Below the pieces are notes generated by a model. That model made no database searches, was not told the DNA's origin, and saw nothing but the letters and a program-made list of their open reading frames with translations. Positions 1 through 64,000 of a stretch of DNA of 64,000 bases are shown one piece after another; within the stretch, counting starts at the first letter, position 1, and every line of letters begins with the position of its first letter. This DNA comes from Planctomycetales bacterium (GTDB lineage Bacteria; 4484-113). The position numbers and the translations under genes are program-made. The DNA lies in the NCBI GenBank assembly GCA_037445915.1, contig JBBIJQ010000007.1, positions 72 through 64,071 of the forward strand, in the 5' to 3' direction.

Positions 1-2839
1 CATAACATTCCAGCGCGCCGATGTGAACCGCGCAATCCTCATTCGCGGCGTTGCCAAAGCCCGTGCCCTGCAGCGCGATGTTATCCCCGACGATTTGGAT
101 GTTGGGCGCCAGCGCGTCAAGGCGCGGCAAAACGGTGAAGTCAAAGCTGGACGTTACCTGCGCGCCGTTGATGTCCACCATAACTGCTCCGGTAACGGCA
201 TCTTCGGGGACGGTAACGGTTATGGCGTCGGCTTGCCAATCCACAACCTGCGCCTCTTCCCAATCCGAAACACCGGCAAAGTAAATCTTGTCTATGGCGG
301 GAGTGTAAACGTCGCCTGCATCGGCGATAAAGTAGCTTCCTTCAACCGTGATGCTGGTTCCCGTCTCGGCGGTGTCAATATCAACGCCGGTGATGGAGTG
401 GTTCTTCACATAGGCGGCGATGCTCCCACTGCTGGCCGTAGGCCATTCGTCTTCGGCGTAAACGCTAAGCTCGTGGTAGCCGCCGTGGAAATTGGTCGTT
501 GTCCACGAGTATCCGTAAGGGCCGTCGTTAGTGAAGCTCGCCTTCTCAACGCCGTCAATCAGCAGCTTAACCAGCGTTACGTCCACATCATCCGTGACAT
601 CGGCGGTGAAGCTAGTAATGCCGCTAACGCCTGCGCCCGCGTCCGGCGAGGTAATGTCAATAGTGCAGGGCGGCGTCTTCTTCTCAACCGCGAAGTCGTC
701 AAGCCAATATCCGGCGGCGACTCCGCTCCCGTCTGAATAAAAGAAAAACCCAATCTGGATTGACTGCCCGATGTAACTGTTGAGGCTGTATGTCTTCTGC
801 TCCCAAGACGACAGTGTTCCCGTCCCAAATCCGTCTAGATAGACAAACTCGTAGCTGCCGTCGTTCACCAGCAAATATGCCGCATCTCCGGCGCCTATCG
901 CATAGCGGTGCTTGAACTTCAAGCGCGCCGCCTCCAATCCGTTAAGGTTAATCACCGGCGAGTAGAGCCGGTCAAACTCGCTGTTGCCGTAGTTATTGCC
1001 CCCTGCCCCGCCAAAACGGTAACTGTGGGTGCCGCTTGCGCCCAAGTTATTCACCCTGTGCCAGTAGCCGGAGCCCATTTCATTCAGGTTCCACCAGCCA
1101 GGGTCGCCGCTTTCAAAGTCAATAAAGTAGTTAGGGGCCTGCACATCATTGTCGACCGTTAAAGTTATCGTGTGGCTGCCGGTCATATGCTGGTTATCCA
1201 GCGCTACCGCCTTAAGCTTGTGGCTTCCGTTGATGTATTTGGAAGTATCCCAGGGGCAAGTGTATGGCGCGGTTGTGTCAGTGGCGACAATCACGTCATT
1301 CACGATGAAAAAGACCTTCTGAATGCTGCCGTCGCTGTCGCTTGCGTCAGCGTTGATTGCGACAGTCCCGCTTACAGTGTCAAGGTCGCTTGGCGCTGTG
1401 ATTGAGACGGCGGGCGGCGTTCCAAAGCCGTCATTGACGACAAAGTCCAGAGCGGCGTTTATGTCCAGGCGCTTAATTTCCGCGTTTTGCCACTGGGCAT
1501 CGTCTAGCGGGGCGCCCGTACCTTCCAGCGCTGCGCGAAGCTCGTCCACTGTCAGCGCAGGGTCGTAGCTCAGGAGCAGCGCGGCTGCGCCCGCGACGTG
1601 CGGCGTCGCCATGCTGGTGCCGCTCCAGTTCATATAAGCAGAAGTAGAGACATAACCGCAAGATTTGATGTTAACGCCCGGCGCAGCGATGTCCACCCAC
1701 TGGCCGTAGTTGCTAAAACTTGCGCGGGAATCCGAGGGGCTTTCGGCTGTTGCTCCGACGCAGCAGTTAACCTCATAGTAGCCGGGGTAATAAGGCTTAG
1801 TTGTGTTGGCGTTGGCTGCAGCAACTGCCAGGAAAATGCCTTGGCCGTAAGCATCCTCGCAGGCTGCCTTAGTGGCAGAGCTGGGAGCTGCCCCTCCCAA
1901 GCTCATGCTGATTACGTCAGAGCCGATTTCGGCGCCCAGAACTATCGCTGCCGCAATACGGCTGGAAGGGGCGCCGCCGGTGGGGCCAAACACCCGTATT
2001 TGCACCATGGAAGTTGTGTGCACCACCCCAACCACGCCTTTTGAGTTGTCGCCAACCGCGCCGATGGTGCCAGAGCAGTGGGAGCCGTGGCCATGCCCAT
2101 CCTGCGGCACGTTATCATTCTCAAAGAGGTCAAAAATCTCATCCGGCCAGTGGTCCGGCGGATGCAGGTAGTTGCCGGCCAAATCCTCGTGGTCTGGATA
2201 GCTGCTTACGGTGTTGCCTGAGTAGCGTACGCCTGTATCAATGACGCAGACCAAGACATTGCTGTCGCCCCGCTCCGTGTCCCAAGCGCCGGCCGCGTTG
2301 ATTTTCACCATTCCCCAGAGGTTCGCGGGATAGTCCGGGTCATTGGGAACGTACTGCAAGCTATAGAGGGAATCGTATTCAATGTATTCAACCGCATCGG
2401 CGTAGTCGGCCTTGATGCGCTGCATGATTTCCTTCGCGCAAGCACCGTCCTTCGTCTGGTAGCCGGCGAAGTTCACGCCGCGCACGTAAGCTTCCTTGTC
2501 AAGCTTTACGCCGTATGCATCGCGTATTTCCCGCGCCAGCGCGGCAAGTCCGGTGTTCTGGTAGAGACGCGAGTTGGGATTGTAGTCAGCGCTGCCGGAG
2601 GATGCGCGCGCGGCCTTCGCCCCAGGCTTGAAGCCGACAACGAATCGGTCGGGATAGAAGTCCACGCCCGGGGCGAAATTATCAGCGTCGAAGCCGTAGC
2701 CGCCCGCCTGCGAAACCTGTGAGGCGGGGCTGCCTGATGATGGCAGGGCGGGGGCGATGCGGCTGCGGCCGGACTTGCCGCAGGCGGAGAGGAGTAGCAG
2801 GACTGCTAATACCGCAATGAGCGCGCGCCGGTAATGCAT
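1..2839 (-). CDS. S8 family (subtilisin-like) serine peptidase, predicted lipoprotein; the C-terminal end runs off the window edge, so it has no in-window stop and is absent from the ORF track
   Basis: Reverse-strand translation gives MHYRR..LLLSACGK (signal peptide + lipobox). The catalytic triad motifs VCVIDTGV (~2215), QDGHGHGSHCSGTIG (~2060) and GTSMATPHVAGAAALLLS (~1590) are all in one open frame. No reported minus-strand ORF shares this frame. Confidence 0.8.
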   Translation of the reverse strand, partial: MHYRRALIAVLAVLLLLSACGKSGRSRIAPALPSSGSPASQVSQAGGYGFDADNFAPGVDFYPDRFVVGFKPGAKAARASSGSADYNPNSRLYQNTGLAALAREIRDAYGVKLDKEAYVRGVNFAGYQTKDGACAKEIMQRIKADYADAVEYIEYDSLYSLQYVPNDPDYPANLWGMVKINAAGAWDTERGDSNVLVCVIDTGVRYSGNTVSSYPDHEDLAGNYLHPPDHWPDEIFDLFENDNVPQDGHGHGSHCSGTIGAVGDNSKGVVGVVHTTSMVQIRVFGPTGGAPSSRIAAAIVLGAEIGSDVISMSLGGAAPSSATKAACEDAYGQGIFLAVAAANANTTKPYYPGYYEVNCCVGATAESPSDSRASFSNYGQWVDIAAPGVNIKSCGYVSTSAYMNWSGTSMATPHVAGAAALLLSYDPALTVDELRAALEGTGAPLDDAQWQNAEIKRLDINAALDFVVNDGFGTPPAVSITAPSDLDTVSGTVAINADASDSDGSIQKVFFIVNDVIVATDTTAPYTCPWDTSKYINGSHKLKAVALDNQHMTGSHTITLTVDNDVQAPNYFIDFESGDPGWWNLNEMGSGYWHRVNNLGASGTHSYRFGGAGGNNYGNSEFDRLYSPVINLNGLEAARLKFKHRYAIGAGDAAYLLVNDGSYEFVYLDGFGTGTLSSWEQKTYSLNSYIGQSIQIGFFFYSDGSGVAAGYWLDDFAVEKKTPPCTIDITSPDAGAGVSGITSFTADVTDDVDVTLVKLLIDGVEKASFTNDGPYGYSWTTTNFHGGYHELSVYAEDEWPTASSGSIAAYVKNHSITGVDIDTAETGTSITVEGSYFIADAGDVYTPAIDKIYFAGVSDWEEAQVVDWQADAITVTVPEDAVTGAVMVDINGAQVTSSFDFTVLPRLDALAPNIQIVGDNIALQGTGFGNAANEDCAVHIGALECY

Positions 2840-3053
2840 ATGTAAATTCACCTTGTTAGCGTAATAGCCGAAATGAGCCGAAACACCTTGTATTATACCG
2901 AAAATATACTATCAGCAGCGCGACCGTCCCGGCTGGGCGTAAGCTCTATCTATCCGCCGCTTGGTTTGTGATTTAAGGCTGGCCGCAATATCAAAGCCTT
3001 GCTTGTGAGCCCGGTGCACTCTGTGAGAATTGTTTCGTGAATGAAGTGTTCGC

Positions 3054-4670
3054 CTAAATATACCGCAGGAAGATAAGCGTCATTAGGGCTACGGCGAAGG
3101 TCATAGCCAGCGAGATGACGACTGTCGCCTTGATGACTTTGCTCTCCATCCCGATTTGGTCAATGACCGCGGCCGCGTTTTGGAGCTTGGAAGGGCTGAT
3201 GACCGAAGCCAGTCCTGCGCCGATGCCCGATGCCGCAGCAACCAAGAGCGCTATCTTCAGCGCATGTTCAGGGTCAACCCCGGCATAGACAACATTCACC
3301 GTGTCAAAATGCAGCTTCGTCAGCATCGCAATCGCGGAGCTTTCCGTCCCACTTATGAACCCGCCGAGAAGCCCGAGGAACGGCGCGACGCCCGCATAGA
3401 AAGTCTGGAAAGCGCCGGCGGAAGCGTCGGCGATGACTTTTATCATGTTGGCGTCCGCGCCTACAGGGACAAGCTTATTCGCCCCGTCAACTAGCTGCGG
3501 CGCTTTGCCCGAATAATTGAGGACGTAGGCAATCGCGAAGTAAACCGCCGAAGCGAATGCTGGGCGCGGCGCGCGGCGCATAAACTTGCGCATCGCACAC
3601 GAAAGCTGCGCGCGCTTCATTTGGTAAAACGGGATTGCCAGCAAAGTCGCAATGAAAACCCATGTGTATGCCTGCCATGCGAGGCGCAGCGCGATTGGCT
3701 TTTCCCCAGGGATTACCGGAACCGTCATCGCCCACTGCCGGAAGGTAATGTCATAGATGCCGAAGTCCTTGTAGTTGGTCAGCGCGGCGAAGGCTACAAG
3801 GAGTATCCACGGCAGGAGCGCAAGCCCCAGCCTCATTTTCCTTTCCACCGCGCGATCTTCGTCGGTTTGCTTGTTGCGGTCAATAATGGGCCTGCCAGAG
3901 GCGCGTTGGCAGAAAAGCATGACGATAATGACGCCGATGCCCGCCGCGACGCCAGTGAGTGTAGGAAGCCCGGCGATGTTCATCCCTATTGCGATAAACC
4001 CCGCAGAAAGGCCAGTGGCAAGCGCAATCCAGAAGCCGCGCTTCACTTCCTTCCAGCCGCCGATAAGCCAGAGCATAGCCAGCGCAATTAACGTGGTTAC
4101 AACCGGCATGTAATGCGCGAAGTAAAGCCCGACTTCGGCGGGCGTGAACGGGCGGCCGGTAATGCCGCTTGCCACGTCAGCGAAGATAACCACCGGCACG
4201 CCTAGCAGCGCGTAGGTGCACAGCGCGTCAAAGCCCACCGCGGGCAGCGCGATGGAGATGAACGCGGAGTAGCCCAGCGAGAGCATTATTGGCGGGAGGA
4301 TAGACACCGGCGTCGCGCCCAGCGCGGCGAGGAGCGTGCCCACGCCGACGTTGATGAGCATAATCTGCACTGGCCGGTTGCCGCTGGCGAGCGTCTTCAT
4401 AAACGCGACAAGGCGGCGGATTGCGCCTGCCTCTTCCATCACGTTTATCTGGAAGATGCTGGTGACGACCATAAGGCTCACCGGGAAGCTCGCTATAATG
4501 CCCGCAAGCGACGCCAAAAGGATTACTTCCCAAGGTGTGCGGAAGAAGTATGCTGCGATGAGCGCAGTGTAGATCCAGCCGATGACGCCTGCGATGTCGG
4601 CGCTGCGCCGGCCCCAGGTCATTAGCAGGAAGATTACGACTACCGGCGAAATTGCGAGAATGACTGCCAT
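3054..4670 (-). CDS. L-lactate permease (LctP) family transporter
   Basis: 538 aa polytopic membrane protein. A long stretch (INVMEEAGAIRRL...GATPVSIL...GVPVVIFADVASGITG...) aligns to E. coli LldP (GFGAPVAITAALLVGLGF...GIPILVAGQVTGI). Confidence 0.75.
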   Translation of the reverse strand: MAVILAISPVVVIFLLMTWGRRSADIAGVIGWIYTALIAAYFFRTPWEVILLASLAGIIASFPVSLMVVTSIFQINVMEEAGAIRRLVAFMKTLASGNRPVQIMLINVGVGTLLAALGATPVSILPPIMLSLGYSAFISIALPAVGFDALCTYALLGVPVVIFADVASGITGRPFTPAEVGLYFAHYMPVVTTLIALAMLWLIGGWKEVKRGFWIALATGLSAGFIAIGMNIAGLPTLTGVAAGIGVIIVMLFCQRASGRPIIDRNKQTDEDRAVERKMRLGLALLPWILLVAFAALTNYKDFGIYDITFRQWAMTVPVIPGEKPIALRLAWQAYTWVFIATLLAIPFYQMKRAQLSCAMRKFMRRAPRPAFASAVYFAIAYVLNYSGKAPQLVDGANKLVPVGADANMIKVIADASAGAFQTFYAGVAPFLGLLGGFISGTESSAIAMLTKLHFDTVNVVYAGVDPEHALKIALLVAAASGIGAGLASVISPSKLQNAAAVIDQIGMESKVIKATVVISLAMTFAVALMTLIFLRYI

Positions 4671-4741
4671 GAACCCCCGCCGGGTTTTAAGATGCGCGGA
4701 TTATACAACGGAAAATTGGTAAACGAGAAAGAATTTGAGAG

Positions 4742-5209
4742 TTACGGATTAAGCCGCCAAATTGTATAGTTGAGGAAGCTGGCGAAGGAGACCCATGCGA
4801 GGTAAGGGATGAGGAGCGCTGCTGCCCACGGGCTGACGCGGAAGAAAGTTATGGCCGTCGCGGCTATCGCTGCGAGCAGCACGATTATCGCCAGAAACGC
4901 CCATCCCGGCTGGCGCATGGAGAAGAACAACGCGGACCATATGAGGTTCAGCGCGAGTTGCACCGCCCAAAGAGTTAGTGCAAGCTTGGCTGACGGGGCG
5001 TGGCGCATCCAGACCATCCATGCGGCGAGAGCCATCGTGATGTAAAGCGCTGTCCACACTGGCCCGAATAGCCAACTCGGCGGGTTCCATGCGGGCTTTT
5101 GCAGCGAGCCATACCAGTCTCCAACCCCGAAGGACGTAAGCAATCCGCCGACGGCCGCAACCACGAACACCGCAATAATAAACACCGCAAGCATGAGCCC
5201 TGACTTCAT
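4742..5209 (-). CDS. tspO: TspO/MBR family tryptophan-rich sensory protein
   Basis: 155 aa, 5 TM. Conserved TspO N-terminal motif WYGSLQKPAWNPPSWLFGPVWTALYITMALAAW. Confidence 0.8.
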   Translation of the reverse strand: MKSGLMLAVFIIAVFVVAAVGGLLTSFGVGDWYGSLQKPAWNPPSWLFGPVWTALYITMALAAWMVWMRHAPSAKLALTLWAVQLALNLIWSALFFSMRQPGWAFLAIIVLLAAIAATAITFFRVSPWAAALLIPYLAWVSFASFLNYTIWRLNP

Positions 5210-5276
5210 GTAGTGATTCTAGCAAATCTGCGCGGTCAGCTGTGCTAGAATTGCCGCCTTATTGAGGATTGCTCAC

Positions 5277-7253
5277 ATGACCGAGGAAAAGGGAAACAAG
5301 CGGTTTTATTTAACGACGCCGATTTACTACGTCAACGCGCGGCCGCACCTCGGCACGGCCTACACCACCGTTATTGCTGACATCATCGCGCGCTTCAAGC
5401 GCATGCGCGGCTATGACGTGCTGTTGGTCACTGGAAGCGACGAGAACAGCCAGAAGGTAGTGCAGGCGGCGCGCGATGCGGGCAAGGAGCCGCTGGCATT
5501 TTGCGATGAGATAGTTGAGGCATACCACGCAGTGTGGAAGCTGCTCAACATAGGCGCGTATGAGTTCGTGCGCACGACTGAAGCCAGGCACAAGAAGATG
5601 GTGCAGCACTTTTTCCAGCGCCTCTACGACAGCGGGCATGTTTATAAGGGCGAATACAAAGGCTGGTACTGCACGCCCTGCGAGACCTTCTATACCGAAA
5701 AGGAACTCATTGAAGAAGGGCATTGCCCGAAGTGCGAGCGCGAAACGCACGAAGTATCGGAAGAAGCCTATTTCTTCCGCTTGAGCGCATTCCAGGAATA
5801 CCTTGAAGACTTGTTCAAGCCCGAAAATGAGTTCGTCGTGCCGGAGTTTCGCCTGAACGAAATGCGAGCAAGGCTGCGCGACGGGCTTAACGACGTGTGC
5901 ATAAGCCGCTCCAGCCTGGACTGGGGCATACCGCTGCCTTGGGACGACGGGCATGTGTTCTACGTGTGGGTGGACGCGCTGCTGGCGTATGTGACCGGCA
6001 GCGGCTACGATTCGGACAACCCCACCAAGATGCACTGGTGGCCGGCACAGCTAAACTTGATGGCGAAGGACATTCCGTGGTTCCACGCCGTTATCTTTCC
6101 CGCGATGCTCAAGGCATACAGCAGCTGCGATGGCGGCGGCAAGCTGGAACGGGCAGAACAGATGCTAGTGCACGGCTATTGGATGCTCGGCGAAAGCAAG
6201 ATGAGCAAGAGCAAGGGCGGCGCGGTAACGCCTGAAGAAGTAATTGCGGTTGTGGGCGCGGACGGGCTGCGATACTTCTACGCGCGCGAAATCCCGCTGG
6301 GCTTTGACGGCAACATATCGCTTGAGGCCATAGTCAACCGCTTCAACTACGAGCTTGGCAACGACCTTGGCAACCTGCTAAACCGCCTGATGAACATGAC
6401 CGCGCGCTACTTTGGCGGCGTGGTGCCGGAAAGCCCCAAATACAGCGAAGGTGATTTGGAGCTGGCCAAGCTCATCGCCGAGAAGCGCGAAGCCGCGCTG
6501 GAGCTTATGGACAAGCTGGAGTTCACGCGCGCGATTGAAGAGATATTCGCAGTCATCCGCGAATGCAACAAGCTCATAGACGCGCGCAAGCCATGGACGC
6601 TTAGCAAGGAGCCGCAAAACGCGGGCGAGTTCGCGGGAATGTTCTGCACTCTTGCCGACGCGCTAAAGTGCGTAGCGGTGCTGCTTGCGCCGGTAATGCC
6701 TGCGACTATGCAGTCGCTTTGGGAGCAACTGGGGCTGCCCGGCACGGTTGAAAGCACGGGCGTCTCCGAAGCTGCGCGCCCGTATCCGCGCGGCAACCGC
6801 ATAGGTGAGCCAAAGGTGCTCTTCCCGCGCGTTGACATGAAAGAGCTTGCTAAGGCTGCGGAGAAGCCGCAAGCTGCGCCAAAGCCCGCCAAGGAGGCCG
6901 CGAAAGTAAATGCGCCAAACATCAGTAACATGATTGAATACGACGATTTCATCAAAGTGGAGCTGGTCGCCGCGAAAGTAATCGCTGCCGAGCGCGTGGA
7001 AGGCGCGGACAAGCTGCTTAAGCTCCAAGTTGACGACGGCAGGGGCGGCCGCCAGATAATCGCTGGCATCGCGCAGTGGGTAAAGCCGGAGGATTTGGTT
7101 GGCCTGACTATCCCCATCGTCGCTAACCTGAAGCCCGCAAAGCTGCGCGGCGAGCTTTCTGAAGGGATGCTCCTGGCGGCGCAGGACGGCGCGGGCGGCC
7201 TTTCGGTAGTCGTCTGCCAGAGTGAGATTACCCCAGGGGCGCGCGTTAAATAA
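5277..7253 (+). CDS. metG: methionine--tRNA ligase with C-terminal tRNA-binding (EMAP/Trbp111-like) domain
   Basis: Class I HIGH-type motif (PHLGTAYT), KMSKS, a zinc knuckle (CTPCE...CPKCE) and a C-terminal KVELVAAKVIAAERVEGADKLLKLQVDDG tRNA-binding fold. The ORF track starts at TTG 5262; ATG 5277 is preceded by GAGGA. Confidence 0.95.
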   Translation: MTEEKGNKRFYLTTPIYYVNARPHLGTAYTTVIADIIARFKRMRGYDVLLVTGSDENSQKVVQAARDAGKEPLAFCDEIVEAYHAVWKLLNIGAYEFVRTTEARHKKMVQHFFQRLYDSGHVYKGEYKGWYCTPCETFYTEKELIEEGHCPKCERETHEVSEEAYFFRLSAFQEYLEDLFKPENEFVVPEFRLNEMRARLRDGLNDVCISRSSLDWGIPLPWDDGHVFYVWVDALLAYVTGSGYDSDNPTKMHWWPAQLNLMAKDIPWFHAVIFPAMLKAYSSCDGGGKLERAEQMLVHGYWMLGESKMSKSKGGAVTPEEVIAVVGADGLRYFYAREIPLGFDGNISLEAIVNRFNYELGNDLGNLLNRLMNMTARYFGGVVPESPKYSEGDLELAKLIAEKREAALELMDKLEFTRAIEEIFAVIRECNKLIDARKPWTLSKEPQNAGEFAGMFCTLADALKCVAVLLAPVMPATMQSLWEQLGLPGTVESTGVSEAARPYPRGNRIGEPKVLFPRVDMKELAKAAEKPQAAPKPAKEAAKVNAPNISNMIEYDDFIKVELVAAKVIAAERVEGADKLLKLQVDDGRGGRQIIAGIAQWVKPEDLVGLTIPIVANLKPAKLRGELSEGMLLAAQDGAGGLSVVVCQSEITPGARVK

Positions 7254-7261
7254 GCCCTTTG

Positions 7262-7290
7262 CTTGCAAGCATAAGGAGATTCCCGTATCA
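7262..7290 (+). promoter_or_regulatory. sigma70-like promoter candidate for ftsZ (TTGCAA - 17 bp - TATCAT)
   Basis: Hexamers read directly from the sequence just downstream of the metG stop; spacing is 17 bp. Confidence 0.35.
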
Positions 7291-7485
7291 TAACTGGCTA
7301 AGTTGGAACAGGGTCTGTTTGAGGATCTCCAACAGGACGCGGCCGGGAAGGGCGGGGAGGCTGAATGCCTGCCCATCCTTGAGGCGGGGGATGATATTCC
7401 CGCCCCTGAGCTTTCCGCGCCCGGTGAACCGCCGGAACCGGCGGTATCACCCGTCTTGCCCAGTGCCCAACCCAAGGAGTTCTTG

Positions 7486-8622
7486 ATGGTTAGTGACTTC
7501 TACCGTGAGGAATTGCAGGCGAAAATCAAGGTCGTCGGGATAGGCGGCGGCGGATGCAACGCGCTTGACAGGATGCTTGAAAGCGGGCTGTCCGGCGTTG
7601 ACTTCGTTGCCGTGAACACCGACTACCAAGCGCTGGAGCGCACCAAGGCGCCGCACAAGCTGCAAATAGGCGCGAAGCAAACGCGCGGCCTGGGCAGCGG
7701 CTCCAACCCCGAAATCGGGCGAAAGGCCGCCGAGGAAAGCCGCCAAGACATCGCCGAGCTGCTTAAGGGCGCGGACCTAGTCTTCGTCACCTGCGGCATG
7801 GGCGGCGGCACCGGCACTGGCGCAAGCCCGATGATTGCGAATGTGGCGAAAGAAGCCGGCTCGCTCACAGTCGGCATTATAACCCGCCCGTTTATGTTTG
7901 AAGGCCGCCGCCGCCAGCGCGTGGCTGCGGAAGGGATTGAGAACCTGCGCAAGTGCGTGGACTCGCTAATCGTCATTCCCAACGATAGGCTGCTTTCCCT
8001 AGCCAGCTCCACCACCGGCTTGCAGGAAGCGTTCCTTATGGCCGACGAAGTGCTGCGCCAGGGCGTTACCGGCATCAGCGAATTGATACTCAAGCCCGGC
8101 CTCGTGAACATGGACTTCGCAGACGTTTCAATGGTCATGCGCAATTCAGGCACAGCGCTCATCGGGCTTGGCAGCGCCAGCGGCGAGAACCGCGCGCGCG
8201 TCGCGGTGGAGCAGGCGATAATGTCGCCGCTGCTTGAGAGCAGCATTGACGGCGCGACCGGCGTCCTCATCAACTTCACGGGCGGCAAGGACATGACGCT
8301 GCAGGAAGTTAACGAAGCCGCGATGGTCGTCGCAGACCGCGTTGACCAGGATGCGAACATAATCTTCGGCGCGATAATTGAGCGCGAGCAGGTTGACGAC
8401 GTGCGCGTGATGGTGCTCGCCACCGGATTTTCCTGCGAGCCGCGCATACACGGGAGCTCAAGCGCGCGCCGCGACCAGTCGTCCGTGCTGCGCCCCAAGC
8501 AGGAAACGCGCCAGCGCGAGGACGACTTGATGCCCGCGGAGCCTGAGCCGCGCGCAATCGCCGAAGACGAGGATTTGGACGTGCCGGCGTTCCTGCGCAA
8601 GCACACCATCCACAAGAAGTGA
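7486..8622 (+). CDS. ftsZ: cell division protein FtsZ
   Basis: [14 protein letters not shown] and the tubulin signature [12 protein letters not shown]. The ORF track begins at 7303 (TTG) and adds a 61-aa acidic/Pro-rich extension. ATG 7486 has a perfect AAGGAG 7 nt upstream and matches the canonical FtsZ N-terminus ([23 protein letters not shown]). Confidence 0.95.
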
Positions 8623-10172
8623 GCCGAACCTACCCCGGCGAGAAATACATAACGCCGCGCGAGCTTCCGGCGAAGGACCGGCGGTTGCGCATTGCGCTTG
8701 TCTATCCCGACTCCTATATCACAGGCATGAGCAACCTCGGCGTGCAGGCAGTATGGGGGCTTATCCGCGAGCGCACGCCCTTTAACGCAGACCGGTTTTT
8801 CTTCACGCCCGAGCTTGGGCTGCACCCGCATCCTAAAGACGCGCAAGCGCATTCACGCGCGGGGCTGCGCGATTACGACATCATTGCATTTTCATTTCCC
8901 TACGAGCCGCTGTATGTGAACATGCTCGCCGCGCTGAAAATGGCAGGCGTTGGGTTGCGGCCCTCCGAGCGCATCGGCACACCTATCATCGTCGCTGGTG
9001 GATATGCGGTCACAGCAAACCCCATGCCGATTGCAGACTTCGTTGATGTCGCGTTCATCGGCGAAGCTGAGGAAGCGTTCCCACCGTTCCTGGATGCGGC
9101 GTTGGCGAACCTCTCCGCGCTTAAGTCGCCTCGGGGTGTGAAGGCGCGAGATGAGCTGCTTGCACAGTTGCACGGGCGCGAGGGCTTCTTTTGCCCCAAA
9201 ATAGGCGCGGATGAAAGCGTGATGCGGCGCGCGGCAGTTCCCGACCTTTCGCAGTGGGACACTGTTTCCCGCATTATCGCGCGCAACACGGTCTTCGCCA
9301 ACCGCATGCTCATGCAGACATCGCGCGGGTGCGGCGCAAGATGCGCCTTTTGCCTCGCGGGGCATATCACGCGCCCGCTGCGTTATCTTCCCGCTGAGGA
9401 AGTAATGCGCCGCGCGCATTTGGCCGACGGCGTCACCGACCGCATAGGCATCATCGCCGCAGCGCCCACCGACCACCCGCAAATCGCAGACATTGCGCGC
9501 GAGCTTACAGCCGCGAAGTTCAAGCTGTCGTTTTCATCGCTCAAGCTCGCCGCGCTTACCGACGAGCTTGTGCGCATTCTCATTAAAGGCGGGCAGCAAA
9601 CCTTTACCATCGCTCCTGAAGTGCTTGACGAGGAGCACCGGCGCATCATCCGCAAGCCTTTTCCGACGAACGCAGAAATACTCGCGCAAGCGCAACGCCT
9701 CATCGCGCTGGGCGTGCCGAAGCTCAAGTATTACTTCATGCTCGGCTTTGACTTTGAGGATGACGCATACTTGCACGCGCTTGGCGCGTGGCTCACCGTG
9801 CTTGATGACGCAGCATCGCAAGGCGCGGGGAAGCATGCGCGGCCGAAGGTAAGCTTCGCGTTTAGCTACTTTATCCCTAAGGCGCAGACGCCGCTGGAGC
9901 TTGCGCCGATGCAGCCAATAGCTGAGCTTGAACGGCGCAAGGCGCTGGTGAAAAAGCACTACAACGGGCGCGGGGGCTTGAGCTTTGAGAGCGCGCAAGG
10001 CTCGCTGTTGCAGGAACGCCTGTCGCGCGGCGGGCGTGAAGCGGGCGCGCTTGTAGAGTATCTCGCCGAGCACGGCATGTGCGCGTCGTCGGTGAAAGCC
10101 GCGCTGCAAGCTCTCGCCGTGGAAGCCAAGGCGGCATCGCCCGTGCGCGCATGGCCCACGCTCGCGCACTGA
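8619..10172 (+). CDS. radical SAM protein, class B-like (B12-binding-type N-terminal domain)
   Basis: CxxxCxxC motif [11 protein letters not shown]. The N-terminal [27 protein letters not shown] resembles cobalamin-binding rSAM N-domains. The GTG start overlaps the ftsZ TGA by 4 nt. Confidence 0.7.
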
Positions 10173-10199
10173 CCCGCGCCGCTATGCTAGACTAAGCGC

Positions 10200-11036
10200 A
10201 TGCTTAAAGAGGAAGTTGCGAAGAGGCTGCAGGCAGCGGGGGTTCATCCCGACAAGAAGCTGGGGCAGCACTTCCTCATTGACGACACGGCGCTCGCCAC
10301 GATGCTGCGCGAGGCCGACCTTTCCGCTAACGACGCCGTGCTTGAAGTCGGCGCGGGGCTGGGCACGCTCACCGAAGCGCTCTGCTCCCGCGCGGGGCAT
10401 GTCCTCGCCTATGAGCCCGACGAACGCCTTGCCAATTACCTGCGCGAAACGCTTGTGCCGCGCTTTCCCAACTTGGAGCTTCGCGAGAAATACATCAACC
10501 GCTACGAGCTGGAAAACGTGTGGGCGCAGTTTCCCGAGGGCTTGAAAATCGCGAGCAACCTTCCTTACGGCATCACGAGCGAGTTTCTCATCTCAGCGAT
10601 TGGCAACATCGCACACCTCGCCGACGTGCTGCTCATGCTGCAAAACGAAGTGGCGAAGCGGCTGGTAGCGAGCCCCGGCAGCAAGGCTTACGGCTCGCTG
10701 ACCGTCTATGCGCAGACGTTTTCCTACGCCGACGAGCTTATGTTCGTGCCGCGCGAGATGTTCGTGCCGGTGCCAAACGTGGACTCGCAGCTAACGCGCA
10801 TTCACGCGCGCTCGCGCATGCCCGAAATCGCCAAGCCCGCGCGCTATTTCCGGCTCGTGCAGGGCGCGTTCAAGCACCGCCGCAAGACGATTGTTAATGC
10901 GCTCGTGATGACGCTGCCCGACTTGAACCGCGACGAAATCCTGCGCCGCCTCGCGCGCACCGACATCTTCCCCGACCGCCGTGGCGACACGCTGACGCGC
11001 GACGAGTTCATCACCCTCGCGGGGATATTCGGGTAG
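10200..11036 (+). CDS. rsmA: 16S rRNA (adenine1518-N6/adenine1519-N6)-dimethyltransferase
   Basis: LGQHFLIDDTALATMLREADLSANDAVLEVGAGLGTLTEAL (SAM-binding motif of KsgA/RsmA). Confidence 0.9.
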   Translation: MLKEEVAKRLQAAGVHPDKKLGQHFLIDDTALATMLREADLSANDAVLEVGAGLGTLTEALCSRAGHVLAYEPDERLANYLRETLVPRFPNLELREKYINRYELENVWAQFPEGLKIASNLPYGITSEFLISAIGNIAHLADVLLMLQNEVAKRLVASPGSKAYGSLTVYAQTFSYADELMFVPREMFVPVPNVDSQLTRIHARSRMPEIAKPARYFRLVQGAFKHRRKTIVNALVMTLPDLNRDEILRRLARTDIFPDRRGDTLTRDEFITLAGIFG

Positions 11037-11056
11037 CTTTTTCCACATTCAAGGAT

Positions 11057-11084
11057 GGAGTCGGGACTTTCTAATCCCGACTCC
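11057..11084. terminator. 10-bp-stem hairpin (ggagtcggga-N8-tcccgactcc) in the convergent rsmA/topA intergenic region
   Basis: Perfect inverted repeat seen in sequence. The flanks are not U-rich, so function as an intrinsic terminator is uncertain. Confidence 0.35.
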
Positions 11085-11226
11085 GGAATCCTGAACGCGA
11101 CCAGAAAGTCGCGTCCCCGTCCAAGTATTACTACTTTATGAGTACGCCGGGCTCACCAGCCCGGCTAAGGAATCTCTGACACGCCAACAAAGTATCTACC
11201 GAGAGCAACCTGAACCTACGCCTTCC

Positions 11227-13551
11227 CTACTCATCCTCATGCGCCTTGTTGTTGGCGCATGCGGGGTTGCAGCAAAAGCGAAGCGTGGTCTCCTTGCGCT
11301 TGCGCTCGGCGATGAACCAGCCGCAAAGCTCGCAAGTGTCCACGGTCGGCCGCGCCCACATAATGAAGTCGCAGGCGTCCTTGCCCTTGTGCTTCCCTTC
11401 CGCCTCGGGCCCGGGGTTGTGCTCGCAGGAGTAGAAGATGCGGCGGTTCTTCGCCTGGTGCTTCTCAAGCTTGCCCTTCTTGCCCTGCGCCTTGCACTTG
11501 GGGCAGAACTCCTGCGGCTCGCGGATGTATTTGCATTTCGGGTAAGCGGAGCAGGACACGAATTCAATGCCGAACCTGCTTCTGCGCGCGGCGAGCTTCG
11601 CCTTGCCGCACTGCGGGCACATCTCGTCAAGCTCCTTGGCTGCGCCGGCTTTCTCGCCGTTTTTCTTGTAGTCGCATTCGGGGTAGCCGCAGCAGTTCAC
11701 GAACGGGCCGAAGCGCCCGTACCGCTCAACAAGCGGCTTGCCGCACTTGGGACACATTTCGCCGGTTTCCTTCGGCTTGGGGTGGTAGTCGTGTTCCTTG
11801 TCGGCAAGCGCGCGGTCAATGTCCGCCATCATCGGCTTGTATAGCGCGTCAACGAGTTTGCGCCATTCGTCCTTGCCTTCTTCAACTTCGTCAAGCTGCT
11901 CTTCCATCTTCGCCGTGAAGCCGATGTCCACTATTTCGGTGAAGAAGTCCTTGAGCAGCGCGGTCACGCAAAACGCCCATACCGTCGGCGCAAGCGCGCG
12001 CCCTTCGCGCACGATGTAGCCGCGCGCGATGATGGTCTCAATCGTGGGAGCGTAGGTGCTCGGGCGGCCGATGCCGTTTTCCTCCAGCGCCTTGATGAGC
12101 GAAGCCTCGGTGTAGCGCGGCGGCGGCTTGGTGAAATGCTGCATCATCGCAAGGTCCAGCATGTCCAGCGGCGTCCCCGCCTGCAGCTGCGCAGGCGCTT
12201 TGCCGTTCATCGCGCCGTTGCCGTTCTCTCCCTCTTCGCTTTCCTCGCGGTATGCGCGGTGGAAGCCGTCAAAGACGACGCTGGTGTCCGTCCTGCGGAA
12301 GCGCGCAGTGGCCGCGCTGCCCTGCGAAAGCACGTCGGTCTGACGTTGCAGGAATTTCGCATTCGCCATCTGCGACGCGAGGAAGCGGTTATAAATCAGC
12401 GTGTAAAGCTTAAGCTGGTCGGGATTCAGGCGCGATGCGATACGTTCGGGCGTGTAGGCGAGGTTCGTCGGGCGGATGGCCTCGTGCGCTTCCTGCGCGC
12501 TCTTGCGGCTGCCGTAATAGCGCGGCGCGTCGGGCAAGTATTCCTTGCCGAACGCCTGCATGATATGAGCGCGCGCCTCGGTAAGGAACTCAGGGGCGAT
12601 GCGTGTGGAGTCGGTGCGCATGTAGGTTATCAAGCCTTCCGGCCCGTCGCCCACGTCAATGCCCTCGTATAAAAGCTGCGCGGTGCGCATGGTGCGCTTG
12701 CCGTTGAATCCTAGCTTCTTGAACGCCTCTTGCTGCATCGTCGCGGTGATGAACGGCGCGCTGGGCGACTTGGTAGTTTGCTTTTCCTGCACCGAATCAA
12801 TCGCGTATGCAAGCCCGCTCAGCGCATCCTTAATTCCCTGCGCTTCGGCTTCGCTCGTGATGATGCGCGTATTTTCGTTTTGGTCCTGCGTGGGGGTGCT
12901 GATGCGCTTGGCGTCAAGTTCAACGAGCATCGCCTTGAACGCGGCGCCGCCGTGCGCGAACTCGCCCTCTAGCGACCAGTATTCCTGCGCCCCGAATGCG
13001 CGTATCTCTTCTTCACGCTCGCAAATGAGCCGCACCGCAACCGACTGCACGCGCCCTGCGCTCAGTCCCCGGCGCACCTTGCGCCAAAGCACCGGCGATA
13101 TCTTGTAGCCGACGAGCCTGTCCAATACGCGCCGCCCCATCTGCGCATTCACGCGCTCCTGGTTGATGGCGTGCGGGTTGGCGAGCGCAGCCTGCACCGC
13201 CTTGCGCGTGAACTCGTGGAACTCAACGCGCACAGCCTTGCGCTTTATCTCTTCCTGCAAGTGCCAGGCGATGGCTTCGCCTTCGCGGTCGGGGTCGGTT
13301 GCGAGCAGGACCTGCCCGGCTTCCTTCGCCGCGTCCTTAAGCTCTTTAAGAATCTTCTTCTTCGCGGGGATGGTGACGAACTCCGGCTCGTAGCCGTGGT
13401 CAACGTCAACGCTTAGTGTCTTCACAGGCAGGTCGCGCACGTGGCCCTGCGACGACATGACTTTATACTCGCCGCCGAGCAGCCGCGTAAGGGTGCGGGC
13501 CTTCGTGGGCGACTCAACAATTATCAGCGGTTTTTTATCGTTAGCGGGCAT
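11227..13551 (-). CDS. topA: DNA topoisomerase I with multiple C-terminal zinc-ribbon repeats
   Basis: TOPRIM start (KPLIIVESPTKARTL), catalytic Tyr region and repeated CPKCG/CxxC Zn ribbons at the C-terminus. Confidence 0.95.
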   Translation of the reverse strand: MPANDKKPLIIVESPTKARTLTRLLGGEYKVMSSQGHVRDLPVKTLSVDVDHGYEPEFVTIPAKKKILKELKDAAKEAGQVLLATDPDREGEAIAWHLQEEIKRKAVRVEFHEFTRKAVQAALANPHAINQERVNAQMGRRVLDRLVGYKISPVLWRKVRRGLSAGRVQSVAVRLICEREEEIRAFGAQEYWSLEGEFAHGGAAFKAMLVELDAKRISTPTQDQNENTRIITSEAEAQGIKDALSGLAYAIDSVQEKQTTKSPSAPFITATMQQEAFKKLGFNGKRTMRTAQLLYEGIDVGDGPEGLITYMRTDSTRIAPEFLTEARAHIMQAFGKEYLPDAPRYYGSRKSAQEAHEAIRPTNLAYTPERIASRLNPDQLKLYTLIYNRFLASQMANAKFLQRQTDVLSQGSAATARFRRTDTSVVFDGFHRAYREESEEGENGNGAMNGKAPAQLQAGTPLDMLDLAMMQHFTKPPPRYTEASLIKALEENGIGRPSTYAPTIETIIARGYIVREGRALAPTVWAFCVTALLKDFFTEIVDIGFTAKMEEQLDEVEEGKDEWRKLVDALYKPMMADIDRALADKEHDYHPKPKETGEMCPKCGKPLVERYGRFGPFVNCCGYPECDYKKNGEKAGAAKELDEMCPQCGKAKLAARRSRFGIEFVSCSAYPKCKYIREPQEFCPKCKAQGKKGKLEKHQAKNRRIFYSCEHNPGPEAEGKHKGKDACDFIMWARPTVDTCELCGWFIAERKRKETTLRFCCNPACANNKAHEDE

Positions 13552-13574
13552 AAGTAGGGGATGCGTTCAGGAAA

Positions 13575-14867
13575 TCAGAGCCGCGTATAGTATCCGCCAG
13601 GCAGCGATTTTACAAGTCCCTTCAATTCAAGCATGGTTAACCGCGCCGCAAGTTCCGCAATGCTGAGGCCTGTTGCGCGCGCAACGTCGTTGATATGGCT
13701 ACGCTCGTAACTCACGTTGTTGAGCACGCCTACTTCCTCCTCGCGCAGCTTAACTTCGGGTATCTCGCCCGGCTTCTTCGCAACGCGCGCAGGTTTCGGC
13801 GCGGCCTGCGCTTTAGGCTGGGCAGGCTTCATGTTTTCCTTTGGCGCGGGCTGAGGCTGCGCAGGCGCGGCATCCTTTGCCTTCGCATCGGGCATCATGA
13901 GTGGAAGCTGCAAATCGCCTTTTAACTTCTCAAGCTGTTGCGCCAGCAGCTCTGACTTGCGCTGCGGCCATTCGCTGACGATATCGTCCGCATCATCAAT
14001 GAGCTTCGCCTGCCCCGCCTTGATGAGCTGGTGGCCGCCCAGCGAAGCGAATTTCCCCGGGCAGCCGGGAAAGGCGAAAACTTCGCGGCCTGCGTCAATG
14101 GCGAACCGCGCGGTGATGAGCGCGCCGGAGCTAAGCGGCGCTTCCGCAACCACCACGCCGTGCGACAGCCCTGCGATGATGCGGTTGCGCTTCGGGAAAT
14201 TCTCTTTGATGGGGGCGGCGCCCGGCGCAAATTCGCTGACAACGAGCGCCTGCTCAATCAGCCTGCGGTAGAGCGCATCGTTTTGCGGAGGGTAAACGAC
14301 GTCCACGCCGCACCCGAGCACCGCGATAGTCATGCCCTGCGCATCCATCGCGCCCTCATGCGCGGCAGCGTCAATTCCCAGCGCCATTCCCGAGACGACC
14401 GTGAGCCCCAGCGACGCAAGCTCGTATGCGGTCTTGCGCGAATGCTTCACGTAATATTCAGACGCCTTACGCGTGCCTACGATGGCTATCTTGTCGGGAA
14501 GAAGCGGCTCAAGCCTCCCGCGCGCATACAAAACCGGCGGCGGCGAATCTATTACGGCGAGCTGTTCGGGGTAGCCGGGCTGGTCAAGGCCGAGGATGAA
14601 GATGCCGCTGTCCTTAAGCCTCTTGGCGAACGCGTCAATGTCCAGCGATCTGCGCAACTCCTCAAAGCGGTCGCGCAGTCCTGCGCTTGCGCCCGGCAAG
14701 TCCATCCATTCGGCAGGATGTGCTTCCCATGCCGCCTGATACGACCCGAAAACCGTCTTCAGCTCGCGCAGCAAGCGAGCGCCGACGCCTGACACCTGCG
14801 CCAGCGCAGCCTGGTGGATGACTTCTCCCGATGTATGCATGGCCGAGATATGTAGCACAATATACAA
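13575..14867 (-). CDS. dprA: DNA processing protein DprA (Smf) with C-terminal winged-helix domain
   Basis: IAIVGTRKASEYYVKHSRKTAYELASLGLTVVSGMALGIDAAAHEGA...IIAGLS. Classic dprA-topA adjacency. Confidence 0.9.
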   Translation of the reverse strand: MYIVLHISAMHTSGEVIHQAALAQVSGVGARLLRELKTVFGSYQAAWEAHPAEWMDLPGASAGLRDRFEELRRSLDIDAFAKRLKDSGIFILGLDQPGYPEQLAVIDSPPPVLYARGRLEPLLPDKIAIVGTRKASEYYVKHSRKTAYELASLGLTVVSGMALGIDAAAHEGAMDAQGMTIAVLGCGVDVVYPPQNDALYRRLIEQALVVSEFAPGAAPIKENFPKRNRIIAGLSHGVVVAEAPLSSGALITARFAIDAGREVFAFPGCPGKFASLGGHQLIKAGQAKLIDDADDIVSEWPQRKSELLAQQLEKLKGDLQLPLMMPDAKAKDAAPAQPQPAPKENMKPAQPKAQAAPKPARVAKKPGEIPEVKLREEEVGVLNNVSYERSHINDVARATGLSIAELAARLTMLELKGLVKSLPGGYYTRL

Positions 14868-14887
14868 GCGCTGCGCAAATGCGGCTG

Positions 14888-16078
14888 TTAAATAGGTAGC
14901 CTTCCGCGCTGCGCAAGTAGCCGTTTCATCACATCAATCTGCTTATGCACGATGTCTTTCTCCACATGCTGCTCAAGCACAATCGCGCGCGCGCGCTTGC
15001 CGAACCGCTGCGCCATCTCTTTGTCGCGCAGGAGCACAAGCACCTTTTCCGCCAGCGCTTTCGCGTCGCGCACTGGAATCAAGAATCCCGTTTCGCCCTC
15101 AACGACTTCCTCACGGCAGCCGCGAATGTTTGATGCCACGACGGGCAGCTCCATCGCCATCGCCTCAAGAATCGAGACGGGCAAGCCTTCGCGGTACGAC
15201 GGCAGGCAAAACACATCGCTGCATGCCAACAGGAGCGGGACGTCGTCGCGCATCCCCAACGGGTGGAAGAAGCGCTCTGCACCCGCGGCCTTGACCCACG
15301 ACGCGACAGTTTCGTCCGAGGGCTGCGAATGATCGCCTGCTACGCGCCCACCGATGAAGATGAAGCGCGCGTCCGGCATCTCATTGCCGACGATTGCGGA
15401 AGCTTCAATGAACTCGCGCATCCCTTTTTCGTATGAATACCGCGCGACCATTGCCACGACCTGAGCGTTTTCAGGAAATCCTAAGCCGCGCTTCACGGCA
15501 GCATTGTTTTGTGCCGCAAATCGCGCGCGGCTGAACATATTCGGGTCAACGCCGTTGCTGATGTACAGCGCTTTGGTCTGAGGTGTGATGCTTTTCGCCA
15601 CGGCGAAGTTGCGGTCCTCGCGGCTCACGAAAAACGTGAAGGTCGTGCACCGGCCTATGAGCTTCTCGGCCGATATTCCAAGCCACTTCTTCAAGCGGCG
15701 CGAGTTTTCGTGGAAGCTGAAGCCGTGGATGGTGTAGATGATGATAGGCGCGCCGGCGGCGCATGCTGCCAGCCTGCCGACTAGCGACGCCAGCGGGTTG
15801 TGAGTGTGGACGATGTCGTAACGCTCGCGCCTGATGAGCGCGACGAGCTTGAAGAAACGCGGAATGTTCCGCCAGTCAAAAGGCGACCTTCCATACGCAA
15901 GGCTTATCACACGCGCGCCAAGGCGCTCAATGTCGGCTGCCGAGCCTGAAGGCGATGCGGCGCAGTCCACCTGCCACCCTTCAGCCTGCATCCCCTTGAT
16001 AAGCTCAACGAGGAATGCCTTGAAGACGTGGTCAAGCCCAGCCGTAAGGAGAACCTTCACCTGCCGCCTTTGCGCCAC
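14888..16078 (-). CDS. glycosyltransferase family 4
   Basis: GT4 C-terminal motif EGLPVSILEAMAMELPVVASNIRGCREEV. Confidence 0.85.
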   Translation of the reverse strand: MAQRRQVKVLLTAGLDHVFKAFLVELIKGMQAEGWQVDCAASPSGSAADIERLGARVISLAYGRSPFDWRNIPRFFKLVALIRRERYDIVHTHNPLASLVGRLAACAAGAPIIIYTIHGFSFHENSRRLKKWLGISAEKLIGRCTTFTFFVSREDRNFAVAKSITPQTKALYISNGVDPNMFSRARFAAQNNAAVKRGLGFPENAQVVAMVARYSYEKGMREFIEASAIVGNEMPDARFIFIGGRVAGDHSQPSDETVASWVKAAGAERFFHPLGMRDDVPLLLACSDVFCLPSYREGLPVSILEAMAMELPVVASNIRGCREEVVEGETGFLIPVRDAKALAEKVLVLLRDKEMAQRFGKRARAIVLEQHVEKDIVHKQIDVMKRLLAQRGRLPI

Positions 16079-16118
16079 GCGATGAGTCTAGCAGAATGAG
16101 GAAGTGTAAGTCGTGCAG

Positions 16119-17060
16119 CTAGCCTAAGTTGCTGCGATACCACTGTGCAGCCTTCGCTAATCCTGCGTTTATGTCATATCGCGGGGAATAGCCAAGCGCG
16201 GCGCGGGCAGCCGATATGTCCGCCAATGAATCGCGAGGGTCGCCCTTGCGCGGAGGCTCAAACGACGGCACGCCGCTGCCCCCCAGCAGCCCTTTTAGCG
16301 TTTCATAAACGCTTATGATGCTCGCCTGCTGCCCATACGCGATGTTATACGCCTTGCCGCAGGCCTCTTCCGGCGCGCTGCACGCAAGCAAGTTCGCCTG
16401 CACGCAATCCTCAATGAACGTGAAGTCGCGAGTCTGCATCCCGTCGCCGTAGATTATCGCCTTGCCGCCCGTGAGCAGCGCGCTTGCGAAGCGCGGGATG
16501 ACCGCGGCATAGGCGGAATGCGGGTCCTGGCGCGGGCCATACACGTTGAAGTAGCGCAGCACGACCGTGGGCAGGCCGTAAACGCGGTGGAAGACGATGC
16601 TGTATAGCTCCTGCGCCAGCTTGGTCACGGCGTAGGGCGATAGCGGCCTCGGCGCGATGCTCTCCACGCGCGGCATCCCCGGGGCGTCGCCGTAAACGCT
16701 TGAACTTCCCGCGCAGACAAAACGCTGCACCCCCGCATCGCGCGCCGCCGCGAGCATGTTCACCGTGCCGGTCACGTTAGCTTCGTTGCTTGCCTGCGGG
16801 TCTTCAATGCTTCGCGGGACGCTTCCCAGCGCCGCCTGGTGCAGCACGAAATCCGCGCCCGCGCACGCCTTCGCGCATGCCGCCGGGTCGCAAACCGTCG
16901 CCTCGTGGAATTCAATGTCGCCAAGGAAGCCGCGCAGGTTTTCGCGCCTGCCTGTGCTGAGGTCGTCAAGGACGCGCACCTTCTCGCCCGCCTGCAGGAG
17001 CTGCAGGGCGATGTTGGAGCCGATGAAGCCCGCGCCGCCTGTTACCAGATATAACGCCAT
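16119..17060 (-). CDS. NAD-dependent epimerase/dehydratase (UDP-sugar 4-epimerase, WbpP/CapD-like)
   Basis: TGGAGFIGSN Rossmann motif, YxxxK region and LRYFNVYGPRQDP. Confidence 0.8.
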   Translation of the reverse strand: MALYLVTGGAGFIGSNIALQLLQAGEKVRVLDDLSTGRRENLRGFLGDIEFHEATVCDPAACAKACAGADFVLHQAALGSVPRSIEDPQASNEANVTGTVNMLAAARDAGVQRFVCAGSSSVYGDAPGMPRVESIAPRPLSPYAVTKLAQELYSIVFHRVYGLPTVVLRYFNVYGPRQDPHSAYAAVIPRFASALLTGGKAIIYGDGMQTRDFTFIEDCVQANLLACSAPEEACGKAYNIAYGQQASIISVYETLKGLLGGSGVPSFEPPRKGDPRDSLADISAARAALGYSPRYDINAGLAKAAQWYRSNLG

Positions 17061-17135
17061 CGCAATGCGGCGCGCCCCAGCGCGCCTAAGCCGATTCTAG
17101 CACAGGGCTTCAGGCGCAGTTCTCCAAGCTGCCGC

Positions 17136-17144
17136 AATGATATA
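17136..17144 (+). promoter_or_regulatory. extended -10 promoter element TGATATAAT upstream of purN
   Basis: TGnTATAAT match seen ~7 nt upstream of the purN start codon; near-leaderless arrangement. Confidence 0.4.
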
Positions 17145-17150
17145 ATCGCG

Positions 17151-17804
17151 GTGATGGCTGGGCGCATAGGAATTGCGGTGCTCATCTCCGGCGGCGGGAC
17201 GACCCTGAAGAACCTCATTGGCCGCATCGCCGATGGTTCCTGCCGCGCGGACATCAAGTGCGTCCTGTCGTCCAAGCCCGGCGCGCCGGGGCTGCAATAC
17301 GCCGAAGAAGCCTGCATCCCCTCAATCACCGTGCCGCGCAAGGAATATGCGACGCCGCCCGAGTTCTCCGAAATTGTCACGCAATCGCTCGCGCCCTTCT
17401 CGCCTGAGCTCATCGTGCTGGGCGGCTTCCTGAGCCTCTACCTTTACCCGCCGCAATACAACGCGCGCATCATCAACACGCACCCCGCGCTGCTGCCATG
17501 CTTCGGCGGCAAGGGGATGTATGGCGACCGCGTTCACGAAGCCGTGCTTGCGTCGGGATGCAAAATCACCGGCTGCACGGTGCACATGGTTGACCACGAA
17601 TACGACCACGGCCCGATAATTGCCCAGCGCGCGCTGCCCGTGCTCGCCGCCGACACGGTAGAAACGCTGGGCGAGCGCGTGCGCGCCGCCGAGCGCGAGC
17701 TGCTCCCCGAAGTCATAAACTGGTTCGCCGACGGCCGCGTGGAAATGCTGCCAAACGGCAAGGTTTACGTGCGCGCGCGCGACTTGATAGGAGATGCAAG
17801 ATGA
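17151..17804 (+). CDS. purN: phosphoribosylglycinamide formyltransferase
   Basis: IAVLISGGGTTL...NTHPALLP...HMVDHEYDHGPIIAQ (formyltransferase motifs). Confidence 0.9.
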   Translation: MMAGRIGIAVLISGGGTTLKNLIGRIADGSCRADIKCVLSSKPGAPGLQYAEEACIPSITVPRKEYATPPEFSEIVTQSLAPFSPELIVLGGFLSLYLYPPQYNARIINTHPALLPCFGGKGMYGDRVHEAVLASGCKITGCTVHMVDHEYDHGPIIAQRALPVLAADTVETLGERVRAAERELLPEVINWFADGRVEMLPNGKVYVRARDLIGDAR

Positions 17805-18571
17805 ACGAAGGGATGCGCGAAGTGGCTGGGCTGATGGCGCGTGCGCAGCGCGTGACAGTGCTAACAGGCGCGGGCATCTCCGCCGAAAGCGGCATCCCGA
17901 CCTTTCGCGGCAGCGGCGGCTTTTGGAAAGACGAAGAGGAGATGATGCGCCTTTCCACGCTGGAGGGATTCCTGCGCGACCCGCAGGCGGTCTGGGAGTT
18001 TTACGACCGCCGTCGCGTTCAGGCGAACTCGGTGCAGCCAAACCCCGGCCATGAATCGCTGGCTGATTACGAAACCCGCGCGCTGAGGCGCAGCGCCAGC
18101 TTCGCCTTGATAACGCAAAACGTGGACGGCCTGCATGCCCGCGCGGGAAGCCGCAACATTCTTGAGCTTCACGGAAGCATCTGGCATGCGCGCTGCTTCA
18201 AGGGATGCTCGCCCGATTTGTTCATGCTACCCGAGGAGCCGCTTCCGTCATACCCGCCCGAATGCCCGAAATGCGGTGCGATGCTGCGCCCGCACATCGT
18301 GTGGTTCGGCGAGAAGCTCCATCCCGCGATACTTGAAGAAAGCTTCGCGCTTGCCGAGGAATCGGACTTGATGCTCGTCGCGGGCACGTCAGGCCAGGTT
18401 TACCCCGCGGCGGGCCTCCCATACGTGGTGAAGCGCGCTGGCGGGACTGTAGTGCAAGTAAACATGGAGCCGACCGAGCTTAGCCACGCAGCCGATTACA
18501 ACATCTACGGCAAGAGCGGCGAGATACTTCCTGAGTTGATGACGTTCGTCCAACTTGGTGACAAACTATGA
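17801..18571 (+). CDS. cobB: NAD-dependent protein deacylase, Sir2 family (CobB-like, Zn-ribbon)
   Basis: VLTGAGISAESGIPTFRG, QNVDGLH, and CxxC...CPKCG zinc module. Overlaps purN by 4 nt. Confidence 0.9.
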   Translation: MNEGMREVAGLMARAQRVTVLTGAGISAESGIPTFRGSGGFWKDEEEMMRLSTLEGFLRDPQAVWEFYDRRRVQANSVQPNPGHESLADYETRALRRSASFALITQNVDGLHARAGSRNILELHGSIWHARCFKGCSPDLFMLPEEPLPSYPPECPKCGAMLRPHIVWFGEKLHPAILEESFALAEESDLMLVAGTSGQVYPAAGLPYVVKRAGGTVVQVNMEPTELSHAADYNIYGKSGEILPELMTFVQLGDKL

Positions 18572-20043
18572 AGACGCGCCTGTTGCTGCTGATACTGATT
18601 CCTTTAACAATGTGCCTGCTCGCAGTGAGCTGCATGAAGCCCAAGCCCAAGCAGCTGGATGCCGCCCCACAAGCCCCTCCGCCTTCGCTGGAAGCAAAAA
18701 CGCCCTTGGAACCTAAGGAGTATTCTCCAGTAGCGTTCCTTGACGAGTCACTCTACGCAGTTGGCAGGGAGCTCTTCTACAGCCCCGACGGGCGGATGAT
18801 TAAGCAAGCCGCGTACTTCGGCGGGACCGGCAAAGTCTTGACGCTGGTTACCGACTACGATCTTGTGCGAGCAGCAGATTGCGCCGGCCCGCTTTACCTC
18901 GTGAATGCCGAAGACGCAGCCGATGTTATGCAGTTAAAAGGCTCGGCTCAAGTTCTTGGCTTCATCAAGGAGCCGGTTGGCGGCTTCTATTATCATGCGG
19001 TGAAAGAGGGCGAACGCGACGCTCCTCCCGAAGAAGGGGGCGCGGGCCAAGTTGTGCAGCACAGCCCCATAATCAATACCAAGGTTATCCCGCACCACCT
19101 GACTACAGAGGGCCAGGATACCGCGCTGGAAATGGAGAACAAGTTCATTGACGGCGTGCTTCCGGATGGGAAGCTGTTACTGGCGCACGTGGTTGACCTC
19201 ACGCAGTTTGACGGGGGATACATCCGGGGGTTGGCGACGAAGTGGACCGTCCATGACCCTGCGGTGAAGAAGGATGTTCATTCCTTTGATTTCTCCCCCA
19301 TGCTCGCGCCCGACCTCTCAGCTGCGCTTGAAGTTGTGCGGTATTACGACTCCGCCAATTACGCCGACTCCTACTTCGCTTTATACCAGGGCGCGGTAGG
19401 CGCCCCTTCCGCGCAGCTAAAGCTCGTGTATTCCTGCCCTTACTTCATTACGCTGACATCCGAGCGCTGGAGGCCTCCCGCCGAGTTCATTGACGCAAAG
19501 CGTGTTCTCGTAGGGCGATTCGCGCCTGCCGATTCCACTTCGGGCGAAGCTAACGCAGTCCCGAACTCGCGTGGCTCGCTGACGCTGGAGAGCTTTGACG
19601 TGACGACGCACCGCCTGCGCACGCTGGTCAAAGACGTGCCGCCGTATATACGCGTGTTCACGCAAATGGGCGCGCCGGTTTTCTTCTATGTGTCCTACCA
19701 GATTCCCGAACTCATCAGGCGGCACAGCATTTGGGCTGCCGCCGTTGACGGGACGAAGGCGAGGCGGCTGGTGGAAAACACCGCTGCGCGGCGCGTGCGC
19801 ATAATGGACGTGGACTTCAAGAGCGGAAAGCTGCTTGTGGTTGAAGATTACGAAACAAGCTCGGGAAGCTACTCGCTGCTGCGCGAATTCAAGTTGAGCG
19901 CCGCCGCCCCGCCGCCTGAACCGCCGTCGGGAAAAGAAGAGCCACCAGAAGGAACACCTGCCCCGCAGCAAGGAGCGCAGCCGCCGGAAAGCGAAGGCGA
20001 GCAAGGCCCTCCGCCGATAAGCCTGCCGGGAACGAAGACTTAA
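18568..20043 (+). CDS. hypothetical lipoprotein
   Basis: Signal peptide with LAVSC lipobox and no recognisable domains. ATGA overlap with cobB. Confidence 0.5.
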   Translation: MKTRLLLLILIPLTMCLLAVSCMKPKPKQLDAAPQAPPPSLEAKTPLEPKEYSPVAFLDESLYAVGRELFYSPDGRMIKQAAYFGGTGKVLTLVTDYDLVRAADCAGPLYLVNAEDAADVMQLKGSAQVLGFIKEPVGGFYYHAVKEGERDAPPEEGGAGQVVQHSPIINTKVIPHHLTTEGQDTALEMENKFIDGVLPDGKLLLAHVVDLTQFDGGYIRGLATKWTVHDPAVKKDVHSFDFSPMLAPDLSAALEVVRYYDSANYADSYFALYQGAVGAPSAQLKLVYSCPYFITLTSERWRPPAEFIDAKRVLVGRFAPADSTSGEANAVPNSRGSLTLESFDVTTHRLRTLVKDVPPYIRVFTQMGAPVFFYVSYQIPELIRRHSIWAAAVDGTKARRLVENTAARRVRIMDVDFKSGKLLVVEDYETSSGSYSLLREFKLSAAAPPPEPPSGKEEPPEGTPAPQQGAQPPESEGEQGPPPISLPGTKT

Positions 20044-20849
20044 AGCCGCTTCATAGCCCGCCAGGCGCTGAAGCTGCGCCAACGCGCTTTGATGTAGGTG
20101 GAGTAATCCATTCCCGACTCGCGGCGCAGCGCATCGTCAATTTCCGTGAGGTCGTCAAGCGACGCCATCCGCTCAAAGTCCAGCTTCTCCTGCCAATCCT
20201 CTATGTCCCGCTGAAGCTGCCCCACGATAAGCTCAAGATCCCGCTGCGAAGTCTCCGACTGCGCAAGCGCATCCTGCGCGCGGTAAAAGTTAAGTAAGTC
20301 GCGGATGGTCCAGAAGTAACGCGACTGCTGGCGGAAGTAATAGACGCGCGCGGGCGACCTTGCGATTTCCGCCTGCAAATTTAGTAGCTCCGTCTTCGCC
20401 CTAAACGCGCCGCGCGCAATTTCCTCAAACTTTGATAGCCGCGCGGCGAGCGTCTCTTCCGCCCGCAGCGTCTCAGGAAAGAACGCGGCTGCGGGAATGC
20501 CCTTCAGCATGTCCTGCGCCTGCCGACTCTTCTCCGCAAGCTCGCGCAGGTCTTTTTCAATGCTCCTGCGCTCCTCCTCCGTGCGGTATTGTTCAATAAT
20601 AATGCGCGCACTTTCAATCCAGGAGTCGGCAGCCTTGGAAAGCGAGTTGCGCGTTTGGGCAAGCGCGCTTTGCTGCGCGGATTTGTCCCTCTGGAAGCGC
20701 GCGTAGTCGTCGGTGGCGGCAAAGAAGGCGAATGCTATCACAACCGCCCAAGGGAGCAGGAGCCATCTTCGGTCAAGCAAGCCCATAGTATTAAGAAGGT
20801 TTCTGATTCTACCGCGAAGCGCGCGTAAACGGCGCAAATTCGCTAGCAA
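20040..20849 (-). CDS. hypothetical N-terminally membrane-anchored coiled-coil protein
   Basis: One TM helix (LLLPWAVVIAFAFFAA), then long heptad-rich charged segments. Convergent 4-nt overlap with the upstream lipoprotein gene. Confidence 0.45.
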   Translation of the reverse strand: MLANLRRLRALRGRIRNLLNTMGLLDRRWLLLPWAVVIAFAFFAATDDYARFQRDKSAQQSALAQTRNSLSKAADSWIESARIIIEQYRTEEERRSIEKDLRELAEKSRQAQDMLKGIPAAAFFPETLRAEETLAARLSKFEEIARGAFRAKTELLNLQAEIARSPARVYYFRQQSRYFWTIRDLLNFYRAQDALAQSETSQRDLELIVGQLQRDIEDWQEKLDFERMASLDDLTEIDDALRRESGMDYSTYIKARWRSFSAWRAMKRL

Positions 20850-20863
20850 ACGCGCGTGCGCAG

Positions 20864-20872
20864 TGTTATACT
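20864..20872 (+). promoter_or_regulatory. extended -10 element TGTTATACT immediately upstream of the MBL-hydrolase reading frame
   Basis: Seen in sequence; lies ~7 nt before the in-frame N-terminal extension of the MBL gene. Confidence 0.3.
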
Positions 20873-20878
20873 GGGTTC

Positions 20879-21658
20879 ATCTCTTCACGTTTCGTCAACA
20901 TCGCCAGCGGGAGCGGCGGCAACTGCTCCCTTCTTACTTTAAGCGGTCGCCACTTTCTGATTGACTGCGGGGTTTCGCACAAGCGAATGTCTGTCGCGCT
21001 AGCAGGCTACGGCCTGAAGCCTGCTGATGTTGAAGCCGTCATTATCACCCACCTCCATTCCGACCATGTGAGCGCGCTGCCCGCGTGGTACCGACTATCC
21101 GGCTTGCGCTTTGTCTCCACGAACTACACGCTCAACAGCATAGTTGAGCACATCGGGGCTAAGCAGGATGTTGGCCGCCGCTTCTTCAGCTTTAGCCCCG
21201 GAGAAACGTATTCCTGCGGCGATGTATTGGTTAAGCCGTTCAGCGTGTCACATGATGCGCCTGAGACCGTCGGGCTTGTTTTTGAAACCGCGAATTCCCG
21301 CTTCACCTACCTGGCCGATGTAGGCGAGGCGGAAGGCGAGTTTATAGCGCACTGCTCCGGCGCGGACCTTCTCTTTCTTGAAGCCAACCACGAGCCCGAG
21401 ATGGTGAACGCAAGCTCATACCCCCCGTTCGTTAAGAATCGCATCCTCAGCCCGCGCGGCCATCTAAGCAATGAACAATCTCTAAGCCTGCTCACGAGCC
21501 TGACGGAACCGCCGCGCAAAGTAATCTTCGGCCACCTTTCCCGCAACAACAACGCGCCGGAACGCCTGCGCGAGCGCATAGACGAGTTTGGAATAGCTGA
21601 AATAGTTTCTGAAATAGCCATTGCCAACCAGTTTGAGCCCAGCGAGCTTGATTTTTAG
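20879..21658 (+). CDS. MBL-fold metallo-hydrolase (PhnP/RNase Z-like); the true N-terminus lies upstream of the ORF-track ATG at 20987
   Basis: THLHSDH (HxHxDH) follows the track start by only ~20 aa. In-frame upstream codons encode the missing first beta-strand RFVNIASGSGGNCSLL...LIDCG, but no ATG/GTG/TTG exists between stop 20804 and 20987. Confidence 0.65.
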   Translation: MSSRFVNIASGSGGNCSLLTLSGRHFLIDCGVSHKRMSVALAGYGLKPADVEAVIITHLHSDHVSALPAWYRLSGLRFVSTNYTLNSIVEHIGAKQDVGRRFFSFSPGETYSCGDVLVKPFSVSHDAPETVGLVFETANSRFTYLADVGEAEGEFIAHCSGADLLFLEANHEPEMVNASSYPPFVKNRILSPRGHLSNEQSLSLLTSLTEPPRKVIFGHLSRNNNAPERLRERIDEFGIAEIVSEIAIANQFEPSELDF

Positions 21659-21776
21659 GCTATCCCCATTCCTGCTTGATATAGTGTCCCCTCGTGGTAT
21701 AATGTCCGTGAATAGGCGCTTGTGAAACGCGCTCGGCTAATTTGTTTGGTGCGTATAATTTAGGAGGCCGACAACA

Positions 21777-23738
21777 ATGAAAAGGCTATTATTACTGGCC
21801 CTCTTGTTGCTCGCGGCATCCTGTGGCGGTGGCGGAAAAGTCGCGCCCACGCTTTCATCGCTTAACGGCGGGTTTAACTTGGCCGATATAAGCGTGATTG
21901 GCAGCGGGCGTTTAGTTGCCACTGTGGCTGGGGATGTTGCGGCTCCGGAGGTTATCATCAGCGTGGAAGGCGCAAAAGAACTGAAAGGCGCGATTTTCAC
22001 GCTTACTTATCCTAACAGCAGTTACCATCCCGTTGCGGTTGACTTTGGCGGCTTCCTCGGAGCCAAAGACGAGGTTATCAGCCTGAGCGTAACAGACCGC
22101 GCCGGTGAAGTCCCCGTAGGAATTGTGAAGATTCACCCCGATGAAGTTACCGGCGCTAACGGCGACGGCATAATCGCGCGTGTGTCTTTTGCCTCCGGCG
22201 GCTTAGCATCCAAGTCTGTTTCCGCCCCCCCTGTAGGCAACCATAACAAGCCGAAAAACCTCACAATCATAGAGACCGGCACGCCGGGGACATTCCAGCT
22301 AATGTGGAACGAGATGCATGTCGGCGATTATGACAACAACGGCATAGTCAACATCTCCGACATCACCCCCATCGCCATGCATTACGGGCAAGCCGCGGGC
22401 CTCCACCCGGCAGTCGAACTCATTACCGGCGGCGAAGGCGTTGTCGGCGTTGCGAACATCACCGGCATCGCGCAGAACTTCGGGACCTCGCTGGAAGGCT
22501 ACAATGTGTATGTTGCAGGCGACCCTTCTCCGCGCCCGCACAACACGAATCCGGCCGCCCCGTATTCCGTGATGCGCCCGGTTCCGCCTCCGGAAGGCCG
22601 CATTCTTTACACGTTCCTTGTTGACCTTGCGGGCCCGGCCGAAGTCCGCGTGCGCCCCTGCGACACTGACGGCAACGAAGGCGTGGAAAGCGACCCGGCG
22701 ATACCTGGCAGCGGCAGCGCTCCCGCGGCTCCAAGAAACCTTGGCGCTGTGGCGAACGAGACAGTCGGCGTTGGGCGCATTCTCCTCTCGTGGAGCGCCA
22801 ACACCGAGCCCGACCTGTTCCAGTACCGCATTTTCCGGCGTGACGGCGCAGTCGGCGTCTTCAACCAAATCGGTGTTGTCGCGGCCGGCGCAGTCCCGCT
22901 GACCTTCAGCGACAACAACTCTGGCCTCATGCTTTCCAGCGGCATCCCCTACACGTATCATATCAAGGCGGTCAATACCGCATCGCAAGTTTCCGCCGCC
23001 AGCAACGAGGCGACCGCGTCTCCGTTCTACCCCGGCCCGCCCACGGCGCCAACTTCCATCGCCGTCAAAGGCGAAGGCAACCCCTACTCATTCGCGATTG
23101 AAGTGAAGTGGGGGCCGGCAACCTCAAGTTACCTTGACGGCTATGAGATTTGGCGTAAGGCGCCTGGCGACACCGACTTCTCGCTGCTCCAGACCGCAGG
23201 CGCTGTCGGCGACCGCACAATCTACGATACCGGCCTGACCGGCGGCGAGACTTATACCTACAAGGTCCGCGCCTTTGACCAGTTTGACCAATTCAGCCCC
23301 TTCACGGCTGAGGCAAGCGCGCAGCCAAGCACGCACATCCCGCTGGCGATCATCTCCGTCACGACCAACAACACGACGATGACGATTGGCTCTACGACCG
23401 AGAAGGCGAACCTTGTGGTCACTCTTAACAACCCAGCTGCGAATGTGACTTGGACGGCTTCCCGTGGGACATTTGACAATGCCACGAGCAAGACGCCTAT
23501 TTATTCTCCGCCAGCAACAGGAACGGCGGCGAAAGTTGTTATCACCGTAACCGCCAACGACGGCATTGACAACGTCCAGGGCACAGTGGATGCGATACTA
23601 ACGACCTTACCGATACTCGGCCCACCAATCGATTTCACTTTTAAGAGCTGGTCAACTCCAAACACGCCATACGCTCCGTTCAGCTCGTTCTACGATGACG
23701 GGAAGGCTATCCTCCTCAACTGGGGAGCACACTGGTGA
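21777..23738 (+). CDS. secreted lipoprotein with dockerin-like Ca-binding repeat and fibronectin type III-like domains
   Basis: Signal peptide + AASCGGGG lipobox, a GDYDNNGIVNISDI dockerin/EF-hand-like repeat and repeated Ig/FN3-like beta segments. GGAGG RBS and TATAAT at 21754. Confidence 0.55.
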   Translation: MKRLLLLALLLLAASCGGGGKVAPTLSSLNGGFNLADISVIGSGRLVATVAGDVAAPEVIISVEGAKELKGAIFTLTYPNSSYHPVAVDFGGFLGAKDEVISLSVTDRAGEVPVGIVKIHPDEVTGANGDGIIARVSFASGGLASKSVSAPPVGNHNKPKNLTIIETGTPGTFQLMWNEMHVGDYDNNGIVNISDITPIAMHYGQAAGLHPAVELITGGEGVVGVANITGIAQNFGTSLEGYNVYVAGDPSPRPHNTNPAAPYSVMRPVPPPEGRILYTFLVDLAGPAEVRVRPCDTDGNEGVESDPAIPGSGSAPAAPRNLGAVANETVGVGRILLSWSANTEPDLFQYRIFRRDGAVGVFNQIGVVAAGAVPLTFSDNNSGLMLSSGIPYTYHIKAVNTASQVSAASNEATASPFYPGPPTAPTSIAVKGEGNPYSFAIEVKWGPATSSYLDGYEIWRKAPGDTDFSLLQTAGAVGDRTIYDTGLTGGETYTYKVRAFDQFDQFSPFTAEASAQPSTHIPLAIISVTTNNTTMTIGSTTEKANLVVTLNNPAANVTWTASRGTFDNATSKTPIYSPPATGTAAKVVITVTANDGIDNVQGTVDAILTTLPILGPPIDFTFKSWSTPNTPYAPFSSFYDDGKAILLNWGAHW

Positions 23739-23777
23739 TATTACTGCAAAAGGGAGTTACCCTTTCAATCGGATGAA

Positions 23778-24080
23778 TTGTATGAGATTTATGGATCTCA
23801 AGGTTTCTACTATATTATAGTGTGGCAAGATACGCTGTCGTTCATGACAGACTACTTTAACACTAACAACTGGACTGCCACTAACTGCTACGAGGATCCC
23901 ACTTTAGCATCCCTTACTCCGTGGGCTGCGGCTTATGGCGGCGGCAGCGGTGGTATTCCTCAGAATGCCCTGCTAGACCGCGATAGCGATGTCCGCCTGT
24001 ATGCGGTTGGCGCTATTGACCACGAACCTCGCAAAACCCAATGGACTAACGCTGTTAAGGAGCTGGTGGGCGTTCCCTAA
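23778..24080 (+). CDS. hypothetical 100-aa protein, in the same frame as the upstream surface protein across a single TGA
   Basis: 23778 and 21777 share reading frame, with only the TGA at 23736-23738 between them. The segment has conspicuously low GC. Confidence 0.3.
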   Translation: MYEIYGSQGFYYIIVWQDTLSFMTDYFNTNNWTATNCYEDPTLASLTPWAAAYGGGSGGIPQNALLDRDSDVRLYAVGAIDHEPRKTQWTNAVKELVGVP

Positions 24081-24103
24081 ACGCCCATTTACGGCGAACA
24101 ACA

Positions 24104-24135
24104 AAAAGGGCGGGGCCTCGGCCCCGCCCTTTTTG
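24104..24135. terminator. bidirectional rho-independent terminator (AAAAA-GGGCGGGGCC..GGCCCCGCCC-TTTTTGTTT)
   Basis: Perfect ~10-bp GC stem flanked by an A-tract and a T-tract. Confidence 0.8.
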
Positions 24136-24224
24136 TTTCACGTAACCACTAAGGTTAGGTAGGCCAGGGTTTACCCGCCTTTGGAGGGTGACCAGCCCAG
24201 CTCTGGATTTTCACTGAATACTAA

Positions 24225-24253
24225 CTTCCGTAGGCCAGGCTTTAGCCTGGCTC
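24225..24253. repeat. REP hairpin, left inverted copy
   Basis: Stem gccaggc / loop ttta / gcctggc, embedded in conserved flanks ccgtagg...ctc. Confidence 0.8.
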
Positions 24254-24267
24254 CGGAAAATTTGTGT

Positions 24268-24753
24268 TCACCTCTTCCTGTCCTTGTTGTAATACCAAAG
24301 GAATTTGTAATCCTCCGGCTTTCTCACAATGCCCGGCGAGACCGGATTATTAGCGATGTATTTCATCTCCTCATAAAGCTCATATTCGTTGCGGATTAGC
24401 CGCGTGTGCGATCGGGTTTCCCAAAGCGGCCCTGACCTTCCCCTGCTTCTGTTTACGCGAAAGGAACTGAGGCCTTTCACATGCTGCATCGCCCTAGAAA
24501 GCGTGACCTCTTTCCCGGTCACAACAGGCTTAATAATGAGATGAACATGATTGGACATAACTACCAGCGCGAACAAGTCGTATAGTTCGCCTCTGCCGTC
24601 CATCACTACGTTGAAGACAATTTCTTTCTTGGCATCCGTGAAATGGCTTATCCCTTCGCGCAAGTTGAAAGTAGCGAAATAGGTGCCGCCTTTTTCCTCC
24701 CATCGCGGAATATGCTTGCGGGCGGGTTTTGTAACTGCTTTGGGTTTGTCCAT
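24268..24753 (-). CDS. REP-associated tyrosine transposase (RAYT; IS200/IS605 TnpA-like Y1 HUH)
   Basis: 161 aa. HUH motif (SNHVHLII) and the C-terminal catalytic Tyr region (YIANNPV), typical of RAYT/IS200 transposases. Confidence 0.85.
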   Translation of the reverse strand: MDKPKAVTKPARKHIPRWEEKGGTYFATFNLREGISHFTDAKKEIVFNVVMDGRGELYDLFALVVMSNHVHLIIKPVVTGKEVTLSRAMQHVKGLSSFRVNRSRGRSGPLWETRSHTRLIRNEYELYEEMKYIANNPVSPGIVRKPEDYKFLWYYNKDRKR

Positions 24754-24790
24754 GTATCTGATGATAACATGAGGTAAGTGCCGTATCCCA

Positions 24791-24819
24791 GAGCCAGGCT
24801 AAAGCCTGACCTACGGAAG
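24791..24819. repeat. REP hairpin, right inverted copy
   Basis: Reverse complement of the left copy with one substitution (gtc vs gcc). Confidence 0.8.
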
Positions 24820-24842
24820 TTAAATCGTTCTTATACGCCCGA

Positions 24843-24862
24843 GCCGCACTAGTGAGTGCGGC
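24843..24862. repeat. 8-bp-stem hairpin gccgcact-agtg-agtgcggc between the G4 motif and the REP
   Basis: Perfect inverted repeat seen in sequence; part of the composite repeat downstream of ftsK. Confidence 0.5.
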
Positions 24863-24876
24863 TTATCTTTCTGGAC

Positions 24877-24907
24877 TTACCCCTTACCCCTTGCCCCTTG
24901 CCCCTTC
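24877..24907 (-). repeat. (CCCCTTN)4 on the plus strand, i.e. (GGGG-N3)4 G-quadruplex-type motif on the ftsK sense strand, starting 1 nt after the ftsK stop codon
   Basis: ttaccccttaccccttgccccttgccccttcc. Minus strand reads TAG-gaaggggcaaggggcaaggggtaagggg. Confidence 0.7.
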
Positions 24908-27187
24908 CTAATAATCCTCGTCCAGGGGCTGCGGGGCGATGAGAAGCTCACGGTTGCCCTGGTGGTCGGCGGGGCTCACTACGCCCTGCTGCTCCATCTG
25001 CTCCATAATCCGCGCCGCGCGGTTGTAGCCGATTTTCAGCCTCCGCTGCAATAGCGAGGTGCTGGCGCGCCCGGCGCGGGTGATGATATCCATTGCGTCG
25101 CTGTATAGCTCGTCAAGCTCGTTACCGTCCCCGCCGCGGTTGCCGTTGCTGTCCCAGTCCTCGTCGCCGTTTTCGCCGCTAAACGCGGTGATGTCTTCAA
25201 TGTAGTCGGGCTTGGTCTGCTTGCGCAGGAACTCTGCCACGCGCTTAACCTCTTCATCACGCACCCACGCGCCCTGTACGCGAAGCGGCTTGGGAATGCC
25301 CACCGGGAAATAAAGCATATCGCCTGTGCCAAGCAGCTTCTCCGCGCCCGGCATGTCTATTATCGTGCGCGAGTCGATTTGGGAGACCACTGCGAACGCG
25401 ATGCGCGACGGGATGTTCATTTTGATGTTGCCGGTGATGATTTTAGCGTCGGGGCGCTGCGTTGCGACTATGAGGTGGATGCCAGTGGCGCGCGCGAGGT
25501 GCGCGATGCGGCCAATGAGGCGCTCAAAGAGGGGGCCCGCAGCCTTGATGAGGTCTGCCAACTCGTCGACGACGACCAGGATGTAAGGAAGCGGGCCGCT
25601 CTCCGGCGGCTTGTCGTTGTAGCCGTCAATGTTGCGAACGCCATGTTCCTCAAACGCGCGCAGCCTTGTCTCCATCTCCGAAACGACCCATTTCAGCGCG
25701 CTTAGCGCCTCGTTGATGTCGTTGACGATGGGCGCGGCGAGGTGCGGCGTATCCTTAAACACGCTCATCTCAACGCGCTTTGGGTCAATGAGGATAAGTC
25801 TTAGGCTCGCCGGCGAGTTGCGGTACATCAAGGAAACGAGAATGGCGTTGAGGCAGACGCTCTTGCCGCTGCCAGTGCTCCCTGCGACGAGAAGATGGTG
25901 CATGTCGTGGATGTTGCCGATGACGGGCTTGCCCGCGATGTCGCGCCCGATAGGGACCGCGAGCGGGTGCGCTTTGGACTTTAGCTCTGGTGATTCCAGC
26001 AGCGCGCGCAAGGATATCTTGTTGAACTTGCGGTTGGGGACTTCAATGCCGACCGCGCTTTTGCCGGGGATGGGCGTTTCCAGACGCACGGCGGGCACAG
26101 CAAGCTCAAGCGCGAGGTTGTCCGCGAGCGCATGCAGGCGGCTAACGTTTATCCCCGGCGCAATGCGCAGCTCAAAGCGGGTGACGCGCGGGCCGACCTC
26201 CCAGCTTGAAACCTCGCTTTCAATGTTGAACGCCTTGAGCGTCTCCACGATGACCTGCGCGTTGCGCTGCAAAACATCCTCGGCGACCGCTGAGAATGGG
26301 AAGTCGCTGAGAAGCCCAAGTGGCGGGAACTGGTAGTCTCCATACGCGGCGGCGAAGCGGAATGCCTGCTGTCCGACCTTCGGTGGCTCATCCGCGGCAA
26401 CCGCCTTTCCACCTGCGCCTTCGGCGAGCGTATCTTCCGCTCCGCCAGCCGACCCTAAAGGCGCGGGCTTATCCGCAGCTTCTCCCGGCGATGCAGCATC
26501 GCCGTCCACATATTCGTTCGCTGCTTCCGCTTCAAGCATTTCGCGCCTGCGCTTCAGCTCGGCTGCTGCGGCGCGCTGGCAAGCCTCGTTGCGCAAGTCG
26601 TCTATGAAATTCTCGCAAAAGCGCAGCGCAGGGAGCAAAAAGCCCCTGCCTGCGAAGGCGATGATTAGCCCGAGCAAGAGGAACGATAGAAGGACTGGGT
26701 AAAAGAACCCCAGCGCAGGCTCGGCGAAATGCCAGGCGAGCCTCCCGCCTTCCCCCCCGACGAAGTAGTATCCAGCTAGCAGGCAAAAGATGAGGTTTAG
26801 CACAGCGAGCTTCCAGGCATAGCCGATGAGCGCAGGCTGCGCGCGCAGGGGCAGCGCAGCGAAGCCCGCGAGGAGTATCAGCAATGGGACGGGGTAGGCC
26901 GCAAGGCCCGCATACCTTAATAAGAAGTCGTGAACCGCCCGCGAGGAGTTTCCTGCCAAGCCGGGCGTGGCCAGCGACATTGCGACGAAGATGAAAACGA
27001 GAAATATCAGGAGCGCAGCCAGGTCCTGCCAGACCTCGGCCTGCAATCCCAGGATAATCCTGCTTCGGCGGCGGCTCCTCTTTTTTCGGGGCATACAGGC
27101 TAGATTATAAGCTATTATGCTTTTTTCCCGTAAGGGCTGCAAACCTCCCAAACTTATGTTATAATCCATAACCTGCTGATGGTGCAC
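24908..27187 (-). CDS. ftsK: DNA translocase FtsK
   Basis: N-terminal TM segments, an Ala/Pro/Gly-rich linker, Walker A (GSTGSGKS), and a C-terminal gamma winged helix (RAARIMEQMEQQGVVS). Confidence 0.95.
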   Translation of the reverse strand: MHHQQVMDYNISLGGLQPLREKSIIAYNLACMPRKKRSRRRSRIILGLQAEVWQDLAALLIFLVFIFVAMSLATPGLAGNSSRAVHDFLLRYAGLAAYPVPLLILLAGFAALPLRAQPALIGYAWKLAVLNLIFCLLAGYYFVGGEGGRLAWHFAEPALGFFYPVLLSFLLLGLIIAFAGRGFLLPALRFCENFIDDLRNEACQRAAAAELKRRREMLEAEAANEYVDGDAASPGEAADKPAPLGSAGGAEDTLAEGAGGKAVAADEPPKVGQQAFRFAAAYGDYQFPPLGLLSDFPFSAVAEDVLQRNAQVIVETLKAFNIESEVSSWEVGPRVTRFELRIAPGINVSRLHALADNLALELAVPAVRLETPIPGKSAVGIEVPNRKFNKISLRALLESPELKSKAHPLAVPIGRDIAGKPVIGNIHDMHHLLVAGSTGSGKSVCLNAILVSLMYRNSPASLRLILIDPKRVEMSVFKDTPHLAAPIVNDINEALSALKWVVSEMETRLRAFEEHGVRNIDGYNDKPPESGPLPYILVVVDELADLIKAAGPLFERLIGRIAHLARATGIHLIVATQRPDAKIITGNIKMNIPSRIAFAVVSQIDSRTIIDMPGAEKLLGTGDMLYFPVGIPKPLRVQGAWVRDEEVKRVAEFLRKQTKPDYIEDITAFSGENGDEDWDSNGNRGGDGNELDELYSDAMDIITRAGRASTSLLQRRLKIGYNRAARIMEQMEQQGVVSPADHQGNRELLIAPQPLDEDY
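27157..27165 (+). promoter_or_regulatory. extended -10 promoter TGTTATAAT, with a possible -35 ctgcaa 17 bp upstream, reading toward the pseudopilin genes
   Basis: Perfect TGnTATAAT lying inside the first codons of ftsK (opposite strand). It predicts a ~230-nt leader before the ATG at 27400. Confidence 0.5.
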
Positions 27188-27399
27188 CTTGATAGCTAAC
27201 CTTTAGGCTGGCGGGAGAATCCATCTGTTCGGGGGGGCGCATCCAGAAGGATGCCACTCCGGACAGATACACTCCACCAGATTAACTAGGTGTATCATTA
27301 TCCTGGTAGATTTGGCGGCCTGCTATTAGGGTAGCAGGCCTAGTCCTTGGACTCATATTATCTGGATGGGTTAATACTTTCAGAAGGAGGTTCGGTACT
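27188..27399 (+). promoter_or_regulatory. long structured 5' leader / divergent promoter region between ftsK and the pseudopilin operon
   Basis: Perfect hairpins ggcctgcta-ttaggg-tagcaggcc (9 bp), gcatcc-agaa-ggatgc and a gtccttggac palindrome. GAAGGAGG RBS before the GTG/ATG at 27400. Confidence 0.4.
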
Positions 27400-28428
27400 G
27401 TGTTGAGAACGAAAAAGGGATTCACCCTAATTGAGCTGCTGGTGGTCATCGTGATCATCGGCATCCTTGTGGCAATCGCCCTGCCAAACTTCATCAAAAT
27501 CAAGATCAAGGCGCGCGAAGCGGAGGTCAAGCAGAATCTTCATGCTATTCAGCTTGCCGTAGAACGCTACGCGACTGACAACGAGGGGCGCTACCCGTAT
27601 TTCCTCTACGGTGGCGACACCTATGTTAACGTCGGGACAAGTAAGCATGCTTGCGGCGACTGGATTGAACCGGGCGTTAACGGGAGGCACCCGTTTGACC
27701 TGTTCAACAAGACTTTCACCAATTACGACCATACTTACAGTGGCCGCGGCCTGTCCCGCAGCAACTTGGGCACGGCAGGCTTTGAGTTCGGCGACACGCT
27801 GGCGGTTGACGGCTACCTTACTCACTATCCAAACAACCCGTTCCTGACCAAGAAGGCGCAGAACATCTACGGCCTCGGCTCAAAGGACTGGGGCGGCTGG
27901 ATTCCCTGGAGGGCCTGCGGCGGCGTCAGCGGCCAGAATATGTTCAACCTCGGCTGGTCCGGCGAAGGTCCCAGCCTGATGGCTTACGACATTGACGGCG
28001 AGCCGAATACCTCAATCAAGCTTGAGTTCCCAGGCAACTTCTACTACCACCCGCGCTTCGTTGACGGGGCTAGCAACGCCGACCACTTCACTGCCCAGTG
28101 TACCTCACAGGCGATCACGCCAAACCATGTGACAGGCATAGGCGCAAGCGCCCGCCCCGGATTGGTTTGGAGCATGGATGTTGAGGGTTACGATCTCCTC
28201 GCTTACGGCGACCCTACAAGCGAAGGCTTTGACATTGACTACTCAATCAGCGGCGGCAGCCAGAAGATTAACTGTAAGCGCACAGGTTACCTGAACAACG
28301 TTCCGGAACCCAACCCTTACAACGCCGCCAACGGCTATGCCCCCCGGACAGTTCCGGACGGCAAGCCCGATTACTACATTATCCACCTGAGCAGCGCGCA
28401 GGACGCGAAGGCTCAGGGCGTCCTCTAA
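27400..28428 (+). CDS. prepilin-type N-terminal cleavage/methylation domain protein (large pseudopilin-like, 342 aa)
   Basis: MLRTKKG|FTLIELLVVIVIIGILVAIALPNF: class III signal with Gly-1, Phe+1, Glu+5. The C-terminal ~300 aa are unassigned. Confidence 0.8.
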   Translation: MLRTKKGFTLIELLVVIVIIGILVAIALPNFIKIKIKAREAEVKQNLHAIQLAVERYATDNEGRYPYFLYGGDTYVNVGTSKHACGDWIEPGVNGRHPFDLFNKTFTNYDHTYSGRGLSRSNLGTAGFEFGDTLAVDGYLTHYPNNPFLTKKAQNIYGLGSKDWGGWIPWRACGGVSGQNMFNLGWSGEGPSLMAYDIDGEPNTSIKLEFPGNFYYHPRFVDGASNADHFTAQCTSQAITPNHVTGIGASARPGLVWSMDVEGYDLLAYGDPTSEGFDIDYSISGGSQKINCKRTGYLNNVPEPNPYNAANGYAPRTVPDGKPDYYIIHLSSAQDAKAQGVL

Positions 28429-28439
28429 GTCTTTAGGAG

Positions 28440-29477
28440 GTGAAACCAATGATCTCTCGTAAGTCAGGCTTTACCCTAATTGAGTTGCTGGTGGTCATCG
28501 TAATCATCGGCATCCTCGTCGCCATCGCACTCCCGAACTTTATCAAAGTCCGCGAGAAGGCGAAGGAAGCAGAGGTAAAGCAAAATTTGCATTCGATCCA
28601 ACTGGCAGTTGAGCGCTATTCAACCGATAACGCGAACGGCAACTACCCCAACTATATCCTAGGTGGCGACTGGACCGACAGCTGGACTATCAATCAGCAG
28701 TACTTCTTCTTCGCTGGCCTTGACCAGGTTGCTTACCCGGCCTGGAAGACCGGCGGCCCGCAGTATTGCACGGACGGGAACGGAGACTACCTGATTATGG
28801 AAGGCTATATGCCGACCTACCCAAAGAACCCGTTCGTCAAGCAGGGCAACCTCGTCGCCCGCCGCCTTATCCACGATATGATGTGGCACAGCAACCGCGT
28901 TGGCACAACCATGCCCCGCCTCGTCGGCGGCGATGACAACACCAAGATGGTTGAAGTCTTCGGCCCGCCCCCCGCGTGGATTTTCGCCATGGTTGGGATG
29001 GGTGGCGACATGCGCGTCATCCCTCCGTACCCCGACCTTCAGAACGCGGACGGCCTCTGGCAGAACCGCGGCCTTAAAGACGTGACTGCCGCCGAGTACA
29101 GGCAGCCCGGCAGCCGCCTGCTGGTTGGCAACTTCTCCTACTTCGCCCGCTTGAACCAGCAGTGCTGGATACTGTGGAACGGTTCGCACGACGTCGCAGG
29201 CTATACCCTCGCCGCTTATGGCACGCTCAAGAACCTTGGCCAGGACGTTTACGACCGCAACGGTGAGTACTTCCCTCGTATGCGAATCGCAACCTGCGCC
29301 CTTGCCAACTACTTCGGCCTCAATGGCTTGTTGCCTTGCCAGACCGATTCGTCTCCCAACACGCTCAATCAGTCGCGCGGCGGCCCTGATACCCGTCCCG
29401 ACGGCGTGATCATCGTGTTAGACTCTGGCGTGGACAAGAAGTCCATGAATCCTACGGAAGGGGCGACTGGCTACTAA
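28440..29477 (+). CDS. prepilin-type N-terminal cleavage/methylation domain protein (large pseudopilin-like, 345 aa), paralog of the upstream gene
   Basis: MKPMISRKSG|FTLIELLVVIVIIGILVAIALPNFIKVREKAKEAEVKQNLHSIQLAVERY; near-identical N-terminal ~55 aa to the first copy, then divergent. GGAGG RBS. Confidence 0.8.
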   Translation: MKPMISRKSGFTLIELLVVIVIIGILVAIALPNFIKVREKAKEAEVKQNLHSIQLAVERYSTDNANGNYPNYILGGDWTDSWTINQQYFFFAGLDQVAYPAWKTGGPQYCTDGNGDYLIMEGYMPTYPKNPFVKQGNLVARRLIHDMMWHSNRVGTTMPRLVGGDDNTKMVEVFGPPPAWIFAMVGMGGDMRVIPPYPDLQNADGLWQNRGLKDVTAAEYRQPGSRLLVGNFSYFARLNQQCWILWNGSHDVAGYTLAAYGTLKNLGQDVYDRNGEYFPRMRIATCALANYFGLNGLLPCQTDSSPNTLNQSRGGPDTRPDGVIIVLDSGVDKKSMNPTEGATGY

Positions 29478-29595
29478 ACTACCAGCGCTTGCTTTTAGCC
29501 TTTCAGCGCAGGACTCCGCCCGCAAGGGCAGGGTCCTGTGCGCCTTTAAGGGGAGGAGTTAACTCGACATAATAGACGTGGCGCGCATCGGGCTT

Positions 29596-29645
29596 TATCT
29601 GCCTTTGGAGGGTGATTAGCCCAGTCCTGGAATCTGGTATCCTAA
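29596..29645. repeat. REP-like dispersed repeat copy (gcctttggagggtgattagcccagtcctggaatctgg)
   Basis: Shares gcctttggagggtga..agccca..ctggaat with 24176-24212 and partially with 59850-59872. Lies in a convergent intergenic region. Confidence 0.6.
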
Positions 29646-29681
29646 ATCCCTAAGACCGAACCACTATTCCCTTACAACTCA

Positions 29682-30581
29682 TCACTTCAACATAAGCTCG
29701 CGGATGCGCTCGGTCAGCTTTAGGGCATCGTCCATCTTGCGCTGCCACATATTGCGCCCAAAAATGAGGCCAGTCGCCCCCGCTGCCAGTGAAGATTCTA
29801 CTTTTGCAAGTAGCTCTTCATCCCCGAGCTTGCTGCCGCCGGAAACGAGAACCATCGTCCTGCCCGCAGAATGGACGACCTGCCTGAACGCATCATCCGC
29901 GCTGATTTGCAGCGTATTGTATGGCGCGGGTGCCTGCGTGTCTTTGGAGGGGTTAATCTTGGGGAAATTGACCTTGACGACGTCCGCCCCCATTTCCTGG
30001 GCAACCCGTGCCGCGTAATCAACAGCGTAGAAGCTGTCGCGCCCGCCCTTCTTGTCTATGGCCTCGCCGCGCGGGTAGGCCCACACGATGAGCGGCATCC
30101 CAAGCGACTCGCATTCCGCGCGCACTTCAGCAAGCTGCTCTATGTCCACTCCCTGCGCTGGCGAGCCGACAAAGAGCGTGTAGCCGATTGCGTCCGCGCC
30201 TAGCCGAACTGCGTCCTCAACGGTTGCTGTGAGAGGGCTGAATGCTTCGGCATCCGAAGGGATGGCGGTCTTGCCGTTTATCTTGAGTATCAGCGGGACT
30301 TCGCCGGCCCATTTATCCAGATATTTCGCGGCAAGCCCGTAGTGCAGCGCGATGGCTGAATAGCCGCCTTCCTTTGCAAGCGAGAACTGAAATTCCACGA
30401 ACTTGCTTTCCGGGTTGGCGAAGAAGTCCAGAGGACCGTGCTCAAGCCCCTGGTCAATGGGGAGTACCATCATTCGCCCATTCTTCAACCCGTAGCCGTA
30501 AAGCAGCCGGTGCAGCCGCACCTTCTTGCCCAGGCTAAGGCCCATATTATCCAGCGTCGGCTTTTCGTAATACTGCGCCAT
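29682..30581 (-). CDS. class I fructose-bisphosphate aldolase family protein (DhnA/FbaB/LsrF-like)
   Basis: 299 aa TIM-barrel aldolase with the Schiff-base lysine context GADVVKVNFP and the typical GADAIGYT. Confidence 0.7.
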   Translation of the reverse strand: MAQYYEKPTLDNMGLSLGKKVRLHRLLYGYGLKNGRMMVLPIDQGLEHGPLDFFANPESKFVEFQFSLAKEGGYSAIALHYGLAAKYLDKWAGEVPLILKINGKTAIPSDAEAFSPLTATVEDAVRLGADAIGYTLFVGSPAQGVDIEQLAEVRAECESLGMPLIVWAYPRGEAIDKKGGRDSFYAVDYAARVAQEMGADVVKVNFPKINPSKDTQAPAPYNTLQISADDAFRQVVHSAGRTMVLVSGGSKLGDEELLAKVESSLAAGATGLIFGRNMWQRKMDDALKLTERIRELMLK

Positions 30582-30650
30582 CTCGCGCCTCCCAACAAGG
30601 TGTGAGAAGATGATAGCACAGCGCGCGTGTGCCGCCGTAATTGGTATTCC

Positions 30651-32705
30651 TTACGTCTCGCAGCCAGCGTCAACTTCCTCAAACTGGACTTCAAACTTGT
30701 CAAACAAGCTTGAGGCAAGCTCCTGGATGAAGCGCGACGGGCGGTTGAAGGCGAACCGTTCTTCGCCGCTCATCTGCGGGAAGCAAAGGTAGAGCAAGTC
30801 TTCCGAGCGCGTGACGGCGACGTAGAACAGCCGCCGCTCCTCCTCAAGCTGGTCAGGTATCTGCCAGCACATTCTGTGCGGCAAGTTGTCGTCGGTCAAG
30901 TGCGTGATGAAGACGGCGCGCCACTCCAGCCCCTTCGCCTGGTGGATGGTGGAGAGCGAAACTGCGCCTTCGCCGCTAGAGTCGGCGTCGGAAATCTGCA
31001 CGGCAGTGAAGCCCTGGTTTAGGCTTACTTCTGCAAGGAACGACGTAAGCGAGCGGCGCTTGGCGGCGAAGGACGCGAGCTGCTCCAGGTCTTCCCTGCG
31101 CTCGCGGTAGTTTTCGTAATGCGTGTGAAGGTGCTGGTCGTAGAAGTCTTTGATGATTGCTTGGATGAGATCGCTGACGCCTGCGCCGTTCTCCTTCATC
31201 TCCGAAAGCTTGCGCATCAAATCCGCCATTGCCTGCAAAGATTTGCGCCCTGAGCCACGCGCAAGAGCTGGCGCGCCGTCGTCGGTGAATTCCTTGAGTG
31301 GGTTTTGCGAGGGAATGACTTTGGCGAGTATCTTGTCAATAGTCTTCGCGCCGACCTGCTCGCAAAGTTCAAGCACGCGCGAGAAAGCGACTTCGTCACG
31401 CGGGTTGGCGACAACGCCCAGGAACGCAACGACGTCCTTGACGTGCGCCTGCTCCATAAAGCGAATGCCGCCGCGCACGTCGTAGGGGATGCCGCGCTGC
31501 AACAGCAAAAGCTCAATTTCCAGGGAGTTGCGGTGGCTGCGGTAAAGCACGCCGATGTCTTCCAGCGCCACCCCGTCTTCGCGCAAGCCCAGTATCTGCT
31601 CCGCGACAAACTGCGCCTGTTCTTCGTTGTTGGCGCAAGTGATGAACTTGGGCTTCTCGCCGGGAAGCTTAACCGGCGCAAGCTGCTTGCGGAACTTCTC
31701 GGGCGTGGCGCTCATTATCTCGTTGGCGAGTGCGAGCACCTGCGGCGTGCTGCGGTAATTCGTTTCCAGCTTGTATATCTTTGCATCGGGATAGTCGCGC
31801 TGGAACTGGAGTATGTTCTTGTAGTTCGCGCCACGGAATGAATAGATGCTCTGCGCGTCGTCCCCGACGGCGAACACGCGCCCGTGCACGGCGGAAAGAT
31901 GCTTGATTATGTGCGCCTGCACGAGGTTCGTGTCCTGGTATTCGTCAACCAGCACGTGCTCATACCGCTCCGACACAGCCTTCCCCGCCTCCGGCTTCTC
32001 CTCAAACACGCGCAGCAGGCATGTGAGCAAGTCGTCAAAGTCCATCAGGTTGCGCGCACGTTTACGCTCGGTATACGCGGTGATTATCCTGCGCATGTCC
32101 TCTACGCTGCGCGCGAACTGCGGAAATGACTGCACAACAACATCCTCAAGCCCCATCGCCTTGTTGACGCAAAGGCTGTTGATGCGGTGCAGCATCTGGT
32201 GCGAGGGGAAAAGCTGCGCCGTGAAGTCCACCGGCGCTTCCTTGCGCACGACTTTCATAAGCTGCTTAGCATCCTGTTCGTCAATGATGGTGAAGTCGCG
32301 CGTGTAGCCGATGAAATCGGCGTATTTGCGCAGGATGATGTGCGCGAGGTGGTGGAAGGTGCCGCCGGTGATTCGCGACTGCGGGACATGAGTTAGCTCT
32401 TCAACGCGCCGCAGCATCATCCGCGCTGCCTTGTTGGTGAACGTCGCAAGGAGGATGCGCCCAGGCCGTACGCCTGATTCAATGAGGTGCGCGACGCGGT
32501 AGGTGATGACGCGCGTCTTGCCGCTGCCTGCGCCCGCGAGCACGAGGATCTGCGGTTCTTGCGCGTGAACGGCCGCGCGCTGCTGGTCGTTAAGCTCGCG
32601 CAGGAATGCTGCGCCCTCGCCCGCGTCGGGTTCCCTGCTTCCGGGCGCATTCAACCGCATCCTCATTGCTTTGTGCTCCGAATCCACGCCGCAATGATAC
32701 CGCAT
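30651..32705 (-). CDS. ATP-dependent DNA helicase, UvrD/PcrA family
   Basis: Motif I AGAGSGKT, DEYQDTN (motif II), GDDAQSIYSFRGA and a C-terminal QAKGLEW...VAVTRSE. Confidence 0.9.
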   Translation of the reverse strand: MRYHCGVDSEHKAMRMRLNAPGSREPDAGEGAAFLRELNDQQRAAVHAQEPQILVLAGAGSGKTRVITYRVAHLIESGVRPGRILLATFTNKAARMMLRRVEELTHVPQSRITGGTFHHLAHIILRKYADFIGYTRDFTIIDEQDAKQLMKVVRKEAPVDFTAQLFPSHQMLHRINSLCVNKAMGLEDVVVQSFPQFARSVEDMRRIITAYTERKRARNLMDFDDLLTCLLRVFEEKPEAGKAVSERYEHVLVDEYQDTNLVQAHIIKHLSAVHGRVFAVGDDAQSIYSFRGANYKNILQFQRDYPDAKIYKLETNYRSTPQVLALANEIMSATPEKFRKQLAPVKLPGEKPKFITCANNEEQAQFVAEQILGLREDGVALEDIGVLYRSHRNSLEIELLLLQRGIPYDVRGGIRFMEQAHVKDVVAFLGVVANPRDEVAFSRVLELCEQVGAKTIDKILAKVIPSQNPLKEFTDDGAPALARGSGRKSLQAMADLMRKLSEMKENGAGVSDLIQAIIKDFYDQHLHTHYENYRERREDLEQLASFAAKRRSLTSFLAEVSLNQGFTAVQISDADSSGEGAVSLSTIHQAKGLEWRAVFITHLTDDNLPHRMCWQIPDQLEEERRLFYVAVTRSEDLLYLCFPQMSGEERFAFNRPSRFIQELASSLFDKFEVQFEEVDAGCET

Positions 32706-32727
32706 CCAACAGCCGTCTTGCGTGTGG

Positions 32728-32736
32728 TGTTATAAT
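32728..32736 (+). promoter_or_regulatory. extended -10 promoter TGTTATAAT ~15 nt upstream of tRNA-His
   Basis: Perfect TGnTATAAT in the uvrD/tRNA divergent region. Confidence 0.45.
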
Positions 32737-32750
32737 CAAAGTTCGCCAAC

Positions 32751-32824
32751 GGGGAGGTAGCTCAGTTGGTTAGAGCGCTAGTCTGTGGAACTAGAGGCCG
32801 AGGGTTCGACCCCCTCCCTCCCTA
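32751..32824 (+). tRNA. tRNA-His (anticodon GTG)
   Basis: Hand-folded cloverleaf: acceptor GGGGAGG/CCTCCCT (G1-U72), U8, D-arm GCTC-AGTTGGTTA-GAGC, anticodon stem CTAGT/ACTAG with loop CTGTGGA (U33, GTG at 34-36), T-arm GAGGG-TTCGACC-CCCTC, discriminator A73. No encoded CCA. C at position -1. Confidence 0.8.
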
Positions 32825-32843
32825 CTTTCAGTTGGTGCGTGAA

Positions 32844-34208
32844 ATGGCTGACCCTAGGATAAAGCCGAGAGTGCTCAGGGGGTTCCAGGACCTCCTGCCG
32901 ACGCATGCGCGGATGCGGCAACAAATCACAGGCACCCTTCGCGCCGCATTTGAGTCCTTCGGCTTCGCCCCCTTGGAAACACCCGCGCTGGAGACCGAAG
33001 AAGTCCTGCTCGCCGACACCGGCGTTGACGCCAACAAGCAAACTTACCGCTTCGTGGACTTGGACAACGAGCCGGTGGGCTTGCGCTACGACTTCACAGT
33101 GTCGCTGGCGCGCGCCGTGGCGATGAACCAAAACCAGCTTCAATTCCCCTTCAAGCGTTACCAGTTCGGCCCCGTCTGGCGTTTTGACAAGCCCAAGCGC
33201 GGCCGTTTCCGCGAATTTATGCAGATGGACATAGACATTGTCGGCGCGCAGCCTTACGAGCCCGAAGTTGAGCTTGTAGCGGCGACCGCCGAGGGTTTCC
33301 GCAGGCTGGGCATTAGCGGCTACTACTTTCGCGTGAACGACCGCCGTTGGCTTGGCGCGGAACTGGCGCGCTTAGGCGTCCCGTCTGAAAAAGAGAAAGA
33401 TGTTTTCCGCGTGCTGGACAAGCTGCAAAAGCAGGGCGAAGGCAAAGTGCGCGCCGAATTGACCGGCAAGCTGCTGCTGCAAGACTTTGGAAGCGCGCTG
33501 GAGTTCCAGCGCATGCAGGAAATCGCGATATCCGATGAAGCAGCTGAAGGCCTGCTTGCGCTGTTGAAGCAGCCCGACGCCCTGCGCGAATACCTTGAGC
33601 CGTTTCTCGCCCGGGTGCGCGATGAAGGCGTGCCGGACGAATGCGTCGTCCCCGACCCGTCGCTTACTCGCGGCCTTGATTACTACACAGGCTTTGTCTG
33701 CGAGATTCAGCTAAAGGGCGCTGAAGCGCTGGGCAGCATCGGCGGCGGCGGGCGCTACGACAACCTCGTTGGGAGATACACCAGCTCAAGCCTCACCGGC
33801 GTTGGCCTGTCGGTCGGAGTGGACAGGCTCGCAGAATCGCTGGCGTCCATCGGCGCGCTCCCCGATTCAGGCGGGCAGTCATCGGCGCGCGTGTTCGTCG
33901 CCGTGTTTGACGATGCGCTGGTGGCGAAAGCCGCAGGCATCGCGCGGATGCTTCGCGGCGCGGGCATACCCACAGAGCTTTGGTTGAAGAGCGGTAACGC
34001 CAACGGCCGCACGCTTTCAAAGCAGTTCAAATATGCAGACAGTGTTGGCATCCCGCTTGCGGTTATCGCTGGCGAAGACGAGCTGGCGAAAGACCCGCCG
34101 GTGGTGCAGTTGAAGGACTTGCGAACCGAATTTGGCGAAACCGGCAAGCAACGCGAAGTGCCGATGGCATCGCTCGTTGATGAAATAACAAGGCTGCTTG
34201 GCGCATAG
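32844..34208 (+). CDS. hisS: histidine--tRNA ligase (class II, with C-terminal anticodon-binding domain)
   Basis: Motif 1/2 region (RGFQDLLP; FKRYQFGPVWRFDKPKRGRFREFMQMDIDIVG), motif 3 GGGRYDNLV and a C-terminal alpha/beta anticodon-binding domain. The ORF-track start 32766 lies inside the tRNA; ATG at 32844 (MADPRIKPR) is the likely start. Confidence 0.85.
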   Translation: MADPRIKPRVLRGFQDLLPTHARMRQQITGTLRAAFESFGFAPLETPALETEEVLLADTGVDANKQTYRFVDLDNEPVGLRYDFTVSLARAVAMNQNQLQFPFKRYQFGPVWRFDKPKRGRFREFMQMDIDIVGAQPYEPEVELVAATAEGFRRLGISGYYFRVNDRRWLGAELARLGVPSEKEKDVFRVLDKLQKQGEGKVRAELTGKLLLQDFGSALEFQRMQEIAISDEAAEGLLALLKQPDALREYLEPFLARVRDEGVPDECVVPDPSLTRGLDYYTGFVCEIQLKGAEALGSIGGGGRYDNLVGRYTSSSLTGVGLSVGVDRLAESLASIGALPDSGGQSSARVFVAVFDDALVAKAAGIARMLRGAGIPTELWLKSGNANGRTLSKQFKYADSVGIPLAVIAGEDELAKDPPVVQLKDLRTEFGETGKQREVPMASLVDEITRLLGA

Positions 34209-34211
34209 ATA

Positions 34212-35165
34212 ATGAAGGTTCTCGTTACAGGCGGCGCAGGCTTTATCGGCGGCCATCTCTCCGCCGCGCTTGTTGCCGCCGGCCACAGCGTTACCGTCGT
34301 TGACAACCTTTCCAGCGGCCGCCGAGAGTTCGTCCCCTGCAGCGCGACACTTGTTGAAGCGGACGTTACTTCGCCTGAATTCGGCGTCATCCTATCGTCA
34401 TTTGCGCCTGAGGCCGTTTACCACCTTGCAGCGCAGATAAGCGTATCGCTGTCCGCGCGCGACCCAGGCTTTGATGCGCAGGAAAACATCTGCGGGGGCT
34501 TGAACGTGTTGTCCGCAGCTGCCGACGCAGGCGTGCGCAAGTTCATCATCGCCAGCAGCGGCGCCGTCTACGGCACGTGCCCTGAGATTCCATTCCGCGA
34601 AACCTCGCCCAAATGCCCCGTTTCGCCCTACGGCATCGCCAAGTATGCGCTTGAGCATTACTGCCGCTACTTCGCGCAGTTTCGCGGCCTACACTCGCTC
34701 GCGCTGCGGCTGGGTAATGTTTACGGCCCACGCCAGAATCCCCTTGGCGAAGCAGGCGTAGTCGCCATATTCCTCCAACGCATGCTTGAAGGCAAGCCGG
34801 TGGAGATTCACGGCACCGGCGAGCAGGCGAAAGATTACGTGTATGTTGGCGACATCGTTGATGCGATGGTGAAAGTGCTTGGCATTAAGCTGCCACGCGA
34901 TGCTGAAGCTGATGCGCGCGCATTCAATGTGGGGACGGGCGAAGCCTGGCCGGTCAACGACATCTTCCAGCGATTAAGCAAGCTCACCGGCTATTCGCAG
35001 CCGCCGCAATCCGGCCCGCTGCGTGAAGGCGACCAAATGATAGCGAAGCTAGATGCGCGCAAGGCGCAGGAGGCCCTTGGCTGGTCGCCGAAAATCACGT
35101 GGGACGAAGGCTTGCACCTGACCGCGCAGTGGTTCAAAGATAACTTGAGCCTGTTTGCGCGTTAG
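34212..35165 (+). CDS. NAD-dependent epimerase/dehydratase (UDP-glucose 4-epimerase family)
   Basis: VLVTGGAGFIGGHL, catalytic YxxxK (YGIAKYALEHY) and LRLGNVYGPRQ. Confidence 0.8.
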   Translation: MKVLVTGGAGFIGGHLSAALVAAGHSVTVVDNLSSGRREFVPCSATLVEADVTSPEFGVILSSFAPEAVYHLAAQISVSLSARDPGFDAQENICGGLNVLSAAADAGVRKFIIASSGAVYGTCPEIPFRETSPKCPVSPYGIAKYALEHYCRYFAQFRGLHSLALRLGNVYGPRQNPLGEAGVVAIFLQRMLEGKPVEIHGTGEQAKDYVYVGDIVDAMVKVLGIKLPRDAEADARAFNVGTGEAWPVNDIFQRLSKLTGYSQPPQSGPLREGDQMIAKLDARKAQEALGWSPKITWDEGLHLTAQWFKDNLSLFAR

Positions 35166-36490
35166 CGCATCCCGAACATCTTCCCGAGCGGCATCTTTCC
35201 CTTCTTCAACTGTTTCATCATCTGCTGCATTTCCTTGAACTGCTTGATGAACCGGTTGATGTCCTGCACCGTCGTGCCGCTGCCAAGCGCGATGCGCCGA
35301 CGACGCGACGCGTTGAGAAGCCCCGGCTCGTTGCGTTCGCCGCGCGTCATTGACCGCACGATGGCCTTGGTGCGCTCAAGCTCTTTCTCGCCCAGCGCAA
35401 GGTCGTCTTCGCTGAGCCTCACGCCCGGCAGGAGTTTCATCATCTGCCCGAGAGGCCCCATCTTCTGCGTCTGCTCAACGACTTTCAGGTAATCTTCAAG
35501 CGTGAAGCGATCCTTCCTCAGCCGCTTCTGTATCGCTTCCGCGTCCTCAATCTGCACCGTCTGTTCAACTTTCTCAATGAGCGTGAGCACGTCGCCCATG
35601 CCGAGTATGCGGCTCGCCCACCGGTCGGGGAAGAACGGCTCCAGCGCATCCGGCTTTTCGCCTGTGCCGACGAAGCGGATGGGCACTCCGGCCGTCTCGC
35701 GGATGGACAGTGCCGCGCCGCCGCGAGTGTCGCTGTCAAACTTGCTGAGGATTACGCCGGTAAGCCCGATGCGCGAATGGAAAGCCTGCGCTATGTTCAC
35801 TGCTTCCTGGCCGGTCATGGCGTCGGCGACCAGGAACACCTCCACCGGCTGTACCGCTTCCTTTATCGAGGCCGCTTCGTCCATTAATGCGTCGTCTATC
35901 TGCAAGCGCCCGGCGGTATCCAGCACGACGGGATTCAGCCCGTCTTTCTTGGCGAAAACAATCGCGTCCTTTGCGAGCTGTAACGGTGACTTCGCAGCGC
36001 CGCCGTATGCAGGAACGCCGACTTGCTTGGCGAGAATGGAGACCTGCTCCACCGCGGCAGGGCGCTGCAAGTCCAGGGCAACCATAAGCGGCCGCTGCCC
36101 TTCGGCTTTGAAGCGCAGAGCGAGCTTGGCAGCCGTCGTCGTCTTGCCTGATCCCTGCAGGCCAACGAGCATGATGGGCGCAAAGCGGCCGGCATAACTT
36201 GTCGCCGCAAGCTGCGACGCTTCTTCGCCGCCGAGCACGCGGATTAGCTCCTCATGCACCAGCTTGATGATTTGCTGTGCAGAGGTCAGCCCCTTGCCGA
36301 CGTCCTCGCCGGTTAGCTTTTCGCGCAGGTTGGTTGTGAAATCGCGCGCCACCTTGAGGTTCACGTCGGCTTCCAGTAGCGCCAGCCGTATCTCGCGCAG
36401 CCCCGCCTCAACCTCGGCCGGCGTCAGCCGCACGCGCCCGCGTATGCCGCTGATTATCTTCCCAAGCCTTTCCGACAGCGAATTGAACAC
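35162..36490 (-). CDS. ffh: signal recognition particle protein Ffh
   Basis: N-domain, G-domain (GLQGSGKTTTAAKLA; DTAGR) and a Met-rich M-domain (MMKQLKKGKMPLGKMFGM). Confidence 0.95.
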   Translation of the reverse strand: MFNSLSERLGKIISGIRGRVRLTPAEVEAGLREIRLALLEADVNLKVARDFTTNLREKLTGEDVGKGLTSAQQIIKLVHEELIRVLGGEEASQLAATSYAGRFAPIMLVGLQGSGKTTTAAKLALRFKAEGQRPLMVALDLQRPAAVEQVSILAKQVGVPAYGGAAKSPLQLAKDAIVFAKKDGLNPVVLDTAGRLQIDDALMDEAASIKEAVQPVEVFLVADAMTGQEAVNIAQAFHSRIGLTGVILSKFDSDTRGGAALSIRETAGVPIRFVGTGEKPDALEPFFPDRWASRILGMGDVLTLIEKVEQTVQIEDAEAIQKRLRKDRFTLEDYLKVVEQTQKMGPLGQMMKLLPGVRLSEDDLALGEKELERTKAIVRSMTRGERNEPGLLNASRRRRIALGSGTTVQDINRFIKQFKEMQQMMKQLKKGKMPLGKMFGMR

Positions 36491-36569
36491 AGGCGGATTC
36501 TATCAGACATCGGCATTGCTTGCCTCAAACCCCCTTCACCTGCTATAATCTTCCGCTCTGGAGGTTTCG

Positions 36570-36821
36570 GTGGCTACTGTAATCGCAATCATTTTGCTAC
36601 TCGTCATCGCCGCGATTTGCGTGGGGATGATTATCCTCACACTCTCGCTTAATACAAAGAGCGAAGGCCTGGGCGCGGCTATCACCGGCAGCGCGGGCGA
36701 CGCCTACCGTGGCGTCGTGGGAATTGAGGAGAAAAAGCGCCAACTCCTACAGAAGCTCGGCTACTCATTCCTTATCATTACGCTCCTCTTCTCGCTTATC
36801 TACCGCTTCTTCTACGGCTAG
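36570..36821 (+). CDS. small two-TM membrane protein, possibly SecG-like
   Basis: 83 aa: TM1 - Gly-rich loop (GLGAAITGSAGDAYRG) - TM2, the layout of SecG. Weak. Confidence 0.4.
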   Translation: MATVIAIILLLVIAAICVGMIILTLSLNTKSEGLGAAITGSAGDAYRGVVGIEEKKRQLLQKLGYSFLIITLLFSLIYRFFYG

Positions 36822-36876
36822 ACGCCGTTTCTGCGCATAGATATTTCACGCGACAGAAGCTATTATCATCACGGCC

Positions 36877-38178
36877 ATGAGCATCCCTTCGCGCAACTTC
36901 GCTTTGTTGGCGCTGGTCGCGGCCGTCATCGCAGCGTTCGGCAATGCTGCCGTTGAAGCCCAAATCCTCTTTTACGCTTACGCAGGCCTTATTACAGTGC
37001 TGCTGGCTGTTGATTATAACCTTAGCCGCCGCGAGCCATCCCCCGAAGTTGCGCGCGAAACGCCAGATATTTGGGCGGTTGACCTACCCGGCTTCTACAC
37101 CATAACCATCCGCAACTCACTTGGCCGCAAGCTAAAAGGCGAGTTTGACGAAAACTCCTATTCCTACTTTCGCAAGAACCTGCCCCGCCGCACGTTTTCG
37201 CTTAGGCGCGGCGAAAGCATGCAGGCGAAAGTGCGCTTCTTCCCCTCGGCGCGCGGGCGCATCAGCGCAGGGCCCATCTTCCTGCGCTACCAAAGCAGGC
37301 TGGGACTGTGGCTGCTGGCGCGCAAATACGAGCTTGATGGCGAAGTTAAGGTTTACCCGCACATTTCCGACTACCTCGCGATTGACCCGTTCCTGCACCG
37401 CCAACGTGCCTACTTGCGCGGCCAGCATTCAATCAGGATGCTCGGCGAGGGCACCGATTTTGACAGCCTGCGCGACTACCTTCCCGGCGACGATTACGGC
37501 AAAGTGAACTGGAAGGCGACCGCGCGCACCAACCGCCCCATCGTGTCACAGTTTCGCGCCGAGCGCGACCGCGAGATAATAGTGGCGCTGGATGGCGGGA
37601 GGCTGATGTTCGCAGGCATCAACGGGAAGTCGCGATTTGACCGTTACCTGGATGCTGTGGGCCAGCTCAGCTTTGCGCTGCGGCTGGAAAAAGACCGGCT
37701 GGGCGTGCTGTTGTTTGACCGCGAAGTACGCTTCTTCCGCCCGCCGACGCGCCAGCCTGATGTCATCGCCGACCTGTTCCCCTTCCACCCGCAGCACGTT
37801 GAAAGCGACTTTATGAAAATGTACGCCTTTCTCGCCGCGCGCCATCCCAAGCGCGCAGTCCTTTTCGTGTTCACCGAGCTTACCGACGGAATCACCGGCG
37901 CGCGCGCAATTGCGGGGCTGGCGGCGCTGGCGAAGAAACACCAAGTCGTCGTAGTAATTCTGGACGACCCGAAGCTCTACGATGCCAGCGTAGCGCCGGT
38001 GGAGAACGAAGCCGGAATGCTGATGCACGCTGCGGCGGTTTCGCACCTGCGCGACAAGAAGGAGCTTTGCGAGCGCCTGCGTAGGATGAACGTAATAGTC
38101 GTGCGAACTTACTCCGACAAGCTAAACGCCGCGCTGGTCAATAAATACTTTGAGCTGAAGGCGCGCAACCTCGCCTGA
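36877..38178 (+). CDS. DUF58 domain protein (family usually partnered with MoxR AAA+ ATPases)
   Basis: Two N-terminal TM helices. DUF58 core with GDDYGKVNWKATARTNRPIVSQFRAERDREIIVALDGGRLM. Confidence 0.7.
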   Translation: MSIPSRNFALLALVAAVIAAFGNAAVEAQILFYAYAGLITVLLAVDYNLSRREPSPEVARETPDIWAVDLPGFYTITIRNSLGRKLKGEFDENSYSYFRKNLPRRTFSLRRGESMQAKVRFFPSARGRISAGPIFLRYQSRLGLWLLARKYELDGEVKVYPHISDYLAIDPFLHRQRAYLRGQHSIRMLGEGTDFDSLRDYLPGDDYGKVNWKATARTNRPIVSQFRAERDREIIVALDGGRLMFAGINGKSRFDRYLDAVGQLSFALRLEKDRLGVLLFDREVRFFRPPTRQPDVIADLFPFHPQHVESDFMKMYAFLAARHPKRAVLFVFTELTDGITGARAIAGLAALAKKHQVVVVILDDPKLYDASVAPVENEAGMLMHAAAVSHLRDKKELCERLRRMNVIVVRTYSDKLNAALVNKYFELKARNLA

Positions 38179-38180
38179 GG

Positions 38181-39008
38181 CTAGCCCGCGCGCTTAAGGT
38201 TACCAGTGCGCTTGGCATACTTCTCGCCCCACAGGAAGATGAAATACCCCAGCGGTATCAACACGACTCCGCTCGCGATGAGGATGATTATCTCGTGCAA
38301 CAGGCCGGAAAGCCCTGCGCCATTGATAATGGTATCCCTTGTTGCGTTGAGCGCGTAAGTTCCCGGCGAATACACAGCGATGGAGTAAAGCCACTTCGGC
38401 AGGTAGCTGATTGGGTAGTACACGCCTGAAACTAGGAGGAATATGCCCAGGATGATATTTGTCGCCTGCGGCCCTTTCTCCGGCGAAAGAAGAGGGAGGA
38501 TTGCTGCGACCAGCCCCAGCCCGACGAAGCTTACCGAGCTGAGGATAAGCAAGACGAAAGCTGCAAGCAGATTGGCGTTGCTCAAGTCAAGGTCAAAGAA
38601 CAAAGTGAGCAGGAGCATCACGGCAATGACCCTTATCGCGCCGTAGATGATGGCGAAAACGCAAACGCCCAGCAAGTGCGTCAAGCGGTGGATGGGCGCC
38701 ATAAACGTGTATTCAAGCGTGCCTTCCCATCGCTCCCAGGCGACCGTTTCCGAAACGACCATGAACAAGACGGAGAGGAAGCTCCAGAGCAGCGCGCCCA
38801 CAAGAAGGTATAGGGTCTGTTCCTGCACCTTTGCGGCCGAAACGCCTTGGGCCTGCATGGATACGCCAATCAGCCCGATGGTAATTGCGTTGATGGTAGT
38901 GTAAACCAGGAAGACAATTTCCCAGCCCAGATAACGCTTGCTCAAGTCAAAGTCCCTGAGGACAAAGGCCCGGACCGCCCCGATTTCGTGTCCAAATCTC
39001 TTAAACAT
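38181..39008 (-). CDS. ABC-2 type transporter permease (no adjacent ATPase gene)
   Basis: 275 aa, 6 TM, ABC-2 family topology. Followed by an intergenic region rather than an ATPase gene. Confidence 0.55.
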   Translation of the reverse strand: MFKRFGHEIGAVRAFVLRDFDLSKRYLGWEIVFLVYTTINAITIGLIGVSMQAQGVSAAKVQEQTLYLLVGALLWSFLSVLFMVVSETVAWERWEGTLEYTFMAPIHRLTHLLGVCVFAIIYGAIRVIAVMLLLTLFFDLDLSNANLLAAFVLLILSSVSFVGLGLVAAILPLLSPEKGPQATNIILGIFLLVSGVYYPISYLPKWLYSIAVYSPGTYALNATRDTIINGAGLSGLLHEIIILIASGVVLIPLGYFIFLWGEKYAKRTGNLKRAG

Positions 39009-39215
39009 CGTAGCCTCCGGAGCAGAACAGCCCGCTCCTCAAGAATAAGGAGAGAGTATACCCGCTGCGCCAGTTGGCAAAACGATTAGGGCGCAAAGCT
39101 GGATGGGTATAATTTTGCGAGGTGAAAGCCTTTTGGCGCAACGGCGCCTGTTTCCTTGACAGGCGTAACGCTGGTGGACGATAATACTATGGCTTATTTC
39201 AACCTGGAGGGAACG

Positions 39216-40964
39216 ATGTCGCTGGCTAGAGTTTCGCGCATAGCGATTATTTTGGTGCTGGTGCTGTCCTTCCTGATTGTTGCTGGCTGCGGCGGCGGTG
39301 GAGATACGACCACCCCAATAGACAACACCAATCAGGGCGGAACTAACCCGGCAAAGATATACGACCTGTTCCCAGGGGTCACAATGTATGGTGTTGACCG
39401 CACCTACAGGACCAGCAGTTTCACGGACGATCCCAAGGAATGGGATCCGGTGTTTGACCTGATATCGCAGGCCCGGTCCAGCCTTGATATCGCGGTGATG
39501 CAGATTAATCGGCAGGCGTTCGTGGACGCGCTTCTAGCGCAGTCGGCGACTGCCCATATCCGTATCGTGACCGAGAAGGCTTACTTTGACAACCCTGTTT
39601 ACAGGCCTTTTTACCAGCAACTGCTGAACCCCCTGCGCAACAACGGCAACATTGAGATTGTTACCGACAAGGACGGAGAGCCCCGCCTGATGCACTCCCG
39701 GTTTATGGTTATTGACCGGGCGAAAGTAGCCCTGGGCTCGTATACCTGGAGCGTCGAGGGCAGCGAGCGCACGACCGGCGATGTGCTGGTTATTAACGAC
39801 GCCCGCATTGCGGACGCTTTTACGAACCAGTTCAACCAGATGTTCTCCGAACGCAAGTTTGGCGTGGAGAAGCGTGACGCAACCCAGCACAGTTTCTCTG
39901 TCGCTGGCGGGACAGCCCAGATAGAAGTTTACTTCGGGCCAACCGACGGGCTGCGCGACATCCTCTCTGCCGAGCTTGACGCTTCCAATGTAGTCATAGG
40001 CGCCATCCAACAGTTCTCGGACTTGAGCTTCGCCAATTACGTTTTCAACTGGCTAAGCGGCAACGGCGGTTTTTCTGACCCTGCTAACCGCCTGATGTAC
40101 TTGACCGTGAACGACATTGGAAGGTATGGCGATGCTGATGAAAACGCCATTTATCAGGCGCTGGTTGACGGAATGACTGGCGGCGGTGGTGGCGGCGGCG
40201 GGGCAGGCCAGGATGGTTATCCTGCCGGGTTCTTAATCAACGACCTCCCCAGCGCAACCTGGGCGCAGGTTGGCCAGCAGATGAACCACAAGTATCTCTT
40301 TGCCGACCATGCTGCGACCAATAACCTGCCTGCCTTGAGCGTTGGCAGCATGAACTGGACTACCCAGGGATTTACGCTGAACGACGAAGTCTTGGTGGTC
40401 CTCCGCGGGCAAGTCTTAACCTCTAACTACCACAACTACTTCTGGATGCAAATCCCGAATTTTGGCAACGACACGATAGCGCGAGATTTCCGCGAAGACG
40501 CGCAGATCTCGTTAATGCATCCGTTCGTCACCAACATGGCAGACGCTGCCGTTCCCCGCGATCCGGCGTTATCCGACTTGAGCTGCGGCCTCATCTTTGG
40601 CAAGATTACCAACTTCCGGCGTGAAGTAACTTACCAAGATTCAGATGGCAACTTCCAGCGTATCCCTATTGATGTCCAGTTTGGCGTTACCGGCCAATAC
40701 TACTTTGGCGGCAACATAGACGAGTACGTATACCCTACCTTTGACGAGAGTCCGCTTTCAAACAGCGGGAACAACTATATGTTCGTCGTCCCCGCCGGCC
40801 GCCTAACGGTTGGATGCGTTGTAGTGGACGGCAATGGCGAGCCTATTGAAGGCTTTACTCCTGTCACTAAGACCTTTGATATAGGTCCGGGCGGAGTCCG
40901 TAACATCAACTTCACCATCCCGCAGTACTCTGGCGATGGTGGAGGCGGCGGCATTACCGGATAA
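39216..40964 (+). CDS. secreted lipoprotein with phospholipase D-like (HxR/K-x4-D...GSxN) motifs
   Basis: Signal peptide MSLARVSRIAIILVLVLSFLIVAGC + GGGGDTTTP. HSRFMVIDRAKVALGSYTWS and NHKYLFADH...GSMNWT resemble the two PLD HKD half-sites (first has R for K). Gly tracts. The ORF track starts at 39156. Confidence 0.5.
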   Translation: MSLARVSRIAIILVLVLSFLIVAGCGGGGDTTTPIDNTNQGGTNPAKIYDLFPGVTMYGVDRTYRTSSFTDDPKEWDPVFDLISQARSSLDIAVMQINRQAFVDALLAQSATAHIRIVTEKAYFDNPVYRPFYQQLLNPLRNNGNIEIVTDKDGEPRLMHSRFMVIDRAKVALGSYTWSVEGSERTTGDVLVINDARIADAFTNQFNQMFSERKFGVEKRDATQHSFSVAGGTAQIEVYFGPTDGLRDILSAELDASNVVIGAIQQFSDLSFANYVFNWLSGNGGFSDPANRLMYLTVNDIGRYGDADENAIYQALVDGMTGGGGGGGGAGQDGYPAGFLINDLPSATWAQVGQQMNHKYLFADHAATNNLPALSVGSMNWTTQGFTLNDEVLVVLRGQVLTSNYHNYFWMQIPNFGNDTIARDFREDAQISLMHPFVTNMADAAVPRDPALSDLSCGLIFGKITNFRREVTYQDSDGNFQRIPIDVQFGVTGQYYFGGNIDEYVYPTFDESPLSNSGNNYMFVVPAGRLTVGCVVVDGNGEPIEGFTPVTKTFDIGPGGVRNINFTIPQYSGDGGGGGITG

Positions 40965-40998
40965 TCCGGCAGCACACTGTAATAATGGTGGTGTGAAA

Positions 40999-42936
40999 AT
41001 GAAGAAACTCTTGATTATGCTGCTTGCCCTTGCGTTGTTAACCCTTGCAATGGGTCTCGCGTCTTGCGGAGGCGGCGGAGGCGATACAACGACTCCCCCC
41101 CCAACCAGTGACCAAGGCTTCTCGCCCATTCCGCCTTATCCTGGTGCTCCCGGAGGCGACCCGGACGAGCAGACCCCTTACCGTACCGGCAGCTTTACGT
41201 TGCCAGGCGGAACCTTCGGCGACCTGCGCGGAGTTGGCGCTAGTGCGCGCTACGTGTATGTGGCCGACATGACCACGGTCTACGCATTTGATATGCAAGG
41301 CAACTTCGTCAACGCGGTAGGCACACCCTCAACGGTGCAGGGCTTGGCAGTTATCCCTCCGGATCCCTTTCCTACAGATGACTCCAGCTACCCCTTTCCC
41401 GGCTATCCTGTTGTTTCCATGGACCCATGGGGAGGACCGGGAGGCTGCGCGAGCATATTCGCTCCAAACCTTGATGATGCAGTCACAGTTGAAGACCGCA
41501 CGAACCCTGACAACCCTAAGCAGTTCTGGTTTCCCAGTATAACAGACTATCAGCGCTGGAGCGTTTATCCCTGCACGCCTGACCCGCCGCAGCCGAACCC
41601 AGTCTTCCTGATAGTCCGCACTTACGATATTGGCGTGACGCGCGACGGCGCAATCACCATAATAGTTGACATTGACGTTCCCCCCACGCCTCCGTTCCCC
41701 GATTACCCGATGTCAGTGATAGTATTTGACCCGCATGAGACGTATTTGGTTGCCCCGTCTGGCGGCCCGACTATCCCGATTACAGACGAAAACAACCAGA
41801 CGACTCAGCGCCAGATATTCTTCCATCACCGTTCGCAAGGAGACCAGCTTGGCTCATTGGGCAAAATCGCGTATGGGCGCACGTGGCCGATTAACCGCGT
41901 TGACCAGCAGCGGGCTTATTTCCAGGCTTTCAACTTTGAAGTTGACTTTGTCGGCATAAGCTTCCTGGACGTCCAGCATGACATTCCACCTTGGACCTAC
42001 CGCTATGGCGGAGTTATAGACAACGGCTATGGCTTTACGCGGATCATCGGTATCCCCGGCGGAAGCATTCCCGGGAGCTTCTCCCTTTATCCTCCGCGCA
42101 GCCCCGATGGCGCACTTGAAGACAATGACCTCACTGCCGGCGGTCCTTCCGGCATGGCAGTTGACCCCCGCACTGACAACCTCTACGTCTGCGATCCCGG
42201 CAACCGCCGCATCCAAATATTCAACGAAGGCGGCGAGTTTATCCGCCAGCTAGGCGACGGCCGCCGCGGAATGTCTGGCAACAGCTTTATTGCCCCAAGC
42301 GACTTGACCATCTTGATAGACGGGACAATCCTGGTTTGCGACACGATAGGTTCAGGCTCTGATACGGGCCTGTTACGCGTAATCCCCACTGCGCCGTCCG
42401 CGCCGCACTTTGGAAGCGTAGGCGGCTTCGTCCGCAACCCAACGCTCAACCCGCCGGGCGCGCTCGCTGCCGCCATCGTTACAATCATGAACGAGAACGG
42501 CACTGTGGACACGGCGGAGACTAACATCAACGGCGAGTACCGCTTTGAGAATCTGCCGCTTGGCACTTACTACCTCATCGCGTCCAAGCCCAACTACACT
42601 ACCGACTTTACCGACGTGTCGCTCATCAACGATGAGACGGTGCTCGTCAACTTCAACCTCTATCCGCGCCTGGCCCCAACTGTGGGCAGCTATGTCGGTT
42701 CGGTTTACGATGCCGTAACCCATATGCCGGTTTCCGAGGTTAGGGTGCGCATCCTCCCGACTTCTATGTTCACGACTACGGATACCCAGGGCCGATTCGG
42801 CTTCGACGAGATTCTCGCTGGCGATTACCAGGCCGAGTTCTCGGCTACCGGCTATGCGACCCGTGTGAAAGACATCCATATCGTCGCTGGTGAAACGACT
42901 GTTGACCCGACGATATTCATAAACCCGACAACCTAG
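40999..42936 (+). CDS. secreted lipoprotein with NHL-type beta-propeller repeats and C-terminal carboxypeptidase-regulatory-like (CarbopepD_reg) domains
   Basis: MKKLLIMLLALALLTLAMGLASC + GGGGGDTTTPP. NLYVCDPGNRRIQIFNEGGEF (NHL repeat). Two beta-sandwich segments (GEYRFENLPLGTYYLIASKPNY; TQGRFGFDEILAGDYQAEFSATGY). The ORF track starts at 40936. Confidence 0.55.
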   Translation: MKKLLIMLLALALLTLAMGLASCGGGGGDTTTPPPTSDQGFSPIPPYPGAPGGDPDEQTPYRTGSFTLPGGTFGDLRGVGASARYVYVADMTTVYAFDMQGNFVNAVGTPSTVQGLAVIPPDPFPTDDSSYPFPGYPVVSMDPWGGPGGCASIFAPNLDDAVTVEDRTNPDNPKQFWFPSITDYQRWSVYPCTPDPPQPNPVFLIVRTYDIGVTRDGAITIIVDIDVPPTPPFPDYPMSVIVFDPHETYLVAPSGGPTIPITDENNQTTQRQIFFHHRSQGDQLGSLGKIAYGRTWPINRVDQQRAYFQAFNFEVDFVGISFLDVQHDIPPWTYRYGGVIDNGYGFTRIIGIPGGSIPGSFSLYPPRSPDGALEDNDLTAGGPSGMAVDPRTDNLYVCDPGNRRIQIFNEGGEFIRQLGDGRRGMSGNSFIAPSDLTILIDGTILVCDTIGSGSDTGLLRVIPTAPSAPHFGSVGGFVRNPTLNPPGALAAAIVTIMNENGTVDTAETNINGEYRFENLPLGTYYLIASKPNYTTDFTDVSLINDETVLVNFNLYPRLAPTVGSYVGSVYDAVTHMPVSEVRVRILPTSMFTTTDTQGRFGFDEILAGDYQAEFSATGYATRVKDIHIVAGETTVDPTIFINPTT

Positions 42937-42974
42937 GCGTTTCAGCCTAGACGGACTGAGACCTGTTACAATCA

Positions 42975-43008
42975 GCCCCGCAGCCTTCGGGCTGCGGGGC
43001 TTTTGTTT
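42975..43008 (+). terminator. rho-independent terminator (gccccgcagcc-TTCG-ggctgcggggc-TTTTGTTT)
   Basis: 11-bp stem, UUCG tetraloop and a T-tract. The GT2 start codon lies in or just after the T-tract. Confidence 0.8.
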
Positions 43009-43893
43009 ATGCGCTTATCGGTCATAATTCCGAACTATAACGGAGAGCGGCTGTTGCCCAGACTCCTGCCGCAGATGCTAGCCTGCCTTTCCTCCGCGCC
43101 GTATGAGAGCGAAGTAATAGTCGCTGACGACGCATCCACAGACAGCAGCGTCGCGCTGCTTCGCGGCCACTTCCCGCAGGTAAAGGTCGTCGCAGGCAAA
43201 CATAATGCCGGTTTCGGGGGCAACTGCAACCGTGGCGCGACTGAAGCGCAAGGCGAATACCTCGTGTTCGCTAACAGCGATATTATTCTTGAAGGCGACC
43301 CATTCACGCCGCTGCTGGATGCGCTAGACTCTGCGCCCGATGCGTTTGCGGCGATGCCGCTCGTGTATGCTGCGCCGCTCAAGCGAGTCGAAAACGTGCA
43401 GGAAATATGGATATCGCGCGGGCTGCCCTGGCTGCGGGCAATCCCCGGCACGCCAGTTGATGAAGTATCATCGCTGCAAGCCACGCTTAGCGGTAAGGCG
43501 CAGGAAGCGGCATTATGCGGCGCATTCTTCGCCTGCCGCCGCGAAATGTACAACAAACTTGGCGGCTTTTCACCCGCGTTTGGCAGGGCTTACTGGGAAG
43601 ACGTTGATTTGGGATGCCGCGCCAAAGCGCTTGGCTTTGCCACGCTTGTCGTCCCTTCCGCGCTCGTGCGCCATGAGCATTCGCAGACTATGGATGCCGT
43701 CCTCGGAGATGTCGGAAAGCGCAGGAGAATGCTGCGCAACCAGGCTGTATTCCTTCGCCGCAATCTCGCGTTGCTAAAGCCAATCCCCAACTACCGCCTT
43801 TATCTGCTGCTTCGCATCCCGCAGCGCATATTCTCCGGCGACTGGTGCACCATCGCGCCTTACCTTTCGCTTATCTTCGGCAAGCGCGTATAA
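43009..43893 (+). CDS. glycosyltransferase family 2
   Basis: LSVIIPNYNGERLL...VADDASTDSS (GT-A DxD region). Confidence 0.85.
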   Translation: MRLSVIIPNYNGERLLPRLLPQMLACLSSAPYESEVIVADDASTDSSVALLRGHFPQVKVVAGKHNAGFGGNCNRGATEAQGEYLVFANSDIILEGDPFTPLLDALDSAPDAFAAMPLVYAAPLKRVENVQEIWISRGLPWLRAIPGTPVDEVSSLQATLSGKAQEAALCGAFFACRREMYNKLGGFSPAFGRAYWEDVDLGCRAKALGFATLVVPSALVRHEHSQTMDAVLGDVGKRRRMLRNQAVFLRRNLALLKPIPNYRLYLLLRIPQRIFSGDWCTIAPYLSLIFGKRV

Positions 43894-43907
43894 GCGCAAC
43901 AGCCGCG

Positions 43908-44897
43908 TCAAGGCAAGTGCCGCATCAGAAACCTGTACCAGTTCTCCCCCAACACATTAGCCGCCGCCTGCGCGCTGTGCCCTCGCGCCTGCATCACCTC
44001 GCCTATTTTCGCTAAGTCAACGACTGAATCCAAACCTTCAGGCGTATGCACTGCCAGCGGCCCGCCGTCAAAGTCCGACCCGATGCCAACCCCCTCCGGT
44101 CCCAGATGCTCAAGCAGGTGCTCAATATGGGCGCATACGCCGCTTAGCCTTACTGGCGGCCCGTCCTCGCTCCACCTGTCTGCAAGCAAACCGTTATAGA
44201 GAAGCACGCCCATTACCGCCTTGCGCGAGCGCAGCACAGCCAACTGCTCATCGCTGTAATTTCGCGGGTGACGGCACAAAGAAAATGGGTTGCCGTGCGT
44301 CGCGCAAACCGGCCCGTTCCAAAGCCGCATTTCGTCGTTGAAGCTCTGCTGGTTGATATGCGAAACATCAAGTATCAGCCCAGCCTCGCGCATAGTGCGC
44401 AGGAACTCCACGCCGGGCTTCTGCACGCCGCCAAGCTGCTTAGCCCCTCCAGCCCATTGATTGCGTTCGTTCCAAGTTAGCGCGGCGATGCGCACGCCTT
44501 GCGCGTGGAGTTCATGCAAATTCTCAGGCGCGTCAAGCAAGTCCGCGCCTTCCAGCGCAAGCACGAACCCCCACACTTCATCCCCAGCTTCGTAGCGCGC
44601 GCGCAGAGTCACTAGCCCTGCAATATCGCAGATGTGAAAAACAACTCCTGGGAATTGCGCAGGGAGGCTTCGGTAATAATCAAGCTGCCAGCGGAGTTCC
44701 TGCTTGCGCGCTTCGCGGGGCGCATTGTGTTCGGCGAAAAGCGATACGAGCGAGAGCATAACCCTCCCCCGCAGCAGCCCTTGCAGCGTAACCATCCATC
44801 CTTCTCCGCCAGGCGCATCTAGCCTCCGGCCGTGCTTGCGCACGTGCCACGCGATGTCTTGGTGGGAGTCTATGATAAAGGGCCGCTGGGCGTTCAC
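43908..44897 (-). CDS. membrane dipeptidase (peptidase M19 family)
   Basis: IIDSHQDIAWH near the N-terminus and HGNPFSLCRHPRNYSDEQL (M19 signature region). Confidence 0.75.
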   Translation of the reverse strand: MNAQRPFIIDSHQDIAWHVRKHGRRLDAPGGEGWMVTLQGLLRGRVMLSLVSLFAEHNAPREARKQELRWQLDYYRSLPAQFPGVVFHICDIAGLVTLRARYEAGDEVWGFVLALEGADLLDAPENLHELHAQGVRIAALTWNERNQWAGGAKQLGGVQKPGVEFLRTMREAGLILDVSHINQQSFNDEMRLWNGPVCATHGNPFSLCRHPRNYSDEQLAVLRSRKAVMGVLLYNGLLADRWSEDGPPVRLSGVCAHIEHLLEHLGPEGVGIGSDFDGGPLAVHTPEGLDSVVDLAKIGEVMQARGHSAQAAANVLGENWYRFLMRHLP

Positions 44898-44956
44898 CGC
44901 TAGAAGTCTAGCACAATCAAACTCGAGGAATAAGGAAGCTCAGGTTTGGGCGGGAG

Positions 44957-45355
44957 CTACCGCTTTAGCCACTTTGCGTCAACCTGCTCGCCCATCTTCC
45001 AAAGCTCGTATTCCGCGCTCTTGGAAAGCGAAGTTCCAGGCACCATAGAGATGACCTTGCGGTAAATTTCTTTAGCCTTATCTTCTTTGCCCAGCACGGC
45101 GTAAACAAACGCGAGGTTGTATGTTATGTCGGGGCTTGGGCTAAGTTCACACGCACGTGAAAGCAGCTTCTCTGACTCTTCAAACTGGTGGCTGTTAAAC
45201 AGCGCTTCGGCATAAGCGGTTATCGCTTCAATGCTGTCAGGATTTGCTTCGTAGGCGGCTTTCGCCCTCTTCATTCCTTCTTCGCGCGAACGGGGTGCCA
45301 GCGCCTTGCTGGCTTTTGCGTCAGAGAACAGTTCAACGTTGTTGACCAAACCCAA
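44957..45355 (-). CDS. tetratricopeptide repeat protein
   Basis: 132 aa with 3 TPR-like helix pairs (AYAEALFNSHQFEESEKLLSRACEL...). Confidence 0.6.
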   Translation of the reverse strand: MGLVNNVELFSDAKASKALAPRSREEGMKRAKAAYEANPDSIEAITAYAEALFNSHQFEESEKLLSRACELSPSPDITYNLAFVYAVLGKEDKAKEIYRKVISMVPGTSLSKSAEYELWKMGEQVDAKWLKR

Positions 45356-45402
45356 ATACCTCCTGGACTGTTAATTTTACACGATATTAGGGCTTTTTTG
45401 CA

Positions 45403-47793
45403 CTATTCCCGTGCGAGAATAAACGAGTAGATGCGGCTGTATTTCAGGACCTTCTTAACAAACTGCTCATTTTCGTTGTTGGGAATTAACTCCACAAAGA
45501 GAACTGGGTCGCTGGTGCCGACGATTTTCCGCCAGCGGTTGAGGTTGCCGGGGCCGCCGTTGTAAGCCGAAAGCACCAAGTGGTCTTCTACGAAGCTGGT
45601 GCGCAGGCTGGAAAGGTATGCTGTGCCAAGGTGAATGCTGCACTCCGGGTCGTGCAAGCTACGCCCCTGTAGTTCCTGTGGCAGGAACTGCCGGTAGGAT
45701 TCAGCCGTCCCCGGCATTAGCTGCATGAGCCCGCGCGCGCTTACCGAAGACACAGCCTGCGGGTCAAAGTTGCTTTCCTTTTTCATCACCGCGTAGATGA
45801 TCTCTACGGGAACTCCGTAGCGACTCGCCGCAGCCTCTACTTCTTGACGGTGCGGTGTGGGGAATGCAACGCCAAGCACGTATCCAAGCAGCGCGCGGTC
45901 AAGCGGCATCCCCAGTTCAAGCAATTCCGTCGCCGCCCAGCTTGAAACCTTCACCGTCGAAGTAAGCTCTAGGTTTCGCAGCGCGATAACTTTCGCCACC
46001 GCGCCATTCACGCTTTTGCCTGCCCCCGCGTCCGGGGGTAAAAAGCTCTCAATGAAGTGCCCTGCAAGATACTCCGAGGCTGTTTCAGGCAGTAAGTAGA
46101 ACGGACGCTGTGAAAACTCAATATGGTCTTCGCCAAGTTGCCCCAGCGGCTGGAGTTCATAGTAGCTGAACTTGCGCACCCGGAGCTGCGAGCGCAGCAG
46201 ATCCGCGCCATTCCTATCGCCTATTGTCTTTGCAAAGTGTATGCGCCAGAAAAGGCTCAAGTCGGGCGCTTCGCCTGAAACTGCGGCAACCGTCTCTTCG
46301 GCGATCTTACGCTTCCCGGCAAGCTCCGCGAGCGCGATGAGCTCCTCCCCTGACTGCAAGCGATGCCTGCCCGCGGGGAGTTTCACTACTGCCTCTAGCA
46401 GCTCAATAGAGCGCGTAATGTCCAGCGATGAAAAGCGCGCCTTCATCAAATCATATTCCGCGTAGCGCGCTTCACTTGTGCGCCTGCCTGTTATCTGCTG
46501 GGCTTTCCTGAAGTAGTTGATTGCAGGTATCGTCTCGCCTGCGTTGCGCAGCAGCCGCGCATAGTTTATATACGAAGCCTGTAGGAGCCATTGCGGCACG
46601 CCGCGAGTCTGGCTTTCCTGCACCAGCAGGGACTCCAGCGCCTTTCGGCTTCCAGTGGCGGAATAGACAAGCGAGAGAGCTTGCATTGCGAGAAAGCGCA
46701 ACTCAACATTGCTTTCCCTCTGCGCCGCGAGCTTGAGCGCCGGGACTGCGAGCTTCGCCTCCTTTAGCTCAATGAGCACCTGCGCCCATTCGTCCAGCAC
46801 GCTCAGCCCATCGTTGGTTGTGAGCGCGCCGCGAAGCTCCAACAGCTTTCCGTCTAGCGGTTTCATCGCTTCAACAAGCCCCATCGCAGCGCTTTTGCGC
46901 GTGGAAGGCTCGGCTGGGCGTTCGCCCAGGGCATGCATAAAGCACTCGGCGGCTTTCACAGGCTCATTTTGCTTTATGTAATAATTGCCGAGGTCAAGCA
47001 TCGCCTTCGCAAATTCCCAGGATTTGCTTTGACGGCGTATCTTAGCGATGTAATTCTTGAAAAGGCTGTCCTGGCCAGCCTCAATCGCCGCCTGCAATTG
47101 GTTGAGCGAAACCCGCGCCGCAAGCCCGTGGCTGTCCCCGCTGTCCGCGAGCTTGCTAAGCACCTTGAATCCGCGCGCTCTTTCCTTCTGGCCGCCTTTG
47201 ATAATTAGCGAGCGCCCGTAGTAATACTCCAAGTAAGGCTTTAGTTGGGGAGATACGCCGGCTCGCCTCGCAGCTTCAAAGTAATCCTTTGCGGCGCGCC
47301 AGTCTCCGAGCAGCGCGTGCTCGTAGCCAACAAAGAACTTCAAGTCCTGGTAAACCGGATACCCGCGCAGCTTCGCCAGCCTGCCCTTGGAAAAGTGGTT
47401 GGCGACGGTGCCGGTGCGCTTAACCTCTTCCAATACGCTGACCTGGAACCCGCGCGCAAGCGTCAGCATCTCATCTTCCACCCCTGCGCGCTTCGCGAGC
47501 AAGTCAGCGCGCCCGAGGTTTCCCTTCAGCGTCAGAACGCGCACAAGCCTTTTTATGTTTTCAGGGCTGTTGTCATCGGCTACGGCTGACAAAGCTTCGC
47601 CGTAAGCAAGGCTCAAATACCCGCGTGCTATCTTCGTTTCAAATGGAAGCAGGCGCGGGTAGATAACGCTGGCAGCCCAAGCGATGGCGGCAACCAAAGC
47701 AAAGCCGATGAGGTAGTAAGCGAGAACCCTTTTGGCGCTTGGCGCAGTCCCGCTGCGCGAACTGCGCCCGTGATGGGCGCTGTTAGGCAACAT
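45403..47793 (-). CDS. soluble lytic murein transglycosylase (Slt family: superhelical N-domain + SLT catalytic domain)
   Basis: C-terminal KKESNFDPQAVSSVSARGLMQLMPGTA with catalytic Glu. Long alpha-superhelical N-terminus. Confidence 0.8.
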   Translation of the reverse strand: MLPNSAHHGRSSRSGTAPSAKRVLAYYLIGFALVAAIAWAASVIYPRLLPFETKIARGYLSLAYGEALSAVADDNSPENIKRLVRVLTLKGNLGRADLLAKRAGVEDEMLTLARGFQVSVLEEVKRTGTVANHFSKGRLAKLRGYPVYQDLKFFVGYEHALLGDWRAAKDYFEAARRAGVSPQLKPYLEYYYGRSLIIKGGQKERARGFKVLSKLADSGDSHGLAARVSLNQLQAAIEAGQDSLFKNYIAKIRRQSKSWEFAKAMLDLGNYYIKQNEPVKAAECFMHALGERPAEPSTRKSAAMGLVEAMKPLDGKLLELRGALTTNDGLSVLDEWAQVLIELKEAKLAVPALKLAAQRESNVELRFLAMQALSLVYSATGSRKALESLLVQESQTRGVPQWLLQASYINYARLLRNAGETIPAINYFRKAQQITGRRTSEARYAEYDLMKARFSSLDITRSIELLEAVVKLPAGRHRLQSGEELIALAELAGKRKIAEETVAAVSGEAPDLSLFWRIHFAKTIGDRNGADLLRSQLRVRKFSYYELQPLGQLGEDHIEFSQRPFYLLPETASEYLAGHFIESFLPPDAGAGKSVNGAVAKVIALRNLELTSTVKVSSWAATELLELGMPLDRALLGYVLGVAFPTPHRQEVEAAASRYGVPVEIIYAVMKKESNFDPQAVSSVSARGLMQLMPGTAESYRQFLPQELQGRSLHDPECSIHLGTAYLSSLRTSFVEDHLVLSAYNGGPGNLNRWRKIVGTSDPVLFVELIPNNENEQFVKKVLKYSRIYSFILARE

Positions 47794-48895
47794 AAACCCG
47801 CTTTACCCTGCGGCCGAGCTTGCAGATGATGTCGTAGTTGATGGTCCCGCAAAAACCTGCGAACTCGTTAAGCGTGATTTCCTCGCTGCCCTGCCTGCCC
47901 ACTAGGGCGACCTCCTCCCCCGCCTGTACGTGCTCTTCGCCGTCAACGTTGATGACCATGTAATCCATATTTACGATGCCTGCGACTTCGCGTCGCTTCC
48001 CCCGGAAAAGCACCTGCCCGCCGGGGAAAAACTGGTAGGGAATGCCGTCGGCATACCCTACCGGTATCGTGAGCAACGTGCTTTCCTCTGCCGTGCGGTA
48101 TCTGTGGTTATAGGATACGCCAGTGTTCGCAGGAACGCGCCGCGCGTCAATAGCCTGCGTCACAAGCCGGATAACCGGCTCCACGCCAATCTTCTGGCCA
48201 GCGTACCCGGCAGGATAGTAGCCAACTGCAAGTATGCCCACGCGCACCATGTCAAAGCGGCTTTCCGGAAATGCAAGCGAGCCCGAGCTGTTGGCGAGAT
48301 GCTTGGTCGCGTAAAGCGAAAGCCTGCTCTCCACCTGCTCGGAAAGCTCCGCAAATAATTTCACCTGGTCAGGGATGATGGGATCATTCGGGTCTGCGCT
48401 TCCGGCAAGGTGCGAATAGACACCCTCCACCGATACATGCGGGTTTTCGCTGATTCGCTCCAATAGTTCTGGCAGGCTTTTCTCTGTCGCCCCCACCCGC
48501 CGCATCCCCGTATCCAACTTGACGTGTACGCGCGCGATGGTTCCCAGCTCCGCAGCCGCGTCCTCCAACTTGGGAATGTCCTCGCTGTGGAAAACGCCAA
48601 GGCTCAAGAAGTGCCGCAGCGCTAGCTTGAACTGGTCGGGCGGGGTGTAACCCATCACAAGGATGTTGCCGAGGTAATCCGCTTGGCGCAGCTCCAGCGC
48701 CTCATCCACCACCGCAACTCCTATCATCACGTCTTCAAGCTCGCTAATTACCGGAAGCAGCCCGGTCGCGCCCAGGCCGTATGCGTTGGCCTTAAGGACA
48801 AGCAATAGCTTCTTGCCGAAAGCCGCGCGGATGGCTTCAACGTTCCGGCGGTACTGCCCTAAGTCAACTGTAAGTTTCGTGTATGAATGTTGCAT
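47783..48895 (-). CDS. alr: alanine racemase
   Basis: PLP-lysine motif VLKANAYGLG and a C-terminal beta domain. Confidence 0.9.
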   Translation of the reverse strand: MQHSYTKLTVDLGQYRRNVEAIRAAFGKKLLLVLKANAYGLGATGLLPVISELEDVMIGVAVVDEALELRQADYLGNILVMGYTPPDQFKLALRHFLSLGVFHSEDIPKLEDAAAELGTIARVHVKLDTGMRRVGATEKSLPELLERISENPHVSVEGVYSHLAGSADPNDPIIPDQVKLFAELSEQVESRLSLYATKHLANSSGSLAFPESRFDMVRVGILAVGYYPAGYAGQKIGVEPVIRLVTQAIDARRVPANTGVSYNHRYRTAEESTLLTIPVGYADGIPYQFFPGGQVLFRGKRREVAGIVNMDYMVINVDGEEHVQAGEEVALVGRQGSEEITLNEFAGFCGTINYDIICKLGRRVKRVYVA

Positions 48896-48904
48896 ATCGG
48901 TGCC

Positions 48905-50176
48905 TCAAAGGTAGCGGCGGAAGATGCTGTGCTGGCGAATAAGCCTACCATATGCGCGCAGCGCTTCGGGCGAAATCCGGTTGCCGGATGAAGCGAACAT
49001 CTCAGCCGCAAGCTGCGACGCAATAGCGGGCGAATGCCCGTCTTCCTTTAGCCAGGACGCAAGCTGCTTGGGCGCATCGTCCCCGCCAAGCCCCAGCGCA
49101 TGCGCAAGCCCAAAACGCAGCGCGGAATAGCTATGTTTGCCGTGCCGCCATAACTCGGCTTGAGCCCGCACGCGCTCCAGCGTTGACGGGAAGGCGATTA
49201 GCAGGATGTCAATATCCTTGCCCAGCGGAAACATCTCCTTAAGGAAAAATAACAAGATGCAAAACGCGGCGAGCATGATTAGCTGCCCCCACCACGAAAA
49301 GAAGAGCAGCGCAACCGCGCCTACTCCGCTTTCGGCGTAGCCGTGAATGGACTCTAAGAACCATATACCGCTTCCCTGGCGTTGGGAAAGCAAATTGTAG
49401 GCGAATACGGCGTTGTCAGTCGCGCCGATATCGCGGTTGGTGAAAAGCTCGGATGCGCTGACTTCAACCCAGGTTCCTTTCCCTACGCTGGCGGTGACGA
49501 GGAACGGCCGGCTGGTTCCTTTGAAGAAGTAAACTTCCTGCGCGCCCTTAGCGAGTTCGGAGTTTGCCTCAAGCGGCTTAATGTCATACGGCGAAAGCCC
49601 TCCGCCTGTGAGCTCGCGCACTCCCGCAAAGGCAGCGCCCGGCAATCCATCAGCGCTTATGTGAATGTATCCTTTGCAGTCAATCTCCCACTCAATCTCA
49701 TAGGCCCGTGCGCTTGCGGGAAGCTTTGGGAGCGGCTCCTGCGGCGCCGAAGGTTTCTTTGCTTCGACGGCGGCTGGAGGCAGGGCGCCCTTCGCTTCCG
49801 CGCCCTGCGGAGATGCGCTGAAGTTCTTGCCGGAAACCGGCGGAAGGTAGATGACGGTATGCCCCCGCTCGCGAACTGCCTTCCAGTAATCCCTTAGCTC
49901 ATGCGCGCTGGCGATGGGCTTGAACGGCGCGTCATCGCCAACGACGAGAGTCGCCCCCGGCGGGAGCAGCTCAAGGGCCTGGCCGAAAAAGTCCACTTCC
50001 ACGCCTTTGGTGCGTAGCAGCAGAAACAGCGCGTTCATCCCGAGCGGCGTCTTCGCGGTTGCGGAAAGCGGGTTCTCCGGCAAATACTCCGCCGTCCGCA
50101 CCGCGAACGCGCCAAGCACTGCCACTATTAGCAGTAACGCCGCAATCAACAGCCCGTGTTTGCGACTACTGCCCAT
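48905..50176 (-). CDS. membrane-anchored hypothetical protein (DUF4350-like)
   Basis: N-terminal TM, large extracytoplasmic domain, second TM cluster near the C-terminus. Adjacent to and overlapping a DUF4129 gene, as in DUF4350/DUF4129 pairs. Confidence 0.4.
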   Translation of the reverse strand: MGSSRKHGLLIAALLLIVAVLGAFAVRTAEYLPENPLSATAKTPLGMNALFLLLRTKGVEVDFFGQALELLPPGATLVVGDDAPFKPIASAHELRDYWKAVRERGHTVIYLPPVSGKNFSASPQGAEAKGALPPAAVEAKKPSAPQEPLPKLPASARAYEIEWEIDCKGYIHISADGLPGAAFAGVRELTGGGLSPYDIKPLEANSELAKGAQEVYFFKGTSRPFLVTASVGKGTWVEVSASELFTNRDIGATDNAVFAYNLLSQRQGSGIWFLESIHGYAESGVGAVALLFFSWWGQLIMLAAFCILLFFLKEMFPLGKDIDILLIAFPSTLERVRAQAELWRHGKHSYSALRFGLAHALGLGGDDAPKQLASWLKEDGHSPAIASQLAAEMFASSGNRISPEALRAYGRLIRQHSIFRRYL

Positions 50177-50960
50177 CTTCTACCTCTTCGTTTACTCGGC
50201 ACAGCTTCATCGTAATTCGCCGCGCGTTTTCGTAGTCTTCCTTGCCTGCAGCCGCCCCGCCGTAGAAGGTCACATCAAAGCTGTGCTTGAGCTGGCGGAA
50301 GTCATCCTGCGGCGCGCCCTCAATCAGCGCGAGCTTGGCCGATAGAAGATATGTCGGCGTTGTCTTTGCAGCATCGCCGAAAAGCGAGAGTATAGCCGCG
50401 CTGAAAAGCAACCTTATTGCGCGCTGGACGTCTCCGTCGGCGTATGCAGCTGAGGCGGCCGCCAACAGCTTCGCCGGAGTTGTGTTATCGCCTTGTCCCT
50501 TGCCTGCGCGCGCTATTCTGCCTTCAAAGAAGCTCTCGCTGATGATGCGCCAGGTCATTACTAACAGCGCTGCGCCTGCTATCGCGACGATGGCGTAAGG
50601 GAACCAGGGCGCGCTTTCAGCGATACGCTCCCCGCTCTGTGAGATATTGCTCCAGAACTTACGCCAGGCATCCCTTATCCACTGCATCCATCTTGGCAGT
50701 GGCCTTGCTTGTGTCTCCCCCGCAAGCCGAAAGTCCGGACGGTCCAGGATTCGCCGAATCTCTTGGCGGATGCTCTCCGCGCTCGCATCGGCATTCACGC
50801 TTTCCGCCCTTAGCGCCGGGGATGCGGCGGCGCTAGGTGGAGTAGTGGCGTTTCCTTCCTTCTCCTGCGCGTATGATGCGGGCGCGCAAAGCAGCAGCGT
50901 TATGCACGCTGCTGTTAGCCCAAGTGCGGTCAGCATCTTTCGCGCATTCATCATTTTCAA
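50166..50960 (-). CDS. DUF4129 domain protein
   Basis: Signal/TM, then the C-terminal pattern AYADGDVQRAIRLLFSAAILSLFGDAAKTTPTYLLSAK...FDVTFYGGAAAGKEDYENA typical of DUF4129. Confidence 0.55.
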   Translation of the reverse strand: MKMMNARKMLTALGLTAACITLLLCAPASYAQEKEGNATTPPSAAASPALRAESVNADASAESIRQEIRRILDRPDFRLAGETQARPLPRWMQWIRDAWRKFWSNISQSGERIAESAPWFPYAIVAIAGAALLVMTWRIISESFFEGRIARAGKGQGDNTTPAKLLAAASAAYADGDVQRAIRLLFSAAILSLFGDAAKTTPTYLLSAKLALIEGAPQDDFRQLKHSFDVTFYGGAAAGKEDYENARRITMKLCRVNEEVEDGQ

Positions 50961-53059
50961 TAATAGCGCGGGCTGAAGACCAAATCTATGTGTTTGCCCT
51001 TGCCGCGCCTGCGCAGCTCAGCGAAATGCGCAGCCGCATAGCGCTTTAGCCGCACGCTTCCGCGCAAGACCCATCTTCCGCTGTGGGGCAGGGGGCGGCT
51101 TTGCTGCCACTCCAGCACTTCAGACGCGAATTCCATCTGCCCGCACATTTCCTCTGCAAAGTCGCGGACGGCGCTCTCGCGCAGGCCGTAAACGGTAAAA
51201 CCAACCTGCACGTTGTACGGCGGCAGCCCGTATTGCTTCTGCAACGCAACGGCGGCATCATCCAACCCGCCGCAGCCAAGCCCTGCCTTTACCGCTTCGG
51301 CAAGCTGGCGCGGCGCGAGGATGACGAGCTTCGTCCCGCGCACGCCGTAAAGAGAAAGCAGCCGCGACGCGCCCTCAAACACAGCTTCCTCAGGCGAGCC
51401 GTAAGGGGAAAGCCGCCAGGCGTCCTGCGCAACATAGACTATAGTCTGCGGCCGGTAAAATTGGAGCGGGACGAAAAGCGTGCTGGTCCCGATGAGCACA
51501 TCTGTGCGCGCGAGATTCGGCAAGCGTATCACTTCCCTCCGTGCGCGGTGGAGGGCGCCGACCCTCGGCGCAGGGTGCACATTCATCGTCCGCAGGTGCG
51601 CGCGCACGCGCTTTGCAAGCGTCTCCACTCCGGCAATGTCAACGCTGAACTGCTTGCTTCCGCATTCCTGGCAAGCGCCGAGTGCTTCATGCCTCCCGCA
51701 GTGCCTGCAAACGGCCTCGCACGCAGGCGAATCAACCACGGCAGCCCGCCCGCACTGGGGGCAGCTAACTCTCGCGCCGCAGCTGGCGCAATGCGCCTCT
51801 TGGCCGCTGCCGGTTGCGTTGTTGAATACAAGCAACTGTTTCTGCGGGTGCGCCAGGCCAGTGAGCGTCTGCACGATTTTCTCAATGCGCGCTCCGCTCT
51901 GGCTTGGCAGCGCGATGACCTCCGCCGGTATCGCCGCGCGGTAAAGCCCCATCGGAAGCGGCGTTTGCGGGAACAGCGTAAGCTTCGCTGATGTGGCGGC
52001 GCTGAGGAGTATCGCGTCCGCAAGCGTGTTGTAGTGCGGGAAGCTGCCTGCCGTGTAGTCTTCCGACGGCGGGTCAAAGATATACACAGCGTCAAAGCGC
52101 ACGTGCAGCATCAGTAAGTGCGCCGCGCGGTTGCCGATGATGAGCAGCGGGCTGCCCTGGCGCATCCGCTCTTCCATCCGCTTGAACTCGGAGGCAGGCA
52201 TATCTGGCTCAAACACTAACGCCGCTGCGCGCTGGCGCATTGTCAGTGCGCCCAAAAGCTGCTGCGTATGCCACTGTGTTGGCAAGAGCAGAAGTTGCAG
52301 GCCGCGTCCGGCAAACAAGTGTTTGCGCGCGCCTTCAGGCGAGGCAAGCTGCCGCCACTTCAAATTCGGAACAACCAGCCCTGCTATCTTTAGCTCGCCC
52401 CTGCTATTTCCCAGCGCCTGCAAGGCTTCCTGCGCTAAGGCGTAATCAGCCTTCAACGCAATCTTGTTCTCGGCTTCGGGGAACAAGTCGGCCTGCCGCT
52501 TCGCCTGCTTTCCCGCGCCGCCAGTGGTTACATCAAGCCCTGCCTGGCCGGTGATGAGCAAGCTGCCGCAGGAGGATAGAGTGATAAGCTCGGTGAACCC
52601 CACTGCCTTCGCAAGCTTCTTCAACAAGCCAGGCGTGATGCGAGCCTTGCGCTTGCCAAGTATCATCAGCGCTGACTTGTGCGCGTCTTGAAGCTCCTGC
52701 GGGGGCGCAGCGCTCCCTGCGGAAAGCTCTAGTGAGAACAACCTTGCTTGCTGCCCCCAAAGCGCCAGCGTAAATATTTCGCCGGGGGAGCAAAGGTTTA
52801 GGTGAGCCAGCGCTAGCAGCAGCTCGCCAAAGCCTGTAGGTAGGCATGGCGCATTGAGTTTCGCGAGAACAGGCTTGATCTGCGGGTCGTCGGGGCGTGA
52901 AAGCCTCGTGAGGCTTGAGATGACGCCAGCTTCAATGCCGTTCCTGAACGGAACTGCGACGATGTCACCCGGTGCTGCTTTGACGGCGGCCGGCAATGCG
53001 TAGCTGAACGGCTGGAAAGCCGGGCTGTGTGTCAGCAGATAGACTTCCGCCCCCGTCAC
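50957..53059 (-). CDS. priA: primosomal protein N-prime (PriA) homolog with degenerate helicase ATPase motifs
   Basis: N-terminal 3'-DNA-binding-domain-like VAVPFRNGIEAGVISSL, Cys-rich zinc module CASCGARVSCPQCG...CRHCG...CQECG, and motif V LIGTSTLF. Walker A reads FAGRGLQ (no GKT/S) and Walker B reads VFEPDMP (no DExH). Confidence 0.7.
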   Translation of the reverse strand: MTGAEVYLLTHSPAFQPFSYALPAAVKAAPGDIVAVPFRNGIEAGVISSLTRLSRPDDPQIKPVLAKLNAPCLPTGFGELLLALAHLNLCSPGEIFTLALWGQQARLFSLELSAGSAAPPQELQDAHKSALMILGKRKARITPGLLKKLAKAVGFTELITLSSCGSLLITGQAGLDVTTGGAGKQAKRQADLFPEAENKIALKADYALAQEALQALGNSRGELKIAGLVVPNLKWRQLASPEGARKHLFAGRGLQLLLLPTQWHTQQLLGALTMRQRAAALVFEPDMPASEFKRMEERMRQGSPLLIIGNRAAHLLMLHVRFDAVYIFDPPSEDYTAGSFPHYNTLADAILLSAATSAKLTLFPQTPLPMGLYRAAIPAEVIALPSQSGARIEKIVQTLTGLAHPQKQLLVFNNATGSGQEAHCASCGARVSCPQCGRAAVVDSPACEAVCRHCGRHEALGACQECGSKQFSVDIAGVETLAKRVRAHLRTMNVHPAPRVGALHRARREVIRLPNLARTDVLIGTSTLFVPLQFYRPQTIVYVAQDAWRLSPYGSPEEAVFEGASRLLSLYGVRGTKLVILAPRQLAEAVKAGLGCGGLDDAAVALQKQYGLPPYNVQVGFTVYGLRESAVRDFAEEMCGQMEFASEVLEWQQSRPLPHSGRWVLRGSVRLKRYAAAHFAELRRRGKGKHIDLVFSPRYY

Positions 53060-53121
53060 ATCATCATCCGTTATCGCCGGCGCGCAAGGGCGGCGCGCAG
53101 CTTGAAATTATTACCGCAGCC

Positions 53122-54030
53122 TTATTTGGCCGGCTCTTCGGGCTTGAAGAGCTGGGCCTTGATATCAAACTTCTGCAGCTCCCGCGTATAAAGCTCATTC
53201 AGGTATTCGTCAATGTACTTTTGCACAAGGTCGTCTTTGAGCATCTGCTTAATTTCCGCGCTTACCTCGGAGAAGGGGTGGTCTTCTTTGGGCTTCTTGT
53301 CGTGAACATAGACGATATGGAAAAGGGATCCCTTGATGACCTTTGAACGCTGGTCTTTTCCCAGGGAAAACGCAGCTTCCTCTATAGGCGCAGGGAGGCC
53401 CTTGCCCTTTTCCATCATTCCGACATATCCTGAGCGTCTGCGGAGGTCGGGGTCAACGTTGTAGACGCCTGCAAGCTCGTTGAAGTCTTCACCGCTATCA
53501 AGCTTCTTGATGACTTCGTTGGCGGTTTCCAGCGAATCGACGGAGATGACGGACATCCAGACGCGGTCGTTGGGCTGGAAAAGCCCGATGTTCTGAACGT
53601 AAAAGCGGTTCGCGTCGTCGTCGGTAATTTTGATGTTCTTCTCTTTGACGAACTTATCTTCCAGGTGCTTGCGGTACTTCTGGTTCATAATCGTATAATC
53701 AATGAAGCGGGCAAGCGCCGCGGGCGTGTAGAGCTCCTGGAAGCCCTTGTATATCGCGGGAGACATTGTCTCGTTGATGAATTTCTGCTTCTCTTCAGCG
53801 GTCGGGACAAGGTTGAGCTTCATAGCCTCTTCGTAAACGATGGCCTGCTCAAGGAACGAAACGAGGCCGCGCGCCCCGACTTGCTTGAGGAAGAAAATGT
53901 TGAAATCCTCCAGCGTGTAGTTATTCCCGTTGTGCGAGGCAAGCACCGTGTCGGGCGCGGCAAGGGCAGGCAGCGTAATAAGCCCCAGCGTTATCGCCAC
54001 GGCGGCAAGGGTAAGCAGTATCTTCCTCAT
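53122..54030 (-). CDS. peptidylprolyl isomerase, SurA/PrsA-like (parvulin family)
   Basis: Signal peptide, SurA_N-like chaperone segment and a parvulin-like GYVGMMEKGKGLPAPIEEAAFSL. Confidence 0.55.
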   Translation of the reverse strand: MRKILLTLAAVAITLGLITLPALAAPDTVLASHNGNNYTLEDFNIFFLKQVGARGLVSFLEQAIVYEEAMKLNLVPTAEEKQKFINETMSPAIYKGFQELYTPAALARFIDYTIMNQKYRKHLEDKFVKEKNIKITDDDANRFYVQNIGLFQPNDRVWMSVISVDSLETANEVIKKLDSGEDFNELAGVYNVDPDLRRRSGYVGMMEKGKGLPAPIEEAAFSLGKDQRSKVIKGSLFHIVYVHDKKPKEDHPFSEVSAEIKQMLKDDLVQKYIDEYLNELYTRELQKFDIKAQLFKPEEPAK

Positions 54031-55223
54031 TTCGCGTTCTCCTTTTGTGTAACTAGGTCTATAGTTAGATGCGTAATCGCACCAGCAAGTTCACCTTTCG
54101 GCAGTATGCCCGCTGGAAGCAATTCCCCCGCAGGCGTGATGAGCGAAGACCTAATGCCGCCATCGCCGTAAGGAGACTCGCCTGGCCGGTAATCCACCAT
54201 GATTACCGCATCCAAGCGCTTGGCTTTCATTTTCGCCGTTGCGCGAGATTCCGCATCCTCGGTTTCTAGCGACACGCCGACTTTAACAAAGCCGGCTTCT
54301 CCCGAGAGGCTGAGCAGTATGTCTTCAGTGCGCTCAAGCTCAAGCGCGAGCTTCGCCTGTTCTTCCTTCTTAAGCTTATTCGGCGCTGCAACCGGCGCGA
54401 AATCTGCGACCGCAGCCAGCATTAAGAGTGCGCTACATCCTTTTACCTTCGCTTCAACTGCTGCCTTCATCTCTTTCGCTGTCATGACCCGCGTGAGGCT
54501 GCACGGTGTGTCCGCGAGCATGCGCTCGTCAACGCCCGTGCCGCAAATAAGCTCAATGTGCGCGCCTTCCAGCGCTAGTTGCATGGCGCATTTGAGCGTG
54601 CCCGATGAAGCGTTGGAGATGAAACGTACCGGGTCAATCGCTTCGCGCGTCCCGCCTGCGGTCACGACAATGCGCTTTCCGCTCAGCGCGCCTTCCCTTT
54701 TCGCAAGTTCAGCGATAACGCTTGCCGCGATGCGCTCGGCTGAAGCCATCCGCCCCCGACCAGTCTCGCCGCATGCAAGCCAGCCTTCTTCCGGCTCAAT
54801 AACCGTCCACCCTCGCTTAGCCAGCAAGTCCAGGTTTTCCTGCGTTGCGCTATAGTTCATAGCTGGCGCGACGATCGATGGCCCGTGCCACGCCAGCACG
54901 GTTGATGTTAGCAGGTTGTCCGCGATGCCTAGCGCTATTTTCGCAATGGTGTTAGCCGTCGCAGGCGCAACGACGAGGACGTCTGCCTGCTCTACGAGGC
55001 GGATGTGCGCGACCGGGTCAAGCTCTTCACGGGGCGTGCCGATGCCGTCAGGAAACTCATCTGCCCAAACTGGCCGCATAGAGAGCGTGGCCAGCGTGAG
55101 CGGGGTGATGAAGCGCTGGGCGTTAGGAGTCATTATCACCTGGACCGAAATGCCGTAGTCGGCTAACCGCCTGACGGCTTCAGCGCTCTTGTATGCGGCG
55201 ATGCCGCCGCTTACGCCGAGCAA
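54027..55223 (-). CDS. coaBC: bifunctional phosphopantothenoylcysteine decarboxylase / phosphopantothenate--cysteine ligase
   Basis: Flavoprotein N-domain (LGVSGGIAAYK) and CoaB domain (VVTAGGTREAIDPVRFISNASSG). Confidence 0.9.
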   Translation of the reverse strand: MLGVSGGIAAYKSAEAVRRLADYGISVQVIMTPNAQRFITPLTLATLSMRPVWADEFPDGIGTPREELDPVAHIRLVEQADVLVVAPATANTIAKIALGIADNLLTSTVLAWHGPSIVAPAMNYSATQENLDLLAKRGWTVIEPEEGWLACGETGRGRMASAERIAASVIAELAKREGALSGKRIVVTAGGTREAIDPVRFISNASSGTLKCAMQLALEGAHIELICGTGVDERMLADTPCSLTRVMTAKEMKAAVEAKVKGCSALLMLAAVADFAPVAAPNKLKKEEQAKLALELERTEDILLSLSGEAGFVKVGVSLETEDAESRATAKMKAKRLDAVIMVDYRPGESPYGDGGIRSSLITPAGELLPAGILPKGELAGAITHLTIDLVTQKENAK

Positions 55224-55266
55224 AACCAGCTTTTCCTTGAGAGTTGCCAGCGCGGACCCCCTGAGC

Positions 55267-55689
55267 TTACAGATCCTCTACGTCAACTTCATCCTCTGTG
55301 GATTCCACGTTTTCAAAGGTTGCAAGGATGACATCCGCATCTTTGGCAAACTCAACGCCGGCCTCAATGCGCGGCGGGAGCAGGTCTTCGTCGCCTCGGC
55401 GGAAGCTTTCCAAGTATTCCAGCAAATACATTTTCTCGCGCGGAAGCTCGCCGCGCGCGATTTCGTCAAGCGCAACAGAAAGAGGCTTGCGCCCGCTATG
55501 CATCGCCAGCACGTCCGGCTCAATTTCGCCGTGCGTCGTAAGGCCGCGCTTCTGGTTGCCGATAATCTGCTTTGCGCGCAGCGCGGCAAGCATAACTAGC
55601 TCGTATTTGCTCGGGATCACCTGCAAGAGGTTTTCCAGCAGCGGGTGGGCGAGGCTGTCTTTTAAATCGGTTTTGAGTCTTTCGGTCAC
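55267..55689 (-). CDS. rpoZ: DNA-directed RNA polymerase subunit omega (with acidic C-terminal extension)
   Basis: KYELVMLAALRAKQI core. Conserved position between gmk and coaBC. Confidence 0.7.
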   Translation of the reverse strand: MTERLKTDLKDSLAHPLLENLLQVIPSKYELVMLAALRAKQIIGNQKRGLTTHGEIEPDVLAMHSGRKPLSVALDEIARGELPREKMYLLEYLESFRRGDEDLLPPRIEAGVEFAKDADVILATFENVESTEDEVDVEDL

Positions 55690-56303
55690 AATTCCTCCGT
55701 GTTCAAGCTGTCAAGCAGTTTCTCAATATGCTTGCCATAGAACTTGATGCGGTTATTTAGGCTAAGGACAATGCGCTCAACGAGCGCTGCCGTTTCATCG
55801 GCATCCGAGTTTATTATCGCGTAATCAAAGCTTGTTAGCCGCTGAAGCTCCTCGCGCAGGTACTCCTGGCGCGAACTGATGGCTTCCCGTGTCTCAGAGC
55901 CGCGCTGGATAAGCCGCGCGGTCAGGTCCTCAATGGTCGGCGGGAGCAGCGCAACGGTTGTAAACTGCGGGAACTTGGACTTTACGTTTAGGGCTCCGCG
56001 AGTGTCCAGCTCAAAGATAACAATTTTGATTTGGCCGTCAATGCCTTCTAAGATTGACTTTGGCGTGCCGTAATAGTCGTTATAGACTTTTTCCCACTCC
56101 ACGAAAAACTTCTCTTTGATGCGCTTCTCAAACTCTTCTCGGCTGATGAAGTTGTAATGGGTGCCGCAAATCTCGCCTGCGCGCGGTTGGCGCGTCGTGC
56201 AGCTTACGGAAAAGAAGAACTCCGGATGAAGCCCAAGGAGCTTGCGGATTACCGTTGACTTGCCAACGCCGCTGCAGCCCGAAATGATGACGCCGTTAAT
56301 CAT
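55686..56303 (-). CDS. gmk: guanylate kinase
   Basis: P-loop GCSGVGKST, then TTRQPRAGE and YYGT motifs. Confidence 0.9.
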   Translation of the reverse strand: MINGVIISGCSGVGKSTVIRKLLGLHPEFFFSVSCTTRQPRAGEICGTHYNFISREEFEKRIKEKFFVEWEKVYNDYYGTPKSILEGIDGQIKIVIFELDTRGALNVKSKFPQFTTVALLPPTIEDLTARLIQRGSETREAISSRQEYLREELQRLTSFDYAIINSDADETAALVERIVLSLNNRIKFYGKHIEKLLDSLNTEEL

Positions 56304-56317
56304 GTCCCAATGCCGTG

Positions 56318-57193
56318 CTAGGCGGCGTTATTTTCACCTGCTTTAGCCGAAACAAATATCTTGCCGAGCCGCACTTCGGCAAGAAGTAGCATAGCCCTGG
56401 CAAGCTGCGCATACGCAGCCTTTGGGTCACCCATCCTCTCAATGTCGTGCGTATGCATCCTGCATGAAAGCTTGGCGCGGCGTGGAGCGCCCGCAAACTC
56501 AACAAATACGGTGTTCAAACCTTCCAGCGGCGCCTGGTCGCTCCCTACAAGGATAAACTTGCTGCCTACGGAAAATGGGCATGCGCCGAGCTCTATGTTG
56601 TGTTCTACAAACTCCAAGTCTTTAGGCGTAAGTTCCTTGAACTGCTGCGGCACAATTTCCGTGCGGTCCTGCACAAGCTGGGTAGCCGGGTCCTGGAAAA
56701 ACGCATACGTGAGCTTGATGCCCTCAACTGCGTTCAGCGTGCGCGACGTGCGCCCCACAAGGAACCAGAAAAGGGCGTCAAACGCCTGCTCCAGCGCTGG
56801 AAAGCCTAGCCCAGCGAGGTAATGGCCGTAGAAGTCCTTTTTCTCCAGCTTCGCCGGATAGCTGTCCAAGCCAGCGTCGCGCATAATCGCGCGGTAAACG
56901 CGCACCATCGCCACTTCCTGTGGCAGTATTACATACCTCGCGAGCTGGTTTTCCGCCAAGCAGATTATCTCTTCGCTGTGCGTAACGGCAGCGTCAACCC
57001 CTTCTAGGTTGCGCACGATAGGATAAGGCGCGTAGTAGAGGTTGTCCTGGCGCGCAGACTTCGCCGCCAATAGGACGCGGCGCATGAAGTCCTCCAGGTT
57101 GAGACCGGCCCAGTCAACCCTCAGGCCGGGCAGTAGGAGCCCAAGATTCGTGTTATAAGCCTTCATAAGGCGAACCCTGATTATACCGCACAC
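56318..57193 (-). CDS. hypothetical protein in the yicC/yloC position upstream of gmk, but not recognisably YicC
   Basis: 291 aa with no YicC_N/DUF1732 motifs that I can recognise. Co-directional and nearly abutting gmk. Confidence 0.35.
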   Translation of the reverse strand: MCGIIRVRLMKAYNTNLGLLLPGLRVDWAGLNLEDFMRRVLLAAKSARQDNLYYAPYPIVRNLEGVDAAVTHSEEIICLAENQLARYVILPQEVAMVRVYRAIMRDAGLDSYPAKLEKKDFYGHYLAGLGFPALEQAFDALFWFLVGRTSRTLNAVEGIKLTYAFFQDPATQLVQDRTEIVPQQFKELTPKDLEFVEHNIELGACPFSVGSKFILVGSDQAPLEGLNTVFVEFAGAPRRAKLSCRMHTHDIERMGDPKAAYAQLARAMLLLAEVRLGKIFVSAKAGENNAA

Positions 57194-57283
57194 CTAAAGC
57201 CCCGTAAAGCCCAAATGCAGCCCCGCAATAAGTGATTCGCACGCTTTCCGAAGGCGTTTTTGTTTCCGCAGAGGCTTCTGAAG

Positions 57284-57292
57284 TGCTAAAAT
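57284..57292 (+). promoter_or_regulatory. extended -10 promoter TGCTAAAAT upstream of gyrA
   Basis: TGnTAAAAT seen ~58 nt before the gyrA ATG, followed by a ttaggc-taaa-gcctaa hairpin. Confidence 0.4.
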
Positions 57293-57349
57293 AGCTGGTT
57301 TAGGCTAAAGCCTAAATTTTAGCTGATTGCACCTATTACGGACCAAACG

Positions 57350-59818
57350 ATGACCCGAACCGAGAAGATTGAGTTTGACGAGAAAATCGTCCCCCGCGAA
57401 ATCGTGGAGGAGATGGAACAGAGCTACCTTGATTACGCAATGAGCGTAATCGTAGGACGCTCCATCCCCGACGTCGCCGACGGAATGAAGGTCATCCACC
57501 GCCGTATTATCTACGCAATGGCTGACGGCGGCTACACATCCGATAAGCCGACCAACAAGAGCGCGCGCATCGTAGGCGAGGTAATGGGCAAATACCACCC
57601 CCACGGCGACGCTTCAATCTACGACGCGCTGGTCCGCTTGGCGCAGCCGTGGAGCCTGCGCTACCCGCTGGTTGAAGGCCAGGGCAACTTCGGCTCCAAC
57701 GACGGTGACGCTGCCGCGGCAATGCGCTACACCGAAGTCCGACTTAAGCCGCTCGCGGAATACCTCGTCCGCGACATCAAGAAGGAAACGGTGGACTTTA
57801 TCCCGACCTTTGACGCTAAGTCCAAGGAGCCGGTGCTTCTGCCGTCGGGCCTGCCGCTGTTGCTGATGAACGGGACCGAGGGCATCGCGGTAGGAATGGC
57901 GACGCGCGTCCCCCCGCATAACCTAACCGAGCTGGTCGGCGCAATCAAGCATCTCATCGTCAGCCCTGATGCCACTCCCGACGACTTGATGGAGTTTGTC
58001 AAAGGCCCCGACTTCCCGGCTGGTGGCTTTATTCTCGGCTCGCAGGGAATTAAAGACGCTTATCGCACTGGGCGCGGGAGCATCGTCCTGCGCGGGCGTG
58101 CCGAGGTTGAGCAGGACAAGCGCGACCGTTTCCGTATCGTCATCACCGAAGTCCCCTACCAGGTCAATAAGGCGATGCTTGTGGAGCGCATAGCGGAGCT
58201 TGCCAACGCGAAGAAACTACAAGGCATAACCGATATCCGCGATGAATCCGACCGCACCGGCTCGCGCATCGTCATTGAAATAAAGCGAGACGCCAACCCG
58301 CAGGTTATCCTCAACAACCTCTACAAGTCAACGCCGCTGCAAGTCAGCTTTGGGATAATCATGCTCTCCATCCGCAGGGGTGCGCCGCGCGTAATGGACC
58401 TGCGCCGCATCCTCGCCGAGTTCGTTGAGCACCGCCGCGTCGTCGTCACGAAGCGGACGCGTTTTGACCTTAAGATGGCTGAAGAGCGCGCGCACATCTT
58501 GGAAGGCCTGAAGATTGCGCTTGACAGGCTGGACGAAGTCATCGCCGTTATCCGTGCGAGCAAAGACCGCGAGACCGCGAGCTTCCGCTTGCAAGAGGAA
58601 TTCGGCCTAAGCGAGCTGCAAGCCAAAGCCATCCTTGACATGCGCCTGGCGCAGCTAACCGGCCTGGAGCGCGACAAGGTGCTGGCTGAATTAGCTGAGC
58701 TTCTTGAGAAAATAAAGGAATACAAGGCGATACTCGCCGACCCGAAGAAGATTGACGCGATAATCGTCAGCGAGCTTGACGAGGCGCGCGAGAAATTCGG
58801 CGACGACCGCCGCACTGTCATCCTGGCCGACTCCGAATCAGACATTGACGAAGAAGACCTTATTAAGAACGAGCCCGTAGTCGTGTCTATCACCCAAAAC
58901 GGATACGTCAAGCGCGTGCCGCTGTCCGCTTACCGCGTGCAGGGGCGCGGCGGCAAGGGGCTCATCGGCCAGACGACCAAGGCCGACGACATCGTGAGCA
59001 GCATCCTCACGACCAACACGCTTAACACGATTCTCTGCTTTACCGACCGGGGCAGCGTCCATTCCTTGCGCGTGTACCGCATCCCGTCTTTTGACCGCAC
59101 GGCGAAAGGTACGCCGATAATCAACCTTGTGGGCATTACCGCCGGCGAGCGCGTCACTGCGCTGGTCGCGCTGGAGGACTTCTCGCACCCGTTCCTCTTC
59201 ATGTGCACGCGGCGCGGCATAGTAAAAAAGGTTGAGCTTTCGGCGTTCCAGTCCCTGCGCGTCACCGGCCGCCGCGCCATCGGGCTTGCCGACGACGACA
59301 GCCTTGACTATGTGCGCCCAACGACAGGCCGCGACGAAATCATCCTCTGCACCCGCAAGGGCCTGGCAGTGCGTTTCCTGGAAGAGGAAGTGCGCGCGAT
59401 GGGGACGGCTGCGCAGGGCGTGAAGGGAGTGAAGCTTTCCGGCGACGAGGATGCGGTAATAGGCATGAACCTTATTGAGCCGGGGCGCCAGCTCCTCGTG
59501 GTCAGCGAAAACGGCAGCGGTAAGCGCACTCCGCTTGAGGAGTTCACCCGTACTCACCGTGGCGCGAAGGGCATCATCTGCATGCGCGTTACCGCGAAGA
59601 CCGGGCCTGTCGTCTCCGCGCATTCGGTTGCGGACGACGACGAGTTCATTGTCGTGACGAAGCAGGGAATGCTTATCCGCAGCGAGGTGCGCCAGGTTTC
59701 GCAGCAAGGTCGCCCGACGATGGGCGTGCGCGTGATAAGCCTGCACCCCGAAGACCTTGTCGCGTCGGTGGAAATCATCCGCGCCGAAGACCGCGAAGAA
59801 CCCTTGTTTGACGCGTAG
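57350..59818 (+). CDS. gyrA: DNA gyrase subunit A
   Basis: Catalytic Tyr region AAMRYTE, the QRDR-like segment and the C-terminal beta-pinwheel repeats. gyrB is not adjacent. Confidence 0.95.
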   Translation: MTRTEKIEFDEKIVPREIVEEMEQSYLDYAMSVIVGRSIPDVADGMKVIHRRIIYAMADGGYTSDKPTNKSARIVGEVMGKYHPHGDASIYDALVRLAQPWSLRYPLVEGQGNFGSNDGDAAAAMRYTEVRLKPLAEYLVRDIKKETVDFIPTFDAKSKEPVLLPSGLPLLLMNGTEGIAVGMATRVPPHNLTELVGAIKHLIVSPDATPDDLMEFVKGPDFPAGGFILGSQGIKDAYRTGRGSIVLRGRAEVEQDKRDRFRIVITEVPYQVNKAMLVERIAELANAKKLQGITDIRDESDRTGSRIVIEIKRDANPQVILNNLYKSTPLQVSFGIIMLSIRRGAPRVMDLRRILAEFVEHRRVVVTKRTRFDLKMAEERAHILEGLKIALDRLDEVIAVIRASKDRETASFRLQEEFGLSELQAKAILDMRLAQLTGLERDKVLAELAELLEKIKEYKAILADPKKIDAIIVSELDEAREKFGDDRRTVILADSESDIDEEDLIKNEPVVVSITQNGYVKRVPLSAYRVQGRGGKGLIGQTTKADDIVSSILTTNTLNTILCFTDRGSVHSLRVYRIPSFDRTAKGTPIINLVGITAGERVTALVALEDFSHPFLFMCTRRGIVKKVELSAFQSLRVTGRRAIGLADDDSLDYVRPTTGRDEIILCTRKGLAVRFLEEEVRAMGTAAQGVKGVKLSGDEDAVIGMNLIEPGRQLLVVSENGSGKRTPLEEFTRTHRGAKGIICMRVTAKTGPVVSAHSVADDDEFIVVTKQGMLIRSEVRQVSQQGRPTMGVRVISLHPEDLVASVEIIRAEDREEPLFDA

Positions 59819-59837
59819 ATACTGGAAATAATCAAGG

Positions 59838-60010
59838 CCAGGCTGACCAGCCCGACTCTGGAAATCTCATATTTCCCGTAAGCCACACGTTTTTCCCGTA
59901 GGCCACACTTTAGTGTGGCTCTGGAATCTGAACTCTGTACTGAAGGGCGAGAGCTTGCCCGCCTTCAACGGGTTTACCCCCCGCCATCTGGTTCTGGAAT
60001 CTGGAAGCTC
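59838..60010. repeat. cluster of REP-like repeats (BIME-like), including a REP hairpin with compensatory stem changes
   Basis: aggccaggct-gaccagcccgactctggaa, then partial ttcccgtaagccacacg, then ttcccgtaggccacactttagtgtggctctgg (59894-59925), then gggtttaccccccgcc and ctggaatctggaagctctggatt. Confidence 0.7.
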
Positions 60011-60089
60011 TGGATTGTGGCACATGCGTCTCGCTTGTGCGTATAATGAACAGGCGAGTCGCTTGTTCCACCTTATTCGCTGGAACTAA

Positions 60090-60118
60090 CCCCTAATCCC
60101 TCACCCCTAACCCCTTTC
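60090..60118 (-). repeat. C-rich plus-strand tract, i.e. GGGGTTAGGGGTGAGGGATTAGGGG on the minus strand: telomere-like G-quadruplex motif directly after the stop codon of the cNMP-binding gene
   Basis: cccctaatccctcacccctaacccctttcc. Minus strand reads TAG-gaaaggggttaggggtgagggattagggg. Confidence 0.65.
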
Positions 60119-60589
60119 CTAATCCTCAAGCGCCAAACAAAGCGCCGTCGTGAGCTTCATCACGTCCTTGTTGGTCTTGAGCAATCTCTCCCCCGCGGTA
60201 AGCGCGATGCGCTTGAGTATGGCAAAGCCCATCTTCGGGTCGTCGTCGCAAAGCCGCTCAAAGGTTTTCTGTCCAATTATAAGCAGCCTGCAGCTCGCGC
60301 GCGCGATGACCGACGCGGTGCGCTCCTGTTGCCCGGGCAGCCCCATCTCGCCGAAGAACGGCTTTTCCTTACTCGACATAGTCATGAGCGTCTTGCTGAT
60401 TTCATTGTGCTCCAATTCCGCGAGCATCGTGAGCTTGCGCGAAACCCGCACTTCACCTTCAAGGAAAATGAACATTTCGTCGCCGGTGCGGCCCTCGCAG
60501 ATGATTAGCTCCTGCGCCTCGCATGTTACGAGGCGGCAAACCGCGGCTAATTCGCAAGCTGTCCCAGCGACAAGTCCCGCAAGTGGCAT
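60119..60589 (-). CDS. stand-alone cyclic nucleotide-binding (CAP effector-like) domain protein
   Basis: 156 aa with FGEMGL and RTASVIA phosphate-binding-cassette motifs and no HTH or other output domain. Confidence 0.75.
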   Translation of the reverse strand: MPLAGLVAGTACELAAVCRLVTCEAQELIICEGRTGDEMFIFLEGEVRVSRKLTMLAELEHNEISKTLMTMSSKEKPFFGEMGLPGQQERTASVIARASCRLLIIGQKTFERLCDDDPKMGFAILKRIALTAGERLLKTNKDVMKLTTALCLALED

Positions 60590-60702
60590 GGTTCAGTAAG
60601 AGCCTCCGGTTGTGATGTGGATGTTGTGCCAAGCTCTTGCATAGCCGATTAGCCTGCGGCTATTATAGCAAGGCGGCGCCGTCTGCCGCGCGGAGGTTAA
60701 AC

Positions 60703-61164
60703 ATGAAGATACTCGTGGTCAACGGCCCCAATATGGACCTGCTGGGAGTGCGCGAGCCTGCGGTTTATGGAACCAAGACACTGGCAGAGCTTGAGGACGC
60801 GCTGGAAGAGCATGTCCGCAAGCACCTTCCAGGCGTGACGCTCATCTTCGGGCGCTCCAACTCCGAGGGTGAGATAATCAACCTCCTCAACTCCTCACAC
60901 GACCAGTATGAAGGCTTGGTCATCAATCCCGCAGGTCTTTCCTACAGCGCCTACGCCCTGCGCGACAGCGTTATGACTTTCGCCGGGCCTAAAGTAGAAG
61001 TTCACCTTTCTAACATATTCTCCCGCGAACCTTACCGGCGCAACGACATAATCGCCGAGGTGGTGGACGGCTTTGTTTGCGGGCTGGGCTGGGACGGCTA
61101 CAAACTTGCGATTGAGGCTGTCGCCAGGATGGTTAAGCAGGCTAGGCGGGGTTCCGCTCCTTGA
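60703..61164 (+). CDS. aroQ: 3-dehydroquinate dehydratase, type II
   Basis: MKILVVNGPNMDLLGVREP...HLSNIFSREPYR. GGAGG RBS 7 nt upstream of this ATG. The ORF track starts at 60637. Confidence 0.9.
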   Translation: MKILVVNGPNMDLLGVREPAVYGTKTLAELEDALEEHVRKHLPGVTLIFGRSNSEGEIINLLNSSHDQYEGLVINPAGLSYSAYALRDSVMTFAGPKVEVHLSNIFSREPYRRNDIIAEVVDGFVCGLGWDGYKLAIEAVARMVKQARRGSAP

Positions 61165-61205
61165 CATCAGGGGTTGGAATGTGCTATGAATCTCCTGTCT
61201 TGGGG

Positions 61206-61589
61206 ATGAGATTGGCGCTGGATCCGGGAAGCCACAAGTGTGGCTGGGCGATTGAGTGTCCGCTAACGAACTCGCCCCTTATAGGCATTTCGCACATTGA
61301 AAAGCTGGAATTGTTCCTGCAGGAGGCATCCCGCTTCTTCGCCGCTGGCACGGTTATCATCGGCGGCGGGACTGGTAGTGCGCGCGTGGCCGAAATTGCG
61401 CGCAAGTCGCTGCCTCGCGCTGAAGTAGCCATCATTGATGAGCGCCGAAGCACTGAAGATGCGTTTAAGCTCTACCTGCAAACCCGTGGGGGCGGTGCGC
61501 TGCGCTATATTGCCGCGCTGGTTACAAGGCCCCCGCTGGACGGCTATGCCGCTTGGGTTCTGCTGATGCGGCACCGCCGCCAACTTTAG
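61206..61589 (+). CDS. YqgF/RuvC-like RNase H-fold nuclease (putative pre-16S rRNA nuclease / resolvase-like)
   Basis: MRLALDPGSHKCGWAI (catalytic Asp region) and VIIGGGTGS..ARVAEIARKSLPRAEVAIIDERRSTEDA, matching the YqgF layout. The ORF track starts at TTG 61161. Confidence 0.55.
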   Translation: MRLALDPGSHKCGWAIECPLTNSPLIGISHIEKLELFLQEASRFFAAGTVIIGGGTGSARVAEIARKSLPRAEVAIIDERRSTEDAFKLYLQTRGGGALRYIAALVTRPPLDGYAAWVLLMRHRRQL

Positions 61590-61780
61590 GTTACCCGAAC
61601 GCCGGACTGTCTTGAAAAAAGGAGGTGATAACACTTGGACAAGGCAATATCGGCTGGTAACGGCTATATTGGCTCGCCCGCCAAGGCCTCTGGAGAATGG
61701 AAGAGGTAACTAGGAAACTTGTCCGTTCTCCTTGGTGATGGTGATAGGGCCAAAATTTACAATTCTCCAAGGAGTGCCCA

Positions 61781-63449
61781 ATGCGTAATTTGATTTTCGC
61801 TTTGGCAGCGTTGTTTGTGCTGGCGTTTGGCGTTTCCGCCTCCGCCGCAATGTTTAAGGACGTGCCCACCGACCACTGGGCGTACGAAGCCATTGACTAC
61901 CTGCAGCAGCAGGGCCTCGTTGAGGGCTTCCCCGATGGCGAGTTCAAGGGCAACCGCACCTTCACCCGCTACGAAATGGCGATGGTCGTCGCCCGCATGT
62001 ACTCAAAGCTCGAGGACCTGGCTGGTGGAATGGATTCCGCTTCTGGCCGTCTTGACGAGCTTGAGGCGCAGCTTGACCGCCTAGGCAACGAGTTCAAGGA
62101 CGAACTGGCTGAGATTAACGGCCGCCTGGGCAAGCTTGAGGGCCAGGTCTCCACGAACACTGACGACATCAACAAGTTGAAGGCTTTGATCAAGGACAGT
62201 AACATCAGCGGTTACTACCGCGCCCGCACTGGCGCTTTTGCGAAGACTGGCGCGATTGATTGGAGCAACGACTTCGGCCACGAGCAGGTTCTTGGCCTGC
62301 ACATGGGCTTCCAGCCCGAAGAGCACATCAAGTTCGAGTTCACCCTGACCTCAGCCGAGGCCCAGGGCACCGTTGGAACGGGCTTCGTGCCTGGCCTCAA
62401 CAACGAGACTTTTGCTGTCCGCCCGGGCAACCCGCCCTTCGGCAACCGCTCACAGTCCAGCAGCTTCGTTCTTGATGAGGCGAAGGCCACCATCGGCCTT
62501 ACCCCTTACACCAATGCTCTTGGCGACACGCCGACCCTGACAATTGGCCGCCAGTATTTCAGCGAGGGCGAATTCGGCCTTGCTGGCGACAACGGCTACC
62601 GCTCTGACTTCGGCTACCGCTTTGACACCACCTGGCGTGAGGGCCACTGGGCAGCATACGTAGCTGCGTACCGCGTTGAAGGCGTCTTGGGCTTCAACCC
62701 CTACTTCAACCCGGCTTCCTTGAGCAACGGCTCAAGCCTCGTCAACCTGATTGATAACGACGACATGCTGCTCGCCGGTATCAAGTACTTCGGGCGCGAG
62801 GGCAAGTCATGCCCGCAACCTGGAAGTATTCGTTGACGGCACGCCTAACGGCTACGGTGCTGAGATGTATGTCAATGTTTCTGGTAACGCTGAAATTCCC
62901 TGGTGGGACAATGAGTGGTTCAACGGCATCCGCGCCGAGTGGAACTACACCCCCAATAACGTTACCGACATTAACGCCGACGACTTCGGTCTGGCGAACA
63001 TGTCAACCATCGTTGAGCTTGATGTTTACAACGACGGTCGCACCAAGGTTAGCCTTGCTGGCGCGAGCATCGCCCAGATGGAAGGCCTACCTGTCTACGC
63101 CAACGTGGACAACGACCCGTTTAGTGAGTGGGACTTCACCGTTAACGGCGTCGCTGACGCCTTCAACATGAGCCGCGAGGGCAAGAACTACTTCCCGGCG
63201 GACTTTGAGGGTATCGGCGTCACTGCTGAGCATACCTTCCGTAACAAACTTTACGGCAAGGTCACGTGGTACACCGGCGAGCGCATCAATGCGTTCTTTG
63301 ACAGCCGTCCGGGATTGCTGAAGTTCAACTTCCGCTATCCGTTTGAGAAGCATGCTTCTCTCGGCTTGGATGTCATCACCGCCGGCGAGTACAACGATCT
63401 CGAGGACGCGATTACTCTCGTCCGCGGCGAGTTCCTGCTCCACTTCTAA
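61781..63449 (+). CDS. S-layer homology (SLH) domain protein, interrupted by an apparent +1 frameshift around 62760-62830
   Basis: Signal peptide. SLH motif FKDVPTDHWAYEAIDYLQQQGLVEGFPDGEFKGNRTFTRYEMAMVVARM, then a coiled-coil segment and a beta-rich porin-like domain. Two overlapping track ORFs (61781..62836 and 62751..63449) in different frames; AAGGAG RBS. Confidence 0.6.
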
Positions 63450-63475
63450 GGTTTTTCCAAATCCCCCGCCAAAAA

Positions 63476-63510
63476 GGAGCCCCTGCCTTCGGGTAGGGGC
63501 TCCGGCTTTT
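63476..63510. terminator. bidirectional rho-independent terminator (AAAAA-ggagcccctgcc-TTCG-ggtaggggctcc-ggcTTTT)
   Basis: 12-bp stem (one G-U), UUCG tetraloop, flanking A- and T-tracts, between convergent SLH and yraN genes. Confidence 0.75.
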
Positions 63511-63602
63511 AAGCAAAGTTATCAAGCGAAGTACGTGCGCCATTGCGCGTGAAGTTAGGGTGGTAGCTTAGTTTGTGCAGTCCGTGAAGCGCCCGCGCGC
63601 TC

Positions 63603-63968
63603 CTAGAACGCGCGCTCTATGTGGTTAATGCGCGGCCTTCGCTTCCCGCCTTCAGGAAACACGACCTCTACAATATCAAACTGCACCGGCTTTCCCTCAA
63701 GCCTGTTCTGCCGCAGGTAAAACTGCGCGAGTTGCTGTATCTTCGCAACCTTGCGCGGGTGGACGTTGTCGGCGGGGCGGTGGCCTGCGCTCTCAACAAG
63801 CGCTTTGACTTCGGTAAATACGATACGCCCGGCGCGCTCGCTGACGATGTCAAGCTCGCCGAACGTGCAGCGGTAGTTTACGTGGAGGATTCGGTGGCCC
63901 TTGCGCCTGAGGTGGCGCCTAGCCGCACATTCCCCGCGTTCGCCAAGCTTCAGGGGTTTTTTCGTCAA
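63603..63968 (-). CDS. YraN family (UPF0102) endonuclease-like protein
   Basis: GERGECAARRHLRRKGHRILHVNYRCTFGELDIVSERAGRIVFTEVKA (UPF0102 signature). Confidence 0.8.
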   Translation of the reverse strand: MTKKPLKLGERGECAARRHLRRKGHRILHVNYRCTFGELDIVSERAGRIVFTEVKALVESAGHRPADNVHPRKVAKIQQLAQFYLRQNRLEGKPVQFDIVEVVFPEGGKRRPRINHIERAF

Positions 63969-64000
63969 CCACGGCGATAGGGCTTTGCCTGGTGATGCGG

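What the first reader, a model, noticed from the sequence alone, without database searches (positions are those of the whole stretch)
24877..24920. G-quadruplex / telomere-like (GGGG-N3)4 motif beginning 1-3 nt after a stop codon, duplicated at a second locus and sharing sequence that includes the last codons
After the ftsK stop the mRNA-sense strand reads GAG-GAT-TAT-TAG-gaaGGGGcaaGGGGcaaGGGGtaaGGGG. After the cNMP-binding gene (60090-60127) it reads GAG-GAT-TAG-gaaaGGGGttaGGGGtgaGGGattaGGGG, a run of TTAGGG(G)-like units. Both loci share GAGGAT(TAT)TAGGAA(A)GGGG, so the repeat overlaps the terminal Glu-Asp codons and supplies the stop of two unrelated genes. Both are followed by the REP modules. 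Four G4 tracts with 3-nt loops are a canonical quadruplex former, here on the transcribed strand right at the 3' UTR start. I know of no described REP/BIME subtype with a G4 module.
Basis: seen in the sequence. Interest (0 to 1): 0.5.

Follow-up and report, generated by a model that had tools for sequence, protein, structure and literature searches.

The report
G-rich heptamer microsatellites after stop codons
Two short tandem repeats of a G-rich 7-base unit, able to fold into a G-quadruplex, sit just after the stop codons of two genes; they belong to a repeat class already described in Xanthomonas and Nostoc and are not a new REP module or an insertion that made the stops.

Summary
On the minus strand, GGGGCAAGGGGCAAGGGGTAAGGGG (24880-24904) starts 3 nt after the ftsK stop. 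GGGGTTAGGGGTGAGGGATTAGGGG (60090-60114) starts 4 nt after the stop of a cNMP-binding ORF. Both are period-7 tandem arrays of about 4.3 units and the only strong G4 candidates in the 64 kb.

The terminal Glu-Asp codons are ancestral: ftsK orthologs without any array end DEDF, DEEF, DEDL or EEDY. The cNMP-locus array lies at the same site in relatives with 4, 4 or 2 G-tracts, differing by a two-unit indel. That is in-place microsatellite slippage, not a mobile REP/BIME module. The ftsK array is absent at 82% FtsK identity, so G4 capacity is evolutionarily labile.

The closest known class is the G4-forming heptamer repeats of Rehm et al. 2015 (PMC4692102): about four units, flush with stop codons on the coding strand. 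A scan of species-representative genomes found (GGGGYNA)n arrays with at least four G-tracts in at least 120 stretches across many phyla, with the same bias.

Verdict: a new member of a known kind. An RNA or DNA G4 at the start of the 3' UTR is predicted, but any function is unproven.

The parts
24876..24906 (-). Heptamer array 1: (GGGGCAA)2(GGGGTAA)2 plus a partial unit. The G4 core, 24880-24904, has four GGGG tracts with 3-nt loops.
   Evidence: TRF period 7, 4.4 copies. Pattern search. G4Hunter 2.48. RNAfold with G4 gives -35.4 against -3.8 kcal/mol without, for the 46-nt core. Identical in L001.
24908..27187 (-). ftsK ORF, ending ...PLDEDY then TAG at 24908-24910. A GAA spacer (24905-24907) separates the stop from the first G-tract. 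The true start is probably the MPRKKR Met near 27094.
   Evidence: Translation. Orthologs carry FtsK_alpha, FtsK_SpoIIIE and FtsK_gamma domains and conserved DE[DE][YFL] C-termini.
24842..24863 (-). 9-bp hairpin (AGCCGCACT / AGTGCGGCT) 13 nt after array 1. The orthologous hairpin in the 82% relative has a different stem sequence.
   Evidence: Inverted-repeat search. Alignment A2. No U-tract follows on the minus strand, so it is not an intrinsic terminator for ftsK.
24786..24816 (-). REP-like hairpin CCGTAGG-TCAGGC-TTTA-GCCTGG-CTCTGGGA, a member of the window's intergenic hairpin family.
   Evidence: Direct-repeat family D19 and intergenic listing. Arms at 24795-24808.
60086..60115 (-). Heptamer array 2: GGGGTTA GGGGTGA GGGATTA GGGGTTA G. 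The G4 core is 60090-60114, with tracts of 4, 4, 3 and 4 G.
   Evidence: TRF period 7, 4.3 copies. G4Hunter 2.32. RNAfold with G4 gives -15.2 against -5.7 kcal/mol. The orthologous arrays have 4 tracts in L155 and L156 and 2 tracts in L158; L161 has none.
60119..60589 (-). cNMP-binding (PF00027) ORF ending ...LALED then TAG at 60119-60121. A GAAA spacer (60115-60118) precedes the array. The 5' end is frameshifted relative to orthologs.
   Evidence: Translation. Homologs and Pfam. Frame analysis.
60017..60074 (-). Double-hairpin quasi-palindromic element, about 57 nt, that follows array 2. It lies in the opposite orientation in the 84% relative.
   Evidence: Fold. Pairwise alignments score 82 inverted against 64 direct.
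59837..59926 (-). Distal part of the 3' intergenic region of locus 2. It holds the REP-like hairpin at 59896-59926 and a terminator-like hairpin with a T-rich tail at 59837-59856.

Best explanation
These are two copies of a G-rich heptanucleotide microsatellite, (GGGGYWA) repeated about four times. It is the same kind of repeat as the GGGAATC repeats of Xanthomonas and the GGGGA(C/T)T repeats (STRR-type) of Nostoc.

Shown:
- The arrays are tandem 7-nt repeats.
- They lie in the first nucleotides of the 3' UTR, with the G-rich strand as the sense strand.
- The stop codon and the acidic last codons belong to the genes themselves.
- At the cNMP locus the array has stayed at the same site in diverged relatives while changing by whole units (2 against 4 tracts). 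It therefore grows and shrinks in place by slipped-strand mispairing and was not inserted as a mobile module.
- The ftsK array exists only in this species.

Inferred:
- With four G-tracts, the sense strand can fold into an intramolecular G-quadruplex, either in the mRNA or in the displaced non-template DNA during transcription.
- The G4 starts 3-4 nt after the stop. By own knowledge of the ribosome footprint, that places it inside the footprint of a terminating ribosome. Each terminating ribosome would have to melt it, and it would refold behind.
- Together with the REP-like hairpins that follow, it most plausibly acts as a structural block at the start of the 3' UTR. Such a block would slow 3'-to-5' exonucleolytic decay into the ORF and might mildly tune termination.
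- Because close relatives lack G4 capacity at the same sites, the effect is probably weak or nearly neutral rather than an essential signal.
For: - Period-7 arrays with four G-tracts.
- Ancestral C-termini in ftsK orthologs without arrays.
- LALED shared by every listed cNMP ortholog at 75% identity or more.
- The orthologous locus-2 arrays have 4, 4 and 2 tracts and differ by an indel of two units (15 alignment columns, one being the extra spacer A). The 67% relative has none.
- The G4 is part of the predicted minimum-energy RNA fold at both loci.
- No intrinsic terminator lies at the arrays.
- The class is documented. Rehm et al. 2015 (PMC4692102) report G-rich heptamer repeats with a preference for four units, G4 formation shown by CD, positions 0-50 bp from the stop on the coding strand including overlap with the stop, and length variation between related genomes.
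- Cross-phylum check: (GGGGYNA)n arrays with at least four G-tracts occur in at least 120 stretches of species-representative genomes.
- Of 89 arrays with usable flanks, 29 start within -9 to +15 nt of the stop of an ORF of 150 or more codons on the G strand, against 8 on the C strand. With the stricter window of -1 to +15 nt the counts are 20 against 8, p about 0.02-0.04.
- 7 of 8 such ORFs tested are real genes with Pfam domains; two of these (PpnN_C, Ldh_1_C) reach within 1-4 residues of the C-terminus.
Against: - The genome-wide copy number in this organism is unknown. Only 2 copies in 64 kb were seen, and none in the roughly 100 kb of relatives' loci fetched.
- The unit sequence differs from the published ones.
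- G4 folding is only predicted. RNA G4s are reported to be generally depleted in bacteria (Guo and Bartel 2016, as cited in PMC10801317).
- The class-wide polarity is unexplained by a purely 3'-UTR RNA role. Arrays sit close to the ORF on the 5' side of the G strand whatever that ORF's orientation (Rehm section 13).
- The bias toward four units and toward stop codons hints at some selection or mechanism that simple neutral slippage does not explain.
Confidence: 0.6

Rival explanations
1. Selected cis-regulatory RNA G4. The stop-flush, sense-strand G4 is maintained by selection as a 3'-end signal, for example as an exonuclease cap, a modulator of termination or ribosome recycling, or a trigger of stalling and trans-translation. 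REP hairpins within about 15 nt of E. coli stop codons are reported to act in the last way (Liang, Rudd and Deutscher 2015; own knowledge, not retrieved here).
For: - Both window arrays have exactly four tracts.
- Compared with the window array, the L156 array (84% protein identity) carries three substitutions. All fall in loops or at a tract edge and leave four tracts of at least 3 G.
- The class-wide bias is to the sense strand right after stops.
- Rehm et al. found a four-unit preference and more transcript ends at G4-capable repeats.
Against: - The ftsK array is absent at 82% identity, and the cNMP array has only two tracts at 75%.
- The chance that three substitutions all miss the 12 core G positions is about 0.19, which is not significant (own arithmetic).
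- The cNMP gene next to array 2 looks frameshifted in this species.
- The same proximity rule holds for ORF starts on the opposite strand.
Confidence: 0.22
2. DNA-level polar element. The array acts or arises on DNA. Possibilities are a G4 on the non-template or lagging-strand template, an i-motif on the C strand, an R-loop or RNA-polymerase pause, or a C-rich Rho-loading site on antisense transcripts. Its polarity would explain why the 5' end of the G strand abuts ORFs of either orientation.
For: - Medians in the polarity analysis are 16 and 50 nt on the 5' side of the G strand, against 106-123 nt on the 3' side, irrespective of ORF orientation.
- Rehm section 13 reports the same rule.
- Both window arrays have their G strand on the strand that is G-richer overall. 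GC skew on the plus strand is negative in 7 of 8 8-kb blocks.
Against: - No direct evidence for any DNA-level effect.
- Only two arrays are available here.
- Stop-facing arrays are still the closest class: 17 of 35 lie within 15 nt.
Confidence: 0.1
3. The array is a G4 module of a REP/BIME-like mobile repeat that inserted at gene ends, overlapping the last Glu-Asp codons and supplying the stop.
For: - Both arrays are followed by REP-like hairpins, and both are preceded by TAGGAA(A).
- At the cNMP gene the last residue is D in the three lineages shown to carry an array (window/L155, L156, L158) and P in the one array-less lineage whose DNA was read (L161). The other ...LALEP orthologs were not checked.
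- The gene end GAAGATTAG followed by GAAGGGATTAG looks like a tandem duplication.
Against: - ftsK orthologs without arrays keep the same length and the DE[DE][YFL] ending.
- The array varies by whole units at a fixed site.
- The array itself is not palindromic.
- The 3' flank GT(T)CCAG is not conserved in L156.
- The metagenome scan for array plus flank found no family members from this lineage.
- Three of the five REP-bearing intergenic regions in the window have no array.
Confidence: 0.05
4. Chance co-occurrence of two G-rich runs.
For: Only two copies were seen, and the shared GAGGAT is explained by acidic C-termini.
Against: Shuffle controls; conservation in independent assemblies and relatives; membership of a widespread class.
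Confidence: 0.02

Closest known systems
G-rich heptameric quadruplex-forming SSRs: GGGAATC in Xanthomonas and GGGGA(C/T)T in Nostoc PCC 7120 (Rehm et al. 2015, PMC4692102)
   Same: 7-nt unit with a G3-4 tract. About four units, the minimum for a G4. Intergenic. 0-50 bp from the stop, or overlapping it, on the coding strand. Nearer to the ORF on the 5' side than to the one on the 3' side. Unit number varies between related genomes. Not tied to a gene function class.
   Different: The unit here is GGGGYWA (CAA, TAA, TTA and TGA loops). The host is an uncultured lineage whose nearest named relative at 60% FtsK identity is 'Planctomycetales bacterium 4484_113'. Genome-wide abundance was not established. 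No biophysical proof of G4 formation.
Cyanobacterial short tandemly repeated repetitive (STRR) heptamers, for example CCCCA(A/G)T of Calothrix and Anabaena (Mazel et al. 1990; own knowledge, cited as ref. 39 in PMC4692102)
   Same: Tandem heptanucleotides with a run of four C or G, in non-coding DNA.
   Different: Different unit and different phylum. STRR arrays are often much longer.
REP/BIME elements of enterobacteria and their 3'-UTR roles: an exonuclease barrier, and stalling with trans-translation when within about 15 nt of a stop (own knowledge; REP as an RNase R/PNPase substrate in PMC12320835)
   Same: Structured repeats at the start of the 3' UTR. This is the likely functional analogy. 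True REP-like hairpins follow both arrays here.
   Different: REPs are imperfect palindromes that form hairpins and are dispersed as copies of one sequence. The arrays here are direct tandem repeats that would fold as a G4 and evolve by unit slippage.
Eukaryotic telomeric repeats (TTAGGG, TTGGGG)
   Same: G-rich short tandem units that can form a G4. Locus 2 contains the letters TTAGGG(G).
   Different: The arrays are internal, have four units only, and lie between syntenic genes in several assemblies. There is no replicon end.

Membership tests
G-rich heptameric G4-forming SSRs (Rehm et al. 2015 class) | Head-to-tail tandem repeat of a 7-nt unit containing a G3-4 tract | tested here: met
   TRF period 7 with 4.4 and 4.3 copies
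G-rich heptameric G4-forming SSRs (Rehm et al. 2015 class) | At least four G-tracts, allowing an intramolecular G4, with a typical array of four units | tested here: met
   Tracts of 4, 4, 4, 4 and of 4, 4, 3, 4 G
G-rich heptameric G4-forming SSRs (Rehm et al. 2015 class) | Intergenic, 0-50 bp after a stop codon with the G-rich strand as the coding strand, and closer to the ORF on the 5' side than to the one on the 3' side | tested here: met
   3 and 4 nt after the stops. The next ORF on the 3' side is 126 and 271 nt away.
G-rich heptameric G4-forming SSRs (Rehm et al. 2015 class) | Unit number varies between related genomes at the same locus | tested here: met
   Locus 2 has 4, 4 and 2 tracts in relatives and none in the 67% relative. 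Locus 1 is present at 99% and absent at 82% identity.
G-rich heptameric G4-forming SSRs (Rehm et al. 2015 class) | Many copies spread over the genome (89-183 in the published genomes) | not testable with these tools
   Only 64 kb of this genome is held, with 2 copies. The metagenome scan returned no contig from this lineage.
G-rich heptameric G4-forming SSRs (Rehm et al. 2015 class) | G4 formation shown biophysically (CD, K+ dependence) | not testable with these tools
   Prediction only: G4Hunter 2.3-2.5 and RNAfold with G4 energies
G-rich heptameric G4-forming SSRs (Rehm et al. 2015 class) | Published unit sequence GGGAATC or GGGGA(C/T)T | tested here: not met
   The units are GGGGCAA, GGGGTAA, GGGGTTA, GGGGTGA and GGGATTA. 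This is a sequence variant of the class, not the same repeat.
REP/BIME | An imperfect palindrome that folds as a stem-loop | tested here: not met
   Without G4 energies the array cores fold at only -3.8 and -5.7 kcal/mol. The arrays are direct repeats, not inverted ones.
REP/BIME | Dispersed copies of one conserved element with defined ends | tested here: not met
   The 3' flank is not conserved in L156. The scan for array plus flank found nothing from this lineage. Three REP-bearing spacers in the window lack arrays.
Telomere repeats | Located at the ends of a linear replicon | tested here: not met
   The arrays are internal, with syntenic genes on both sides in the window, L001, L155 and L156.
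Phase-variable contingency SSR | A change in unit number shifts a reading frame or promoter spacing | tested here: not met
   The arrays lie after the stop codon. Protein C-termini are unchanged among relatives with 0, 2 or 4 units.
Intrinsic (Rho-independent) terminator | A GC-rich hairpin followed by a U-tract on the transcribed strand | tested here: not met
   None at or directly after the arrays on the minus strand. The nearest candidate at locus 2 is about 230 nt further on, at 59837-59856.

The most novel reading that the evidence does not exclude
Stop-codon-flush, sense-strand G4 heptamer arrays could be a selected signal that spans bacterial phyla, marking gene 3' ends. The signal could be an RNA G4 cap against 3' exonucleases, a modulator of termination and ribosome recycling, or a polar DNA G4/i-motif element. 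The unexplained '5' end of the G strand abuts an ORF' rule would then reflect a real mechanism rather than slippage confined by coding constraint.
Probability: 0.15. Interest if true: 0.65.

Novelty: new member of a known kind. Interest (0 to 1): 0.27.

Why it matters
The finding adds an uncultured, candidate-phylum-level lineage and a new unit variant (GGGGYWA) to the G4-forming heptamer repeats. The orthologous-locus comparison shows directly that such an array evolves in place by whole-unit slippage, and that the adjacent stop and C-terminus are the gene's own.

The side survey suggests the stop-adjacent, G-strand-polar placement reported for three genomes holds across many bacterial phyla. 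That keeps open the unresolved question of what these repeats do. For this window itself, nothing new in kind is present.

Tried and rejected
- **Exact-protein look-ups failed.** The window's cNMP ORF and P0121 are not on record, so the source contig could not be named.
- **No DNA for P0002.** The 90% FtsK relative had no DNA available.
- **Metagenome scan.** The pattern GGGGN3GGGN4GGGGTWAGT(N)CCAG, array plus the 3' flank shared by the two loci, gave 26 hits. None came from this lineage, so the shared GT(T)CCAG flank is not evidence of a family. It is also lost in L156.
- **Rfam.** Only a tRNA-His was found in the window.
- **Terminator idea.** Rejected, because no hairpin plus U-tract lies at the arrays.
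- **Stems around the G4.** The 6-bp CUGGAC/GUCCAG stem at locus 1 and the GGAA/UUCC stem at locus 2 are not conserved in relatives. I treat them as chance.
- **'Three-frame stop' idea.** Heptamers containing TAA, TAG or TGA close all three frames. This is not general, because the commonest loops in the survey (TCA, CGA) carry no stop on the G strand. It also does not explain the strand asymmetry.
- **Telomere and phase-variation readings.** Rejected on position.
- **Literature not retrieved.** Guo and Bartel 2016 is not held in the library, and Liang, Rudd and Deutscher 2015 was not found by full-text search. I cite them only as second-hand or own knowledge.
Full report
**1. What is there**

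On the minus strand, the 3' end of the ftsK ORF (24908-27187) reads ...CTG GAC GAG GAT TAT TAG gaa GGGGCAAGGGGCAAGGGGTAAGGGG taagtccagaaag. The end of a 156-codon cNMP-binding ORF (60119-60589) reads ...CTT GAG GAT TAG gaaa GGGGTTAGGGGTGAGGGATTAGGGG ttagttccagcg.

Tandem Repeats Finder reports both as period-7 arrays: 24876-24906 with 4.4 copies and 60086-60115 with 4.3 copies. Shuffle controls show they are not chance. One pattern gives 4 hits against 0.32 expected, and another gives 5 hits against 0.20 expected with 0 of 100 shuffles reaching that.

These are the only two places in the 64 kb (58.5% G+C) with |G4Hunter| above 2. There are no shorter arrays elsewhere in the window. The same sequences occur in independent assemblies of the same or a very close species: L001 from GCA_037443325.1 and L155 from GCA_964541875.1. 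Strictly, (GGGG-N3)4 applies only to locus 1, because the third tract at locus 2 is GGG.

**2. Are the last codons and the stop supplied by the repeat?**

For ftsK the answer is no. FtsK homologs at 68-99% identity all end in an acidic tail plus an aromatic or aliphatic residue: DEDY, DDEDY, DEDF, DEEY, DEEF, EEDY or DEDL. I read the DNA after the stop in five lineages:
- The 99% relative has the identical array.
- The 82% relative (L123, L124) has GAG GAT TTT TAA followed by ggaaaggtaataagcaggtagtagtaaggatt. This is A/G-rich and has the same 32-nt length up to TC(C)AGA, but it has no G-tracts.
- The 68-70% relatives (L002, L125, L127) have unrelated sequence.

So the Glu-Asp codons and the position of the stop are ancestral, and the array is specific to this species.

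For the cNMP gene, the tail ...KLTTALCLALED is shared by every listed homolog at 75% identity or more. More distant homologs end ...LALEP...LALEE or ...LALER. Only the last residue co-varies with array presence. The gene end GAAGATTAG followed by GAAGGGATTAG in L158 looks like a tandem duplication. A seeding of the array from the gene's own end therefore remains possible there, but the gene was neither shortened nor extended. The shared GAGGAT is explained by two acidic C-termini, and it needs a 3-nt gap to align.

**3. How the array evolves**

At the cNMP locus the array occupies the same site in diverged relatives (alignment A1):

| Source | Protein identity | Sequence after the stop |
|---|---|---|
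| window, L155 | 95-100% | TAG GAAA GGGGTTA GGGGTGA GGGATTA GGGGTTA GTTCCAG |
| L156, L157 | 84% | TAG GAA GGGGTTA GGGGAGA GGGATAA GGGATTA GTTAAG |
| L158-L160 | 75% | TAG GAA GGGATTA GGGGTTA GTTCCAA |
| L161, L162 | 67% | no array |

The difference between four and two tracts is an indel of two units (15 alignment columns in A1, one of them the extra spacer A). This is the signature of slipped-strand mispairing in a microsatellite. It is not what insertion or excision of a mobile module would leave.

It also shows that G4 capacity is not conserved. The 75% lineage has two tracts at this locus, and the 82% FtsK relative, from the same JGI sample (3300061209), has none at the ftsK locus. Compared with the window, the L156 array carries three substitutions that all spare the core of the tracts. 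The chance of that is about 0.19, so it is not evidence of selection.

**4. Relation to the REP-like hairpins**

The window does carry a family of intergenic hairpins, for example CCGTAGG-stem-TTTAG-stem-CTCYGGAA, with stems that differ between copies while staying complementary. They occur in five spacers. Two of those spacers have an array at the end nearest the gene, and three do not.

The arrays are direct repeats, not palindromes. Without G4 energies they fold at only -3.8 and -5.7 kcal/mol. The short 3' flank shared by the two loci, GT(T)CCAG, is lost in L156. A metagenome scan for array plus flank found 26 stretches, none from this lineage. I therefore do not regard the array as a REP/BIME module. 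Arrays and hairpins are separate occupants of the same 3' UTRs.

**5. Predicted structure and surroundings**

With G-quadruplex energies switched on, the G4 is part of the minimum-energy RNA fold of both 3' UTRs. For the 46-nt cores the energies are -35.4 against -3.8 kcal/mol and -15.2 against -5.7 kcal/mol.

No hairpin plus U-tract follows either array on the transcribed strand. At locus 1 the next ORF (24268-24753, same strand) starts 126 nt after the array. At locus 2 the spacer to the convergent gene is 300 nt, with a terminator-like hairpin at its far end, 59837-59856. Rfam gives nothing but a tRNA.

**6. Comparison with what is known**

Rehm et al. 2015 (PMC4692102) described G-rich heptameric repeats: GGGAATC in Xanthomonas and GGGGA(C/T)T in Nostoc PCC 7120. 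Their main findings:
- G4 formation was shown by CD.
- The repeats are mostly intergenic.
- Downstream repeats are mostly 0-50 bp from the stop on the coding strand, including overlap with the stop.
- Length varies between Xcc and Xac.
- Transcripts start or stop more often at G4-capable repeats.
- No function was established.

The window arrays meet every feature of this class that I could test. The exception is the exact unit sequence, and genome-wide abundance could not be tested.

**7. Cross-phylum check**

A scan of one genome per species for CCCCTNR x3 + CCCC stopped at its 120-stretch limit. Hits came from Planctomycetota, Chloroflexota, Cyanobacteria, Gammaproteobacteria, Acidobacteriota, Actinomycetota, Verrucomicrobiota and others.

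| Measure, among 89 arrays with usable flanks | G strand | C strand |
|---|---|---|
| Start within -9 to +15 nt of the stop of an ORF of 150 or more codons | 29 | 8 |
| Stop required to precede or abut the array (-1 to +15 nt; p about 0.02-0.04) | 20 | 8 |

Seven of eight such ORFs tested have Pfam domains, so these are real genes. The two clearest, PpnN_C and Ldh_1_C, reach within 1-4 residues of the C-terminus.

With crude gene calls, the distance from the 5' end of the G strand to the nearest ORF has a median of 16 nt when the ORF's stop faces the array and 50 nt when its start faces the array. From the 3' end of the G strand the medians are 106-123 nt. So the window's 'G4 right after the stop' is one instance of a general, already reported, and still unexplained placement rule.

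**8. Mechanism**

Shown: tandem heptamers, in-place unit slippage, ancestral gene ends, and a sense-strand position inside the first 30 nt of the 3' UTR.

Inferred: the four tracts fold into a G4 in the mRNA, or in non-template DNA during transcription. The G4 begins 3-4 nt after the stop, which by own knowledge of the ribosome footprint lies within the reach of a terminating ribosome. It would be melted at each termination event and refold afterwards. The most plausible effect, by analogy with REP hairpins (own knowledge; RNase R/PNPase targets in PMC12320835), is a barrier to 3' exonucleases and perhaps a mild brake on termination.

Four points argue against a strong function:
- The arrays are lost or halved in close relatives.
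- The cNMP gene beside array 2 appears frameshifted in this species.
- RNA G4s are reported as generally depleted in bacteria (cited in PMC10801317).
- The polarity rule also holds for ORF starts on the other strand.

I put about 0.85 on the identity (a G-rich heptamer SSR of the Rehm class evolving by slippage) and about 0.3 on the specific RNA-barrier effect.

**9. Verdict**

The feature is real and non-random, but it is a new member of a known kind. The 'new REP module that makes the stop' reading is not supported. Interest is modest. The open point worth following is the class-wide polarity and the bias toward four units, not these two copies in themselves.

Noticed in passing
window 60500-60700 (minus strand): The cNMP-binding gene seems frameshifted near its 5' end. 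The ortholog N-terminus (MQELGTTST.QPE...LRDL..GQLA) is encoded in another frame upstream of the called ATG, which gives 156 aa against 173-174 aa in relatives. The same short form is found in two other assemblies (P0122, P0123). It may be a pseudogene or use an internal start.
   Followed up: partly
window 60017-60074 against L156 4151-4215: The double-hairpin quasi-palindromic element of about 57 nt after array 2 aligns better to the reverse complement of its counterpart in the 84% relative (score 82 against 64). It appears to be inverted between the lineages.
   Followed up: partly
window 24228-24258 (+), 24786-24816 (-), 59896-59926 (+), 11060-11090, 24160-24207, 29591-29631: There is a family of intergenic REP-like hairpins ending in CTCYGGAA. 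Copies differ in stem sequence but stay complementary, for example CCAGGC/GCCTGG against CCACAC/GTGTGG.
   Followed up: partly
L002 12188-12275: In the 70% relative the ftsK stop is followed by a different palindromic repeat type, GTAGGGGCAAGGCATGCCTTGCCCT and GAGGGCACGGCGTGCCGTGCCCCTAC, instead of a heptamer array.
   Followed up: no
L003-L122 (species-representative genomes): (GGGGYNA)n arrays with at least four G-tracts are widespread across phyla and show a polarity. They sit close to the ORF on the 5' side of the G strand whatever its orientation (medians 16 and 50 nt) and far from the ORF on the 3' side (medians 106-123 nt). Several gammaproteobacterial MAG copies share the flanks GGAA-[array]-TTAGTCGGAAC.
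   Followed up: partly
L135, L143, L130 (metagenome contigs): Some heptamer arrays occur as closely spaced inverted pairs, a G-array followed by the complementary C-array. These could form long hairpins as well as G4s, as Rehm et al. noted for Xanthomonas.
   Followed up: no
window 27418-27583 and 28467-28632: Two adjacent 342- and 345-aa ORFs (27400-28428 and 28440-29477) are paralogs sharing a 166-nt stretch at 77% identity. Their counterparts in L001 carry the prepilin-type N_methyl domain.
   Followed up: no
window 1-64000: GC skew on the plus strand is negative in 7 of 8 8-kb blocks, so the minus strand is the G-richer strand. It carries the G-rich strand of both arrays.
   Followed up: no

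Follow-up and report, generated by a model that had tools for sequence, protein, structure and literature searches.

Introduction

Can a bacterium outside the Alphaproteobacteria work without G-1 on tRNA-His, a tRNA identity mark that few others equal in conservation across all life? This question is raised by a tRNA-His gene lying directly upstream of hisS, the gene for histidyl-tRNA synthetase (HisRS), in a stretch of 64 kb of bacterial DNA (the whole stretch analysed, hereafter the window). An earlier note on this DNA had read a C at position -1, a G1·U72 pair and A73 in the tRNA, together with an altered motif-2 loop in the synthetase.

According to a 2015 study, the RCS alphaproteobacteria ‘remain the only exceptions’ (PMC4338351), and in 2020 the loss of G-1 was still attributed to a subgroup within the Alphaproteobacteria (PMC7590224). 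This G-1-less clade, named RCS or RRCH, covers the Rhizobiales, Rhodobacterales, Caulobacterales and most of SAR11 (PMC3064791; Ardell & Andersson 2006 and Wang et al. 2007, as presented in papers citing them). In the part of the literature covered by our search, G-1 loss in Bacteria is treated as a single event.

The tRNA-His gene

ARAGORN finds a single tRNA in the window, tRNA-His(gtg), and gives it as 32751-32825 (75 nt). The Rfam tRNA model RF00005 spans 32751-32824 on the plus strand from end to end with 72.7 bits (E 3e-16) and a posterior probability of 1.0, a score like that of a normal elongator tRNA, giving a gene of 74 nt. In the sequence, position 1 falls on G32751 and U8 on T32758. 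The base at -1 is C32750, so G-1 is not encoded; the acceptor stem closes with a G1·U72 wobble (G32751·T32823), and A32824 serves as the discriminator (A73). It is followed by CTTT as trailer, meaning that CCA is not encoded either. Acceptor pair 3:70 is G3-C70, as in all tRNAs of the synthetase clade described below. The D-loop, AGUUGGUUA, has 9 nt with U20a, which is not specific to the G-1-less type, as the canonical tRNAs L019 and L021 have the same. Like the canonical tRNAs of E. coli and T. thermophilus, the molecule has a GUG anticodon and an ordinary cloverleaf; unlike them, it has neither G-1 nor C73, carries U72 instead of C72, and lacks the U at -2 found in canonical genes.

The most trivial explanation would be an annotation artefact, either an acceptor register that is off by one, which would make the tRNA canonical, or a pseudo-tRNA. 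ARAGORN is indeed unsure of the ends, reporting 75 instead of 74 nt here and adding a T at -1 in the related locus L039. However, the Rfam alignment runs end to end at full posterior probability, and in either register there is neither a G at -1 nor a C at 73. The cloverleaf pairing was also placed on 14 related tRNA-His genes, where it holds in 99.7% of the cells; when the 3' partners are shifted by one column, 49-53% remain paired. All 14 of these G-1-less genes have G·U at 1:72, and A73 is equally invariant (14/14). Compensatory changes occur at pairs 2:71, 3:70, 5:68 and 6:67, and with them the gene has been kept across divergent relatives; the 1:72 wobble stays intact where 6:67 changes in compensation. 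Based on this covariation a register error is ruled out; on the strength of the Rfam alignment together with the sliding test we rejected both forms of the artefact, which we regard as extremely improbable. An off-by-one register had been named in the earlier note as the test of its fold, and the fold, with C at -1, G1·U72 and A73, is borne out by ARAGORN, Rfam and covariation alike. The fold was judged by the covariance model and covariation rather than by single-sequence minimum free energy folding, which did not reproduce the anticodon arm (z = 0.69) and is uninformative for a tRNA.

Putative promoter and spacer

A promoter-like extended -10 element, TGTTATAAT, can be read at 32728-32736 on the plus strand, ahead of the first tRNA nucleotide by about 15 nt. 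In relatives of the core clade (L001-L005, L055 and L039) a TGnTATAAT element precedes the tRNA by 10-20 nt, and the element in the window probably works as a promoter. A generic sigma-70 scan makes no call at this site because of its poor -35.

The spacer between the tRNA and hisS (32825-32843, plus strand) is 19 nt long, and the window scan found no plus-strand terminator-like site between the two genes. Its length is 15-20 nt in L001-L005 and L055. The hisS ATG thus lies 19 nt past A73 and not 90 nt downstream as first described; a value of about 90 nt is obtained when counting from the first base of the tRNA. The two genes appear to be co-transcribed from the TGnTATAAT promoter, in which case the spacer would become a short 5' UTR of hisS once the 3' end of the tRNA has been processed.

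The histidyl-tRNA synthetase

The hisS gene (32844-34208, plus strand) encodes a protein of 454 aa of what we call the ‘DKPK’ subtype. It scores 332.2 bits against the hisS equivalog TIGR00442 (cutoff 286.75) over residues 10-429, and is 100% identical to a public 454-aa protein (P0001) for which PF13393 and PF03129 are recorded. The nearest solved structures are 6nhi and 3net, followed by eukaryotic cytosolic HisRS. The enzyme has the class IIa HisRS fold and catalytic motifs of the canonical enzymes, with RGLDYYTG, GGGGRYD and the motif-2 residues R121/R123 conserved. It differs from them in three respects, namely Lys in place of Gln118, Asp in place of a pocket Gly, and an extra hairpin insertion.

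The first concerns the motif-2 tRNA-binding loop W112-F125 (33177-33218, plus strand), which reads WRFDKPKRGRFREF in the window versus FRHERPQKGRYRQF in E. coli. In the pairwise alignment K116 corresponds to R116 and K118 to Q118, so the canonical Gln118 is missing and the loop is altered as the earlier note had proposed. Both of the changes it named are present, yet they do not carry the same weight: the clade-specific change is Q118 to K, and R116 to K is not informative alone. K, N or T stands at the R116 position in many canonical relatives too, and this substitution was rejected as a diagnostic marker. The loop pattern DK[PI]K[RKA]GR is found in one HisRS clade alone.

The second respect is the site of the G-1 pocket, D72-L73-D74-N75-E76 (33057-33071, plus strand, from alignments). 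D74-N75 align with the trans-subunit dipeptide G72'G73' of T. thermophilus (N74-G75 in E. coli), a position on which the pairwise alignment with E. coli agrees. As described for the canonical tRNA-His/HisRS complex (4RDX; PMC4357726), G72'G73' makes room for G-1 in the T. thermophilus enzyme. In C. crescentus HisRS two Asp replace this dipeptide and are proposed to block G-1 (PMC4357726). The pocket site reads D-L-[DE] in all 25 aligned proteins of the DKPK clade and D-x-G in 74 of the 76 proteins that belong to neither of the two non-canonical groups (the DKPK clade and the alphaproteobacterial-type enzymes with a GP/DP loop); the two exceptions are E. coli itself (D-R-N-G) and P0118, which is acidic. 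Human HisRS keeps the pocket Gly (DQGGE). From the alignment to the solved complex, Asp74 would be expected to block the pocket.

The third is an insertion of five residues, T428-E432 (TEFGE; 34125-34139, plus strand, from alignments), in a hairpin of the anticodon-binding domain (KDLR^GxQ). The residues flanking it correspond to K397, K399 and Q404 of T. thermophilus HisRS, which contact G36 and U35 (PMC4357726). At the same hairpin site, alphaproteobacterial and GP/DP enzymes have an insertion of 16-22 residues, and canonical enzymes have none.

Covariation of tRNA and synthetase

The DKPK clade is small, accounting for four clusters at 50% identity in a collection of 1.84 billion representatives, and the tRNA/HisRS signature is conserved over the clade down to about 43% identity. 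Where a tRNA-His is linked to the synthetase gene, G1·U72 and A73 are invariant in 8/8 distinct HisRS clusters (the window, L001, L002/L005, L003/L055, L004, L039, L040-42 and L045/46). The base at -1 varies across these tRNAs, being C, T or G. The same scan provided nine canonical hisS-linked tRNA-His genes as controls, and all nine have G-1, G1-C72, C73 and T at -2.

Lys118, the acidic pocket residue and the hairpin insertion all covary with the tRNA type. The idea of a co-evolved pair in the earlier note is thereby extended from the motif-2 loop to the pocket residue and the anticodon hairpin. A metagenome scan with the clade alignment was dominated by the generic RGLDYYTG pattern; it yielded one further close relative (L055), along with extra GP/DP pairs and many canonical controls.

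Comparison with the alphaproteobacterial system

According to PMC3064791, C. crescentus HisRS charges its G-1-less tRNA via U72, A73 and the anticodon, and addition of G-1 cuts its efficiency 5-fold. With U72C, C. crescentus HisRS suffers a 91-fold loss. For another alphaproteobacterial HisRS the critical element is G1:U72 with A73 (PMC7590224). The window tRNA resembles this system in having no encoded G-1, in G1·U72 and A73, and in its 9-nt D-loop with U20a. The synthetase resembles its alphaproteobacterial counterparts in the absence of Gln118, in the acidic residue replacing the pocket Gly and in an insertion at the same hairpin, and it belongs to the same broad branch that is not of the E. 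coli type.

However, the two systems differ in many respects. The window loop is DKPKRGR with Lys118, whereas the alphaproteobacterial loop is EKPGPGR with Gly118. This Gly, named G118 or Gly123 in the literature, is tied to G-1-independent recognition. Four true alphaproteobacterial HisRS, whose hisS genes were taken from chromid or ‘plasmid’ records, have the motif-2 loop [WF]RNEKPGPGRFRQF. The hairpin insertion is 5 residues long in the window and about 20 in the alphaproteobacterial enzymes, and because it is so short the argument for anticodon reading is weaker here than for those enzymes. The acceptor pair C3-G70 is a feature of alphaproteobacterial G-1-less tRNA-His (PMC3064791), unlike the G3-C70 of the window; among GP/DP-type tRNAs, C3-G70 is present in three of five (L047, L082 and L137), L118 having A-U and L136 U-A. 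Other differences from the alphaproteobacterial system are the lack of an encoded CCA, the position of the tRNA gene next to hisS with apparent co-transcription, and a host that does not belong to the Alphaproteobacteria.

In neighbour-joining trees, in which deep branches are poorly resolved, the DKPK enzymes form a separate clade (bootstrap 90/100). True alphaproteobacterial HisRS group with the GP/DP loop type, and a placement of the window HisRS in the alphaproteobacterial clade was rejected. On one versus two origins of the non-canonical groups, a joint clade of the DKPK enzymes with the GP/DP and alphaproteobacterial group has a bootstrap of 20/100. Alphaproteobacterial-type pairs also occur on other metagenomic contigs, so the lineage of the window is not the sole case outside the Alphaproteobacteria.

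Host lineage and genomic context

The host is a deep uncultivated lineage and, as had been suspected from the gene content, not an alphaproteobacterium. Among named relatives, its GyrA is closest to those of two metagenome-assembled genomes, with 78% identity to the one labelled ‘Candidatus Riflebacteria bacterium RBG_13_59_9’ and 69% to ‘Planctomycetales bacterium 4484_113’; Bacillota come next, with about 53%. Elsewhere in the window, a stretch of 2.3 kb (740-3050) that looks free of ORFs is taken up by a long S8 protease gene on the minus strand, which continues past the window start, and so presents no anomaly.

As the window is 64 kb of a larger genome, the pair could be a second copy, acquired laterally or specialised, with a canonical pair elsewhere doing the housekeeping histidylation. 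The mutual orthogonality of the G-1-less and the canonical type (PMC3064791) would allow a linked cassette to persist beside a canonical pair and to move as a unit, and linkage of tRNA-His and hisS occurs in unrelated lineages too. The surroundings of the pair speak against this. The window and L039, whose HisRS are 56% identical, have in common two N_methyl genes, deoC, uvrD, tRNA-His, hisS, ffh, secG and DUF58, i.e. a conserved housekeeping synteny (uvrD to secG) around the pair. Moreover, HisRS and GyrA identities drop in parallel on the same contigs, as vertical descent predicts, and no mobile-element genes were found flanking the pair. The HisRS score above the equivalog cutoff and the elongator-like tRNA score point the same way. 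An auxiliary role is therefore quite unlikely in our view.

Proposed mechanism

The reading that we consider probable is that tRNA-His and hisS form a co-transcribed pair that works without the G-1 identity nucleotide. A single extended -10 promoter would drive a transcript with the tRNA as its first element. It is an established rule that a G-1:C73 pair redirects RNase P cleavage. As the C at -1 cannot pair with A73, RNase P would be expected to cut at the ordinary +1 site, leaving a normal 7-bp acceptor stem with G1·U72 on top. The 3' end would then be trimmed by processing enzymes presumed to be present, and CCA, not being encoded, would be added post-transcriptionally. With Asp74 in place of the Gly that accommodates G-1 and Lys in place of Gln118, the canonical G-1 mechanism would be closed to HisRS. 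The enzyme may read G1·U72 and A73 instead, in the way known from its alphaproteobacterial counterparts, aided by the remodelled hairpin that contacts the anticodon. The mature tRNA would accordingly lack G-1, with an enzyme of matching specificity, as judged from sequence and from the alphaproteobacterial precedent.

Eukaryotes offer a different way of arriving at A73 without an encoded G-1. In this exact configuration, their tRNA-His genes receive G-1 after transcription by Thg1 (PMC3245924), and a Thg1 or Thg1-like 3'-5' polymerase could likewise add G-1 opposite A73 after RNase P cleavage in the window lineage, with HisRS remaining dependent on it. Eukaryotic cytosolic enzymes are among the solved relatives in the HisRS branch, and Thg1-like proteins occur sporadically in bacteria, one of them with residual activity on an A73 substrate (PMC3245924). 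However, bacterial Thg1-like proteins favour templated addition opposite C73 (PMC3245924), and no Thg1 domain was matched in the 45 ORFs of the window at E<=1e-5, a weak argument given that 64 kb is part of a genome. The enzyme itself argues more directly against a G-1-dependent HisRS: Gln118 is gone, and the G-1-dependent enzymes of the same branch, the human one included, keep the pocket Gly, whereas the window has Asp74, as does the G-1-independent C. crescentus enzyme. In addition, G1·U72 is invariant, as in alphaproteobacteria, whose mature tRNA is without G-1. We therefore consider addition of G-1 by a Thg1-like enzyme unlikely.

The G-1-independent HisRS of Acanthamoeba castellanii and Trypanosoma brucei (PMC4338351) are a further point of reference for a pair working without G-1. 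Their tRNA-His also has A73 and no G-1, and these eukaryotic enzymes lean on the anticodon. Unlike the window tRNA, theirs are without G1·U72, and the enzymes do not centre on U72 but accept tRNA with or without G-1 alike.

Significance

The locus combines the same tRNA solution as in the alphaproteobacteria (G1·U72, A73 and no G-1) with another subtype of HisRS, in a lineage that is uncultivated and unrelated to them, a combination that is new with respect to the literature covered by our search. Genetic-code engineering makes use of such pairs, which are orthogonal to E. coli HisRS/tRNA-His, and this compact subtype is thus a candidate tool. The alphaproteobacterial-type pairs outside the Alphaproteobacteria bear on the old question of the source of alphaproteobacterial HisRS. 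Tentatively, and with more doubt than confidence, we suggest that G-1-independent identity arose from several roots in Bacteria, or is spread far more widely there than under the single alphaproteobacterial origin assumed in the literature. The Lys118 ‘DKPK’ clade would then be an independent or early-diverged solution, and the linked orthogonal cassette would be what moves the system between phyla and may be the source of the alphaproteobacterial system. The features common to both enzyme types, i.e. a putatively blocked G-1 pocket, a motif-2 loop that lacks Gln118 and inserted residues in the anticodon hairpin, point to a general structural rule for dispensing with G-1, and the two together form a natural experiment that may tell which of the changes are needed.

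Results

ARAGORN identifies a tRNA-His(GUG) at 32751-32825 as the sole tRNA in the 64 kb, and the Rfam tRNA model aligns over its whole length to 32751-32824 with 72.7 bits. Read from the sequence, G32751 is position 1, T32758 is U8 and C32750 is the -1 base. The acceptor stem is GGGGAGG/CCTCCCT with a closing pair G1·U72 (T32823), followed by A32824 as the discriminator. Since CTTT comes directly after A32824, CCA is not encoded. The coordinates and fold proposed in the earlier note, which had claimed a tRNA-His lacking the extra 5' guanine (G-1) that pairs with C73 in canonical tRNA-His, are correct. The register was checked by aligning 14 tRNA-His genes of the G1·U72 type (the window and related loci) and counting standard cloverleaf pairs. 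These occupy 99.7% of the cells, versus 49-53% with the 3' partners slid one column, ruling out an off-by-one acceptor register. Both sides have changed in 11 of the 21 cloverleaf pairs. Pair 1:72 is G·U in 14/14 genes while the neighbouring pairs 2:71, 3:70, 5:68 and 6:67 covary, indicating that the wobble is conserved for its own sake. As judged from these alignments, the invariant G1·U72 is real conservation and no alignment artefact.

A one-genome-per-species scan with the window's histidyl-tRNA synthetase (HisRS) as query retrieved five close hisS loci (L001-L005; HisRS 63-95% identical), from MAGs labelled ‘uncultured bacterium’, ‘bacterium’ or ‘Planctomycetales bacterium’. All five carry a tRNA-His immediately upstream, with c at -1 and GGGGAGG...CCTCCCT, then A. 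In the same scan, hisS-linked tRNA-His genes from Shapirobacteria and Anaerolineales are canonical in 9/9 (L019, L021, L025-27, L031-33 and L036), all with t at -2, g at -1, G1-C72 and C73. The clade's more distant HisRS were followed to their contigs and the linked tRNA-His was read. L039 (HisRS 56% identical to the window's) has t at -1, G1·U72 and A73. In L040-42 and L045/46 (~43% identical) the -1 base is g or c, and G1·U72 and A73 are kept, in a stem GGGGAAG...CTTCCCT with a compensatory change at 6:67. The -1 base thus drifts between relatives, whereas G1·U72 and A73 are fixed.

The hisS gene starts with ATG at 32844, 19 nt past A73, and ends at 34208. Its 454 aa product passes the TIGR00442 cutoff of 286.75 with 332 bits, and an identical protein is present in a public collection. 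The closest solved structures by sequence are 6nhi and 3net, followed by eukaryotic cytosolic HisRS; the E. coli and T. thermophilus enzymes are far more distant. The motif-2 loop WR[FY]DK[PI]K[RKA]GR.RE/QF is confined, within the 120 best database relatives, to one group, the DKPK clade, which is monophyletic in 90/100 NJ bootstraps (its core in 100/100). L055, from a metagenome scan, is another close member. Only four DKPK-type 50%-identity clusters, at 614-728 bits, came out of an exhaustive profile search covering 1.84 billion cluster representatives; the next match scored 460 bits. DKPK HisRS is a small family with sharp boundaries.

Three derived features mark this family. The first is Lys at the E. 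coli Gln118 position. Of the two motif-2 changes proposed earlier, the one at Gln118 stands, while R116 to K fails as a marker, as K, N and T are frequent there in canonical relatives. The second is an acidic residue in the G-1 pocket, D-L-[DE]-x-x in 25/25 members. The window's segment, D72-L73-D74-N75-E76, aligns with T. thermophilus D70-R71-G72-G73-R74, and D-x-G-x-R is found in 74/76 other aligned proteins, the exceptions being E. coli (D-R-N-G-D) and the acidic database protein P0118. The third lies in the anticodon-binding-domain hairpin KDLR^GxQ, where five residues, TEFGE, are inserted. In the T. thermophilus complex crystal structure, the trans-subunit dipeptide G72'G73' gives G-1 its space, Gln117 and its motif-2 neighbours touch the 3' strand beside position 73, and hairpin residues K397, K399 and Q404 contact G36 and U35; C. 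crescentus HisRS has two Asp at the G72'G73' place, proposed to block G-1 (PMC4357726).

True alphaproteobacterial hisS genes were taken from plasmid-collection records (Cereibacter sphaeroides, Sinorhizobium meliloti, Paracoccus versutus and Methylobacterium bullatum). Their motif-2 loop is [WF]RNEKPGPGRFRQF, the published Gly118 type, the pocket site is also acidic, and ~18-20 residues are inserted at the same anticodon hairpin. In trees these enzymes fall inside a second non-canonical group (GP/DP type, loop DKP[GD]PGRFRE/QF), distinct from the window's clade; a joint clade of both groups appears in 20/100 NJ bootstraps. GP/DP-type HisRS is also present on MAG or metagenome contigs that look non-alphaproteobacterial. 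On five of these, a tRNA-His lies directly upstream of hisS (L047:300-373, L082:688-761, L118:2329-2402, L136:9829-9901 and L137:9885-9958), with t at -1, G1·U72 and A73 in 5/5 and CCA encoded in 3/5. Their HisRS combines the DKP[GD]PGRFRE/QF loop with an acidic pocket and a ~20-residue insertion; MAGs labelled Zixibacteria (L010), Bacteroidetes (P0080) and Edwardsbacteria (P0088) encode HisRS of this type too. The HisRS features covary perfectly with tRNA type: eight DKPK clusters and five GP/DP loci are G-1-less, and nine canonical loci have G-1/C73.

An extended -10 element, TGTTATAAT, was read upstream of the tRNA-His at 32728-32736, and a terminator scan of the window found no + strand terminator-like sites between tRNA-His and hisS. 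The element would act as a promoter, with tRNA-His and hisS apparently co-transcribed. An NAD-dependent epimerase/dehydratase gene (34212-35165, +) begins 4 nt past the hisS stop, between hisS and ffh, and is probably co-transcribed with tRNA-His and hisS. In L039, ffh directly follows hisS, and the epimerase/dehydratase gene looks like a lineage-specific insertion. L039 and the window share the order two N_methyl genes, deoC, uvrD, tRNA-His, hisS, ffh, secG and DUF58. The tandem N_methyl pair (27400-28428 and 28440-29477, +; ~340 aa each), recognised by an N-terminal prepilin-type methylation motif alone, precedes deoC in both. In the DKPKKGR subgroup (481-487 aa HisRS), the tRNA-His/hisS pair adjoins an arsenic-resistance-like cluster (L040:11498-17982, L045:2290-8826) with ArsP, thioredoxins, DsbD, an HTH_5 regulator, two LMWPc phosphatases and an SBF/Acr3-type transporter.

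Elsewhere in the window, a long subtilisin-like (S8) protease ORF on the minus strand (1-2836) runs past the window start and for this reason is missing from the ORF calls. ORF 23-736 (+), which it overlaps, is spurious, and an apparent 2.3-kb gene-free stretch there is not real. Six ORFs (161-491 aa) lack any Pfam match at E<=1e-5 or 1e-6: 18568-20043 (+), 20040-20849 (-), 24268-24753 (-), 50166-50960 (-), 56318-57193 (-) and 62751-63449 (+).

Discussion

For the alphaproteobacterial system, the absence of G-1 from mature tRNA-His is established. C. crescentus HisRS charges this tRNA via U72, A73 and the anticodon, with a 91-fold cost for U72C and a 5-fold lower efficiency when G-1 is added (PMC3064791). 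For another alphaproteobacterial HisRS, the critical element is G1:U72 with A73 (PMC7590224). By analogy, RNase P would cut the window's tRNA-His at +1, because C at -1 is unable to pair with A73, and CCA would be added afterwards. With Asp74 filling the G-1 pocket and Gln118 lost, the HisRS would read G1·U72 and A73, aided by the remodelled anticodon hairpin. The bases ahead of tRNA-His are T (-2) and G (-1) in 9/9 canonical genes, and T (-1) in 5/5 GP/DP genes. The U commonly found just before the RNase P site is shifted by one, as a move of cleavage from -1 to +1 would predict. In the window's core clade these bases are A (-2) and C (-1), and the clue is absent.

A eukaryote-like route, in which Thg1 supplies G-1 post-transcriptionally, would fit A73 without an encoded G-1. 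It is disfavoured, however, by the invariant U72 and by the pocket Gly, which is replaced here yet kept by G-1-dependent enzymes of the same branch. No Thg1 domain was found in the 45 window ORFs, although 64 kb says little for the whole genome. The window pair would rather work like the alphaproteobacterial system, but its HisRS does not belong to that enzyme lineage. Both share an acidic pocket residue and an insertion at the same hairpin. They differ in residue 118 (Gly there, Lys here), in insertion length (~18-20 versus 5 residues) and in the tRNA, with C3-G70 there, and G3-C70 and no encoded CCA here.

Among named relatives, the window's GyrA is nearest to MAG proteins labelled ‘Candidatus Riflebacteria bacterium RBG_13_59_9’ (78% identity) and ‘Planctomycetales bacterium 4484_113’ (69%); once identity has fallen to ~56%, Bacillota come next at ~53%. 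By these nearest relatives the lineage is clearly not alphaproteobacterial, in line with the earlier note. HisRS proteins labelled Planctomycetaceae or Planctomycetes (P0093, P0101) are canonical. The lineage is deep and uncultivated, with inconsistent NCBI labels; 4484-113 is presumably a placeholder phylum name in GTDB. A second, canonical tRNA-His/HisRS pair may be encoded elsewhere in the genome, but the window cassette lies in conserved housekeeping synteny and HisRS divergence runs parallel to GyrA divergence on the same contigs.

In the literature covered, bacterial G-1 loss is treated as limited to one alphaproteobacterial clade and probably unique (PMC4338351, PMC3937112, PMC3245924, PMC7590224). 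Targeted full-text searches, in which subscription journals were thinly covered, gave no report of a non-alphaproteobacterial case, and an earlier description is possible. The GP/DP pairs on other contigs spread G-1-less histidine identity well past the window's lineage, and their distribution touches on the proposed lateral origin of alphaproteobacterial HisRS.
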